From Mobula hypostoma (Eukaryota): a DNA stretch of 64,000 nt. Shown in pieces: positions 1 to 64,000 of this stretch. Under the pieces are notes generated by a model. That model searched no databases. It was not told the origin of the DNA and worked only from the letters and a program-made list of their open reading frames with translations. The first letter of the stretch is position 1. Every line of letters begins with the position of its first letter. The position numbers and the translations under genes are program-made. The DNA is taken from positions 111,912,001-111,976,000 of the forward strand of contig NC_086097.1 in assembly GCF_963921235.1 (NCBI RefSeq), written 5' to 3'.

Positions 1-9
1 TTATCACTA

Positions 10-1197
10 GACATCAATGCCACTGTTGTGACCCTCAGCAGATTGCAGATCTGCCTTAAATATACATTAAGTCTTGGCCTCCACAGCTGCTATGGCAACA
101 GATTCCACAACTCTCTGCCTAAAGAAATTCCTTCTCCTCTCCATTCTAAAAGGATGCCCCCCTATTCTGAGACTGTGTCCTCTGGTCTTAGATATTTCCA
201 TCATAGATAATATCCTCTCTACATCCGCTCTATCAAGGCCTTTCACCATTTGATGGGTTCAAATTAAGTCACCCCTCATTCTTCTGAATTCTAGTGAATA
301 TGGGCCCAGGGGTATCAAACACTCTTTGTATGTGCGACGGGGTCCTGAATTATCCCTATGAACTGTGCTTTTGAAAAGAAAGAGAGAGAGGTGCCCAACA
401 CAAACATCTTGTTAAAAAGAGAGAGAAAGAAAGAGAGAGAGAGGCGAAGACTGCTCACAGCATGTTTAGACTTTCTACAAGGACGCTACTTGCTTGGAAA
501 TTCTTACAGAGAGGGCAGGGAGGAGCTGTTTGAGAGACAGCTGGTATTCAGCACAGGGAGATGAATAGAATGTCAGATGATAGACCTGGAGACACATGGT
601 TTTGGATACTGGATGAGCTTTGTTGTGCCCACAGAAAAGGTGGATTTTGGAGGATCAATCAGGCGGATTGATCAGCGGCTCTCGCGGTGTGAACAGTGGG
701 GAGTTATTTGTTGTATCCAACCCTCGCCTGGGTTGATAATTCCACCACAGAAGAACGGTCCCCTTTTTTGTGGTCACAGTTGGTGACTTCTAAAGGATTT
801 TGGAGGACAATGGGAAGATTGACGGTGTCAGCTCACCTGAAGACTCAAATCTCTCCCTCTCTCCAACACTACTCAACTCAATACCACGAACTGAACTGAA
901 CTTTACTCATCGTCGTAAGACTATCTACTTACCCCTAGACTTGAAGAAGCCTGATTTTCATATATTTCCACACTTACTGATATAGTTACTTATATATAAT
1001 CATTGCTAACCTGTTTGATTTATCTGCATTTATATTTAACTACTGCGTAGTTACTAATAAATTCCTTTAGTTAATAGCAATACTGACCTCCAAAATGTTT
1101 TCCATTTGTGCTGGATCTTTAACCCGTCATGGGATACGTGACAGTATGACAAGCTGTCTAATCCAGGAATAATTTTCATGAACCTCATTTGAACCAT
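10..1197 (-). mobile_element. Old CR1 LINE 3' fragment, split by the solo LTR at 333-1143
   Basis: ORF 67-249(-) reads KGLDRADVER...KTRGHSLRI, the CR1 ORF2 C-terminus; CR1 similarity resumes at 1144-1197. Confidence 0.8.
333..1143 (+). mobile_element. Solo LTR (811 bp)
   Basis: TG...CA ends (TGCGACG...CGTGACA), 5-bp TSD GTATG at 328-332 and 1144-1148, AATAAA near 1056; interrupts a CR1 fragment cleanly. Confidence 0.85.
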
Positions 1198-2249
1198 GCC
1201 TCCCTCATCTGCCTCACACACCAACCTGTCTGTTTTCCTTATCTGAGGAGCCTTTCTATTTAGCTGTGGCCTGTATGCAGGTAGGAGGAAGACAGCTGAG
1301 TGATCTGAGTGTGGTGCAGGTATGGAATAGTAGACATTCCTTATCGTAATATGGCACTGGTTGAATAAGTTGGGACCCTGGTGCTGCAGGTTAAACGCTG
1401 ATGATAATTGGGCAGAGATCTCTTTGAACAAACTTAATTGAAGGTCCTGACTATGATTTGAAATGTGTTGGAATGGGGTGTTTCTTGTTTGGTGATGGCA
1501 ACATTCAGTATCTTGAGTGCCTGATTAACTTTAACTTTTGGCAGTATGTAAACTGCTGCCGGGATCATGGAGGAGAACTCTCCAGGTAAGTAGAATGGTT
1601 GGCACTTAATCATCTGATGTTCCAGATCAGGGGAAGAAGACTGCTGTGTCTGAGCACTATGAAGAGTTTATCATGAAACGGAGACATCACCTTTTGTCTT
1701 CTCTGCATCAGCAGTTCAGTCTATCCTGTGTATTGAGAAGTCATCAAGTCTTACCAACGTATCCGGCGTGTCCAGAGTGAGCTATGTCTCCACGAAACAA
1801 AGAACATAGCAATTACTCATTTCCCTTCAATTCAGCAATCATGCCTTTAGGTCCTCAGTCTTGTCCCCCAGTCACTGTACATTTGGTAACAAGATGCTGA
1901 GTAGAGGAACTTTCATTTCTTGATATTTCAGTCTGGCTTGGAGTCCTCCTCTCCTCCCTCTCTTCTGTCTATGCAATAGGTTTAATAGAATCAATTAAAA
2001 ACTACACACAACGACTGACAAATAACTAATGTGCAAAAGAAGACAAACTGTGCAAGTACAAAAGACAAATATTAGTCATAGTAAATAATACTGAAAACAC
2101 GAGCTATAAAGTCCTTGAAAGTGAGTCCAAAGTTTGTGGAATCAGTTCAGTGTTGAAGTGAGTGGAAAAATCCAATCGCAGCCTCTGTAAATTCAAAATG
2201 AACGGTAGTCTCACTTCTTCGGAAGGGTCTGTCTCTTGCAATATTAAAT

Positions 2250-2414
2250 GTGTTCTGTGAACGGGCAATCACTGACCTGTTCCACCGTTTCCGCTGTCCC
2301 CTTGCATCGGTGGGCGGGGGTAAACGTAGTACCGCCACGGACTGTGGTTAAAACTGGAGCGAAAGGGAGGAGGAATCAACAGTTTTATCCGGACTCTCCT
2401 GATCTCTCTGGAAA
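2250..2414 (+). promoter_or_regulatory. Probable DPYS proximal promoter / 5' UTR
   Basis: Non-repetitive, locally CpG-enriched sequence directly upstream of the ATG, with a GC box GGGCGG at 2312-2317. The TSS cannot be placed. Confidence 0.35.
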
Positions 2415-2678
2415 ATGGAACCAACGCTGAACGCCCACAACCGCATCCTAATTCGAGGAGGGAAAGTGGTGAATGAGGACTGCTCGGAGTTTGCCGACGT
2501 CTACATTGAGGATGGATTCATCCAGGGTGTGGGGCTCGATTTACCGCTGCCTGCAGGGGCGAGAGTCATCGACGCATCCGGCAAATTTGTCCTGCCAGGG
2601 GGCATCGACACACACACTCACATGCAGTTCCCTTTTATGGGTTTCGAAGCTGTCGATGATTTTTATCATGGAACTAAG
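2415..2678 (+). CDS. DPYS: Dihydropyrimidinase coding exon 1 (88 codons)
   Basis: ATG at 2415; translation [20 protein letters not shown]...[16 protein letters not shown]...DDFYHGTK with the amidohydrolase DxHxH motif; GT donor at 2679 (AAG|GTATAA), phase 0. Confidence 0.96.
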
Positions 2679-2969
2679 GTATAAACCAGAAAGTTTTATT
2701 GTGCTTTTATCTTTTACGGCTTATCCTTCTGGGAAAATTAAAGTTAGAAAGTCGTGCTAAGGAAAAATCGTTTCTATAGCTTTTCACTTTAAAACTTTTG
2801 CGAGAGATAACCTCCAAAACGAATTTGCTGTACCATGGGTTACTGTACTGTTTGGTTTGTGGAAATGTATTTGCATGGTCCCCGAGGTAGGAGATGCGAT
2901 TTCTAGCGAATTCATTATGTAGATAAAAGTTGGTTTATACCAAAAAAGTGTATTGGGTGGCGGGGTGGA

Positions 2970-3247
2970 GTTATTAACTTCAAACTTTCTGCATCATCAC
3001 TCAAAGCGTTGAACTGCATGTGCATGTAATGAGAGCTGTATAACTCATCTCCTTCTACCTTAGGCCACGAACGTATCAATCACCCCAGCCGTGGACACTC
3101 TCCGGAGGTCCAAGATCCGTATACTCCATGACCGCTGGACTAAGTGTGTCAATGTAGGAGGGGACTATGTTGAAAAATAAATGTGCTAGGTTTTCTAAAA
3201 TTGACTCCGTTTACCTTAGGCCACGAACTTATCAATCACCCCTCATA
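2970..3247 (-). mobile_element. Mariner-like non-autonomous fragment with an internally duplicated terminal segment
   Basis: Minus strand begins TA-TGAGGGGTGATTGATAAGTTCGTGGCCTAAGGTA in a TA-rich site; the same ~30-mer recurs at about 3057-3086 and 3213-3242. Family call is from resemblance to mariner termini. Confidence 0.55.
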
Positions 3248-3294
3248 TATACATGTATATACATATATGTGTGTGTGTGTGTGTGTGCATATAT

Positions 3295-3819
3295 CTTTTT
3301 TTTCTAGTTTGAGCATCTTGATCTTGGGCAGGTGCATTCAGTTCACTGGAGTGTTCTCTTATTAATCCCTCTATTGCTCCTTTACCATCCCATCTCTCCT
3401 CTTAGTTTTCTCATCTGCAACATCATCTGATGAATTCTTTGTTTTCCTATCTCCATTGACTCGTTTCTTTTTTGTCTTCCGTTCATCCAGCTGGGCTCTC
3501 GTCTTTGTATCTACTTTTACAAGGAACTTTTTGTCTCCCAGTAACCCTAATGCAGGCAGAGTAGATCCTTGTACTCACAAAAGCCATGTTCTTGCAACCT
3601 TCCTCAAGCTCCTTGAACTCTCTTCCAGCTTAAAACCAAGCCATATTTTGCGAGTAACTGCCTGATTAACATATCAGAAGCTTTCTCAGATAGATTACCT
3701 ACAAAAACTCTTGTAGCCAGACCACTGCTTTCACCACTTTCATGCTTCCACTGAGCAGCATGATGCTTTCTTGGTCCAATTAGCTTTCCAACCAGAGGCA
3801 CAGAGGTTGGCACTAATGC
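3295..3819 (-). pseudogene. RBM25: Processed (intronless) fragment of RNA-binding protein RBM25, RRM region
   Basis: Translation ALVPTSVPLVGK...VFVGNLSEKASDMLIRQLLAKYGLVLSWKRVQGA*GRLQEHGFCEYKD...GDKKFLVKVDTKTRAQLDE...IEGLIREHSSELNAP matches the vertebrate RBM25 N-terminus as I recall it; premature stop at 3604-3606 and indels; no introns. Confidence 0.88.
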
Positions 3820-4670
3820 CTGTTTGTCCTCTGATGGGCAATGATTCATGGTGTTTGGCATGGAGACAGTTGTGGCATCATCCAGTACCTTTCTTAATTC
3901 ACTTTCAAATAGCATCATTGCAAGGAATGTGGCATGAAAATTGTGGATGGATCTCCAATTAAGTTGTAGTTGTCTCAGCCAATCATGTCCCAACAATGCT
4001 GCTCCTTTTGTGTTTACCACATACAAGCTCAATGTGTCTTGTTGGTTGTTGTATTTCACTGTTACGAATGTTATTCCCACTTTTTCTCTTCTCTGTTTAG
4101 TCCATTTATCTTTGTCTGCCCAGCGTGCTCTTTGTATGTGACCTACTTTCTACAAGTTTCACCATTAAATGTGTATTTGTTTGGTGCATATAAGCCCTGC
4201 CACAATGGTAACATAATTTGTTTGCCCAGGCTGGTTTCTAAGTTTGATGCTGTAATTTTGTTCACACTCACTTTCATTCTGACTGCAACTCAATTGTGTG
4301 TCTGCAGTTTCCATTGAAACAGCGATTTCGACTCTCTTTTAAATGTAAGTTGTGCTTCAGCTAGGAACCATTTTTAAATGCTGAATTTTAAGCTTCCATA
4401 TACTTCTCAGTGTATCGTTAAGACCACTGTCTTAATAATGCTCAGACAATCTCTTCAATTCAGCCACATATGCTGAAATGGACTCCCCTTCTTTATGATT
4501 CTGCTCTTGAAACCTAAAGTGTCCTGCAATCAGCAATGGCTTCAGGTCTAAATGTTCCTGCATCACTTTGACAATATCAGCAAAGCTCATTTCTGCTGGT
4601 TTGGCTGGAGCAGTTAAACTTTGAAGCAAATTGCATGCCTTTAAATCTAATGGACTCAACAAAATTGGCA

Positions 4671-4896
4671 AACAACAGGAATTCTGCAGATGCTGGAAAT
4701 TCAAGCAACACACATAAAAGTTGCTGGTGAACGCAGCAGGCCAGGCAGCATCTCTAGGAAGAGGTGCAGTCGACGTTTCAGGCCGAGACCCTTCGTCAGG
4801 ACTAGAAGGGTCTCGGCCTGAAACGTCGACTGCACCTCTTCCTAGAGATGCTGCCTGGCCTGCTGCGTTCACCAGCAACTTTTATGTGTGTTGCTT
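4671..4896. mobile_element. Fold-back Penelope-derived mini-element inserted in Gypsy gag
   Basis: Perfect 92-bp inverted arms (4703-4794 / 4805-4896) with a 10-nt spacer; TSD CAACAAAATTGGCA at 4657-4670 and 4897-4910. Confidence 0.85.
4768..4803 (-). ncRNA. Minimal type I hammerhead ribozyme motif
   Basis: Minus strand AGUC-CUGACGA-A-GGGU(CUCG)GCCU-GAAA-CGUC-GACU: stem I AGUC/GACU, conserved core, palindromic ACGU in place of stem III. Confidence 0.7.
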
Positions 4897-6495
4897 CAAC
4901 AAAATTGGCACTTGTTTGTCATTGGTTATTTAATTCAAGATATTGTTCAGTTAGTTCAGTATACATCTCTTTTATGTAATCAAATATGTCAATCTTTCTG
5001 ATGTAGCCAGCCATTTCTGTTTTTGTTTGAATGATTATTATCACCCAGTTCTCACTTTTTATAAACCCATGAATTTTTCCATTTACTGACTTAAAATAAA
5101 AACTTGATTGTGTCTTCCCTTCTGGAAAACTTGCTGCTTTGTTTAAAAACTTGAACATTTCAGCACATTTTTACGTTTTTATAAATTTCGACCATCTCTC
5201 ACTGTTTTATTTTAGACTGAACATCTTGTCGTGCTTTAACAGGTCAGTAGCTGTCTCGGTTTCTTTTTGAAAACACCTCATCGCCAATGTTATGTTTTGT
5301 ATCTTCAGAACATTAAACTAATTCAGATGAAGACACAGGGGTCCAAAATGTTGGTTTAACATTGAGTTTACTTTAAGCAAGATGTGCATGTACCACATTG
5401 TAGTGTGATGATGTATGCAATTCATGTGCTTTTACATATAACATGTAATTATTTAACTGAACAAAAATGCTTAAACAAAATATATAGGATTATTCAAATG
5501 TTCTTGAAATGTTAAATACACAATTTTTTCATGATCTTGTAGAGAATAGGAAACCATTTCACCCCTAGGCTGATTCACAGTGCAATCCTATTCTCTCACT
5601 AGTTTTCCTTGTAATCATTTCTCACCACATTACCGTGAAGTGTTTGATTATGCTACACACCTAAAAAAAGGGGTAATTTGTAATGGCCATTTAACCTTCA
5701 GAGTCACAAGAAGAACATGCAAACAGAGCCACGGAGGCCCATTTCCAAGTGAAAACATTGCCCTAACCTCATTGTAACTGTTGACTTTTGTCTTTGTACA
5801 ATCATTAATCTTACATATACAGCATAGCCTCACTATGCTCCATTTTCCCCCTGCTTTTGCCTGAAGTATCTGCTTGTTCTGAGTTGTATCCCATTGGAAG
5901 AATTGTTTTTGTTACCCTAGCTTTTCATTATTCTAAATAATTTTATCTATTCTAATAAGTTCCATATTTTTAAAATCGATCTTGGAAATTTTCCCATATA
6001 GTGCTGATTTTAATGCTGAGTAAACTGAAGGAAGCTTGGATCTCATTGTTCGGCATGCAAGCCGATGCATTTTGGAAGGTCAAACCAGAGAATGACTTAT
6101 GAATGGTAGGGCACTGGGGCTAGTGAAATGGTATAGAGGAAGAGAAGAGTTCATTGGAAGTTTGGAAGTGGTGTCACAGGTAGACAGGGTAGTGGGAAAG
6201 GCATTTACCATGCTGAATGGTAACGGTTAGCAGAATGGTAACCCAGGATAGGGGAACCTAGAACTAAGGGAGATAAATTTAAGGTCTCAGAGGGAAATGA
6301 TTTAAAAAGAACCTGAGGGCATTTTTTCCCCCACAAAGGATAGTGAACAGGTGGAATGAGCCATCAGAGGAAGTAGTTGAGGCTGGTATAGTAGTATCAT
6401 TTATGAAGCACATGGAGGGGAGAGGCCTGATGGGATAAAGGGCAAATGCAGGAAATTGAGATTAGTTGGGTGGGCAGCATAGTCAGCATGGATTT

Positions 6496-9400
6496 AGAAA
6501 CATAGAAACATAGAAACATAGAAAATAGGTGCAGGAGTAGGCCATTCGGCCCTTCGAGCCTGCACCACCATTTATTATGATCATGGCTGATCATCCAACT
6601 CAGAACCCCGCCCCAGCCTTCCCTCTATACCCCCTGACCCCTGTAGCCACAAGGGCCATATCTAACTCCCTCTTAAACATAGCCAATGAACTGGCCTCAA
6701 CAGTTTGCTGTGGCAGAGAATTCCACAGATTCACCACTCTCTGTGTGAAGAAGTTTTTCCTAATCTCGGTCCTAAAAGGCTTCCCCTCTATCCTCAAACT
6801 GTGACCCTCGTTCTGGACTTCCCCAACATCGGGAACAATCTTCCTGCATCTAGCCTGTCCAATCCCTTTAGGATCTTATACGTTTCAATCAGATCCCCCC
6901 TCAATCTTCTAAATTCCAACGAGTACAAGCCCAGTTCATCCAGTCTTTCTTCATATGAAAGTCCTGCCATCCCAGGAATCAATCTGGTGAACCTTCTTTG
7001 TACTCCCTCTATGGCAAATATGTCTTTCCTCAGATTAGGGGACCAAAACTGCACACAATACTCCAGGTGTGTTCTCACCAAGGCCTTGTACAACTGCAGT
7101 AGTACCTCCCTGCTCCTGTACTCGAATCCTCTCGCTATAAATGCCAGCATACCATTCGCCTTTTTCACCGCCTGCTGTACCTGCATGCCCACTTTCAATG
7201 ACTGGTGTATAATGACACCCAGGTCTCGTTGCACCTCCCCTTTTCCTAATCGGCCACCATTCAGATAATAATCTGTTTTCCTATTTTTGCCACCAAAGTG
7301 GATAACTTCACATTTATCCACATTAAATTGCATCTGCCATGAGTTTGCCCACTCACCCAACCTATCCAAGTCACCCTGCATCCTCTTAGCGTCCTCCTCA
7401 CTGCTAACACTGCCGCCCAGCTTCGTGTCATCCGCAAACTTGGAGATGCTGCATTTAATTCCCTCATCCAAGTCATTAATATATATTGTAAACAACTGGG
7501 GTCCCAGTACTGAGCCTTGCGGTACCCCACTAGTCACCGCCTGCCATTCTGAAAAGGTCCCGTTTATTCCCACTCTTTGCTTCCTGTCTGCTAACCAATT
7601 CTCCACCCACACCAATACCTTACCCCCAATACCATGTGCTTTAAGTTTGCACACTAATCTCCTGTGTGGGACCTTGTCAAAAGCCTTTTGAAAATCCAAA
7701 TATACCACATCCACTGGTTCTCCCCTATCCACTCTACTAGTTACATCCTCAAAAAATTCTATGAGGTTCGTCAGACATGATTTTCCTTTCACAAATCCAC
7801 GCTGACTTTGTCCGATGAATTCATCGCTTTCCAAATGTGCTGTTATCACATCTTTGATAACTGACTCCAGCAGTTTCCCCACCACCGACGTTAGGCTAAC
7901 CGGTCTATAATTCCCCGGTTTCTCTCTCCCTCCTTTTTTAAAAAGTGGGGTTACATTAGCCACCCTCCAATCCTCAGGAACTAGTCCAGAATCTAACGAG
8001 TTTTGAAAAATTATCACTAATGCATCCACTATTTCTTGGGCTACTTCCTTAAGCACTCTAGGATGCAGACCATCTGGCCCTGGGGATTTATCTGCCTTCA
8101 ATCCCTTCAATTTACCTAACACCACTTCCCTACTAACATGTATTTCACTCAGTTCCTCCATCTCACTGGACCCTCTGTCCCTTACTATTTCTGGAAGATT
8201 ATTTATGTCCTCCTTAGTGAAGACAGAACCAAAGTAATTATTCAATTGGTCTGCCATGTCCTTGCTCCCCATAATCAATTCACCTGTTTCCGTCTGCAGG
8301 GGACCTACATTTGTCTTTACCAGTCTTTTCCTTTTTACATATCTATAAATGCTTTTACAGTCCGTTTTTATGTTCTCTGCCAGTTTTCTCTCATAATCTT
8401 TTTTCCCCTTCCTAATTAAGCCCTTTGTCCTCCTCTGCTGAACTCTGAATTTCTCTCAGTCCTCAGGTGAGCCACTTTCTCTGGCTAATTTGTATGCTTC
8501 TTCTTTGGAATTGATACTATCCCTAATTTCTCTTGTCAGCCACGGGTGCACTACCTTCCTTGATTTATTCTTTTGCCAAACTGGGATGAACAATTGTTGT
8601 AGTTCATCTATGCAACCTTTAAATGCTTGCCATTGCATATCCACCGTCAATCCTTTAAGTGTCATTTGCCAGTCTATCTTAGCTAATTCACGTCTCATAC
8701 CTTCAAAATTACCCCTCTTTAAGTTCAGAACCTTTGTTTCTGAATTAACTGTGTCACTCTCCATATTAATGAAGAATTCCACCATATTATGGTCACTCTT
8801 ACCCAAGGGGCCTCTCACGACAAGATCGCTAATTAACCCTTCCTCATTGCTCAAAACCCAGTCCAGAATAGCCTGCTCTCTAGTTGGTTCCTCGACATGT
8901 TGGTTCAAAAAACCATCCCGCATACATTCCAAGAAATCCTCTTCCTCAGCACCTTTACCAATTTGGTTCACCCAGTCTACATGTAGATTGAAGTCACCCA
9001 TTATAACTGCTGTTCCTTTATTGCACGCATTTCTAATTTCCTGTTTAATACCATCTCCGACCTCACTACTACTGTTAGGTGGCCTGTACACAACTCCCAC
9101 CAGCGTCTTCTGCCCCTTAGTGTTACGCAGCTCTACCCATATCGATTCCACATCTTCCCGGCTTATGTCCTTCCTTTCTATTGCGTTAATCTCCTCTTTA
9201 ACCAGGAACGCCACCCCACCTCCCCTTCCTTCATGTCTATCCCTCCTGAATATTGAATATCCCTGAACGTTGAGCTCCCATCCCTGGTCACCCTGGAGCC
9301 ATGTCTCTGTGATCCCAACTATATCATAATCATTAATAACAATCTGCACTTTCAATTCATCCACCTTATTACGGATGCTCCTTGCATTGATACATAAAGC

Positions 9401-9831
9401 CTTCAGGCGCTCTTTTACAACTCTCTTAGCCCTTGTACAATTATGTTGAAAAGTGGCCCTTTTTCATGCTTGCCCTGGATTTGTCGGCCGGCCACTTTTA
9501 CTTTTCTCCTTTGTACTTTTTGCTTCTACCCTCACTTTACACCCCTCTGTCTCTCTGCACTAGTTCCCATCCCTCTGTTGTGAACTAACCTCCTCACGCC
9601 TAGCCTCTTTAATTTGATTCCCACCCCCCAACCATTCTAGTTTAAAGTCACCTCAGTAGCCCCCGCTAATCTCCCCGCCAGGATATTGGTCCCCCTAGGA
9701 TTCAAGTGTAACCCGTCCTTTTTGTACAGGTCACGCCTGCGCCAAAAGAGGTCCCAATGATCCAAAAACTTGAATCCCTGCCCCCTGCTCCAATCCCTCA
9801 GCCACGCATTTATCCTCCACCTCATCGCATT
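6496..9831 (-). mobile_element. Young CR1 LINE copy 1 (5'-truncated in ORF1; ORF2 with one nonsense codon and a late frameshift)
   Basis: APE endonuclease ORF 8456-9364, RT ORF 6794-8278 (PQGSVLGP, FADD), ORF1 tail 9637-9825, (TAGAAACA)n tail at 6496-6525; sits inside the 3' UTR of an older CR1 (about 6060-6495 plus 9832-9880). Confidence 0.96.
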
Positions 9832-11674
9832 TGTTGGGCTGAAGGGCCTGTATCTGTTCTGTATTGCTCTGTGACTCTGTCTGTTGTTGAGTTATTCTGG
9901 GACAATGCAGTCTTAAGATCTGCACTGACTTAGAAAAAACTGCAGGAAGTGAAGCACTCTGCTTTCAGAACCACCCCGCCTCCCCATCACCCACACAGCC
10001 AATGTGTTGTCTTCCACAATCCATTTCTGCTACTCAATTTTGTCTCAGCCTCCCTGACCACATCGGCACAAAAACCATTTCTTTAGAATGCAACAGAGTG
10101 TCTAAGCAATAGTACAGAATTGTGTAGGCATACACTGCAGATGCTGCAATCAGCAGCAATAAACAAGATGCTGGAGGATCTCAGTGGGTCAAGCAGCATG
10201 TGTAGAGAGAAATGGACAGTGAACACTTTGGGTCAAGATCCTTCATTTCAGCTGAAAGATAGGTTTATTTAAAAGAAAAAGGAAGGGGTGAAGCATGAGC
10301 TAGCAAACGATAGGTGGATCCAAGTGATTGGTTGACAGGTAGGCGTTTAATTGTGATCCCTTATGTAACAAAATGACTACCTTTGTCTTTCCTCACTTAT
10401 CCAAGATGATGTTGCAGATTGGACTATCCAATACCTGTAAGTGGGTCATCTCAAACAGACAACAGTGCACACAATACAAGCCTTACAACCTACTCTAAGA
10501 CCAGTCTAACCATTCTGCCACATAGCCCTCTGTTTTTCTTTTATCCATGTGCCAAACTTCAGTTTTTTAGGTTTGTAGGGAATGTTTTTGGGACAGTGGG
10601 GAGTTAGGAGTTGGGTTAGGATTTAAGGGCAGCAATGTAGGGGATTTGAACTCAGGGCTCTGGTATTGTATGTTGGGTGGACAAGTGCTATGGATGAAGC
10701 CCAGCGAGGATGAGGGCTGGTGACCCTCCCAGGTGGGCGAGTCCCCAGAGGTCAGCAAATCCTGGGATTTGAGGTCCTTGCAGATTGGAGGTATGGTGGT
10801 CAGTGACCCCAAACCCCAGGCTAGAGAATCTGGAATTCAAGGGCTGGAGTTGGGAGTTCCAGTACCAGAATCCTGTGGTTGATACCGAAGATCGAAGTTG
10901 GTGATTGTGGAAATCGAGGTCGGACAGCTGAAGTCCTGGGTTTGCAAGTCCACCTGGGGAAGTCAGAGACCAGGCTTGGTGGGGGGGCGGGGGTTGTGTG
11001 TGGCTCTTGTGGGCATGCTATGTTGGTACTGGAATGTGTGATGACAGTTGTGGGCTGCCCCCCAGCACATCCTTAGCATGTGGTGGTTATTAACATAAAT
11101 GGTGCATTTCACTGCATGTTTCAATGTAAATGTGATAAATAGATTTAGATCAGATTCATTTAAGAGTCTCTTAAATGTCCCTGACGTACCTGCCTCTACC
11201 ATCATCCCTGGCAGCGATTTTTCGCATACCCACCACTCTTTGTGTATTTTATAACAAACATACTTCTGACATCTCCCCACTTTACTCTCTTCCAATGCCC
11301 CATCGTATTAACCATTTCCTCCCTAAGAAAAGGTCTCAGGCTGCCCACTCTATATAATTCTTATAATTTTATACACCTCTATCAAATCACCTCTTGTCCT
11401 CCTTCACTCCAAAGAGAAAAGCCCTAGCTCGCAACTATGGAAGCCTGCACATACTTTAATGTGTGGCAGGGCTAATTTATGTTGCTATTATATCAAGGGA
11501 GAAGGCTTGCTGGGGGGGACTCTGGGGTTCTCACATTTAACTGTCGTTCATTCTTTGGGGCACTTCTCTGTTTTTGTGGATGTTTGTGAAGAAAAAGCAT
11601 TTCAGGATGTATCCATTTCTCTGGCATTAAAATGGACCTTTGAATCCTTGTATACTTTATTTACTCTACTATGT

Positions 11675-12264
11675 TGTAAGGGTCACCAGTGAACTCAAGT
11701 GCAGGAATCACTGCAATTTTGGCAACTCAAACAAAACGAAAGATTTATTACAGAAGTTACCAGCAAAACTAACAAGAACTCAGGCAAACTATACAGAATC
11801 TTGAAGAACTGAAAGCAGTCATGATACACAGAAGAACTCAGTCAAAGTTTCACCAGACAAGGATCCACAACTACCAAGCAAAGACCGGTTGGCAAGCCTG
11901 TACCCCCCCAACCCCCGCTGAAATGCATTCAGGACCAATCAGACATTCCAGGTGTCCAGATGAAGCAATAACTCCCAACGGCAACAACCACATTGCAAGA
12001 CATTGAAAATCCCGTGCTAATTAAATGATACCAAATTTAAGAGAAGTGATAAATACAAAGAGATCTTAAATCCTCATGATACCAAATGAGACACCTGTAA
12101 CATAAAGTGAAAACCCAGAGCTAGTCCAAGATAAACAATTTTATATAAAAGGTAAACAATCCAAGGAACGATGCATTCTCATGAGGAGACACTGAGAAAA
12201 TAGAATCCACATACTAATTGGGGGGAAAATCTTTTTCTTTTAAAAACAACCTCTGGTTGTGACA
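11675..12264 (-). mobile_element. Solo LTR (590 bp)
   Basis: TGTAAGGG...GTGACA ends, 5-bp TSD TATGT at 11670-11674 and 12265-12269, minus-strand AATAAA near 11745. Confidence 0.75.
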
Positions 12265-13966
12265 TATGTAGATAGAAAGAATTTACATGGAGTTCAGGGT
12301 TTACCTTCAGGAGAAACTTTCCCCTTTATCACAAGCTGACATAACCTGCGAGTCACTCGAACTGGAACAATGGTCCCGATTCAAAGTGTCTTTTTATTAT
12401 GCTGTCTATTATCTTCTTTAACCTCATTTCCCTCTATCCTGCATGTGCCGTGATCACCTTAAATGTGGTAAGTCTTCTTCAGTCAATCTTCAGCATCTAT
12501 GTGCTATATGAGTCCTCAAACTTCAGTGCTTCATGTCTTATGCGAGCCACGTGCAGTTCCATCTTTATCTTGTGTACAATAGCAAGCTTCTATCCTGGAG
12601 CTTATGCGATAGTTGCTAAGTTAGTAGCTATGCGTGGGTTTCCTATAATTCACTTTAGCCTCCAACTTGTTACTTGGGTCAGAATTAACCAATTCTAGCT
12701 GCCCCTGTCTCCAAGATGAGAGATGAGGAGGAATTCTTTAGCCAGCAGGTGGTGAATCTATGGAATTCTTTGCCACACACAGCTGTGGTGGGCATGTTGT
12801 TGGGTATATTTAAGCCAGAAGTTTATAGGTTCTTGATTAGTAAGAGAGTGAAAGGATATAGGGAGAAGGCAGGAGAACTGTTTTGAGAGGGACAAATCAG
12901 GCAAAGTTCAAAGGAGAATAATGACCCCAATGTCTACAGTTGCTCTTCACATTTCATACCCTCATTCTTGGTACCATTCACTTACAAAAAAATTGAGTGC
13001 TATTGTTTTATTACTTTTTGCTTCTGCTGGAATTATCCTTCTGATACTGCATCTTCCAACACCCATCCTCCCACCCCCCCCCCCACTAACTGCCCCCGGC
13101 TAGGGGCTCCAGTTGTATTTCAAACTGGCAGAAAGACCAGTTTCTGTACAGCTCTGACGCTAAATTGCCTCTTGAGTTTCACTTTTCATGCCAAGAGTGT
13201 AAATGAATCTAGTTCTTCAACCCTCAAACTTTGGTTTGGCTGTATCTTTGATAAGCTGGCACTAGTTGCCCTGCAGTACCGTTTCCACAATCTCACTGAC
13301 TCTTATCATAAACTTTCTTTATTTTAACTTAATATTCAACTCTTTCAAAGGTTTGTTTGCTTTGCAATGCTGACTTTTTCTTGCAAAACCAATGATTTTG
13401 CTTGTTGAAGTATGCTTTATTCTAATAAATCTGTTTCATTAATAAATTCTTGGGGATTTTTTTTTAGCTACACTGATTTTTGAAGTTGAACCAGGCCACT
13501 CACAGTTTTGGTTTTATATTTTGACCAAAGGAAGGAGATTCCAATTAAATATTTGCTCTAACTGAACTGGTGAAGAACTCAGCAGGTCAAGCCAGAAAAT
13601 GCTCAGTAGGTCAGATCATCATCTGTGGAGAGATAAGCGGTTAACTTCTTGGATGATGAATTCTTTTATTAGAACTAGGTAAAAGATAAACAGAAACCTT
13701 ATTGGAGAGAGCAGTAGAATTTATTTGAGGGGAGATATGCCTGGTAGAGATATGACAGTGAATGAAACTGTAATTGAAAGGGAAATTATGAAAATATAAA
13801 GAGATTGCTAGAAGCACTTCAGTCAGGTGACACCAATGAAGAGAGGAATAGAATTAAGATCACCTACACGAGACGCACTAGGTGACTGATTGCTGGAAGA
13901 GGCACAGTCTTATGAGGGGATTTTAAACCGACTGGACATGTTGTACATTCTAAAACTAATTCTAAA

Positions 13967-15373
13967 ATTAGTTCCTGAGGATTGGAGGGTGGCTAATGTA
14001 ACCCCACTTTTTAAAAAAGGAGGGAGAGAGAAACCGGGGAATTATAGACTGGTTAGCCTAACGTCGGTGGTGGGGAAACTGCTGGAGTCAGTTATCAAAG
14101 ATGTGATAACAGCACATTTGGAAAGCGGTGAAATCATCGGACAAAGTCAGCATGGATTTGTGAAAGGAAAATCATGTCTGACGAATCTCATAGAATTTTT
14201 TGAGGATGTAACTAGTAGAGTGGATAGGGGAGAACCAGTGGATGTGGTATATTTGGATTTTCAAAAGGCTTTTGACAAGGTCCCACACAGGAGATTACTG
14301 TGCAAACTTAAAGCACACGGTATTGGGGGTAAGGTATTGATGTGGATAGAGAATTGGTTGGCAGACAGGAAGCAAAGAGTGGGAATAAATGGGACTTTTT
14401 CAGAATGACTTAGATGAGGGAATTAAATGCAGCATCTCAAAGTTTGCGGATGACACGAAGCTGGGCGGCAGTGTTAGCTGTGAGGAGGATGCTAAGAGGA
14501 TGCAGGGTGACTTGGATAGGTTAGGTGAGTGGGCAAATTCATGGCAGATGCAATTTAATGTGGATAAATGTGAGGTTATCCACTTTGGTGGCAAAAACAG
14601 GAAAACAGATTATTATCTGAATGGTGGCTGATTTGGAAAAGGGGAGGTGCAACGAGACCTGGGTGTCATTATACGCCAGTCATTGAAAGTGGGCATGCAG
14701 GTATAGCAGGCAGTGAAAAAGGCGAATGGTATGCTGGCATTCATAGCAAGAGGATTCGAGTACAGGAACAGGGAGATACTACTGCAGTTGTACAAGGCCT
14801 TGGTGAGACCACGCCTGGAGTATTGTGTGCAGTTTTGGTCCCCTAATCTGAGGAAAGACATTCTTGCCATAGAGGGAATACAAAGAAGGTTCACCGGATT
14901 GATTCCTGGGATGGCAGGACTTTTATATGGTGAAAGACCGGATCAACTAGGCTTATACTCACTGGAATTTAGAAGATTGAGGGGGGAATCTTATTGAAAT
15001 GTATAAAATCCTAAAAGGATTGGACAGGCTAGATGTAGGAAGATTGTTCCCGATGTTGGGGAAGTCCAGAACGAGGGGTCACAGCTTGAAGATAAAGGGG
15101 AAGCCTTTTAGGACCGAGATTAGGAAAAACTTCTTCACACAGGAGTGGTGAATCTGTGGAATTCTCTGCCACAGGAAACAGTTGAGGCCAGTTCATTGGC
15201 TATATTTAAGAGGGAGTTAGATATGGCCCTTGAGGCTAAAGGGAACAGGGGGTATGGAGAGAAGGCTGGTACAGGGTTCTGAGTTGGATGATCAGCCATG
15301 ATCATTCTGAATGGTGGTGCAGGCTCGAAGGGCCAAATGGCCTACTCCTGCACCTATTTTCTATGTTTCTATG
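13967..15373 (+). mobile_element. Young CR1 LINE copy 2, 5'-truncated, with an internal deletion
   Basis: RT domain near-identical to the other copies; the PQGSVLGP segment is missing at about 14407 (AATG microhomology); ends in TTCTATGTTTCTATGT. Confidence 0.95.
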
Positions 15374-15789
15374 TGAAACAAAAATGCAAAGCCATTTGAT
15401 CGAAAAGTACATGTTTCTTATGGGACTAGACAGAATTCATGCACAGATGATAGTTTTCCTGGCTAGATTATCTGGAGCTAGTGATTGGCCTCAAAAGAGG
15501 CTCAGCTTTTCAGGACTGATACAAGGTATCTTTTTTTCACTCGGAGGTAATAAAAGCCAAGAGGGTTGTGGCAGATCAGTCCATGATGTTGTTCATAATA
15601 GAGATTGTTGATTATCAAAACAAAACTGCAAATACTAGAATGTGAAACATAGAATTGAACAGCTGGAAGGTCCACTTGCATTTGTGGAAAAAGGAACCAG
15701 TTTGTGTTTCCGGTTAGAGACCCTTTTTAAGAACTTGGATTCTGAGAAAATTAGGTAATAAATAAATCAGAGATATAAAATCATAAGGC

Positions 15790-17212
15790 CATAAGATATA
15801 GAAGAAGAAGTAGGCGATTTGGCCCATCAAGTCTGTTCCACCATTCAATCATGGTCTGATCCAATTCTTCCAGTCATTGCCACTCCCCTACTTTTTCCCC
15901 ATACCCTTTGATGCCCTGGCTAATCAAGAACCTATCTATCTTTGCCTTAAATGCATGCAATGACTTGGCCTCCACAGCCACCTGTGGCAACAAATTCCAC
16001 AGATTTACCACCCTCTGACTGAAGTAATTTCTCCACATCTCTGTTCTAAATGGACATTCTAAACTTCTGAAGTCATACCTTCTTGTCCTAGACTCCCCTA
16101 TATCTAATCTGTTCAGGCCTTTTAACATTTGGAATGTTTCTATAAGATCTCCCCTCATTTTCCTGAACTCCAGGGGATACAGTCCAAGAGCTGCCAGACA
16201 TTCCTCATACGGTAACCCTTTCATTCCTGGAAACATTCTCGTGAATGCTCTCTGAACCCTCTTCAATGTCGGTATATCCTTTCTAAAATAAGGAGCCAAA
16301 ACGACACACAATACTCCAAGTGTGGTCTCACAAGTTTCTTATAGAGCCTCAACATCACATCCCTGCTCTTAACATCTATATCTCTAGAAATGAATGCTAA
16401 CATTGCATTTGCCTTCTTCACCACCGACTCAACCTGGAGGTTAACCTTTAGGGTATCCTGCACAAAGACTCCCAAGTCCCTTTGCATCTCTGCATTTTGA
16501 ATTTTCTCTCTATCCAAATAATAGTCTTCCCGTTTATTTCTTTCACCAAAGTGCATGACCATACACTTTCCAACATTGTATTTCATTTGCCACTCCTTTG
16601 CCCATTCCCCTAAACTATTTAAGTCTCTCTGCAGGCTCTCTGTTTCCCCAACACTACCCGCTCTTCCACCTATCTTTGTATAATCCACAAATTTAGCCAC
16701 AAATCCATTAACCCCATTGCCCAAATCATAATTCCATGGGCTCTTATCTTGCTAAGCCGCCTCATGTGCGGCACTTTGTTAAAGGCCTTCTGAAAACCCA
16801 AGTACACCACATCTACTGCATCTCCTTTGTCTACCCTGCTTGTAATTTCCTCAAAAAATTGCAGTAGGTTAGTCAGGCAGGATTTTCCTTTCAGGAAACC
16901 ATGTGGCTTTGGCCTATCTTGTCATGTGCCTCCAGGTACTCTGTAGTCTCATCCCTAACTATCTATTCCAACAACTTTCCAACCACTGATGTCAGGCTAA
17001 TAGGTCTATAGTTTCCTTTCTGCTGCCTCCCACCCTTTTTACGTATTCCACTAACATTTGCAATTTTCCAGTCATCCAGTACAATGCCAGAATCTATTGG
17101 TTCTTGAAAAATCATCATAAATGCCTCCACAATCTGTCCAGCTGCTTCCTTCAGAACCCAAGGGTGCATTCCATCAGGTCCATGAGATTTATCCACCCTC
17201 AGACCATTAAGC
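15790..17212 (-). mobile_element. Older CR1 subfamily fragment (RT and 3' UTR)
   Basis: ORFs 16963-17214, 16263-16724 and 15874-16311 give frameshifted CR1 RT (GNYRPISLTSVVGK, RPHLEYC). Confidence 0.9.
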
Positions 17213-17214
17213 AT

Positions 17215-19651
17215 TAAGATTCAAATTGATGGGTTCAGGTTACACCGCCAAGATAGGACTGCTAAGTCTTTTAAAGCCAAAGGCCGGGGGTGGGGAAGGT
17301 GCTTCATGATCAATTCCTCATGGTGCACAAACGTGGCGATACTGTCCCAGTCCTGTTCTCCAAACCTAGAACACCGGCCATCTTACTTCCCGCTGGAGAT
17401 TCAAGTAATAATTTTGGTAGCCGTGTACAATCCACCATAGGCCAATATCAAACAGGCTCTAGACAATCTGAACGATATGATCAACAGGCATGAAACAGCA
17501 CACCCTGATGTTTTCCCCGTCATTGTGGGGATTTTAACCAGGTCAGCTTGAAAAAGTATCTAAGTGATTATGATCAACGAACTTGTAGCAGTGCACTGGA
17601 TGACTGTTACACCACCATCAAGAGTGCTTACTGTGCTATTCCACACCCACACTTTGGAAAGTCTGATCACCTGGCTTTGCCCCTACTCCCTGACTATAGG
17701 CAGAGACTGAAGACTGCAGCCCCAGCAGTGAGGACCAAGTAGGTTTGGACAAGGGAGGTGAAGGAACACTTACAGGACTGCTTTAAGTCAGTGGACTGGA
17801 CGGTACACAGGGATTTGTCTTTGAGTTTGAATGTGTACACCACAGCAGTCACTGACTTCATTAAAACCTGTGTGGATGATTGTGTGACTACAAGAACATA
17901 CTGCACATACCCAAATCAAAAGTTGTGGATGAACCAGGAAGTTCGTAGTCTGCTGAGGGCTAGATCTATGGCATTTAAGCCTGGTGACCAGGTGTGTACA
18001 AGTAAACCAGGTACGACGAGGAGGGCTATTTCAAGAGCTAAGAAACAATTCCAAGTTGGTTGGAAGCAATATTGGATGCACATCAACTCTAGCAAGGTTT
18101 GCAGGCCATTACTTCTTACAAAGCAAAGCTCAACATCATGAATGGCAGGGTTGCTTCACTCCCAGATGAGCTCAACACCTTTTGTGCTCACTTTGAAAGA
18201 AAGAATAAAACTACAGCTATAAGGATCCCTGCTGCACCTGGTGACCCTGTGATCTCTGTCCTGGAGACTAACGTCAGGCTGTCTTTCAGGAGGGTGAATC
18301 CTCACAAGACTGTGGGCCTCAATGGAGAACCTGGTAAGGCTTTGAAAATTTGTGTCAACCAATTGGCAGAGTGCTCAAAGACATTTTCAATCTCTCACTG
18401 CTACAGTTGGAAATTCCCACCTGCTTCAAATGTTAACAATTATACCAGTGGCCAAGAAGAGCAGTGTGAGCATGTTAGCACTCATATCTATGGTGATGAA
18501 ATTATTTGAGAGCTTGGTCATGGCTAGAATCAAGGATCAGCAAGGACCTGTACCCATTGCAATTTGCCTTTAGTCACAATAGGTCTACAGTGGACGTGAT
18601 CTCCTTGGCTGTCCATGAGCCCTTAGATCACCTAGACAATACAAATACCTTTTGTCAGGATGCTGTTTATTGACTATAGCTCAGCATTTAACACCTTCAT
18701 TCCTACAGTCCTGATTGAAAAGCTACAGAACCTGGGCCTCTGTACCACCTTTTGCAACTGGATCCCTGACTTCCTAACGGGAAGACCACAATCTGTGCAG
18801 ATTAACATCTCCACCTTGCTGAAGATCAACTCTGGTGCACCTCAGGGCTATGTGCTTAGCCCACTGCTCTACCATTATTGGCAGAATCTCAGATGGTGAC
18901 GAGAGGGCTTATAGGAGTGAGATATACCAGCTAGTTGAGTGATGACACAGCAACAACTTTGCACTCAGCATCAATAAGACCAAAGAGCTGATTGTGGACT
19001 TCAGAGAGGGTAGGTCAAGGGAACTCACACCAATCCCTATGGAGGGAGCAGAAGTGGAGAGAGCGAGCAACCAAGTTCCTGGGTGTTAATATCCCTGAGA
19101 CCCTAACCTGGTCCCAGCATATTTACACAGCTATAAAGATTTGGAATATCACCTCAAACATTTGTAAATTTCTGCAGATGTGGAAAGCATTCTGCCTGAC
19201 AGTATCACTGTCTGGTATGGGGTGGAGGGCTACTGTACAGGATTGAAGTAAGCCGCAGAGAGTTGTAAACTTAGTCAGCTCCATCATGACTACTAGCCTC
19301 CATGGTAGCCAAGGCATCTTCAAGCAGAGGTGCCTCAGGAAGGTGGCATCCATCATTAAGGACCCTCACCACCCATACATGCCCTTTTCTAAATGATTCA
19401 GGAATAGCTTGTTCCCCTCTGCCATCTGATTTTTGAATGGATATTGAAACCATGAACACTACCTCACTACTTTTTTAAAAAATTTATGTTTTTGCACTAC
19501 TTATTTAATTTAACTATTTCATGTACATATTATATACCTACTGTAATTCAGTTTTTTCCTGTAGATCATGTATTGCATTGAACTGCTGCTGCAAAGTTAA
19601 CACATTTCACAACATTTGCCGGTGATGCTAAACCTGTTTCTGATTCTGATT
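17215..19651 (+). mobile_element. Rex1/Babar-type LINE, decayed ORF2
   Basis: PHFGKSDHL (endonuclease end), [12 protein letters not shown] and [13 protein letters not shown] (RT) across frameshifted ORFs; ends in TGATTCTGATT. Confidence 0.88.
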
Positions 19652-19672
19652 ACAGGAAGATACATTGCCTTT

Positions 19673-19891
19673 AGCCGGCTGGTGGTGTAGTGGCATCAGT
19701 GCCAGACTTCGGAGCGAAGGCTCCCGAGTTTGAATCCAGCCGGTTCCCTTCCACGCTTTCCATCCATGCTGGGTTGAGCGTCGAGCTAGCAACTCGGCCT
19801 CATAAAAATAAGAAAGCCTGCTAAAAAAAACGCCATCATGACGGTGTCCCGATGACTCCACTCAGAGTTAAGGGCTTTCTTCTTCTTCTTC
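19673..19891 (+). mobile_element. tRNA-derived SINE with (CTT)n tail
   Basis: A box TGGTGTAGTGG, B-box-like GAGTTTGAATCC, (CTT)n tail, perfect 12-bp TSD TACATTGCCTTT at 19661-19672 and 19892-19903. Confidence 0.88.
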
Positions 19892-20819
19892 TACATTGCC
19901 TTTGGGTCTGTCAAGTTGATATTGGCAGTAGTGACTTCACAGTTTAGCTGTATGAAATGAGGAAAGGAAATTTACTTTTGACATACAGTATATTCTGTCG
20001 ATGCAAGTTTTTCTTCAGACTTAAATAGTGTAAATCATAAATGAGCCAGCATAGTTTGGACATTATCCTCTGAGGTATCATTTTCAAGATAAGCAACATT
20101 CACTTACCGATGATTGTGGCAACATCTCTTCATGCGATCTGTATTGATAAGGAAGAAATTGAAGAGATCTCCTCGATGGTGAAATTTCAGTTCTAATTGC
20201 CATGTACCTATGTACAGCTGTAAATGTAACTGAAGGCTATTGTAATCATTTGTCTGATTTATAGGGATCGCAATATGAAATGGGGCAAAATTCACATGCA
20301 GCATCATAGCACTTTACAGCCTTCCTATTGGTTCTTGGTCTGTTCAGAAAGAGGGGGCCAGTGACTTGGAGCAGTTCAGAGTAAAAGAGAGATCTGGGGT
20401 AAAAGCACCATGTCCTCATCTAAAATAATCAAGGAACTTTCATCTTGCACATTGCAGATTGAAGGATGCTATTCAAACACAGTTATAAATATTAAGGAGA
20501 AAAATATGAAACCTAAACTGCCTCATCCTTCACCCTCTAAATATGCAAAGAGGCAGGACCCAAATTAAATGTCTACTCCCTCCCCTGCATCTCAGGGAAA
20601 ACAAAACGTAAAGAAGGGGGAGGTTGAAGTTAATGTAATAGAAACTGCACTGAAGAATTTCAGCTACAACTCTAATCCAAATGCTCCATCTAACGAATAA
20701 GATACAGGCATACCTAGTCCTGCCTTACCATCTGCCAAACCTCATATTTTTGGCAAAATTTGCCCTTGCTGTTTTAATACAGCAACAGTCATTATAACAA
20801 ATGGCCAAGGTTTGATTGG

Positions 20820-21520
20820 TGTAAATATAAATCTTGCACAGATTTGTAAAGTGAAAATGCTTTCAAAAGTAATGAAAAGTTTCTAAATATTAAAAAACTG
20901 TAGGAACAATAAACAGTAAAAAAACTAAATCAATATTTAGTGTGACTACCCTTTGCCTTTAAAATTGGCATGTAGTTCTATACCCTGATGGCATAAATAT
21001 TGATTTCTCCATCCAGTAAAAAAAATTCCCTCCCCCTCCCCTCATCCCCACTCTGGCCTCTTGCCTTTCTCACCTGCCTATCACCTCCCCCGGTGCCCCT
21101 CCTCCTTCCCTCTCTCCTATGGTCCAGTCTCTTGCCCTATCAGATTTCTTCATCTCCAGCCCTTTACCTTTCCCACCCACCTAGCTATCCTTCTTCCCCT
21201 CCTTCACCTTTTTATTCTGGTGTCTTCCCCCTTCATTTCCAGTCCTTAAGAAGGGTCTCTGCCCGAAATAACATCAATTGTTTCTTCATTTCCATGGATG
21301 CTGCCTAGCCTGCAGAGTTATTCCAGCTTTGTGTACCTGCAGAATTTCTTGTGTTTATAAGAAAATCAGTTGGTAGGTTCTTCCAAGCATCTTGGAGAAC
21401 TTCCCACAGTTCTTCTGCAGACTTTGGTTGTCTTGCTTGCTTCTGTCTCTCCAGGTAATCCTAGGCAGCCTTGATGATGATTAGATCATCAGGGCTCTGT
21501 GGAGGCCATACCATCTGAAA
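20820..21520 (-). mobile_element. Tc1-like transposon remnant, split by a Penelope-derived repeat (about 21000-21355)
   Basis: Minus-strand MVWPPQSPD...II near 21470-21515 resembles the Tc1 WPxxSPDLNxIE motif; boundaries approximate. Confidence 0.6.
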
Positions 21521-21560
21521 CCATAAAAAAAAATCTAGGGACCTAAGACTTTTGTGCAGT

Positions 21561-24500
21561 TGTGATAGGGGACTCGATAGTAAGGGGGTCAGATAGGTGA
21601 TCCTGTGGACGCAGTCCAGAGACCCGGATGGTAGTTTGCCTCCCTGGTGCCAGGCTCCGGGATATTTCTGATCTTGTTCAAGATATCCTGAAGTGGGAGG
21701 GTGAGGAGCCAGAGGTCGTGGTACATATAGGTACCAATGACATAGGTAGGAAAAGGGAAGAGGTCCTGAAAGGAGAATATAGGGAGCTAGGAAGGGAGTT
21801 GAGAAAAAGGACCGCAAAGGTAGTAATCTCGGGATTACTGCCTGTGCCACGCAACAGTGAGAGTAGGAATGCGATGAGGTGGAGGATAAATGCGTGTCTG
21901 AGGGATTGGAGCAGGGGGCAGGGATTCAAGTTTTTGGATCATTGGGACCTCTTTTGGCGCAGGCGTGACCTGTACAAAAAGGACGGGTTACACTTGAATC
22001 CTAGGGGGACCAATATCCTGGCAGGGAGATTAGCGAGGGCTTCTGAGGTGACTTTAAACTAGAATGGTTGGGGGGTGGGAATCAAATTAAAGAGGCTAGG
22101 TGAGAGGAGGTTAGTTCACAACAGGGGGATGGGAACCAGTGCAGAGAGACAGAGGGGTGTAAAGTGAGGGTAGAAGCAAAAAATAGTAAGGAGGAAAGTA
22201 AAAGTGGCAGGCCGACAAATCCAGGGCAAGCATCAAAAAGGGCCACTTTTCAACATAATTGTATAAGGGCTATGAGAGTTGTAAACGAGCGCCTGAAGGC
22301 TTTGTGTGTCAATGCAAGGAGCATTTGTAACAAGATGGATGAATTGAAAGTGCAGATTGTTATTAATGATTATGATATAGTTGGGATCACAGAGACATGG
22401 CTCCAGGGTGACCAAGGATGGGAACTCAACGTTCAGGGATATTCAATATTCAGGAGGGATAGACATGAAAGAAAAGGAGGTGGGGTGGCGTTGCTGGTTA
22501 AAGATGAGATTAACGCAAAAGAAAGGAAGGACATAAGCCGGGAAGATGTGGAATCGATATGGGTAGAGCTGCGTAACACTAAGGGGCAGAAAACGCTGGT
22601 GGGAGTTGTGTACAGGCCACCTAACAGTAGTAGTGAGGTCGGAGATGGTATTAAACAGGAAATTAGAAATGTGTGCAATAAAGGAACAGCAGTTATAATG
22701 GGTGACTTCAATCTACATGTAGATTGGGTGAACCAAATTGGTAAAGGTGCTGAGGAAGAGGATTTCTTGGAATGTATGCGGGATGGTTTTTGAACCAACA
22801 TGTCGAGGAACCAACTAGAAAGCAGGCTATTCTAGACTGGGTTTTGAGCAATGAGGAAGGGTTAATTAGCAATCTTGTCGTGAGAGGCCCCTTGGGTAAG
22901 AGTGACCATAATATGGTGGAATTCTTCATTAAGATGGAGAGTGACATAGTTAATTCAGAAACAAAGGTTCTGAACTTAAAGAGGGGTAACTTTGAAGGTA
23001 TGAGACATGAATTAGCTAAGATAGACTGGCAAATGACACTTAAAGGATTGACAGTGGATATGCAATGGCAAGCATTTAAGGATTGCATGGATGAACTACA
23101 ACAATTGTTCATCCCAGTTTGGCAAAAGAATAAATCAAGGAAGGTAGTGCACCCGTGGCTGACAAGAGAAATCAGGGATAGTATCAATTCCAAAGAAGTA
23201 GCATACAAATTAGCCAGAGAAAGTGGCTCACCTGAGGACTGGGAGAAATTCAGAGTTCAGCAGAGGAGGGCAAAGGGCTTAATTAGGAAGGGGAAAAATG
23301 ATTATGAGAGAAAACTGGTGGGGAACATAAAAACGGACTGTAAAAGCTTTTATAGATATGTAAAAAGGAAAAGACTGGTAAAGACAAATGTAGGTCCCCT
23401 ACAGACAGAAACAGGTGAATTGATTATGAGGAGCAAGGACATGGCAGACCAATTGAATAATTACTTTGGTTCTGTCTTCACTAAGGAGGACATAAATAAT
23501 CTTCCAGAAATAGTAAGGGACAGAGGGTCCAGTGAGATGGAGGAACTGAGGGAAATACATGTTAGTAGGGAAGTGGTGTTGGGTAAATTGAAGGGATTGA
23601 AGGCAGATAAATCCCCAGGGCCAGATGGTCTGCATCCCAGAGTGCTTAAGGAAGTAGCCCAAGGAATAGTAGATGCATTAGTGATAATTTTTCAAAACTC
23701 GTTAGATTCTGGACTGGTTCCTGAGGATTGGAGGGTGGCTAATGTACCCCACTTTTTAAAAAAGGAGGGAGAGAGAAACCGGGGAATTATAGACCGGTTA
23801 GCCTAACGTCGGTGGTGGGGAAACTGCTGGAGTCAGTTATCAAAGATGTGATAACAGCACATTTGGAAAGCGATGAATTCATCGGACAAAGTCAGCGTGG
23901 ATTTGTGAAAGGAAAATCATGTCTGACGAACCTCAGAATTTTTTGAGGATGTAACTAGTAGAGTGGATAGGGGAGAACCAGTGGATGTGGTATATTTGGA
24001 TTTTCAAAAGGCTTTTGACAAGGTCCCACACAGGAGATTAGTGTGCAAACTTAAAGCACACGGTATTGGGGGTAAGGTATTGATGTGGATAGAGAATTGG
24101 TTAGCAGACAGGAAGCAAAGAGTGGGAATAAACGGGACCTTTTCAGAATGGCAGGCACTGACTAGTGGGGTACCGCAAGGCTCAGTGCTAGGACCCCAGT
24201 TGTTTACAATATATATTACTGACTTGGATGAGGGAATTAAATGCAGCATTTCCAAGTTTGCGGATGACACGAAGCTGGGCGGCAGTGTTAGCTGTGAGGA
24301 GGATGCTAAGAGGATGCATGGTGACTTGGATAGGTTGGGTGAGTGGGCAAATTCATGGCAGATGCAATTTAATGTGGATAAATGTGAAGTTATCCACTTT
24401 GGTGGCAAAAACAGGAAAACAGATTATTATCTGAATGGTGGCCGATTAGGAAAAGGGGAGGTGCAACGAGACCTGGGTGTCATTATACACCAGTCATTGA

Positions 24501-25197
24501 AAGTGGGCATGCAGGTACAGCAGGCGGTGAAAAAGGCGAATGCTATGCTGGCATTTATAGCGAGAGGATTTGAGTACAGGAGCAGTGAGGTACTACTACA
24601 GTTGTACAAGGCCTTGGTGAGACCACACCTGAAGTATTGTGTGCAGTTTTGGTCCCCTTACCTGAGGAAAGACATCCTTGCCATAGAGGGAGTACAAAGA
24701 AGGTTCACCAGATTAATACCTGGGATGGCAGGACTTTCATATGAAGAAAGACTGGATGAACTGGGCTTGTACTCGCTGGAATTTAGAAGATTGAGGGGGG
24801 ATCTGATTGAAACGTATAATATCCTAAAGGGATTGGACAGGCTAGATGCAGGAAGATTGTTCCCAATGTTGGGGAAGTCCAGAACGAGGGGTCACAGTTT
24901 GAGGATAAAGGGGAAGCCTTTTAGGACTGAGATTAGGAAAAACTTCTTCACACAGAGAGTGGTGAATCTGTGGAATTCTCTGCCACAGGAAACAGTTGAG
25001 GCCCGTTTATTGGCTATATTTAAGAGGGAGTTAGATATGGCCCTTGTGGCTACGGGGGTCAGGGGGTATGGAGGGAAGGCTGGTGCAGGGTTCTGAGTTG
25101 GATGATCAGCCATGATCATAATAAATGGCGGTGCAGGCTCGAAAGGCCGAATGGCCTACTCCTGCACCTATTTTCTATGTTTCTATGTTTCTATGTA
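21561..25197 (+). mobile_element. Young CR1 LINE copy 3 (partial ORF1 esterase-like domain; frameshifted ORF2)
   Basis: ORF1 with VIGDS / HIGTNDIG / DGLHLN (SGNH-type), then endonuclease and RT split by frameshifts at about 22790, 23750 and 23935; (TTTCTATG)n tail. Confidence 0.96.
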
Positions 25198-25724
25198 TGG
25201 ATAGAGAACATCCCCACTTCAGAGTGGGCAATTAAAATGACATATAGATTTTCAACTTGTAATACTCAAGTTCTATATGGTAATTTGTGCAATGATTCAA
25301 GGGTGTTCCAAACCACAAAATATACAAAGGTACAGTATATGAGCTGTTGAGACACCTGATACAAGGGCAAGTGCAACAGTTAGTTAACATGAAGAAAATC
25401 CCATGAACAATTGGTGTTAATTCTTGGTATTTGGCATTTCCTCATCTCTGGTTAATTAATCATGGCAACATATAGCAAAACATAAATAACGATCTGACAT
25501 GTGGCAGCTAATATTTATACCTTACAATTACCAGGCAATAACTATCATCAACAAAAGTAGGTCAAGTATTTATTTGTAATGTTCAAGAGCAGCACTATCA
25601 TTAAGTTTTCAACCATGAGCATCCTGTCGTCAGGGTGGGTGTTGTCATGAAACAGAAATGGGGTTGAATTATTGTTATGGCAGGATAGAGATTAAATGCT
25701 TAATAATGAGGAACTCCTCCAAGA

Positions 25725-26097
25725 GAACCACAACTTTGACATAGGGTTTGGAGGCTTGTGTGCCTCAATGACCCAGAAAGCTATATGGGCTTTATGCTTT
25801 GGCTTTTGGTGGGGTCATACATGCCAAACTGATCAAAGGTAGAGCGCAGACCAAGAGAGGTCCACCGGTCCTCCAGGTTCAGGGGTTCAGCTCAGGCTAA
25901 CAACCCTGACAGTAAAACGGTTACAGAAACAGCAATGAATAATCTGTCTGCATCTGAGTGTGATGGTACTCCGGAATCTCCACCTGGGACTTGCATGACT
26001 GACAGTAGTGAAAACCCAACTACTGACATGATGAACACCGCCAGAGTTGGAGGACCGTCATTGCTGCCCTAAACCTTAGCACCATAATGGTCAGTAG
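25725..26097 (+). mobile_element. Short non-autonomous RTE-derived element (5' UTR joined to 3' end)
   Basis: 5' part GGAGGCTTGTGTGCCTCAATGACCC...AGCTAT and GGCTAACAACCCTGAC-GTAAAA resemble RTE 5' UTRs; 3' part TGGAGGACCGTCATTGCTGCCCTA resembles the RTE ORF end. Recognised by memory only. Confidence 0.55.
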
Positions 26098-26259
26098 AGA
26101 ATGAGGAACTGCTTCCTCAATTGCGAGAACCTCTCTGCTATCTGCAAAGTACAAGAATATTCTTCTAAATCAGTGTATCCGCATTACCATCCATCTCCAT
26201 GCTTCTAGATGGTTCACTCAATCTCTCCAGCGCTAGTTCACTGTGCCTTTACTCTGTGC

Positions 26260-26260
<1 letters not shown>

Positions 26261-26306
<46 letters not shown>
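26261..26306. repeat. (TG)n microsatellite
   Basis: About 23 perfect TG units. Confidence 0.95.
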
Positions 26307-26307
<1 letters not shown>

Positions 26308-27817
26308 TCCATAGTTAGAAAGCACTGCCAGTGAGAAGAAGAGTAAAAATATTGGGGGAAAACTTTCCACTTTGTCTCTAATTGCACACTATACAAGGCT
26401 AGGAACATGCAGAGGAAGTATGGGGCATAGAATCAAAAAGTCATAGAGCAGTACAGCACAGAAAAAGGCACTTCATCCCATCTAGTCCAAGCCAGCCTGG
26501 ATTTTTGCCTGGTCCAATTGGCCCCCACCTGGACCATAATCCTCCATCTCTTTCTTGCTCCCTCTCATTCATGTATCTATCTAAACTTTTCAAATGTTAC
26601 AAATGAGTCTGCATATACCACTTCTGCTACCAATTCATTCCTCTGGAATTGTTGCTGATGATAACAGCCACAAAGTCGATTATCATCAACACATTCTCAC
26701 ACCATCAGTATTCATGTGTTGCTGCTTGGCTTCCCAGCTGTCTTATGTAGAATAGGACTATTAGGGTAAAACTGTAATACAGTGTGAAGTTGATATTGAA
26801 TTTCTTGACTGAGACAAATGATATACAAAGGTTAATTACCTGGCTAGAAAGGATGGAATTGCCCAGCAGAGAACTGTTACTTCATTTTACAAAAATCAGT
26901 ATAAAGCTTCCTTGATTCTGAGCAATCTGCTCAGTGGAACTTCAAAGGTAACTCAATGGCAAGGGACCATTTCCCTTGAATTCCAACTTACCTCTAAGTG
27001 TAAGTATCTTCAAACTTCATAAAGATCTAATTGAAAAGACCCCATTTAAAAGAAATGCAGTTTATTTTTCATTTAAGCAGTAGATTTATTAGAAGCATTC
27101 TCTGTGTGATCTATAGAAACCTTTTCTCATTGTAAAGTACTTTACTCGTTCACCCTGCAGTTTTTTGTTTGCAAGAGAAAAGGGACCCAGCCCGTTCATC
27201 ATTTCTGATTTGGTGTGAGCGTGCAGTTCATGGGTCATCCCTGTAATTATTTTCCCACATCCTCCAAGCAACTGTTCTTCTGCCTTGTTTCCTCCTCTTC
27301 CACTTCTTCCTTTTCTTTTGGCTTTTTTCCTCACTCCTTCTTCCTCCCTCTTCTTCCACTCTCCCTCTCATTTCTTTTCCCTCTTTCTAGAACAGGGAAG
27401 TTTAACATAATATCTACTTTTCAATTTGACTTTTCTAGTGATAAAGAACTGTGCTTTATTTATTTTTTGATTTAAGGCCTTATTGCCTGCACCTTTATTT
27501 TCTGCAGCCTTTGGAACATACCATATTGGTGTCATCTGAAAATTTTTAATGAGCTTGCTACATATTCCTAATTCCATATTTTCTATCCTTGCTATGGGCT
27601 TCCATGTTGTGTGCTGTTGATGGTATTTTGAAACTCCCATCTATGTTTCATCTTCTGCAGTCAGGTACTTTTGGTTTCTGCTACTGAAAATAATAGTGTA
27701 AGTTTGGTCAATTACAACCCTCTATTTGGAAATCTCTGCTGGAAATTGTGTATTCTCAATCTCTGAAAGCTTTTCTGTGCATCTTTGATTAAGGATTGGA
27801 TAATATTTCACCAATTC

Positions 27818-28960
27818 AGTGAGGGGTGACCTCATTGAAACTTATCGAATGCTGAGTGGATGTGGAGAGAATGTTTCCTATGGTGGGGGAGTCTAAGACC
27901 AGAGGATATACCCTCAGAATAGAGGGGCATCCTTTTAGAGTGGAGATGAGGAGGAACTTCTTTGGCCAGAGGGTGGTGAATATGTGGAATTCGTTGCCAC
28001 AGGTGGCTGTGGAGGCCAAGTCATTGGGTATATTTAAGGCAGAGGTTGATAGATTCATGATTAGTCAGAACATGAAAGGATATGGAAGGTGGCAGGATAT
28101 TTCGACTGAGATGGAAAATGGATCTGCCGTGATGAAATGGCGGAACAGGCTCGATGCACCAAATGGCTTAATTCTGGACGAATTCTCTGAACTTGCTGGA
28201 TCTCTATTTTTAAACATAGGATTGCTGCCAATCCTCTGGCGGTATTTAATTTTCTATTGACCATTTTTCATTTTTATGCAAGGCACCTGGCTGCTTTTAG
28301 ATATATAGATGCAATCCACCTAAAAAAAAAATTGCTCTGGGAAGCTTGATTGTGATTTCCCTTTTTGCCCTACCAGGGTAGGATTTACACAGTGAATTTT
28401 AAGGCATAAAGGAGTGCAGTAGAACAGAGGGATCTGGGAATAATTACTTGAATGTGATGTCACAGGTAGATAGGGCTAATTTGGAGTATTGTGTGCAGTT
28501 TTTGTCACATACCAACAGAAAATGTATCAATAAATTTGAAGAGTATAGAGAAAATTTACAAGAATTTCACTGGAATTTGAGGACATGAGTTTCGAGAATA
28601 GGTTGAGGTGATTAGCATTTTATTCCCTGGAGTGTAGGAGAATGAAGGGAAGGGTATATAAAATAATGAAGGGTATAGATAGGGTAAATGCAAGCAGGCT
28701 TTTTCTACTGAGGCTGGGTGATATTAGGACTTAGAGGTCAGGTTAAGGATAAAAGCTGAAATATTTAAAGGGAACATGAGGGTGAACTTCTCTCAGAGGG
28801 TGGAGTCATTGTGGAAGTGGTGGGTGTGGGTTCAATTTCAACATTTATGAGAAGTTTGGGTAACAACATGGATGGGAAGGGTATGCAGGGATGTGGTCCA
28901 CGTGTGGGTCGATGGGACTAGGGCGACATGGGCTGAAGCGGCTGTTTCTGTGCCGTGACT
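27818..28960 (+). mobile_element. Two old CR1 3' fragments (about 27818-28175 and 28375-28960)
   Basis: DVERMFPMVGESKTRG...RNFFGQRVVNMWNSLP translation; second decayed copy with the LEYCVQF-coding segment. Confidence 0.75.
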
Positions 28961-29637
28961 AGGTAAACCACTACATCACTAGTGTCTGAGTGTCATCCCA
29001 TTCCCCTTTAAAGTTTGATTCCTGAGTTACAGACCTGAGTTAAACTTCTGGGTTGAAGGTCAAATGAGATTAAGGCACTTCTCCAAAAATCATGTCAACA
29101 GGGTGGGTGGCGAGATCGATTAACCAAAATTCCCAAGGTTCTGAAAGTGTTCTAATGAATTGTATAACAGAGGTGACATTGGTACTGACACAGGAATCCA
29201 ATAACAAATGAGAGGTATGAAGACAAACCAGACAGCTGATTAAAGATTCAAGTTTATTTATCATATACATCAAAACATACTGTGAAATATGTAATTTGTA
29301 TTAACAACCAGCATATCCAAGTGTGTACTAGGGGCGGTTCGCCCGTGTCGCCACACCATCTGGTGCCAACATAGCACGCCCACAATGCTCAGCAGAACAA
29401 TACAGAACACAACAAAACAAGCCCCATTCCTCCCTCCCACCCATGCATATGCTATACATAGCTGATGCTGGACTTCGGAACAGAAGGCAAGGGAGAGACA
29501 CTGGTATGTGATAAGTGGAACTAGATGGAAGGGATTCTGGGCAGATGAAACTAGATTGGGGGAGTGAGTGAATGGGAAACGTGAGAAATTTCTTTGGTCT
29601 AACTGAGCTCAGCAATGTAATATTTCATATTTTACAG

Positions 29638-29796
29638 GCTGCTGTGGCAGGAGGTACGACCATGATATTGGACTTTGTGATCCCTCACAAAGGTACCTCT
29701 TTATTAGAAGCTTATGACAGATGGAAGAGCTGGGCAGATCCCAAAGTCTGTTGTGATTACTCATTCCATGTAGCTGTGACCTGGTGGAGTGCAAAG
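29638..29796 (+). CDS. DPYS: Dihydropyrimidinase coding exon 2 (159 nt)
   Basis: ttttacag| acceptor; [16 protein letters not shown]...[22 protein letters not shown]; |GTACAG donor; phase 0/0. Confidence 0.96.
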
Positions 29797-31911
29797 GTAC
29801 AGTGAACACATTAAGTAAATTTATTTCAGCTTAAATAATGTTTGTAAAATTCCAGTGATTATCATAATATGTGTTAATATTGAGGGCTTTCTGAAACAAG
29901 TCTCAGTAGTTAATGTGTGTTTTGAGATATTTTCAACAGGATTAGTCTTGCATGGGTGATGTAGAGATTGAATATACAGAGTGGTAGTGGAATTCCAGTC
30001 AAGTCAAACAATGCATGATATTGTTTGAGTTGCACTGATTCAAACAAGTGGAGACATTTCCATCACACATTTGGGCTTTTAGATGATGAGAAGGGTTTGT
30101 GTCAGTGTATTGTTCACTGCAGAATATTCTGCCTCAATTCTCTTGTAGCTACAGTATTTATATGATTGATCTAGTTAAGAGGTAGTGATCATAATATGAT
30201 AGAATTCACCTTGCAGTTGGAGAGGAAGAAGCATAAATTCAGATGTATCGGTATTACAGTATAGTAGAGGGAATTATAGAGGCATGAGAGAAGAGCTGGC
30301 CAAAGTTGATTGGAAGGGAACACTAGCAGGGATCATGGCAGAACTGCGATGTCTGGAGTTTCTGGGAGTAATTGGGAAGGTGCAAGATAGATGAATCCCA
30401 AAGAAGAAGTATTCTAAAGGCAGGATGACTCAACCGTGCTGACAATGGAAGTCAAAGACATCATAAAAGCAAAAGAAAGGGCATATAATAGAGCAAAAAA
30501 TAGTGGGAAGTTAGAGGTTTGGGAAGCTTTTTAAAAACCAACAGAAGGCAACTAAAAAGGCCATGGGGGGAGATGAAATCTGAAGGTAAGCTTATATTAA
30601 AGAGAATACCCGAAGTCTTTTCAGATAGGTAAAGAGTAAAAGAGAGGTGAGAGTAGATGCCAGCCTTGGCTTGACTGTGTGTAGGTAAGAGCAGGCACTG
30701 TTTGTTATAATGTTTAAGGTTTTCAGGATTAAGCATATTACCGTAAGTGTCAATGCTTTGAAGTTGAGCGCCACAGGTCTCCTCCAGAGTAGAGAATTCC
30801 AGGTAGTAACTCTGGAAGTTTCTGGCGCCCCCTTACCATTTCTCTTCTTCTCACCTACCATTCACCTCTCTCTGCTGCCCCTCCTTTCTTTTCTCCATTA
30901 GTCCATTCTCCACTCCTATCAGATTCTTCCTCCTTCTTCATTCCTTTACTTCTTCCACAAATCACTTTTTAGCTTCTCTTCTCCTTCCATCCACCTTTCC
31001 GCTCACCTCCTTTCATCTATCAGCTGTCAGCTAGTAGTCCGACTCCTTTCCCACCTTCTTATTCTGACTTCTTCCCCTTTCCTTTCCAGTCCTGATGAAG
31101 GTTCATGGCCCAAAACATTGACTACATATTCCTGCCCATTTATGCTGCTTGACTGCTGAGTTCCTCCACCATTTTGTGTGTATTGATCTGAATTTCCAGC
31201 ATCTGTAGAATCTCTTGTGTTTATTTTTCCAGGAAGTGGCAGTTATGCTTTGAGGATGCCAGATGTCTGTTCTGTAATGTTCTTCATGAGTCATAGGTGT
31301 TACTATAGGCTGGTATACATACCTACTCTGGGGACTCTACATGGAAGTCTCAGTGAATTGTCCTGGATTGAAGAAATTATATTGTTGATAGTATAGTTCT
31401 CTGTAGTTGAACACCAACTGCAAATTGACACTGGAATTCATGAAAAAGTTCAAGTTCAGAAGAGATAGTATGTGTGCAACAATAGTACACAAACTATACC
31501 GAGTTCAGTAAATATGGATGGTATATTGTGTTAAAGAAACAATCTGGGAATTGATTTGAGTGGCTGGCTGCCCTCCAGTTGCTGACCTGGGCAGCACTTT
31601 CATCTCCTTCCCTTGTGTCTCTGCTGTAGTCATCCTCTGTCTGGTCTCATTTTTCTCTGCCCCACTGTTTACCCCCTTCTCCAAGCTTGCTCATTGTTCT
31701 CTTTTTCTACTTATACTATGTTCTACTTTCTTTCAGCCTCCTTTCTCACTCTCTCTCCTGCTTCTCTCTCGTTCTCATGTCCTTTTCTCTCTCTCTCTCT
31801 CTTGCTGCCTCTTTTTATTCTCTGTCTCCCCCGCCTCTCTTCTGTCTTTCTCTCTCTGTTGTAGCTGTGGAAGACTACCATATCTTCCTTTTTTAATCTG
31901 CTTTTTCACAG

Positions 31912-32091
31912 GTGAAAGAAGAAATGGAAATATTAGTTAATGAGAGGGGTGTGAATTCCTTTAAGATGTTCATGGCATACAAAGATCTCTTCATGCTTCA
32001 GGATGACGAATTGTATTCCATCTTCTGTCACTGTAAGAAGTTGGGAGCAATTGCTCAGGTTCATGCTGAAAATGGACATATAATATCAGAG
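31912..32091 (+). CDS. DPYS: Dihydropyrimidinase coding exon 3 (180 nt)
   Basis: ctttttcacag| acceptor; [25 protein letters not shown]...[13 protein letters not shown] with the carbamylated-Lys position (SFK) and HAENG His; |GTGAGT donor. Confidence 0.96.
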
Positions 32092-32334
32092 GTGAGTATT
32101 AACCAAGCTGTGCTTTTTTCCCTCATTGTTTTCCCACACGTATGCTATACTTTTCATTTTGGTTTTCGCTTGATAAAAACCAAGGAATTGAAATGAAGTT
32201 CTTATGATTCCAACATTTTAAACACTTTGGAAAAGATTGCTTTCAACTCATTCCACAACTTGACTTGCCATAGCCCTTTGGTTGCGACACTTTAATTATG
32301 CAGGACTGGATGAGCTGAGCATATCTAGCAAGGC

Positions 32335-32667
32335 AGATTATTTAAAAATAATTTAATGAACAAATATAAAATACATTTAAAATGAATGGGAGTAATGTAA
32401 ATAAATGATACTTGGAATTGGATTTTGTGTTAAAAGATTATGAAATTTTTTGTTTTGATGTTATGATTGACGCCAAATATGTTGCTATATAAGTAAGGGG
32501 GGTAGGCGTAATAAGCTGTAGCTTCAGCCTACACCCTTTCAGTCTGTTTTAAAGAATATCTATGTTTTTTTTGGGTTGTAATTTTGTCCTATGAAATCAT
32601 CGTTGAAAATGATGCTTTTTGTCATGTTTGTACTGACTGAAATAAATTTCATTCATTCATTCATTCA
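32335..32667 (+). mobile_element. LINE 3' end (L2/Crack-like) with terminal hairpin and (TTCA)n tail
   Basis: Stem-loop GTAGGC-...-AAGCT-GT-AGCTT-...-GCCTAC at 32502-32532, AATAAA at 32641, (TTCA)n at about 32648-32667. Clade and 5' boundary uncertain. Confidence 0.5.
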
Positions 32668-35600
32668 TATGGGCTTTAAGTGAAAAGTGGACTTGGCCAA
32701 CCCTGAAGCTTCATCCCAGGAGTATCCAGTCCTTTTGTCATTTGCTTTAGGTTTTTAATCAAAACTTTACCATTTGATTTAAATAAGTACTAAGAAATAA
32801 ACAAAAACCTATCAATGTAAGTGAAATAGGTCAAGCAGATATCTCTATCACAGGTTTGTTGATTGAAATGAATGGGAGGTAGCAGCCATCCCTGATGTAG
32901 AGGAGAAGGTGTGATACAAAGAGTATCTAGACTTCAGTTTAGTAAATCATTTCTCAGCTAGTGGGTTTTGTGGTGAGTTCAGTGGGCGAGTGAACAGTTA
33001 ATTGTGCTTCTAACCTTCAGTCTGTCTGGACTTCTGTCATTCACCATTCCGCGCACACCTCAACCACTTCAGTTATTAGTCACACTAACCAAGCTGATAT
33101 TTTCAATATCAAATGGTGCTAAAACATGTATAGTCTCTGTTTCATATTCCAGCTGGGTGGTGGCTTCTTCCCCCAGGCTATGAAGCTTCTGAACAACCTG
33201 CTACCACCCACTACTCATCATTTATGATAGCACCAGTAGCTGTAATACTGATGTATATTTTTTATTATTAATTTTTTATTGCAACACCAACAAATTACAT
33301 TCAATACAACCAATTGGCAATTACATTTTGACTTTAACCCAGCCACCCCCAACCTTCATCACCATCCCCCCTCCACCCCTCTCTCCCCACCATCCATCTC
33401 CCCTCCACCAACCAACTGAATAGTAGTACATACACAGACAAAGCATTCCTATTTTAACAAAAGATCTTTTAAGTAAGATATCAAATTTGTCCACATTAAG
33501 ATTGTGTTTGGTCGTGCATCATTTACTCTTGCTGACGAAAGTTCCAGGTAAGAAATGTCCAAAAAGCTCTGAAGCCAGTGAGTATTTGAAATATCATGGG
33601 GAGGTTTCCAACGCTGGACTACAATCTTCTTAGCTGCAGTCAGGCCTGCCAGCCAGATTTTGCATGATTTTCCGTAAGGGAAAAGTGGGAGTCATCATTT
33701 AGAAGCTGTACAGTGGGGTCCATTGGTAATTGTACCCCTGTTAGTTCTGTAAGAGTACTGATAACCTACCCCCACAAACCAAAAACCCCTGGACATTCCC
33801 ATACAACATGTATAAAAGAGCCCACTGTTCTGTGGGAGCAAAATGAGCAATAAGGGTCAAGAACCAGTCCCATTTGATGTCTAATTCTCGGTGTTAAATA
33901 TGGTCTATGACAAAATTTCAAGTGTGTATACCGATGATTTGGGTTTTTCCAATCACCAGCAGCATTATCCCAAATCACATCCCAGTCTAAGTCTTGTCCC
34001 AATTCAGATATGTCCCTATCCCAGGCTTTCATTCCTGATGTGGGCATATATTTCTGGGAGTTTAATTTATCATAGATATATGACACTATCTGTCCAGGAG
34101 CACTCTGTATCCAACTTAAAATGGGATGGTCCTTTAAATCTGACCCCCAGGGAATGCCGTAGGCTTTACAAGCTGATCTTACTCTAAAGTAGAAGAAACG
34201 AGAGTGTTTATTAATATTATATTGAGATATCAGTTCTTGAAAGCTAAGGATAATACTTGCCCCATTAATATCTTGAAGAGTAGTAATACCTTTATCCTCC
34301 CAAGTTCTGTTAGTGAATGGTTTCCCCCCAGGTAGAAAACGATTATTGTTCCATAATGGAGATGATTTTCACCATACGCTTTTAAATTTTAGGAATTTTT
34401 CTGCTGCTCTAATCATTTGTAGCATATGGGTTAAAATTGGACCGTAATACAAATCACATTTTTTAGTAGACATACCTACAAGGAGAAAGCCCTTCAACTT
34501 TATTGGTGCCATTAGCTCTTGTCCTATATTTTTCCAGGATGAAACATTATCCTCCTCCATCCAATAGCTAAGACTTTTTAATACAAATGCCCACTGATAC
34601 AATTTAAAATTTGGACATGCCAATCTCCCATCCGACTTTTTGAATTGTAGAGCTGACCATTTTACATTGGGTCGTTTACCATTCCAAACATAGCATCATA
34701 GTAAGGAGTCCAGTTTTTGCCAATATCCTGTTGGAGGTGCAAGTGGGATCATTGAGCTGATAAAATTAATGCGGGGGAAGATGCTCATTGATGCTGGCAG
34801 GTGTCTCCATCTATTAATATATTCTATTTTTTCAGAATTAAAGAGTAATTTGTTTTAGTCACAGATGATAGGGAAGTATTAACTTTAATACCCAAGTAGA
34901 GGACCTCATTTGTAACCCTAATCTGGGGAGGGAGAGACACCTTACTTTTATCTGCATTAATCAGCATCAGTGCTGATTTTGACAAATTAACTTTGTATCC
35001 TGAAAAAAGTCCAAATTGCTCCAGTGTTTTTAAAACATCGGGGAGAGTTTGTTGAACATTTGCCATATAAACTAGCGTGTCGTCCGTGTAGTGATATCGA
35101 ATGTGAAGTTGTACCTATTGTAATAGGGGAGATCTGAGGAGAGTTTCTAATTAAATGTGCAAATAGTTCAATAGATATAGTAAAAATTAAAATAACTCTG
35201 AGAAACCTCCTCCCACACATACCCGGGCTGAAGGATTAGCATACAGTGTTTGAATCATATTGATAAATTTATCGCTGAACTTAAATTCTTTTAGAACTCT
35301 CCAAAGATATGGCTATCCAAGGCAATCAAACGCTTTTTCAGCATCTAGAAATAGCAGGCCACAGGCAGGCGGGATTTTATGTGTTGCACTCAGTATGTGT
35401 AAGAGCCGGCGAATATTATCAGATGCGAGATACCCCCGATAAAGCCCGTTTGATCTGGGCTAATTATTTTCCCAAGTACTGTCTCAAGCCTACTGGCTAA
35501 GACTTTGGAAAATATCTTGAGGTCAGCATTTATCAAGGAGATTAGATGGTAATTGGCACACTCCAAGGGGTCCTTACCAGGCTCAGGTATAACTGTGATC

Positions 35601-36152
35601 AGGGCTGTGTTTAGATCTCTATGGAAAGCGCCATTTCCAAAAGCATAATTTAATGTTTCTAACCATACTGGTCCAAGAATATCCCAAAGTGCTAGGTAAA
35701 GTTCCACAAGTATGCCATCTATGCCTGGCATACGGCCCTTATTTGTAGCTTTGACTGCTTTAAGTAGCTCATCCAGTGTAATAGGAGAGTCTAGAGCTTT
35801 GGTGTCCTCTAATGACAATGTAGGGAGGTCTAATCCACTAAAAAAATCTGTGAAGTCATTCTCAGAAGGAACTGAACCACTTGTATACAGCTCTTTAAAG
35901 TAGTTCTTGAATATCTCATTTATTTGCTCTGTTGAAGATACTACTCCATGTTTAGCACATCTAATCGCTGGTATAGACCTTTTAGCTTCCTGTTGTTTGA
36001 GCATTAGAGCTAAAAGATGGCTCGGTCTGCTGCCTTCTGTGTAATACTTATGTTTGGTTATATGGATCATATATTCTGCCCTGCTTCTTAATAAATCATT
36101 TAATTCTGCTTGTTTTGTTTTGAGCTTGTTTCCTTTTGTTATGGTGTATATC

Positions 36153-39100
36153 TATTGGTGCAGGCGTGACCTGTACAAAAAGGACGGGTTACACTTGAAT
36201 CCTAGGGGGACCAATATCCTGGCAGGGAGATTAGCGGGGGCTACTGAGGTGACTTTAAACTAGAATGGTTGGGGGGTGGGAATCAAATTAAAGAGGCTAG
36301 GCGTGAGGAGGTTAGTTCACAACAGAGGGATGGGAACCAGTGCAGAGAGACAGAGGGGTGTAAAGTGAGCGTAGAAGCAAAAAGTACAAAGGAGAAAAGT
36401 AAAAGTGGCAGGCCGACAAATCCAGGGCAAGCATTAAAAAGGGCTAAGAGAGTTGTAAAAGAGTGCCTGAAGGCTTTATGTGTCAATGCAAGGAGCATTC
36501 GTAATAAGGTGAATGAATTGAAAGTGCAGATTGTTATTAATGATTATGATATAGTTGGGATCACAGAGACATGGCTCCAGGGTGACCAGGGATGGGAGCT
36601 CAACGTTCAGGGATATTCAATATTCAGGAGGGATAGACATGAAGGAAGGGGAGGTGGGGTGGCGTTGCTGGTTAAAAAAGAGATTAACGCAATAGAAAGG
36701 AAGGACATAAGCCGGGAAGATGTGGAATCGATATGGGTAGAGCTGCGTAACACTAAGGGGCAGAAGACGCTGGTGGGAGTTGTGTACAGGCCACCTAACA
36801 GTAGTAGTGAGGTTGGAGATGGTATTAAACAGGAAATTAGAAATGTGTGCAATAAAGGAACAGCAGTTATAATGGGTGACTTCAATCTACATGTAGACTG
36901 GGTGAACCAAATTGGTAAAGGTGCTGAGGAAGAGGATTTCTTGGAATGTATGCGGGATGGTTTTTTGAACCAACATGTCGAGGAACCGACTAGAGAGCAG
37001 GCTATTCTGGACTGGGTTTTGAGCAATGAGGAAGGGTTAATTAGCGATCTTGTCGTGAGAGGCCCCTTGGGTAAGAGTGACCATAATATGGTGGAATTCT
37101 TCATTAACATGGAGAGTGACACAGTTAATTCAGAAACAAAGGTTCTGAACTTAAAGAGGGGTAACTTTGAAGGTATGAGACGTGAATTAGCTAAGATAGA
37201 CTGGCAAATGACACTTAAAGGATTGACGGTGGATATGCAATGGCAAGCATTTAAAGGTTGCATGGATGAACTACAACAATTGTTCATCCCAGTTTGGCAA
37301 AAGAATAAATCAAGGAAGGTAGTGCACCCGTGGCTGACAAGAGAAATTAGGGATAGTAACAATTCCAAAGAAGTAGCATACAAATTATCCAGAGAAAGTG
37401 GCTCACCTGAGGACTGGGAGAAATTCAGAGTTCAGCAGAGGAGGACAAAGGGCTTAATTAGGAAGGGGAAAAAAGATTATGAGAGAAAACTGGCAGAGAA
37501 CATAAAAACGGACTGTAAAAGCTTTTATAGATATGTAAAAAGGAAAAGACTGATAAAGACAAATGTAGGTCCCCTGCAGACAGAAACAGGTGAATTGATT
37601 ATGGGGAGCAAGGACATGGCAGACCAATTGAATAATTACTTTGGTTCTGTCTTCACTAAGGAGGACATAAATAATCTTCCAGAAATAGTAAGGGACAGAG
37701 GGTCCAGTGAGATGGAGGAACTGAGTGAAATACGTGTTAGTAGGGAAGTGGTGTTAGGTAAATTGAAGGGATTGAAGGCAGATAAATCCCCAGGGCCAGA
37801 TGGTCTGCATCCCAGAGTGCTTAAGGAAGTAGCCCAAGAAATAGTGGATGCATTAGTGATAATTTTTCAAAACTCGTTAGATTCTGGACTAGTTCCTGAG
37901 GATTGGAGGGTGGCTAATGTAACCCCACTTTTTAAAAAAGGAGGGAGAGAGAAACCCGGGAATTATAGGCCGGTTAGCCTAACGTCGGTGGTGGGGAAAC
38001 TGCTGGAGTCAGTTATCAAGGATGTGATAACAGCACATTTGGAAAGCGGTGAAATGATCGGACAAAGTCAGCATGGATTTGTGAAAGGAAAATCATGTCT
38101 GACGAATCTCATAGAATTTTTTGAGGATGTAACTAGTAGAGTGGATAGGGGAGAACCAGTGGATGTGGTATATTTGGATTTTCAAAAGGCTTTTGACAAG
38201 GTCCCACACAGGAGATTAGTGTGCAAACTTAAAGCACACGGTATTGGGGGTAAGGTATTGGTGTGGGTGGAGAATTGGTTAGCAGACAGGAAGCAAAGAG
38301 TGGGAATAAACGGGACCTTTTCAGAATGGCAGGCGGTGACTAGTGGGGTACCGCAAGGCTCAGTGCTGGGACCCCAGTTGTTTACAATATATATTAATGA
38401 CTTGGATGAGGGAATTAAATGCAGCATCTCCAAGTTTGCGGATGACACGAAGCTGGGTGGCAGTGTTAGCAGTGAGGAGGATGCTAAGAGGATGCAGAGT
38501 GACTTGGATAGGTTGGGTGAGTGGGCAAACTCATGGCAGATGCAATTTAATGTGGATAAATGTGAAGTTATCCACTTTGGTGGCAAAAATAGGAAAACAG
38601 ATTATTATCTGAATGGTGGCCGAATAGGAAAAGGGGAGGTGCAACGAGACCTGGGTGTCATTATACACCAGTCATTGAAAGTGGGCATGCAGGTACAGCA
38701 GGCGGTGAAAAAGGCGAACGGTATGCTGGCATTTATAGCGAGAGGATTCGAGTACAGGAGCAGGGAGGTACTACTGCAGTTGTACAAGGCCTTGGTGAGA
38801 CCACACCTGGAGTATTGTGTGCAGTTTTGGTCCCCTAATCGGAGGAAAGACATCTTTGCCATAGAGGGAGTACAAAGAAGGTTCACCAGATTGATTCCTG
38901 GGATGGCAGGTCTTTCATATGAAGAAAGACTGGATGAACTGGGCTTGTACTCGTTGGAATTTAGAAGATTGAGGGGGGATCTGATTGAAACGTATAAGAT
39001 CCTAAGGGGATTGGACAGGCTGGATGCGGGAAGATTGTTTCCGATGTTGGGGAGGTCCAGAACGAGGGGTCACAGTTTGAGGATAGAGGGGAAGCCTTTT

Positions 39101-39369
39101 AGGACCGAGATTAGGAAAAACTTCTTCACACAGAGAGTGGTGAATCTGTGGAATTCTCTGCCACAGCAAACAGTTGAGGCCAGTTCATTGGCTATGTTTA
39201 AGAGGGAGTTAGATATGGCCCTTGTGGCTACAGGGGTCAGGGGGTATGGAGGGAAGGCTGGGGCGGGGTTCTGAGTTGGATGATCAGCCATGATCATAAT
39301 AAATGGCGGTGCAGGCTCAAAGGTCCGAATGGCCTACTCCTGCACCTATTTTCTATGTTTCTATTTTTC
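36153..39369 (+). mobile_element. Young CR1 LINE copy 4, nested in L1 ORF2
   Basis: Starts in the ORF1 tail (DGLHLNPRG), full ORF2, 3' UTR and TTTCTAT tail; short TSD TATATC at 36147-36152 and 39370-39375. Confidence 0.96.
36269..39274 (+). CDS. CR1 ORF2 protein (APE endonuclease + reverse transcriptase), uninterrupted frame
   Basis: 1001-codon open frame with NARS, ITETW, MGDFN, SDHN, QHGF, PQGSVLGP and FADD motifs. The listed start is a TTG, so the true initiation site is uncertain. Confidence 0.9.
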   Translation: MGGGNQIKEARREEVSSQQRDGNQCRETEGCKVSVEAKSTKEKSKSGRPTNPGQALKRAKRVVKECLKALCVNARSIRNKVNELKVQIVINDYDIVGITETWLQGDQGWELNVQGYSIFRRDRHEGRGGGVALLVKKEINAIERKDISREDVESIWVELRNTKGQKTLVGVVYRPPNSSSEVGDGIKQEIRNVCNKGTAVIMGDFNLHVDWVNQIGKGAEEEDFLECMRDGFLNQHVEEPTREQAILDWVLSNEEGLISDLVVRGPLGKSDHNMVEFFINMESDTVNSETKVLNLKRGNFEGMRRELAKIDWQMTLKGLTVDMQWQAFKGCMDELQQLFIPVWQKNKSRKVVHPWLTREIRDSNNSKEVAYKLSRESGSPEDWEKFRVQQRRTKGLIRKGKKDYERKLAENIKTDCKSFYRYVKRKRLIKTNVGPLQTETGELIMGSKDMADQLNNYFGSVFTKEDINNLPEIVRDRGSSEMEELSEIRVSREVVLGKLKGLKADKSPGPDGLHPRVLKEVAQEIVDALVIIFQNSLDSGLVPEDWRVANVTPLFKKGGREKPGNYRPVSLTSVVGKLLESVIKDVITAHLESGEMIGQSQHGFVKGKSCLTNLIEFFEDVTSRVDRGEPVDVVYLDFQKAFDKVPHRRLVCKLKAHGIGGKVLVWVENWLADRKQRVGINGTFSEWQAVTSGVPQGSVLGPQLFTIYINDLDEGIKCSISKFADDTKLGGSVSSEEDAKRMQSDLDRLGEWANSWQMQFNVDKCEVIHFGGKNRKTDYYLNGGRIGKGEVQRDLGVIIHQSLKVGMQVQQAVKKANGMLAFIARGFEYRSREVLLQLYKALVRPHLEYCVQFWSPNRRKDIFAIEGVQRRFTRLIPGMAGLSYEERLDELGLYSLEFRRLRGDLIETYKILRGLDRLDAGRLFPMLGRSRTRGHSLRIEGKPFRTEIRKNFFTQRVVNLWNSLPQQTVEASSLAMFKRELDMALVATGVRGYGGKAGAGF

Positions 39370-42300
39370 TATATCCTTTTGAGATCATTCTCCAAAACCT
39401 TACATTTTTCTTCTAGGGTGGGAATCTTTTGAAGCTGGCTTTTATGTAGGTGAGAACTGACCTTAGGGTGTTATTTCGTAAGAAACCCTTGATGGAGGCC
39501 CAAATCACTGTCACACCTGAGACACTATTTTTATTTAAATTTATAAATTCTGTCAGTTTTGTTCTCAGTTGTGATAGAAATTCATCGTTTTTTAGAAGGG
39601 TGGAGTTAAACCTCCAACTAGTAGCCTTATTTTTAATTTTGCCATAATTAAAAGTAGATATGACTGGGTTGTGATCAGATAGAGGCCTGGGCAAAAATGC
39701 TATTGAGTGTATTAAAGGCAGCAGACTGGAGAATATAAGAATGTAATCTATCTGAGAGAAAGTTTTATGTCTTGTGGAGAAGAAGGTATAGTCTTTAGCA
39801 GAAGGATTATGTACCCTCCATACATCAGTTAAATTTAAATCTGTTAGAAATAGATTAAGTGCTTTGGAAGCAGATTCTTGAGAGCTTGATATAGTTGAGG
39901 AAGATTTATCGAGGTTAATGTTTACCAAAGCATTCATGTCCGAACCAACATATAGTTAGTAGTCACTTAACTTCAGTAATTGTGAGGTAATTAAGGGAAA
40001 AAATTCAACCTCGAATATAGTTGGGGCATGTAAGTTAATGAATGCAACTTTTTTACCCTGAATGGATATACAGCAAAAAGCTAGACGTCCTTTATTGTCA
40101 GCGCCAGTCCTTTCAATTGAAACATTAATATTACGTCTTGTTAATATCATAACTCCTTTCATACGAGTACCATCAGCTGATGCTATAATGGGTTTATAAA
40201 AGCAGTTTTGAACCCTGGGAATGTCATTAGGTTTAAGATGTGTTTCCTGTAACAGCGCGATATCTATTTTCTTTCTGCGTAAGAAATTTAAAACCTTTGA
40301 ACGCTTGTAGGGAGAGTTTAATCCTCTAACATTAAGTGATACAATAGTAAGATTTTCTAATTTATCTGTGTTGCTCATCTTCCCCTGGATCTGTTGTTGT
40401 AAATTGGTGGTGGAGCCCTGAGTTACCCCCTTCCTACCCCTCCTCCCATTCAACCCTTTACTTTGTAACATCTGTAAGTGTCATTTAGCAATGTCAGACA
40501 CTGAACACTGACATTAACCGCCCCCCCAGCACCAACAAATTAGAAAGGCAAAGTAGTTCTCATGGACAATCATATCAAAAAGATAAGAAAGAAGAAACCT
40601 GGACAAACCTGTTAACCTATATAATTAAAACTGTTTCCGTCTCAAATATAGTATAACACCTAATCAAGACAGTTGCTTAGTGATGGCGCCAATTACGTCT
40701 TATCTGGTGCCCAGGAACGTAAACAAGTCTACTGGAGACATAACGTTCTAAAGTTAGTCAGAAGAAACCGCTGTTTTTCAGCTTCATTCTCGATGAAGTA
40801 TTACATTTGGGTATATTGAATATCACCTTAAAACTCTGACCTGCAATAGTCAGAAACAAATTGGCTCCTTAATTAACTAAATACAAAAGTGCAACGAATG
40901 ACTTTCCAATAAAAGAATAACCAGAAAACTTCACACCCAGGATGTTAACTTGCCCATGCCTGTTAGATTGCATATACAGGCTGGTCCGAGCTCTTAATGC
41001 AGTTCCATCTCCTCCCGAGGGGCATGTGGACTTTGCCCAGGGTCTTCTTCCACATCTCCCAGCACCGATGATTTCAGAGCTTCTTTTGCTTCCTCTGCCG
41101 AGTTAAACAGCGTCTTCATGCCCTTGATATTCACTCTCAAAATCGCCGGGTATATGAGGAACGAGTCGATCCTCTTCTGTGGAAGCTTAGCGCGGATTTC
41201 CTTGTATCCCTGCCATTCCTGCATCATGCTGGGGCTGTAGTTGGTGAAGAACTGCAGCTGGGTGCCATCAGGGAGAGTAGGTTTGGCTTTCCTCGTGCCC
41301 TCCAGGATAGCCTGCCAGTGTACTGTAGAAGCCTAAAAATCATGGTCCGGGGTCTTGAGGTGTTGTTGGAAAAGATCCTATGTGCTCTATCAACCTCCAA
41401 TGGAGTGCTGTGGGAATTCTTGAGTGCTGAAATCCAATTAGGCAGCATCTTCTGGAGGTAACCTCTTGGAACGTTACCCTCAGCGTCTGTCGGTAAGTTG
41501 ACCAGCCGTACATTGTTTCTCCTGGATCTGTCCTCCAGGTTGTTTAACTTATTCCATATCTTAGACACCTCCACGAGACAGGAGTTAGTAACTTCCTCAT
41601 TCTTGCATAAGCAAACCTGAATGTTGTCTATTTTATTGAAGACCGTGCTAATTTTTTTAGCGTGAATGTCCGCTTGCTCCTTTAACGACTGGAGGATGTT
41701 GCCATTCTCTGCCATATAATTCTGTATGGGGTCGAGAGCCTTTTCCAGCAACTCCTTTAGCATGTGGGCTACCGCTTCTTGCAGCAATTCCATCTCCGTT
41801 GCCATTGTTTGCTTAGTTAGCATAGCTATTTCCTCGGATGAATCGCTAGCTTGGTGCTGTCTGCTGGTATCTTGTTTCCTGGTTGAATTTGGATCTTTTT
41901 TTGAAGCCATGTCTTTAGTTAGATCTTTCTCCAACTCAACCTTGTATTAAGACTGTCTACCAACCCTAAAGAACTTGAAAAAGGAGGGTTATATGTCAGC
42001 GCTCAGTGCCGTGCTGCCATCTTGCCTCGTGCCTCACCGAAAGTCCATGTATATTTAACTACATGTTGTATATGCACTTTCAGAATATATTTGTTATTAT
42101 CTGTTAATAATATTGTGTTAACGTTACTTCATGTAATATCTGTTTTTTGTTTTACCTTGGTCCCAGAGGAGCATTGTTTTGTTTAGTTGTATACGTGTGT
42201 ATAGTTGAATGACAATAAACTTGAACGTAACCTTTCACCAGGATAGGACAGTTGTTTGAATACAGACTCTCACTTCCTACCGACTTGGAATTTTGTTTCC

Positions 42301-42597
42301 CTGATTTTCAGAATGGATTAGGAAGGGATGACTTGATCTCTGTTTAAAGAAGGAAAAGTGAAAGACAATAGGGAAAGGTCAGATCAATGGGATTGCTGTA
42401 GTAGTGAAGGATGAATGACTTCCTTCTGTGGCATAATTCTGAATTTCTATAATGGTTACTTGCTAAAATTACATCATAATTGCAAAGTTAACCTCAGGTA
42501 TGGCACCAGAAAACTAGAGACTAGCTAATTCTGTTGCCTTGTTCCAAAAGCTAGTAGGGGATAAGCCTGGGAACTACAGGCTGGTGAGCCTTATATC

Positions 42598-43563
42598 ATA
42601 GAAAATAGGTGCAGGAGTAGGCCATTCGGCCCTTCGAGCCTGCACCGCCATTTATTATGATCATGGCTGATCATCCAACTCAGAACCCAGCCTTCCCTCC
42701 ATACCCCCTGACCCCTGTAGCCACAAGGGCCATATCTAACTTCCTTTTAAACATAGCTAATGAACTGGCCTCAACAGTTTGCTGTGGCAGAGAATTCCAC
42801 AGATTCACCACTCTCTGTGTGAAGAAGTTTTTCCTAATCTCGGTCCTAAAAGGCTTCCCCTCTATCCTCAAACTGTGACCCCTCGTTCTGGACCTCCCCA
42901 ACATCAGGAACAATCTTCCCGCATCCAGCCTGTCCAATCCCCTTAGGACCTTATACGTTTCAATCAGATCCCCCCTCAATCTTCTAAATTCCAACGAGTA
43001 CAAGCCCAGTTCATCCAGTCTTTCTTCATATGAAAGACCTGCCATCCCAGGAATCAATCTGGTGAACCTTCTTTGTACTCCCTCTATGGCAAAGATGTCT
43101 TTCCTCAGATTAGGGGACCAAAACTGCACACAATACTCCAGGTGTGGTCTCACCAAGGCCTTGTACAACTGCAGTAGTACCTCCCTGCTCCTGTACTCGA
43201 ATCCTCTCGCTATAAATGCCAGCATACCGTTCGCCTTTTTCACCGCCTGCTGTACCTGCATGCCCACTTTCAATGACTGGTGTATAATGACACCCAGGTC
43301 TCGTTGCACCTCCCCTTTTCCTAATCGGCCACCATTCAGATAATAATCTGTTTTCCTATTTTTGCCACCAAAGTGGATAACTTCACATTTATCCACATTA
43401 AATTGCATCTGCCATGTGTTTGCCCACTCACCCAACCTATCCAAGTCACCCTGCATCCTCTTAGCATCCTCCTCACTGCTAACACTGCCACCCAGCTTCG
43501 TGTCATCCGCAAACTTGGAGATGCTGCATTTAATTCCCTCATCCAAGTCATTAATATATATTG
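42598..43563 (-). mobile_element. Young CR1 LINE copy 5, 5'-truncated, inserted in an old + strand CR1 (about 42480-44365)
   Basis: ORF 42680-43546 near-identical to the copy 4 C-terminus; flanks give continuous decayed CR1 RT. Confidence 0.94.
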
Positions 43564-46090
43564 TCGGTAACTGAAAGTTGATGGAAAGGAATCTGAAGAA
43601 CAGGATTTATATTCACTTGCAAGGAACGATGAGAAAAAGTCAGTGTACTTGTGCGCAGGGGAGATCATGTCTCACAAAGCTGCATTTCCTGAGGAGGTAT
43701 CTCAGAAAATTGATGAGGGTAGAGCAGTAGATGTAATTTAGATGGACTATATTAAGGGTTTTGACTAGGTCCTGTATGCTGTGTTGGTCCAGAAGTTTAA
43801 TGTAAATAGATCCGAGGCACGTTGGCAAATTAAGAGGCAGAGGATGTTTTCATGACTGGAAGTCTGTACCAAGTGGTGTTCCATAGGATTGGTGCTGGTA
43901 CCTTTTGTAGGTTGTAATGCATAACAGTCTTGGATGATTGGCAAGTTTGCCGATAACACAAATGTTAGTGAAGTGACAGATAGTGAAGATGATTGTCAAG
44001 GGATACAAGTGGGATATAAATCATCTGGAAAATTGGGCAGAACAGTGACGGATGGAATCAAACCCAGATGTAATGTACTTTGGGAGGCCAAATTCTGGTT
44101 GGTCATATAGAGTAAATGGCAGGGGCATTAGGAGCATTGGTTTACAGAGAGACTTTGATTGTAAATCCATAGCTCCCTGATATGTTGAAGAAGAAGGCAT
44201 TTGATGTGCTCATCTTCATAGACCAAGACATGTTGGGTTGTCATGTTGTAGTTGTACAAAACATTGGTTAGACTGCACTTAGTTGTGTGTAGTTCTTATT
44301 ATCACAGTACAGGAAGGATGTGCTAGCAATAGAGAGTGTGCAACAGGAACTGACTGGGATGAACTTACAGAGGAGGTAATGCAGAAGGATACAGTATGTA
44401 TTAAAATAAGATTAGCATAGACAGGCATCAAGGTCAGTAGGAACAAGATGAATTAAAATGGCTTGTACTAGTATCTGTCCTATACACTTCTGTTGTACTG
44501 TGATTCTTTGTCAGTTGTTATTGGTGCCACAGGTGGCACAGTGACTTGTTGAAGAGTGGATCCAAATGTATTTAGCATACAGCCCTTAATGCTGTATCAG
44601 GAAGGGTAGACATTTGGGTGGTAAATTCGCCCCTCCATATAACTTCATTGATTTTACAATCATTTCACAAATCAAAAGGGACAAATGCTTGGATAATGAA
44701 ATGCATAGACTGTACTAAATCAAATCAATGAGGTATGTTCTGGGCAGCCGGCAAACGTCACTACACTACTGGTGCCAACATAGCATAGTGCCCATAACTT
44801 ACTAATCCTAACAGTATGTCTTTGGAATGTGGGAGGAAACTGGGGAACTCAGAGGACACCCACACAGTCACAGGGAAAATGTACAAATCCTTGCTGTCGG
44901 AGATGGGAGTTGAACCTTGATTGGAGATTGCTGGCGGTGTAAAGCGATATGCTAACTAACCACTTGCTACTGTGTCACGCTGATTGAATTGAATGGTACA
45001 AGCAATAACTGCCTGCATTTGGTTAGCACATTTAACTGGAAAAGGCGTGCATAGATGCTTCAAAGAAGCACAGATGGACTTGAAAAACCAAAGCAAGAAA
45101 TATTTGGAGCGATGGCTTAAATTCACAGGTGAAGACTTCTAATTGAAGACATTTGAAGGCAGCATTCCCATGTAGCTAAGCAAAGACATTAGCATGGGTT
45201 AGGACAATGAAAATAATGGAAGGAAGAATTGGGGAGTATGTTCATGCTCTAGAGTTTACAAAAATGTGAGAGAAGGTTTCAGCACCAGATGTAGGGGCAG
45301 TGCCAGGCTATATTATATGTGTGGAGGAAGACTGTATAACAGAGTGAATGGGTTTGGAAGACTGGCTCTGAATCAACCAGGCAGCTGACGACAAAGGCAA
45401 TGGTTCAACCTGAGTCTGTGACCAGGGTGGGAAATTAGTAGCAGAGATATATGGTTAATGTCATAGACCGAAGGTTACAGTTCTGGTCTTCTCAGAGATT
45501 AGCATAATGGTTCTACTTGTAAATCCGCTGCCTCACCATTCCAGTGATTTCAGCCTTACAGACTGAATTTAACAGTTAATGTGTGTAATTCTCCAGCTGT
45601 GATTGCCTGTGTTTCCTCTCTTGTTCCACAGATGTGACAGTTGGAGGTTTGATTGGCCATTGGAAGTTCGCTCTGGAATGCAGATACAGTAAATGGTAGA
45701 AACTTGGACAGTTGATGAGAATGTAGGAAAAATGAAATAGGACAGGTATAGGATTTAGTGAAGAGGGCGCTTGATGCCACTGAGAGCTCAGTCCTATAAC
45801 TGGGGTGGGGGGGGGGGAGGAGGGAGGTCACTGAAGTGAAGTACTGCCACAATGCCGCTGATTAGAAAGTTTCAGAATTTAGACCCAATGACAATAGAAA
45901 AAGCAGCAGTAATTTTCTAAGTCAGGATAGTTTCTGAGATGGAGGGTACCTGCAGCTGACTTCTTCCTGGCCTAAAGCAGGAATTTGAGCAAAAATTGAA
46001 GAATGTTGTAAGTTTTTGCTGACTTCTGCTTTCTACCATAGTATTTAATAAAATCTTCAGTTCTATTTATTTATTTGTTTGTTTTTGCAG

Positions 46091-46280
46091 GGTGCAAAGC
46101 AGATGCTTGCAATGGGAATTTTTGGACCTGAAGGTCATGAGCTTTGTCGACCTGAAGCAGTAGAGGCTGAAGCCACACAAAGGGCAATTACTATAGCCAG
46201 TTTTGTTAACTGTCCCATCTATATAGTCCACGTAATGAGTAAATCTGCTGCTAAAGTGATTGCTAGTGCACGGAGAGAAG
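46091..46280 (+). CDS. DPYS: Dihydropyrimidinase coding exon 4 (190 nt)
   Basis: tttttgcag| acceptor; [29 protein letters not shown]...[20 protein letters not shown]; |GTAAGA donor; ends in phase 1. Confidence 0.96.
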
Positions 46281-47609
46281 GTAAGAAATGGTAGACAGTC
46301 AATCCCATTTCTTCCTTGCACTGTTGATTTATGGTCTTCCTCACATTTTCAACACATCCCTCAGAGCACCATTGGAATGAAATGATCTGTATGGATGGCA
46401 TGCAAAACAAAATTTTTTACTGTACTGAAATACATGACAATAATTTACTCATTTATTAATATGCTGTGTTATGTACTGGAATGTTAATTCTCTGAGCCTT
46501 TTCTCTCTGGGGGAGCTGCACTGAAGATACAATCATAGATGGATTTGTAGCATTCATGAGCTTATATAATTCATCCAATACCAATTTACTGACCCCTCTG
46601 TTGTGGTGTGAGTATGTGATCACAATGAAACAAAATGGCAGAGCACAGAGACACAGTGACTTCTCTGAATACCAATAATGGTGCTAGTTTTAAATTCTTC
46701 AGTCATGTCTTGTCTTGAAGACTGTCTTTACTGAAGAAGAATGCACTGTCAATATAGTAATAAAGCAAGGGGCAGGGATTAGATTAATAAGATAAAAATG
46801 GATAAAGAAGTGGTACTTACAGGAAGTGGGTGCTGAAAGTTGAAAAGTCATGTGGACCAGATGGATGCATCCTAGATTACTGGCTGAAAGAAAAGCAAGA
46901 CTTGTGAAGATTCTGTCCAATCTTACACTCTTCAGACACACACTCAGCAGTTACAGGCTACTCAGCCTAACAACAAATAGAATTACATGTCTGGAGCTTT
47001 ACTTGCATTGCATTTTATTCAGCATATCTGATTGAAAACATTTATCCCCCGAAGTAAAATGTGACATAAACCATTTTGGGTCATTTCCTGTCCTTTGGAA
47101 CTCACCTTCAAGAAAATTCAGGATGATGTACACTCATTTGTCCTGGAATGAATTGAATTCCGATGATAATGTGGTCTCCACCCCACAGTAGGAAGTAATT
47201 CTTTTAAAGGTGAAATGTGGATATTTGAGAGGGATTACTTGGCATCGAACTGAGAACTAACACTGAATGAATGTTTTTTGAACAAAATCCAGCACAGTTG
47301 CAAACCTGTTACCTTTGTGATGTATGTATGTTTGGGATGTTTTGTGGACATTATGCAAAATGGTCAGAATGCCTCTTTCTCCCTTTTTGAATGTCTTTTG
47401 CTCTATTGTTAAAATAAGCCAATCAATACATGTGAAAATATTGCAGAATGTATGATCAAATAATGAAAAAAAAGAGTTAATGAGTATATGGTAAGTGAGT
47501 ATGTATAAATATGGACTAGAATAAAACTAAGGAAATTAACTGTCAAGATCCACACATCAAAGTTGCTGGTGAATGCAGCAGGCCAGGCAGCATCTCTAGG
47601 AAGAGTTAC

Positions 47610-47645
47610 AGTCAACGTTTCAGGTCGAGACCCTTCGTCAGGACT
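47610..47645 (-). ncRNA. Minimal hammerhead ribozyme motif (GUU site)
   Basis: AGUC-CUGACGA-A-GGGU(CUCG)ACCU-GAAA-CGUU-GACU on the minus strand. Confidence 0.62.
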
Positions 47646-47795
47646 AACTGAAGGAAGAGTTAGTAAGAGATTTGAAAGTGGGAGGGGGAGGGGGAGCCAA
47701 GGGCTCCATCCCTCCCCCTCCTGTCTTCTCCTATCATTTTGGATCTCCCCCTCCCCCTCCCACTTTCAAATCTCTTACTAACTCTTCCTTCAGTT

Positions 47796-47831
47796 AGTCC
47801 TGACGAAGGGTCTCGGCCTGAAATGTCGACT
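47796..47831 (+). ncRNA. Minimal hammerhead ribozyme motif on the DPYS sense strand
   Basis: AGUC-CUGACGA-A-GGGU(CUCG)GCCU-GAAA-UGUC-GACU; C-to-U change in the stem III palindrome. Confidence 0.6.
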
Positions 47832-48257
47832 GTATCTCTTCCTAGAGATGCTGCCTGGCCTGCTGCGTTCACCAGCAATTTTGATGTGTGTTGCTTGAAT
47901 TTCCAGCATCTGCAGAAATCCTGTTGTTTGTTGTTTGTAACTGTCAAGATGTTAGGTTTCAGTATTTCCACAACATGCTTCAGTATTTTCAGAATATGCT
48001 TAACATAGCAACATAATTTATGTTACTAAGATTAACACTGTAAATTCAGATGTCATTTGTGACCGCATGTAGGTGCCAGATACCTCACTCGATGGTCAAG
48101 GGCATATATATTAATTGAAAATGCATCTTAACTAATAAAGGTATTTTATTAGCTAAGTGATCAAAAAGCTGCTCTGTGAAGGATAACACTAAAATTTGGT
48201 CATGTGTAGTTAAGATTTATAGATTTTGACTATTTTTGCAATATCTCATTTGAAGTA

Positions 48258-49105
48258 CAGTGGATTCTGGATAATTGTACCATTCGTTAATTGGTGCAGC
48301 CATTTATTTGGGACAACTCTTCAAGAACAAAAATTAATTGAGGAAGTAGCTGGGATTCCCTTCATTTATTTGGGACAACATGAAGCTTAATTGGGACAGG
48401 GGACTGTTTCTGAACAGTTTCTAACTACTGTCAGTCGTGTGCACTTGCGTGGCCATTAGTCACTACATTGTGCTTATAGCGAGCAGTTTATAAATAGCAT
48501 CAGTTGTGCATGTTTGTGTTCAAAAAGCTGTGATTTTTGGCAAGAAATGGGCAGCAAGACAATTCTTGTTTATGATTCCTTCATCGATGACTATTGGGAA
48601 CCAACACACAAATTTAAAGTATGATAGTTGTACTGGTAATGTTCTAATTTGTTCTGTGTTGTATTTAAATACATTTAAAAATTTTATTTCGTGCAGAATA
48701 GGCCCTTGCAGCCCTTTGAGCCATGCCACCCAGCAATCCCTATTTAATTGATTTAATCCTAGCCTAAACATGTGTGACAATTTGCAATGACCAATTCACC
48801 TACCAGCCGGTAGTCTTCGGACTGTAGGAGGAAACTGGAGCACTCAGAGGAAATCCATGCAGTCACGGGAAGAACATACAAACTCCTGGTGGGAATTGAA
48901 CCCATGTTGCCTGTACCGCAAAGTGTTATGCTAACCAGATTGCTACCATGTCACTGGTACATTTGTTACTCAGTTAAACAGTAGTTTGGCTTTTTAAAAA
49001 AAATCTTTTTAACTATTTCCATGAAACTTCAGCTAATTGGGGCAACTCCTTAATTGGGCCGATATGTACTGGTCCCAATGTGTCCCAATTAACCGTAATC
49101 CACTC
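48258..49105. mobile_element. Tigger/pogo-like non-autonomous DNA transposon with a nested SINE (about 48700-48955, minus)
   Basis: TA|CAGTGGATTCTGGATAATTG ... CAATTAACCGTAATCCACTC|TA imperfect TIRs, TA target site, repeated TAATTGGG subterminal motifs. Confidence 0.75.
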
Positions 49106-49741
49106 TACTTGGTTGTAGATCTACTCAGCTGGTTTCAGATCAACATAGTAGTATTGACAAAAGAAAGTTCTGAAAGCAAGTTTGGTTCCCCAAGGAGTGT
49201 TAACATAAGATGAATTGAAACAGATCATTTAGAAAGGGATCATCTTACTTCTTACATTAACTTAGAAATGACACATGAACATACAAAGTTAAAGAAGACC
49301 AAGAAACAGCACTTTTTAGGAGTAATTGCAAAACACATTTTCTGTCTTTAGCGTCTGTTAACTAGTTTAATCAGCACCTATTAACTAGTTTGCTAGCTGT
49401 GCAGGCCAAGTCATTGAATATACTTAAATCAGAGGTTGGTATGTTCTTCATCAGTAAAGCTATCAAAGGAAATGGAGAGAAGGCAGGAGATTGGGGCTGA
49501 CAGGGTTAATAAATCAACTATGATTGAATGAAGGAGAGGACTCAATTGGTCAAATGGCCTAATTCTACTCCTATGTCATATATTAGTCAAGGCACTCACC
49601 AGAGTGTATCCAGCCTCTGACTTGACCTTGTAGCCATGCTACTTATGTGGCTGGTTCAGTGGAATTTATGATCATTGGAATCCCCTGTATGTTAATGGTG
49701 GAGGAATCAGTATTGATAATCCCTTTGAAATCCAAGGTTAT

Positions 49742-51668
49742 TGGGCATCCAGCCATGTCCAGATGTTGACTTGAACTGATGTTCAATGACAAATTCCACC
49801 ATCTTCATCAGGGATGATGCCTAGGCATGTCTAGTTCAGTGGTATATATACTCAACTTCCATCATTCATCCCTCTTGATTGGTTAGTTCTCAACCAGTCC
49901 GGTTTCTGCTGTCCCACCTTGATTAAAATCATATTTCAGTTCTTACTTAGATCGAGACCTTCATCTTTGTTGAAATTCTTATTCTCTAGTCTTATTTCAA
50001 TGGCTTCCTGTCCAGGTGGTCCCAAAATCCATTGGCGTGGCACAGTACTTCTGGGCTGTCGAAATCAATCCTGTAGTAATTACATATGCAATGTTTTGCT
50101 ACTGCTGATTTCTCCAGGAAACCCAAACAGGTACACCTCCTATGCTCCTTGATGTGGGTTTCCACCATGCTCCATGTCTGGCTGACATAAGCTGCTCTGT
50201 AAACGCCAGCTGTCCTGAGTCCCAGGCCACCTTTATCCTGCATAAGATGGGATTTGAGATTCCTTACGGGTTTGTGGATAGTATTTATTGGTATTCCAGT
50301 ACCAATAATGGTGAGTTTCTATGTGGTGTCCCTGTTCACGTGAGTTTTCATTAAGGAAACTCCTCCTCCTGTGGTCAGGGTTTGATAAGGGTATCATTGA
50401 CCTTTCTGAACACCCTTACGTCGACATACTTCCTCTATAAGGGGAACTACTATGAACAAATGGATGGATCTCCCCCTTGTCGCCGGCTATTGCTAATTTC
50501 TACATGGAAGACTTTGAGGACAGGGCACTGAGCTTATCTCCCTTGCGCCCCAAATGCTTCTTCAGATACGTCAATAACACCTTTTGTAGTGTGGTCATAT
50601 GGACTCCAGGCACTCTGACAGTTCCACAATCATCTGAACAGCATACATCCAAACATTCAATTTATGACGGAGACAGAGAAGAATGGTTGCCTCCCGTTCC
50701 TGGACATTCTATTATGATAGGAACTGGACGGACTTGTATTTCAACAATAACAGACACTATCTCATGTCTCCCAATGCACAGCAGTTCTTTCTACTTTGAA
50801 TAACCGTGAGAAAACTATTTCAGATGTGGACAGTCTCCACGAGGAAATGACAATTATGCAGAAACTTCCTACAGAAGGGCTACAAGATGAAGGAAATCAA
50901 TTGGGCCTTTAAAAGGACCAACAGAAAAACCAGGAAACCTAACAATGAGGAGTAACCTGCTGCTGTCACCTGTCTTCCCTATATTTCCACGGTTTCTGGA
51001 AGAATCACCAGGATCCTGAAAAAATACTGGATAAGTACCATCCACAAACCTGCAAAGAACTCAAATCCCAGTTTATGCAGGTCAAAGATGAATTGAGAGT
51101 CAGCACAGTTGGGTTTACAGCAATGACCGCAGGATTGACTTTGACAGCACAGAACTACTGTCCTACGCCAATGGCTTTTGGGAACACCTGGTGAAGGAAG
51201 CCATTGGAATTAAGACTAGAGAATAGAAATTACAACAAAGATGAAATTCTTGCTCTAGGTAAGAATTGGAATGCAATTTTTAAATAAGGTGGGACAGCGG
51301 AAATCTGTTTGGTTAGTCCTCAACCAATCAACAGTTCAATAATTCCATTTAATATCTGAGAATGTATATAGTATACAACCTGAAATTTTTGTTCTTCACA
51401 GACATCCATGAAAACAGAAGAGTGCCCCAAAGAATAAATGACAGTAAAAAAAGTTAGAACCCCAAAACTCCCTGCTCCCCCTCCCATGCAGGAGCAGCAG
51501 CAATCATTGACACTCTCTCTCCCCACTTATTTCAGCAAAAAGTTTCAGCACCCTCTACCCACCAAGTAAGCAATAGCAAAGGTTCCAAGAAAGACCATGA
51601 TCTCCAGTACAACAAAAACTAGTTGTTCTCCCGACAATTCAACATAACACAGTCTCTCTCTCTTTCTT

Positions 51669-51712
<44 letters not shown>

Positions 51713-51985
51713 CCTCCCTAATAAAGGTACACAGAAGTATCACACAGCAAGAGGGAAGACATAAACAAAATATAAGCTGACTTATGGTGTTAAAGTAGGG
51801 ACAGACAGACAACGGGAATTGAGTGTATATACCACCAGTTTAGACATGCCTAGGTATCATCTCTGATGAAGATGGCGGAGTTAGTAATCAAAACGTCAGT
51901 TAAAATTGACATCTGGACCCGGCTGGGAGCCTGAGAAGAGTTTATGTGGTATATACGCCAGGAAAGCACAAGTTCCTTTTTCCAA
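49742..51985 (+). mobile_element. Penelope-like element relic with an inverted 3' copy at its 5' side
   Basis: RT on + (SPAIANFYMEDFE...FFRYVNNTF, 50477 onward); GIY-YIG remnant on - (GVY...YVSQT...IKEHRR, 49992-50243); the terminal repeat TAGACATGCCTAGG...CTGATGAAGATGG occurs on - (about 49780-49835) and + (about 51841-51900); an unrelated repeat interrupts at about 51332-51796. Confidence 0.82.
51652..51710. repeat. (CT)n / CTTT simple repeat
   Basis: Direct reading. Confidence 0.9.
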
Positions 51986-52617
51986 GGTTATATTTTTAGA
52001 TTCTCTTTTATTGGACTAAGAATGTGATGATTTCTGGAACTATGTGGTTCTGGTGAAACCAAACTGAGCATAATGAGTTGGTTATTTTTGATGACACTGT
52101 CAATGACTGCATGTATCACTCTGCTGGTAATTGAGAGGTGACTGATTGGAACATATCTGGGTGACGATGATATTTCCACAGGTGGGTGACCATGTTGTAG
52201 CTTTACTGAAATTTGGTGAGGGAAGCTTAAGAGTTTCAGAACACAGACCATCAGAGCTACAATATTGTTGATTTCTAGAGACTTCGCTGCATCCATTTTT
52301 TTTGCACATTGGGTGTTTGACAGTCTTTGTGTGGAGGGTTTCATGGATTCTGTTACATTTCTTTGTTTTGTGGGTGCTTGCAAGTAGATGAACCTCAAGG
52401 TTGTATATGGTATACAGACTTCGATAATAAATGTACCTTGAATTCAGAAGGAAACTGAAATGGATAGTCTATCTGGCACTTCTGGTTGACTGTGGTTGTG
52501 GGAGTTTCAGTGAAATTTATATTCATACTAACACACAAGAACAGCAATACCTTCATTGAGAAGTTGTGTATTTTGTGATCTAATTAGTTGTGTCTCCTAC
52601 AAAATTTTTACTTCTAG

Positions 52618-52774
52618 GGAAGGTTGTTTTTGGGGAACCTATTGCAGCCAGTCTAGGAACTGATGGGACTGCATATTGGGACAAAGACTGGCGCAAAGCT
52701 GCAGCTTATGTCATGGGACCTCCACTACGACCTGACCCCACTACACCGGGATACCTCATGGACTTGTTGGCTAA
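52618..52774 (+). CDS. DPYS: Dihydropyrimidinase coding exon 5 (157 nt)
   Basis: ttacttctag| acceptor; [21 protein letters not shown]...[22 protein letters not shown]; |GTGAGT donor; phase 1/2 matches neighbours. Confidence 0.96.
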
Positions 52775-53554
52775 GTGAGTATTGTGAAAACCTGCCTTGC
52801 AACTATTAACTTTACTTCCAGAATGAACAAGAGCACTGTAACACTGCAGTGCTACTTTGCCATCTCGATTCGTGAAGTATAAACGTATCTAGAAATTACA
52901 TTAGGATCAGATTTATTATCACCAACACGTCTTGAAATTTGTTGCTTTTGTGGCAGCAGTATGGTGCAAGGCATAAAAAACTAAATTACTATTAAAATCG
53001 TACAAAAAATGGATAGTGAGTTGGTGCATTTATGGATTGTTCAGAAACCTGACGGCAGAGTGGAAGAAGCTGTTCTAAATTGTCGAGTCTGTGTCTTCAA
53101 GCTCTTGATGGTATCAGTGGGAAGAGGGCGGGTCCTGGATGGTAAGGATGGTGAGGTGAGGCTTTTTGTCACATTACATTTCCAGAGTGGAAACATTTAT
53201 GTGCCGGGCTAGATTGTAAAGATCAGGGTGTCAAGACCTGAGGTGAGTGATGGGCCGGTTCTGCCCAGTTCTGCTCACTAGTCCATGACGTTTACTGAGC
53301 TCTGTGCTGACCGAGGCTATGGCCTGTTCCAGCTGCAGTGATGCCTGGCTTCATGCCTTCCATAAAACTTCAGTTCAGAACACTATTTACTTACTTTTAT
53401 TGTTGCGCATTTTGTTTTTTTTTCACTGCATATTGAATGTTTGACTTTTTAAAAATGGGTTTTATTGGGATTTCTTTGTTTTGTGGCTGCCTGTAAGGAG
53501 ACGAATCTCAGGGTTGTATAACGTGTACATACTTTGATAATAAATGCAAGACCA

Positions 53555-56515
53555 AAAGACATAGGAGCAGAATTAGGCCATTTGCCCATCGACTCTGCTC
53601 ATCCATTCAATCATGGCTGATCCTTTCTTCCCCTCCTCAGCCCCACTCCCTGGCCTTCTTCCCGTAATCTTTGATGCTGTGTCCAATCAAGACCCTATCA
53701 ATCTCTGTCTTGCATACCCAACGACATGGCCTCCACAGCTGCCTATGGCAACAAATTCTACAAGTTCACCACCCTCTGGCTAAAGAAACTTCCCCACATT
53801 TGTTTTAAATGGATGCCCCTCCATCCTGAGGCTGTGTCCTCTTGTCCTAGACTCCCCCACCATGGGAAACATCCTTTCCACATATACTCTGTCTAGGCCT
53901 TTTGACATTCAAACGGTTTCAGTGAGATCCCCCCTCATCCTTCTAAATTCCAGCAAGCACAGACACAGAGCCATCCAATGTTCCTTGTATGATAACCCTT
54001 TCACTCCCAGAATCATCCTCGTGAACCTCATCTGAACCCTGTCCAAAGCCAGCACATCTTTTCTTAGATGAGGAGCCCAAAACTGTTCACAATGCTCAAG
54101 ATGAGGCCTCACCAGTGCCTTATAAAGCCTCAGCATCACATACCTGCTCCTGTATGAAGTTAAACTTTAGGGTGTTCTGCACAAGGACTCCCAAGACCCT
54201 TTGCATCTCAGATTTTTGGATTTTCTCCCCATTTAGAAAATAGTCTACACATTTATTTCTTCTACCAAAGTGCACAGCCATGCATTTTCCAACGTTGTAT
54301 TTCATTTGCCACTTTGTTGGCCAGTCTCCTAATCTGTCTATGTCCTTCTGCAGCCTACCTATTTCCTCAACACTACCTGCCCCTCCACCAATCTTCGTAT
54401 CATCTGCAAACTTGGCAACAAAGCCATCTATTCCATCATCTAAGTCATTGATATACAGCATAAAAAGAAGTGGTCCCAACAATGACCCCTGTGAAACACC
54501 ACTAACACGTGCAGCCAACCAGAAACAGACCCTTTTATTCCCACTCACTGCCTCCAACCAATCAGCCAATGCTCTAACCATGCTAGCAACTTTCCTGTGA
54601 TACCATGGACTCTTGACTTGGTAAGCAGCCTCATGTGTGGCACGTTGTCAAAAGCCTTCTGAAAGTCCAAATACACAACACCCACTGCATCTCCTTTACC
54701 TATCCTACATGTAACCTCCTCAAAGAATTCCAACAGGTTTGTCAGGCAAGATTTTCCCTTGGGGAAATCATGCTGATTTAGTCTTATCTTGTCCTGTGTC
54801 ACCAAGTACTCCATAATCTCATCCTTAACAATTGATTCCAACATATTCCCAACCACTGAGTCAGACTAACTGGTCTATAATTTCCTTTCAGCTGCTTTCC
54901 TCCTTTCTTAAAGAGTGGAATGCCATTTGCAATCTTCTAGTCCTCTGGCAACATGCCAGAGTCCAATGATTTTTGAGAGACCATTACTAATGCTTCCACA
55001 ATTTTTACCTTTTTCAGAACACTAGGGTGCAATTTGTTTGGTCCGGGTGACTTATGTACCCTTTCAGTTTTTTGAGCACCTTCTCCCTTGTAATAGTAAC
55101 TGCACTCACTTCTTTTCCCTCACACCCTTCAACATCTGGCATTCTGCTGGTGTCTTCCATAGTGAAGAATGATGCAAAATACTCATTTAGTTCATTTTCC
55201 ATCTCCTGTCCCCCGATATTATTTCTCTGGCCTCATTTGCTAGCGGTCCTATATCCACTCTTATCTTTTATTTTTACGTAACTAGAAAAAGCTTTCACTG
55301 CCCACTGTGATCTTACTTGCTAGCTTCCTTTCATATTTCATCTTTTCTCTCCTAATGATTCTTTTAGTTGCTCTCTGTAGGTTTTTAAAAGTTTCCCAAT
55401 CCTTTATCTTCCCATTCATTTTTGCTTTGTTGTATGCCCTCACTTTTGACTTACCTTGTCAGCCATGGTTGTACTATTTTGCCTTTTGAGTATTTCTTTG
55501 TTTTTGGAATACATCTATCTTGCACCTTCCCACTTTTCCCAGAAACTCAAACCATTGCTGCTCTGCCGTCATCCCTCTCAACTTCTCCCTCCAAATTACT
55601 TTAGCCAACTCCTCTCTCAATCCACTGTAATTTCCTTTACTCCATTGAAATACTGCTACATCACACTTTACTTTCTCCTTATCAAATTTCAAGTTGAGCT
55701 AATCATATTGTGGTCACTGTCTCCTAAGGGTTCTTTAACCTTAAGCTCCCTGATTGCCTTTGGTTCATTACATAATACCCAATCCAGTATAGCTGATCCC
55801 CTTGTAGGCTCAACAACAAACTGCTCTAAAAAGCCGTCTCGCAGGCATTCAACAAACTCACTGTCTTGAGATACATTACTAACCTGGTCTTTCTAATTGA
55901 CCTGCATGTTAATATCTCCCATGAAAATCATAACATTGCCCTTTTGACACATCTTTTCTATTTCCTATTGTAATCTGTGGTTCACATCCCAGTTACTGTT
56001 GAGAGGCCTGTATATAACTGCCAACAGGGTCCTTTTACCCTTGCAGTTTCTTAACTCAATCTACAAGGATTCAAGATCTTCCAATCTTATGTCCCATCTT
56101 TCTACTGATTTGATACCATTCTTTACAAGCAGAGGCACGCCACCCCTTCTGTCTACCTTCCTAACCCTCCGATACAATGTGTAACCTTGGACATTCAGCT
56201 TCTGACGACAATCATCCTTCAGCCATGATTCAGTGATGGCCACATCATACCTGACAATCTGTAACAGTGCAACAAGATCATCCACCTGATTTCTTACACT
56301 CTGTGCATTGAGATATAACACTTTGAGTACTGAATTTGCTACCCTTTTTGATACTGCATCCCTAATGCACTGATACTCACCCTGCTGGCTGCAATTTTGT
56401 CCTATCATCTGCCTGCCCTTCCTGACAGTCTGACTGCATGCTATCTTTATTTTATTACCATCTGTTTTATCCTAAGTCCCTTCAGTCTGGTTCCAACCTC
56501 CTGCCAAATTAGTTT
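53555..56515 (-). mobile_element. Older CR1 subfamily, near-complete decayed ORF2
   Basis: Frameshifted ORFs from endonuclease (LYLNAQS, AITESW) through RT (FADDTKIGG) to the 3' UTR. Confidence 0.92.
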
Positions 56516-57532
56516 GGTACAATAATAAGTGTACTTTCAACCTTGACCACAATTGGCATAGTTGTGATAGAAACTAGATAGACACTTCCAGTTGAAATTA
56601 ACATATTAATACATTTGATGTGAAGCATAAAATACATATCTAATGAGACCAGTTGTTATGTAATGCTGTCTTTCACTATTATTGACATAAATTAGAGGTC
56701 TTGGGTCCAGGTCATGATTCTCTGTTGACAGTGGTGAGAACAACAAACTACTCAATGTAACACCATGCAGAGTTCTGATTGGACCAGCCTGAATGTGTAT
56801 GGAAGCACTATGTCAGTGGTTAGTTTCCACTGGTTTTTATCAGTGAGAAGTGTCCAGTCCAGTAGCATAATACTTTTTATGTCATTACCTTTGAGACAGA
56901 AATAGCAGGAATAATTTCTTGACATATTGTTAGCAAAAAATTCCGTTCTTCCCTCCCCCCCACCACCTACACACCAACACATAAGCACCTTGTTCTTGGA
57001 TATATTCTATAAACAATCCCCTGACCTATAATCTCCATTTTGCCTTGCTTCCATTGGTTACACACTAAGTCTCATTTGACCCTATACCTGCAATCTCAAC
57101 CTTGTCCTGGCAGTCATAACACCGTTAACGTTCTGAGCCTTTCCAGATTGGACTTCAAACCCTCTAGTCGTACATTTACTTCCCTTTCGAATCTTGTCTG
57201 TGCTTGTATGTCCTTTCTGATAATTTCCTCTAGTTCCCTGTGGTTCTGACAGCATTGGTCTTCTGGACAGAATACCCTCTCCTTCCTTTGGTCTGGCTGC
57301 TGGCTGAGAAATGAAGCATGAAAATTTACAAGTATATTGCTGAAAATTATTCCTCAGGGTCACCAAAGCAAATCAGTGTGCTATTTTTTTGCACATTCCT
57401 TCAACAGAAAGTGAAATTCTCTGGAATGGATCTCTCATATTCTGAAGATTGAACTTTCGATCTTGCAATCTACCTCATTATGGACCTTGCACTTTACTTG
57501 TCTACCTGTACATGTAACATTATTCTCCACAT

Positions 57533-58080
57533 TTGTGTGCAGTTTTGGTCCCCTAATCTGAGGAAAGGCATTCTTGCCATAGAGGGAGTACAAAGAAGGT
57601 TCACCAGATTGATTCCTGGGATGGCAGGACTTTGATGAAAGACTGGATCGACTAAGCTTATACTCTCTGGAATTTAGAAGATTGAAGGGGGATCTTATTG
57701 AAACATATAAAATCCTAAAGGGATTGGACAGGCTAGATGCAGGAATATTGTTCCCGATGTTGGGGAAGTCCAGAACGAGGGGTCACAGTTTAAGGATAAA
57801 GGGGAAGCCTTTTAGGACCGAGATTAGAAAAAACTTCTTCACACAGAGAGTGGTGAATCTGTGGAATTCTCTGCCACAGGAAACAGTTGAGGCCAGTTAC
57901 TTGGCTATATTTAAGAGGGAGTTAGATATGGCCCTTGTGGCTAAAGGGATCAGGGGGTATGGAGGGAAGGCTGGTACAGGGTTCTGAGTTGGATGATCAG
58001 CCATGATCATCCTGAATGGTGGTGCAGGCTCGAAGGGCTGATTGGCCTACTCCTGCACCTATTTTCTATGCTTCTGTGTT
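57533..58080 (+). mobile_element. Young CR1 LINE copy 6, short 3' fragment
   Basis: ORF 57682-57987 matches the C-terminus of the other copies; same 3' UTR. Confidence 0.93.
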
Positions 58081-58304
58081 TACTCTCTTTTGACTACCTT
58101 GATGTAATGATGTACATGACATGATCTCTGAATGGCATACAACACAGAAACATTTCACTGTACCCAGGTACTGTATAGGAATCACCACTTTAAACATGAT
58201 GAGTGGATCTGCTTCATGGATTAAGATACTTTCTTGAAAAGCTGCCTTGGTAAAGCATTATACTGGCAGACTCTACTTGACCCTCGCTTCATCTCTCTTT
58301 GTAG

Positions 58305-58446
58305 TGACGATCTCACTGTGACAGGAACTGACAATTGCACATTCAATGGCTGCCAAAAGGCTTTCGGAAAAGATAATTTTACGAAGATTCCAAATGGAGT
58401 GAATGGCGTAGAAGACAGGATGTCCATCATTTGGGAGAAAGGAGTG
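58305..58446 (+). CDS. DPYS: Dihydropyrimidinase coding exon 6 (142 nt); gene continues beyond the window
   Basis: ctctttgtag| acceptor; [14 protein letters not shown]...[21 protein letters not shown] with the metal-ligand Asp (GTDNC); |GTAAGT donor. Confidence 0.96.
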
Positions 58447-59437
58447 GTAAGTGTGACTTGAGGATAAATGGACAATAGTATTGACGCATAGCTAAAGATT
58501 TTACCATTATGGGAGGAAGGAATTCATCTCATTATTAGGGCAGTGGCTTAATTGCTGTTATCATTCATCCTCTAACCTTCTTTCTTTTGTTTATTTCTTT
58601 CCTTCTTTTATATCCTTTGTTCTCTCTCTGAAAATGAGCAGCTGAAGTGAACCACTGTCATAGACTTCAGATTTGGATTCACATTAAAAATTCTTTTTAT
58701 CAGATGTACATTGAAACATACAGTGAAATGCGTTGTTTGCATTAACAACCAGCACACCCAAGGATGTGCTGGGGGCAGCTCACAAGTGTTGCCACACATG
58801 TCAGTGCCAACATTGCATGCCTAGCACAAGCTGCAAAAACATCAGCAAAACAAGCCCCTTTCCCATCCTTCCCACCTGCTCACACACCCAGACAGGCCTT
58901 CAACCCCCAGGACAGGCTGCGTCCAGTCCTCCAGTCCTCCAGTCCTTGTGAGTACCTGGGAGGATAAAATGTTGGAGAGGTCCATGACAGGTAGAGGAGA
59001 GAGAGGCCCAGAGCTGTGGCAGAGACTGAGACAGGGCCACCAGGCATCTCCACATGGCAGAAAGTGTGGTGTAAAATGTGGAGGGAGAAGCAGTCCTTGT
59101 CTCTGGATTCTCATAGACAATGGGCCTCCAAATTTTGTCTTCACCCCAGGACACTAATCCTGGGTTTGACTTTCGGGCATCGACATCCAGACTCACGTGG
59201 ACCTCTGATTAATAAGATTATTTTTTAGTTCTTGATTCTTCTCTCCTGGAGATCTCATCTAAGTAAATCCATTTTTATTGTTGAACTGTAACAAAGCATT
59301 TTGATAAAGGTTCACATGGTTGTTTCTCAAAATTAGCAAAGGGAACTAGGGTAATGGGGAACTTGGGAGAAATGCAGAGGTATGAGTTTTTCAGTTTGGG
59401 AACTACTGACGGATATAGGGGCACCCAACAAAGGGAT

Positions 59438-59720
59438 TTGTGGCATAACTTGTCGAATTGCTGCCACATACCTGTAGCTCCAGTGACCTGGTTTTGATCC
59501 TGACCTCCAGTGCTGTCTGCAGAGTTTGTGCATTCTCCCTTTGAACACATGGATTTCCTCCAGATGTTCCTCTTTCCTCCCATATCCAAAGACGGTGTGA
59601 GCTGGCAGGTTAGCTGGGCAATGACGATTGCACCTGGTGTGAAAATGAATGGCAGCAAGCGAGGAGTGTTGCTGGGAATGTGGAGAGAATACAACCAGTT
59701 GAGATAGGATTAGTGTAAAA
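59438..59720 (+). mobile_element. Decayed tRNA-derived SINE (V-SINE/HE1-like); related minus-strand copies at about 44790-44975 and 59875-60045
   Basis: Degenerate B box (GGTTTTGATCC) followed by a V-domain-like GAGTTTGTGCATTCTCCC...TTCCTCCCATATCCAAAGAC. Confidence 0.65.
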
Positions 59721-61802
59721 GGAAAAAATAGCTTAGCTTTGTTTATCGTATGCACTGTACATTGAAACATCAAAACATACAGTGAAATGGGAGGTTTATG
59801 TCATCATTTGTGATGTGCTAGGGGGCAGCTCACAAACGTCACTGTGCTTCCAGCGCTGATGCCCACAGGTCACTAAATCTAATCCTAAGTCTTTGGAAAG
59901 TGGGAGGAAACTGAAATACCAGGAGGAAACACATCTGGTCATAGGGAGAACATACAAACTCCTTACAGGCAATGGCAGGAATTGAACATCAATCAGTGAT
60001 GCTGGTGTTGTAAAAAGATTGTGCTAACTGTTGTACTATGCCTGCTTGTTGGTCAGTATAAACTTGGTAAGGTCAACAACATGCCACGGTGACCCTGAAT
60101 GTAATAATATGAGAACTTAAATGTCATTACAGATTATTAAGGAAAGAAATTTTTAAAGAGGTCCATTCAAAATTAAACAATAGATGCTTTACTTTGGACC
60201 ATTCATAAATAATTGATATTCTATTATTGCTTAAGAATGCAACTAAATCCATGATTATACCTGAAGTAATTTATTCAGTCACTCAACAGGCCTAATGATC
60301 ATTTCTGCATTGAGACCAGGATTTGTTATTAGTCCAGGTTCTACCACATTTTTAAAATTGCATAATCATTCCCACGCATGTAAATTACATCCAGGAAAAA
60401 TGCAAAATAGAACAATCTGTACTTCCTAATACCCTTCAATATGTCTTAAAAATAGCTACTAAAATACATTGTGTTGTCACAGGTGGATTTTGCTTTTCTC
60501 CGAGCATATCAGATGTTTCACTCTGATATTCCTCATCTCATGCAGAACACAACAAGGCTAATAACAGCTGGTACTACTATTATGATCTATGACTGCGCCA
60601 TAAAGGGCTCCCACATTTTAAATGGTATGGTACATGCATTATCTGTGACCTGGAGGATAAGCTGTTCATTATTGCAAATCATTTGGGGAAGAATGCACTC
60701 AGTGGCCACTTTAATGGGTACACTTGCACACCTGCTCATTCAACCAATCATATGGCAGCAACTCAATGCATCAAAGTATGCAGGTGTGGTCAAGAGGTTC
60801 AGTTGTTGATGAAACATCAGATTGGGGAAGAAATGCAATCTAACTGAGGTATCTGGGCGACCTTGTGCATAATTCACAAAAAAACAATGGTGCAGATACA
60901 GCAAGTAATTAGGAAAGCCAACAGAAAGTTTTTGTTCGTTGTTAGTGGAATTGAAAACAAAGAAGGGAAGTTGCACTTTAGTGACACAGGATATTGGTCA
61001 GACTTCCTGTGGCACAGTCTGACTCAGTAAGAGTGCAAATCATTTGAATAATATCCAGAATGGACAGGTTGTCTTAAGAGCAGAGGTTGGACACACTGGG
61101 TTTGTATCCATTAGAGTTTAGAAGAAAAGAGAAAAATAGACTGAAATTTATGACAGACTGAAAAGTCTTGCCAGAGTATATTCAGGATTGTTTAATGTCT
61201 TTTCCAGTACACAAGTGTCAAGGACATCAAAGTAATTGTTATTCTGGGTCCAATGCAGCACATAAAGATAAACAATAATAAAGATACACAATAAATATTA
61301 ATACATAAGGTAGTTTATATACATAGGTTGACTGTGTGTCCATAAATGACGTTAGGCACAGGCATCTCCGTACATAAGCCGACTGACAGGAAATGATAAA
61401 GTAGTGGTGTGGGGAGGGGGTGAGATGTGAGATGTGATGGGGTGGGTTATCTGGTGGAGATGTTGATCAGCCTAACTACTTGGGGAAGTAACTGTTTTTG
61501 AATATGGTGGTCCTGGCGTGAACGCTACATTGCCTCCTCCCTGATGCAAGTGGGGCAAACAGTCCATGAGTAGGATGGGTGGGATCCGACATTGTGTTGC
61601 TGACCTTTTTCCTGCACCTTTCCGTATATACTGTATGTCCTTGATGGCAAGAGGGCCGGTGCTGGTGATATATTGGGTGAAGGTATGAAGAGGATTTCTC
61701 CTCTTGTTGGAGAATCCAGAAATAAAGATCACTATTTTAACATAAGGAGTCATACATTTTAGGCAGCTGAGGTGAAGTATTTTCTCAGAGGTTTATGAAT
61801 AT

Positions 61803-62610
61803 GGTAAATTCCAGAAAATTTAGACACATTGGGATCAGGACATTTTGGCCCAATTAAATGGCTGCCCCAATTAGCCAAAGTTTCATGGAAATAGTTGAAA
61901 AAGTGTAAAAAAAAAGGCAAACTACCATTTAACTGAGTAACAAACTGTATTTAAATGAAATACAGAACAAATTAGAACACTACCAATGCTATTACAGTAT
62001 CATAAAACTATATTAGCTCATACTTATTGATGGAGGAATTAATCCACTGTATGCTGCGTGTTCTTTTGATTGACTGTAAATGAACAAAATCAGCACATTC
62101 ACCTACTGCAGATAACAGACAGCCATCATACAATGCTTTCAACAACTGCTTCCTTCAAGTCTTCATTTTCATTGTAATATTCGAGATTATTGTCAATAAC
62201 TTCAAATTCTTCTTCGGTCTTACCTTGCTGAAGTAGTCAAATTGTTTCATTTTCACTCCCAGTTATTTGTGGCATCTCTAAGCCTGGAATGCTTGAAACC
62301 ACACAGCGAGCAAAACAGCTCTGAATTGTCTTGCTGCTTAGTTCTTGCCAGCTTTCAGTGACAAGAATCACTGCTTTTTGAACACAAACACATACAAATA
62401 ACTTCATTTAAAAACTGTTCCCTTTAAGTACTGTGTAATGTCTAATGACCAGCAAGTGAACATGATTGACACTAGTTATTAACTGTTTGGCAATAGTCTC
62501 CTGTCCACAGTAAAGTGTGGCTATTTTCTCGATTAGTTTCTGCCCTTTAAGATTTGACCCAATTAAGTGGCTGCCCTCATTAACTGATGGCTCAATTAAC
62601 CTGATCGACT
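61803..62610. mobile_element. Tigger/pogo-like non-autonomous element related to 48258-49105, opposite orientation
   Basis: Shares GCCCCAATTAGC...AGTTTCATGGAAATAGTT and terminal CCCAATTAA motifs with the reverse complement of the 48.3-49.1 kb element. Confidence 0.65.
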
Positions 62611-63669
62611 ATAGGGAGCTTTATTCCTCAAAGGGTGACAGGAGCAAAGACCTTTAGTATTTTAATGGCAGAGGGATAGACAGATCTTTGAAAGCTAGGT
62701 GTGAAAGATCACTGGGAATGGGCAGGAATGCGGAGTTGAGGTTATAATCAGATTATCCCTGTTCTTATTGAAGGTGAGACAGTGCCATGAGTTGTGTGGT
62801 CCACATCTGTGCCTAATTTGTATGTTTGCTTGTGCTTTCCAAGTAACTGCTTACTTCTATCTTCTATTCAGAAACAAAGACACATGCATTGCTTTCTTTC
62901 TCCTTATTCTCTTTAATTGCTATTAAATCAATTGATTTATTTACCATGACCCTTTTGAACGAGTAGCTAGAGTTATAGACGATTGTTCCAGAGTTGAGTT
63001 ACAATCACACTGTGGCAGCTGTGGATATAAATAGAAATCCAGACTTAGAAAAACAGAAATTGTCTGAGTAATGGTAGCCACAAAGCCACTGGATTGTCAT
63101 AAAACCCCATGTGGTTCACGAACTTCCTTTATGAAGAAAATATGCCATTCTTACCTGGTCTGATTGATATGTGGCTTAATTCATTTCAAGACCTGTCAAT
63201 GTGGCTAACTCTTATCTGTCTCTCTAGTTGAGCAACAAAAAGAAATATACAATAAAATATTTCTATTTGTGTGGGTCAGTGGCAAAAGAAGTTAAAAGGA
63301 GTTGTAGCATGTGAAAGAGATTACCGGACTGCAGAAAAGTAAGACCACCACTAGTATCCTGTGTGTAATCAATAAGTAACGAGTGCCAACCAAATCCACA
63401 TTCCTGAATGAATAAATAAGAAAGAATAGGGTGAGAAATGCCTGATCTTTCCAAACTGTAATCCCAGTCATTATGGAAGTGTGGGATTACTTTTTGAGTA
63501 TACTTATGTGATGTGCAACAGACCTTGTAGAAGAGTTTATTTCAGGAATATAATTTCTTGACCACATTGTACGAGTGTTTTGAGGTACTGAAGGAGTCTA
63601 GGCTACAGCCTTATTGAGGCTCAGTATGCAGTACGTGGGTAGGAAGAGTGTCCTAATCTTTCATTAAGA

Positions 63670-63970
63670 ATTTTAACAGTTTTACAACTAAAGGTCATGG
63701 GTTAAGTGTGAAAGGTGAAAAGTTTAAGGGGAACATGAGGGGAGTCTTCTTCACTCAGGATCGTGAGAGTGTGGAACAAGCTGCCAGCATAAGTGGTGCA
63801 TGCAAGCTCGATTTTGATGGTTAAGAGAAGTTTGGATAGGTGCATGGATGGTAGGGGTATGGAGGGCTATGGTCCTGGTGTAGGTTGATGGAATAGGCAA
63901 TTTAAATGGTTTGGCACAGACGAGGTGGGCTGAAGGGCCTGTTTCTGTGATGTAATTTTCTATGAATCTA
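63670..63970 (+). mobile_element. Old CR1 3' fragment
   Basis: CR1-type ORF2 end (..GAGAGTGTGGAACAAGCTGCCAG..) and 3' UTR GGGCTGAAGGGCCTGTTTCTGTG. Confidence 0.75.
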
Positions 63971-64000
63971 AATATATTTGTAAGATATATAAAATATATA

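What the first reader, a model, noticed from the sequence alone, without database searches (positions are those of the whole stretch)
3295..5522. Spliced RBM25 mRNA fragment fused in frame to a Gypsy gag-protease: possible host-gene capture by an LTR retrotransposon
Seen: on the minus strand a 5' LTR, PBS, gag and protease run through a ~46-nt linker of unknown origin (3820-3865) into an intronless RBM25 RRM-coding segment in the same orientation and reading frame (ORF 3604-4080 spans the junction). The Gypsy sequence stops where RT should begin. Known: LTR elements can acquire cellular mRNA by template switching. Inference: this is either a Gypsy-RBM25 chimera or an independent retrocopy juxtaposed by deletion. 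No 3' LTR is visible and the RBM25 part has a stop and indels, so it is not functional now.
Basis: partly seen in the sequence, partly recalled or inferred. Interest (0 to 1): 0.7.

Follow-up and report, generated by a model that had tools for sequence, protein, structure and literature searches.

The report
Jumping-gene family carrying spliced RBM25
This is one old, broken copy of a retrovirus-like jumping gene that swapped its copying enzymes for a spliced piece of the host splicing-factor message RBM25 and then spread to hundreds of places in a cartilaginous-fish genome; the way of capture is known, the scale is unusual for a vertebrate.

Summary
Observation confirmed, with two corrections. 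On the minus strand, in intron 1 of DPYS, an LTR (5522-5288), primer site, broken gag and the back half of a Gypsy protease run in frame into an intron-free RBM25 piece (3876-3294). The 'linker of unknown origin' is RBM25: it matches an alternatively included 16-codon segment of shark RBM25 isoforms. The true junction is 3876-3871, at two residues that both parents share. The protease's catalytic half is deleted in this copy. The junction is not single-copy: 17 of 32 listed contig pieces from four runs of three organisms cross it at 16-19% difference, and the RBM25 part lies 550-2,400 times deeper than single-copy flank. Both parts are about equally diverged, and the insertion predates the split from a relative about 7% away. 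So the chimera itself multiplied, most likely as a non-autonomous LTR element formed by template switching (Tan et al. 2016). This copy lacks its 3' end, so the return junction and 3' LTR are untested. No paper on this family was found in six searches.

The parts
5288..5522 (-). 5' LTR, about 235 nt, TG start somewhat decayed, ends CATAACA
   Evidence: depth step at the outer end and 1,700-2,100x single-copy depth in bin 5304-5424
5276..5286 (-). primer-binding-site-like TGGCGATGAGG (tRNA-Ser type: recalled, not tested)
   Evidence: position 1 nt behind the LTR
4896..5014 (-). gag N-terminus, broken
   Evidence: tblastn to P0139 residues 1-33, 52% identity, E 2e-5
4671..4895 (.). later insertion: palindromic high-copy repeat with a hammerhead-like core motif; 15-nt target duplication at 4656-4670 and 4896-4910
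   Evidence: second copy at 47543-47930; depth in millions
4081..4670 (-). rest of gag up to the zinc-knuckle region, with stops, frameshifts and small deletions
   Evidence: tblastn to P0139 residues 40-248, E 3e-27
3877..4080 (-). C-terminal part of the Gypsy protease up to the start of the RT region; catalytic N-terminal part deleted in this copy at 4080/4081
   Evidence: P0139 337-416 44%, P0138 51%, P0141 45%; loose end at 4080 in 319, 343 and 252 contigs of X1, X5, X11
3871..3876 (-). Gypsy/RBM25 junction: two codons (Ala-Thr) that fit both parents at protein level
   Evidence: P0138 reads VLDGAT-VVF, P0042 reads APAT-TVSM, window VLDDAT-TVSM
3820..3867 (-). the 'linker': 48-nt alternatively included RBM25 segment of elasmobranch isoforms
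   Evidence: ungapped match to P0041 (Heptranchias perlo isoform X2) and to P0042
3294..3819 (-). spliced RBM25 coding piece with the RRM; crosses three further intron positions (about 3649, 3591, 3454) without an intron; one stop, two frame breaks, one in-frame deletion; ends in Lys-coding A-rich run
3244..3293 (.). (CA)n/(TA)n microsatellite at the present 3' end
   Evidence: directly; piece X6-26 (3228-3635, 0 differences) confirms continuity in a second sample
2968..3243 (.). later DNA-transposon-like repeat (mariner-type label recalled) that lacks one terminal arm; marks the deletion that probably removed the element's 3' end
   Evidence: terminal repeat at 3205-3242 and 3049-3086 only; other copies continue at 2968 into an inverted arm (table 5)
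2415..2678 (+). host context: first coding exon of dihydropyrimidinase (DPYS); the element lies antisense in the following intron
   Evidence: best PDB match 2vr2_A, E 3.6e-31; GT donor at 2679

Best explanation
A 3'-truncated relic of a non-autonomous Gypsy-type LTR retrotransposon family. In the founder, reverse transcriptase switched from the element's RNA to a co-packaged, spliced RBM25 mRNA at a short shared sequence at the protease/RT border, so that RBM25 coding sequence replaced pol in sense and in frame. The hybrid kept LTRs, primer site, gag and protease, was copied in trans by intact relatives to hundreds or more sites, then died and decayed neutrally. This copy later took two repeat insertions, lost the front of its protease, and lost its 3' end. 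Shown: spliced RBM25 origin, shared in-register junction in many copies, similar divergence, old orthologous insertion. Inferred: template switch as the first event, the return junction and 3' LTR, mobilisation in trans.
For: Junction crossed by 17 of 32 listed contig pieces, 10 of them with 31 or more letters on both sides (X1 3, X5 4, X11 2, X6 1), all 16.0-18.6% different from the window, so paralogues; 3 of the 10 have no gap, so the frame is family-wide. RBM25 bins are 590-1,930x (X1), 550-1,930x (X5), 720-2,420x (X11) deeper than single-copy flank; the site 3834, 37 nt inside the RBM25 side, 420-600x. Gag-only paralogue pieces differ by 14.1 and 17.2%, an RBM25-only piece by 13.5%. RRM core: 9 of 51 residues changed where 78 of 88 vertebrate RBM25 hits differ by at most 2; neutral simulation gives about 9 at 9% base change, half the paralogue distance. 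Two-residue overlap at the junction. Same orientation, truncated at both ends, no tail beyond coding As. Matches the anatomy in Tan et al. 2016.
Against: This copy has no 3' LTR, no return junction and no target-site duplication; Tan et al. expect both LTRs. No whole paralogue could be read (no genome held; no relatives in viral or prokaryote collections). The shared sequence at the junction is shown only as two residues against non-ray proteins, not as bases. Summed contig depth is not a copy number by the tool's own warning, and the 80% floor and choice of longest pieces bias the divergence figures. No listed contig of the window's own copy spans the junction. Gypsy-side depth (about 4,000-5,000x) exceeds RBM25-side depth, so many relatives may carry pol or other cargo.
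Confidence: 0.8

Rival explanations
1. Same family, different birth: a LINE-made RBM25 processed copy inserted into a Gypsy element, a DNA-level microhomology deletion removed pol and the RBM25 5' part, and that defective element then amplified.
For: CR1/L2-like LINE ORFs are abundant in the window; short shared sequence at a junction is also made by end-joining; this copy shows other deletions (4080/4081).
Against: Needs two or three events where a template switch needs one; the RBM25 piece is internal coding sequence, and no tail or duplication is seen, although the 3' end is lost here.
Confidence: 0.12
2. The founder Gypsy sat in sense inside an RBM25 intron; read-through and splicing made a chimeric transcript (3' transduction, as for oncogene capture by retroviruses), later recombined with a helper genome to regain a 3' LTR.
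For: The junction lies only 9 nt upstream of an RBM25 segment boundary (3867); Tan et al. note switches near exon junctions and cite 3' transduction as a route.
Against: The junction is inside the upstream exon's last codons rather than at a splice acceptor (P0042 match starts at 3876).
Confidence: 0.05
3. One-locus accident: an independent RBM25 retrocopy brought next to a Gypsy stump by deletion at this site only.
For: Missing 3' LTR; several deletions in this copy.
Against: The same junction is in many paralogous contigs of three organisms and the RBM25 piece is high-copy.
Confidence: 0.02

Closest known systems
LTR-mediated retrocopies of metazoans (Tan et al. 2016, Genome Res, PMC5131818; parts 1-3 of 8 read)
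   Same: Partial, intron-free mRNA replacing internal ORFs of an LTR element; short shared sequence at the fusion point; sense orientation; re-copying as a non-autonomous element.
   Different: There: young copies with one or a few insertion sites, 3-10 cases per vertebrate genome, no cartilaginous fish among the six species named. Here: an old family of hundreds to about two thousand copies by depth; this copy lacks the 3' LTR.
Crocodilian ERVs with captured KIT-ligand and nectin3 mRNA (PMC4299795; 12 passages read)
   Same: Old germ-line retroelement lineage that multiplied with a captured host mRNA.
   Different: Those are retroviruses with nine and six copies and ORFs under purifying selection; this is a Gypsy element, pol is replaced, and the cargo in this copy decayed like neutral DNA.
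Maize Bs1 and human HERV-K/FAM8A1 (as cited in Tan et al.; originals not read)
   Same: LTR element carrying spliced host sequence.
   Different: Copy numbers not checked here; recalled as low.
Fish Gypsy polyproteins P0139 (Metynnis), P0141 (Labeo; named Gypsy integrase-like / retrovirus-related Pol)
   Same: Gag and protease sequence and order in one frame.
   Different: Only 39-52% identical; RT, RNase H and integrase are absent here.

Membership tests
LTR-mediated retrocopy (Tan et al. 2016) | intron-free partial mRNA inside an LTR element | tested here: met
   four to five intron positions crossed, inferred from read-through ORFs of other vertebrates, not from the ray's own gene
LTR-mediated retrocopy (Tan et al. 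2016) | mRNA replaces internal ORF instead of interrupting a continuous element | tested here: inconclusive
   Gypsy stops at the protease/RT border and no pol follows in the window, but the 3' end of this copy is lost
LTR-mediated retrocopy (Tan et al. 2016) | microsimilarity at the fusion point | tested here: inconclusive
   two shared residues against P0138 and P0042; parents' DNA not available
LTR-mediated retrocopy (Tan et al. 2016) | both LTRs present | tested here: not met
   no LTR-like sequence at 2680-3300 or elsewhere in the window; holds for this copy, so it is filed as a truncated relic that works like this class; not testable for the family
LTR-mediated retrocopy (Tan et al. 2016) | further copying as a non-autonomous element with the same junction | tested here: met
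Ty3/Gypsy LTR retrotransposon | gag and protease homologous to Gypsy polyproteins; LTR with TG...CA ends and primer site | tested here: met
Ty3/Gypsy LTR retrotransposon | RT-RNase H-integrase order and RT phylogeny | not testable with these tools
   domains absent from this copy; no intact relative from this genome in reach
LINE-made processed pseudogene | poly(A) tail and target-site duplication around the cDNA | tested here: not met
   A-run is Lys-coding RBM25 sequence; no flanking repeat at the ends (one search tested LTR flank against the 3' side); 3' end may be secondarily lost
LINE-made processed pseudogene | each copy has its own flank and 5' end | tested here: not met
   17 listed paralogous pieces share the Gypsy flank and junction

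The most novel reading that the evidence does not exclude
The in-frame cargo was selected by the element, not just carried: a Gag-protease-RBM25(RRM) polyprotein was made, and the open frame or the RRM (RNA binding, splicing or decay escape) gave this defective lineage an edge. Together with sister families reported by earlier scan notes (SUDS3, SH3KBP1), this Gypsy would be a serial in-frame gene-capture vehicle and the main source of 'retrocopies' in rays, which a 2026 preprint ascribes to non-LTR elements and selective retention.
Probability: 0.2. Interest if true: 0.75.

Novelty: new variant of a known kind. Interest (0 to 1): 0.5.

Why it matters
It is a germ-line vertebrate case in which a captured host mRNA piece multiplied as cargo of a defective LTR element on the scale of an ordinary repeat family. 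That changes how retrocopy counts in cartilaginous fishes should be read: the VGP preprint (10.64898/2026.06.26.734816, passages) counts 14,081 retrocopies there, links non-mammalian retrocopies to CR1/Tx1 LINEs and names SUDS3 among the top parents; RBM25 is not in its main text. If such copies descend from one capture each, they are not independent retroposition events. Hundreds of copies also give the power to test whether cargo was under selection while the element spread. The locus itself is dead.

Tried and rejected
No genome is held for this window, so paralogues were seen only through contigs. Protein search with the protease piece against longer proteins: 92 candidates, none significant. 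No chimeric protein among 40 hits or the 150 listed; hits that seemed to cross the junction were pure Gypsy or intron read-through (21 inspected). A 24-nt junction pattern in metagenome contigs gave 1 hit, L001, with no tblastn match to 8 Gypsy or RBM25 proteins: chance, rejected. Viral and prokaryote contigs: 1 and 59 pattern matches, none confirmed. ESM Atlas: no usable hit. PDB gave only generic RRMs. Rfam: 11 matches, all below gathering score, hairpin artefacts; no hammerhead family called. A bacterial promoter scan was irrelevant. No RNA holder listed; X6 is only guessed RNA, so nothing is said on expression. A paper search for the primer-site motif gave unrelated papers. Look-alike look-ups in earlier findings by place and by sequence were blank. 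No loose end at 3871 is among the listed ones, but 7,343 were not shown, so nothing is drawn from it. Rejected: linker as Gypsy splice donor or filler DNA (it is RBM25); chimeric transcript copied by a LINE (the LTR reaches its outer end).

Full report
Setting. No genome is held for this window. The best protein match is from a shark, and earlier scan notes call the genome a ray; I did not identify it further. The finding lies antisense in the intron behind the first coding exon of dihydropyrimidinase (2415-2678; best PDB match 2vr2_A, E 3.6e-31; GT donor at 2679).

Gypsy part. On the minus strand: an LTR-like segment 5522-5288 ending CATAACA and a primer-site-like TGGCGATGAGG at 5286-5276; contig depth falls from 3,714 to 28 across the outer end. 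Gag begins at 5014. Gag and protease pieces match fish Gypsy polyproteins P0139, P0138 and P0141 at 39-52%. Gag is broken by stops, frameshifts and a palindromic repeat with a 15-nt target duplication (4656-4670, 4896-4910). P0139 residues 249-336, which hold the DTG motif, have no counterpart: the protease front is deleted at 4080/4081. That loss belongs to this copy or its sub-lineage, since 319, 343 and 252 contigs of three runs leave the window at 4080 (table 7). Gypsy similarity ends at VLDDAT, where relatives go on into the RT region. No other piece of this element is in the 64 kb.

RBM25 part. The frame 3604-4149 runs from protease into RBM25 without a stop. The supposed linker is RBM25: Heptranchias perlo isoform X2 (P0041) aligns without a gap over 85 residues, 62 identical, from the linker on, and an unnamed member of the same cluster (P0042) reads APAT-TVSMLYTMNRCPTEGKQ, extending the match to 3876. 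The segment occurs in 3 of 293 fetched proteins, all in that cluster. The window reads VLDDAT-TVSM; Gypsy P0138 reads VLDGAT-VVF. So Ala-Thr at 3876-3871 fits both parents: up to 6 shared bases, inferred from proteins only. The piece continues to 3294 with one stop (3604-3606), two frame breaks (near 3565 and 3380-3383) and a five-residue deletion. Read-through ORFs of other vertebrates leave RBM25 before VLVPT, after RQLLA, after GKLQ and after NG; the window crosses all these points without an intron, so the template was spliced mRNA. These intron positions are inferred, not read from the ray gene.

The junction is a family trait. Contigs of four runs (organisms A, A, B, C) were laid on 2400-6000 at 80% likeness. 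Of 32 listed pieces (272,619 more not shown), 17 cross the junction and 10 do so with 31 or more letters on each side; all differ from the window by 16.0-18.6%, so they are other loci, and 3 of the 10 have no gap, so the frame is shared. Two pairs in A and B have the same ends and may be orthologues of each other. Summed depth over the RBM25 bins is 590-1,930 (X1), 550-1,930 (X5) and 720-2,420 (X11) times the single-copy flank; over the protease end about 4,100-5,200 times. The tool warns that summed depth is no copy number and that human-like contigs are dropped, so I read this as hundreds to about two thousand copies. One RBM25 gene cannot give it. No listed piece of the window's own copy spans the junction; own-copy pieces cover 2400-2994, 3228-3635 and 4995-6000.

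Age. Gag-only paralogue pieces differ by 14.1 and 17.2%, an RBM25-only piece by 13.5%, junction pieces by 16-19%; these figures are capped at 20% and lean high. In the RRM core the window has 9 of 51 residues changed, where 78 of 88 vertebrate RBM25 hits differ from the shark by at most 2; a neutral simulation on 49 residues gives 7.0, 9.0 and 10.7 changes at 7, 9 and 11% base change. So the cargo of this copy decayed as neutral DNA by about half the paralogue distance, as expected if both parts started together. Pieces spanning LTR and outer flank exist in B (5309-6000, 1.4%) and C (5133-5689, 8.6% plus gaps; flanks 6.0 and 7.6%), so this insertion predates the A/C split. Whether C's copy holds RBM25 was not shown.

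The missing 3' end. RBM25 ends in its own Lys-coding A-run, followed by a microsatellite and a DNA-transposon-like repeat (2968-3243). That repeat has its terminal sequence at 3205-3242 and internally at 3049-3086, but not at its left end, whereas other copies continue at 2968 into an inverted arm (table 5). A deletion here would remove the arm and what lay beyond, including a 3' LTR; this is inference. The LTR finds nothing at 2680-3300 (score 22, 103 of 200 shuffles as high).

Mechanism. Most likely (0.8) a template switch during reverse transcription put spliced RBM25 in place of pol, and the hybrid was copied in trans as a non-autonomous LTR element. Tan et al. 2016 (PMC5131818; parts 1-3 of 8 read, supplements not) describe this anatomy, a median of 6 shared bases at junctions, and re-copying at a few sites. 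Rivals: LINE insertion plus deletion in the founder (0.12), read-through transduction from an intronic element (0.05), one-locus accident (0.02). All but the last keep the amplified family. Because the two-LTR feature is not met in this copy, I file it as a truncated relic that works like that class.

Novelty. Searches for RBM25 with retrotransposon and shark, with pseudogenes and Gypsy, and with retrocopies gave 0 papers each; the listings of three broader searches showed no paper on it (20 listed of 35, 277 and 92). The library lacks most subscription papers, and Repbase and Dfam could not be searched. Crocodilian ERV captures have nine and six copies (PMC4299795, passages). The VGP retrocopy preprint (abstract, outline and 12 passages) does not name RBM25 in its main text; its supplements were not seen and may list it. 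Earlier notes of this scan, read, report at least nine other windows of the same genome with this chimera and sister families with SUDS3, SH3KBP1 and RNF213 cargo; they are unchecked AI notes, agree with my result, and make this window a repeat sighting, less complete than several others.

Verdict. Real, old, dead at this locus; one member of a large cargo-bearing Gypsy family. Known mechanism, unusual scale: new variant of a known kind, interest 0.5. The bold reading, that in-frame cargo was selected and that such families make most ray 'retrocopies', has probability 0.2; one in-frame junction alone arises by chance 1 time in 3.

Noticed in passing
window 4671-4895 and 47543-47930: Palindromic, very high-copy repeat with a CTGA-GA...GAAA hammerhead-like core (4799-4776, minus) and a 15-nt target duplication; may be Penelope-related. 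Rfam called no hammerhead. A 2026 preprint (10.64898/2026.07.22.740005, 3 passages) reports retrozymes in one chondrichthyan.
   Followed up: partly
proteins P0001, P0041, P0042; window 3820-3867: Elasmobranch RBM25 has an alternatively included 16-codon segment, with a further 4-codon variant, at an intron position of other vertebrates; found in 3 of 293 fetched proteins and 0 of 88 long hits, which held no shark or ray. The element captured the shorter form.
   Followed up: partly
window 2968-3243: DNA-transposon-like repeat missing one terminal arm; the same left edge appears to be shared by organism B (piece 2400-2998).
   Followed up: partly
window 36248-39274, 6794-9463, 21601-25096: Young CR1/L2-like LINE copies 95-98% alike, one with a 1,008-aa open frame; family label read by eye.
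   Followed up: no
window 33766-36151 and 39413-41946: Older L1/Tx1-like fragments on the minus strand (ORF1-like, endonuclease-like and RT-like pieces by eye), split by the young LINE at 36248-39274.
   Followed up: no
window 2415-2678: DPYS first coding exon; a contig of run X6 with depth 370 fits 2400-2679 exactly and goes on elsewhere, as a spliced transcript would.
   Followed up: partly
L001 (Ga0307378_10004281) 1-9034: Unrelated chance hit; looks like a phage structural-gene region by eye.
   Followed up: no
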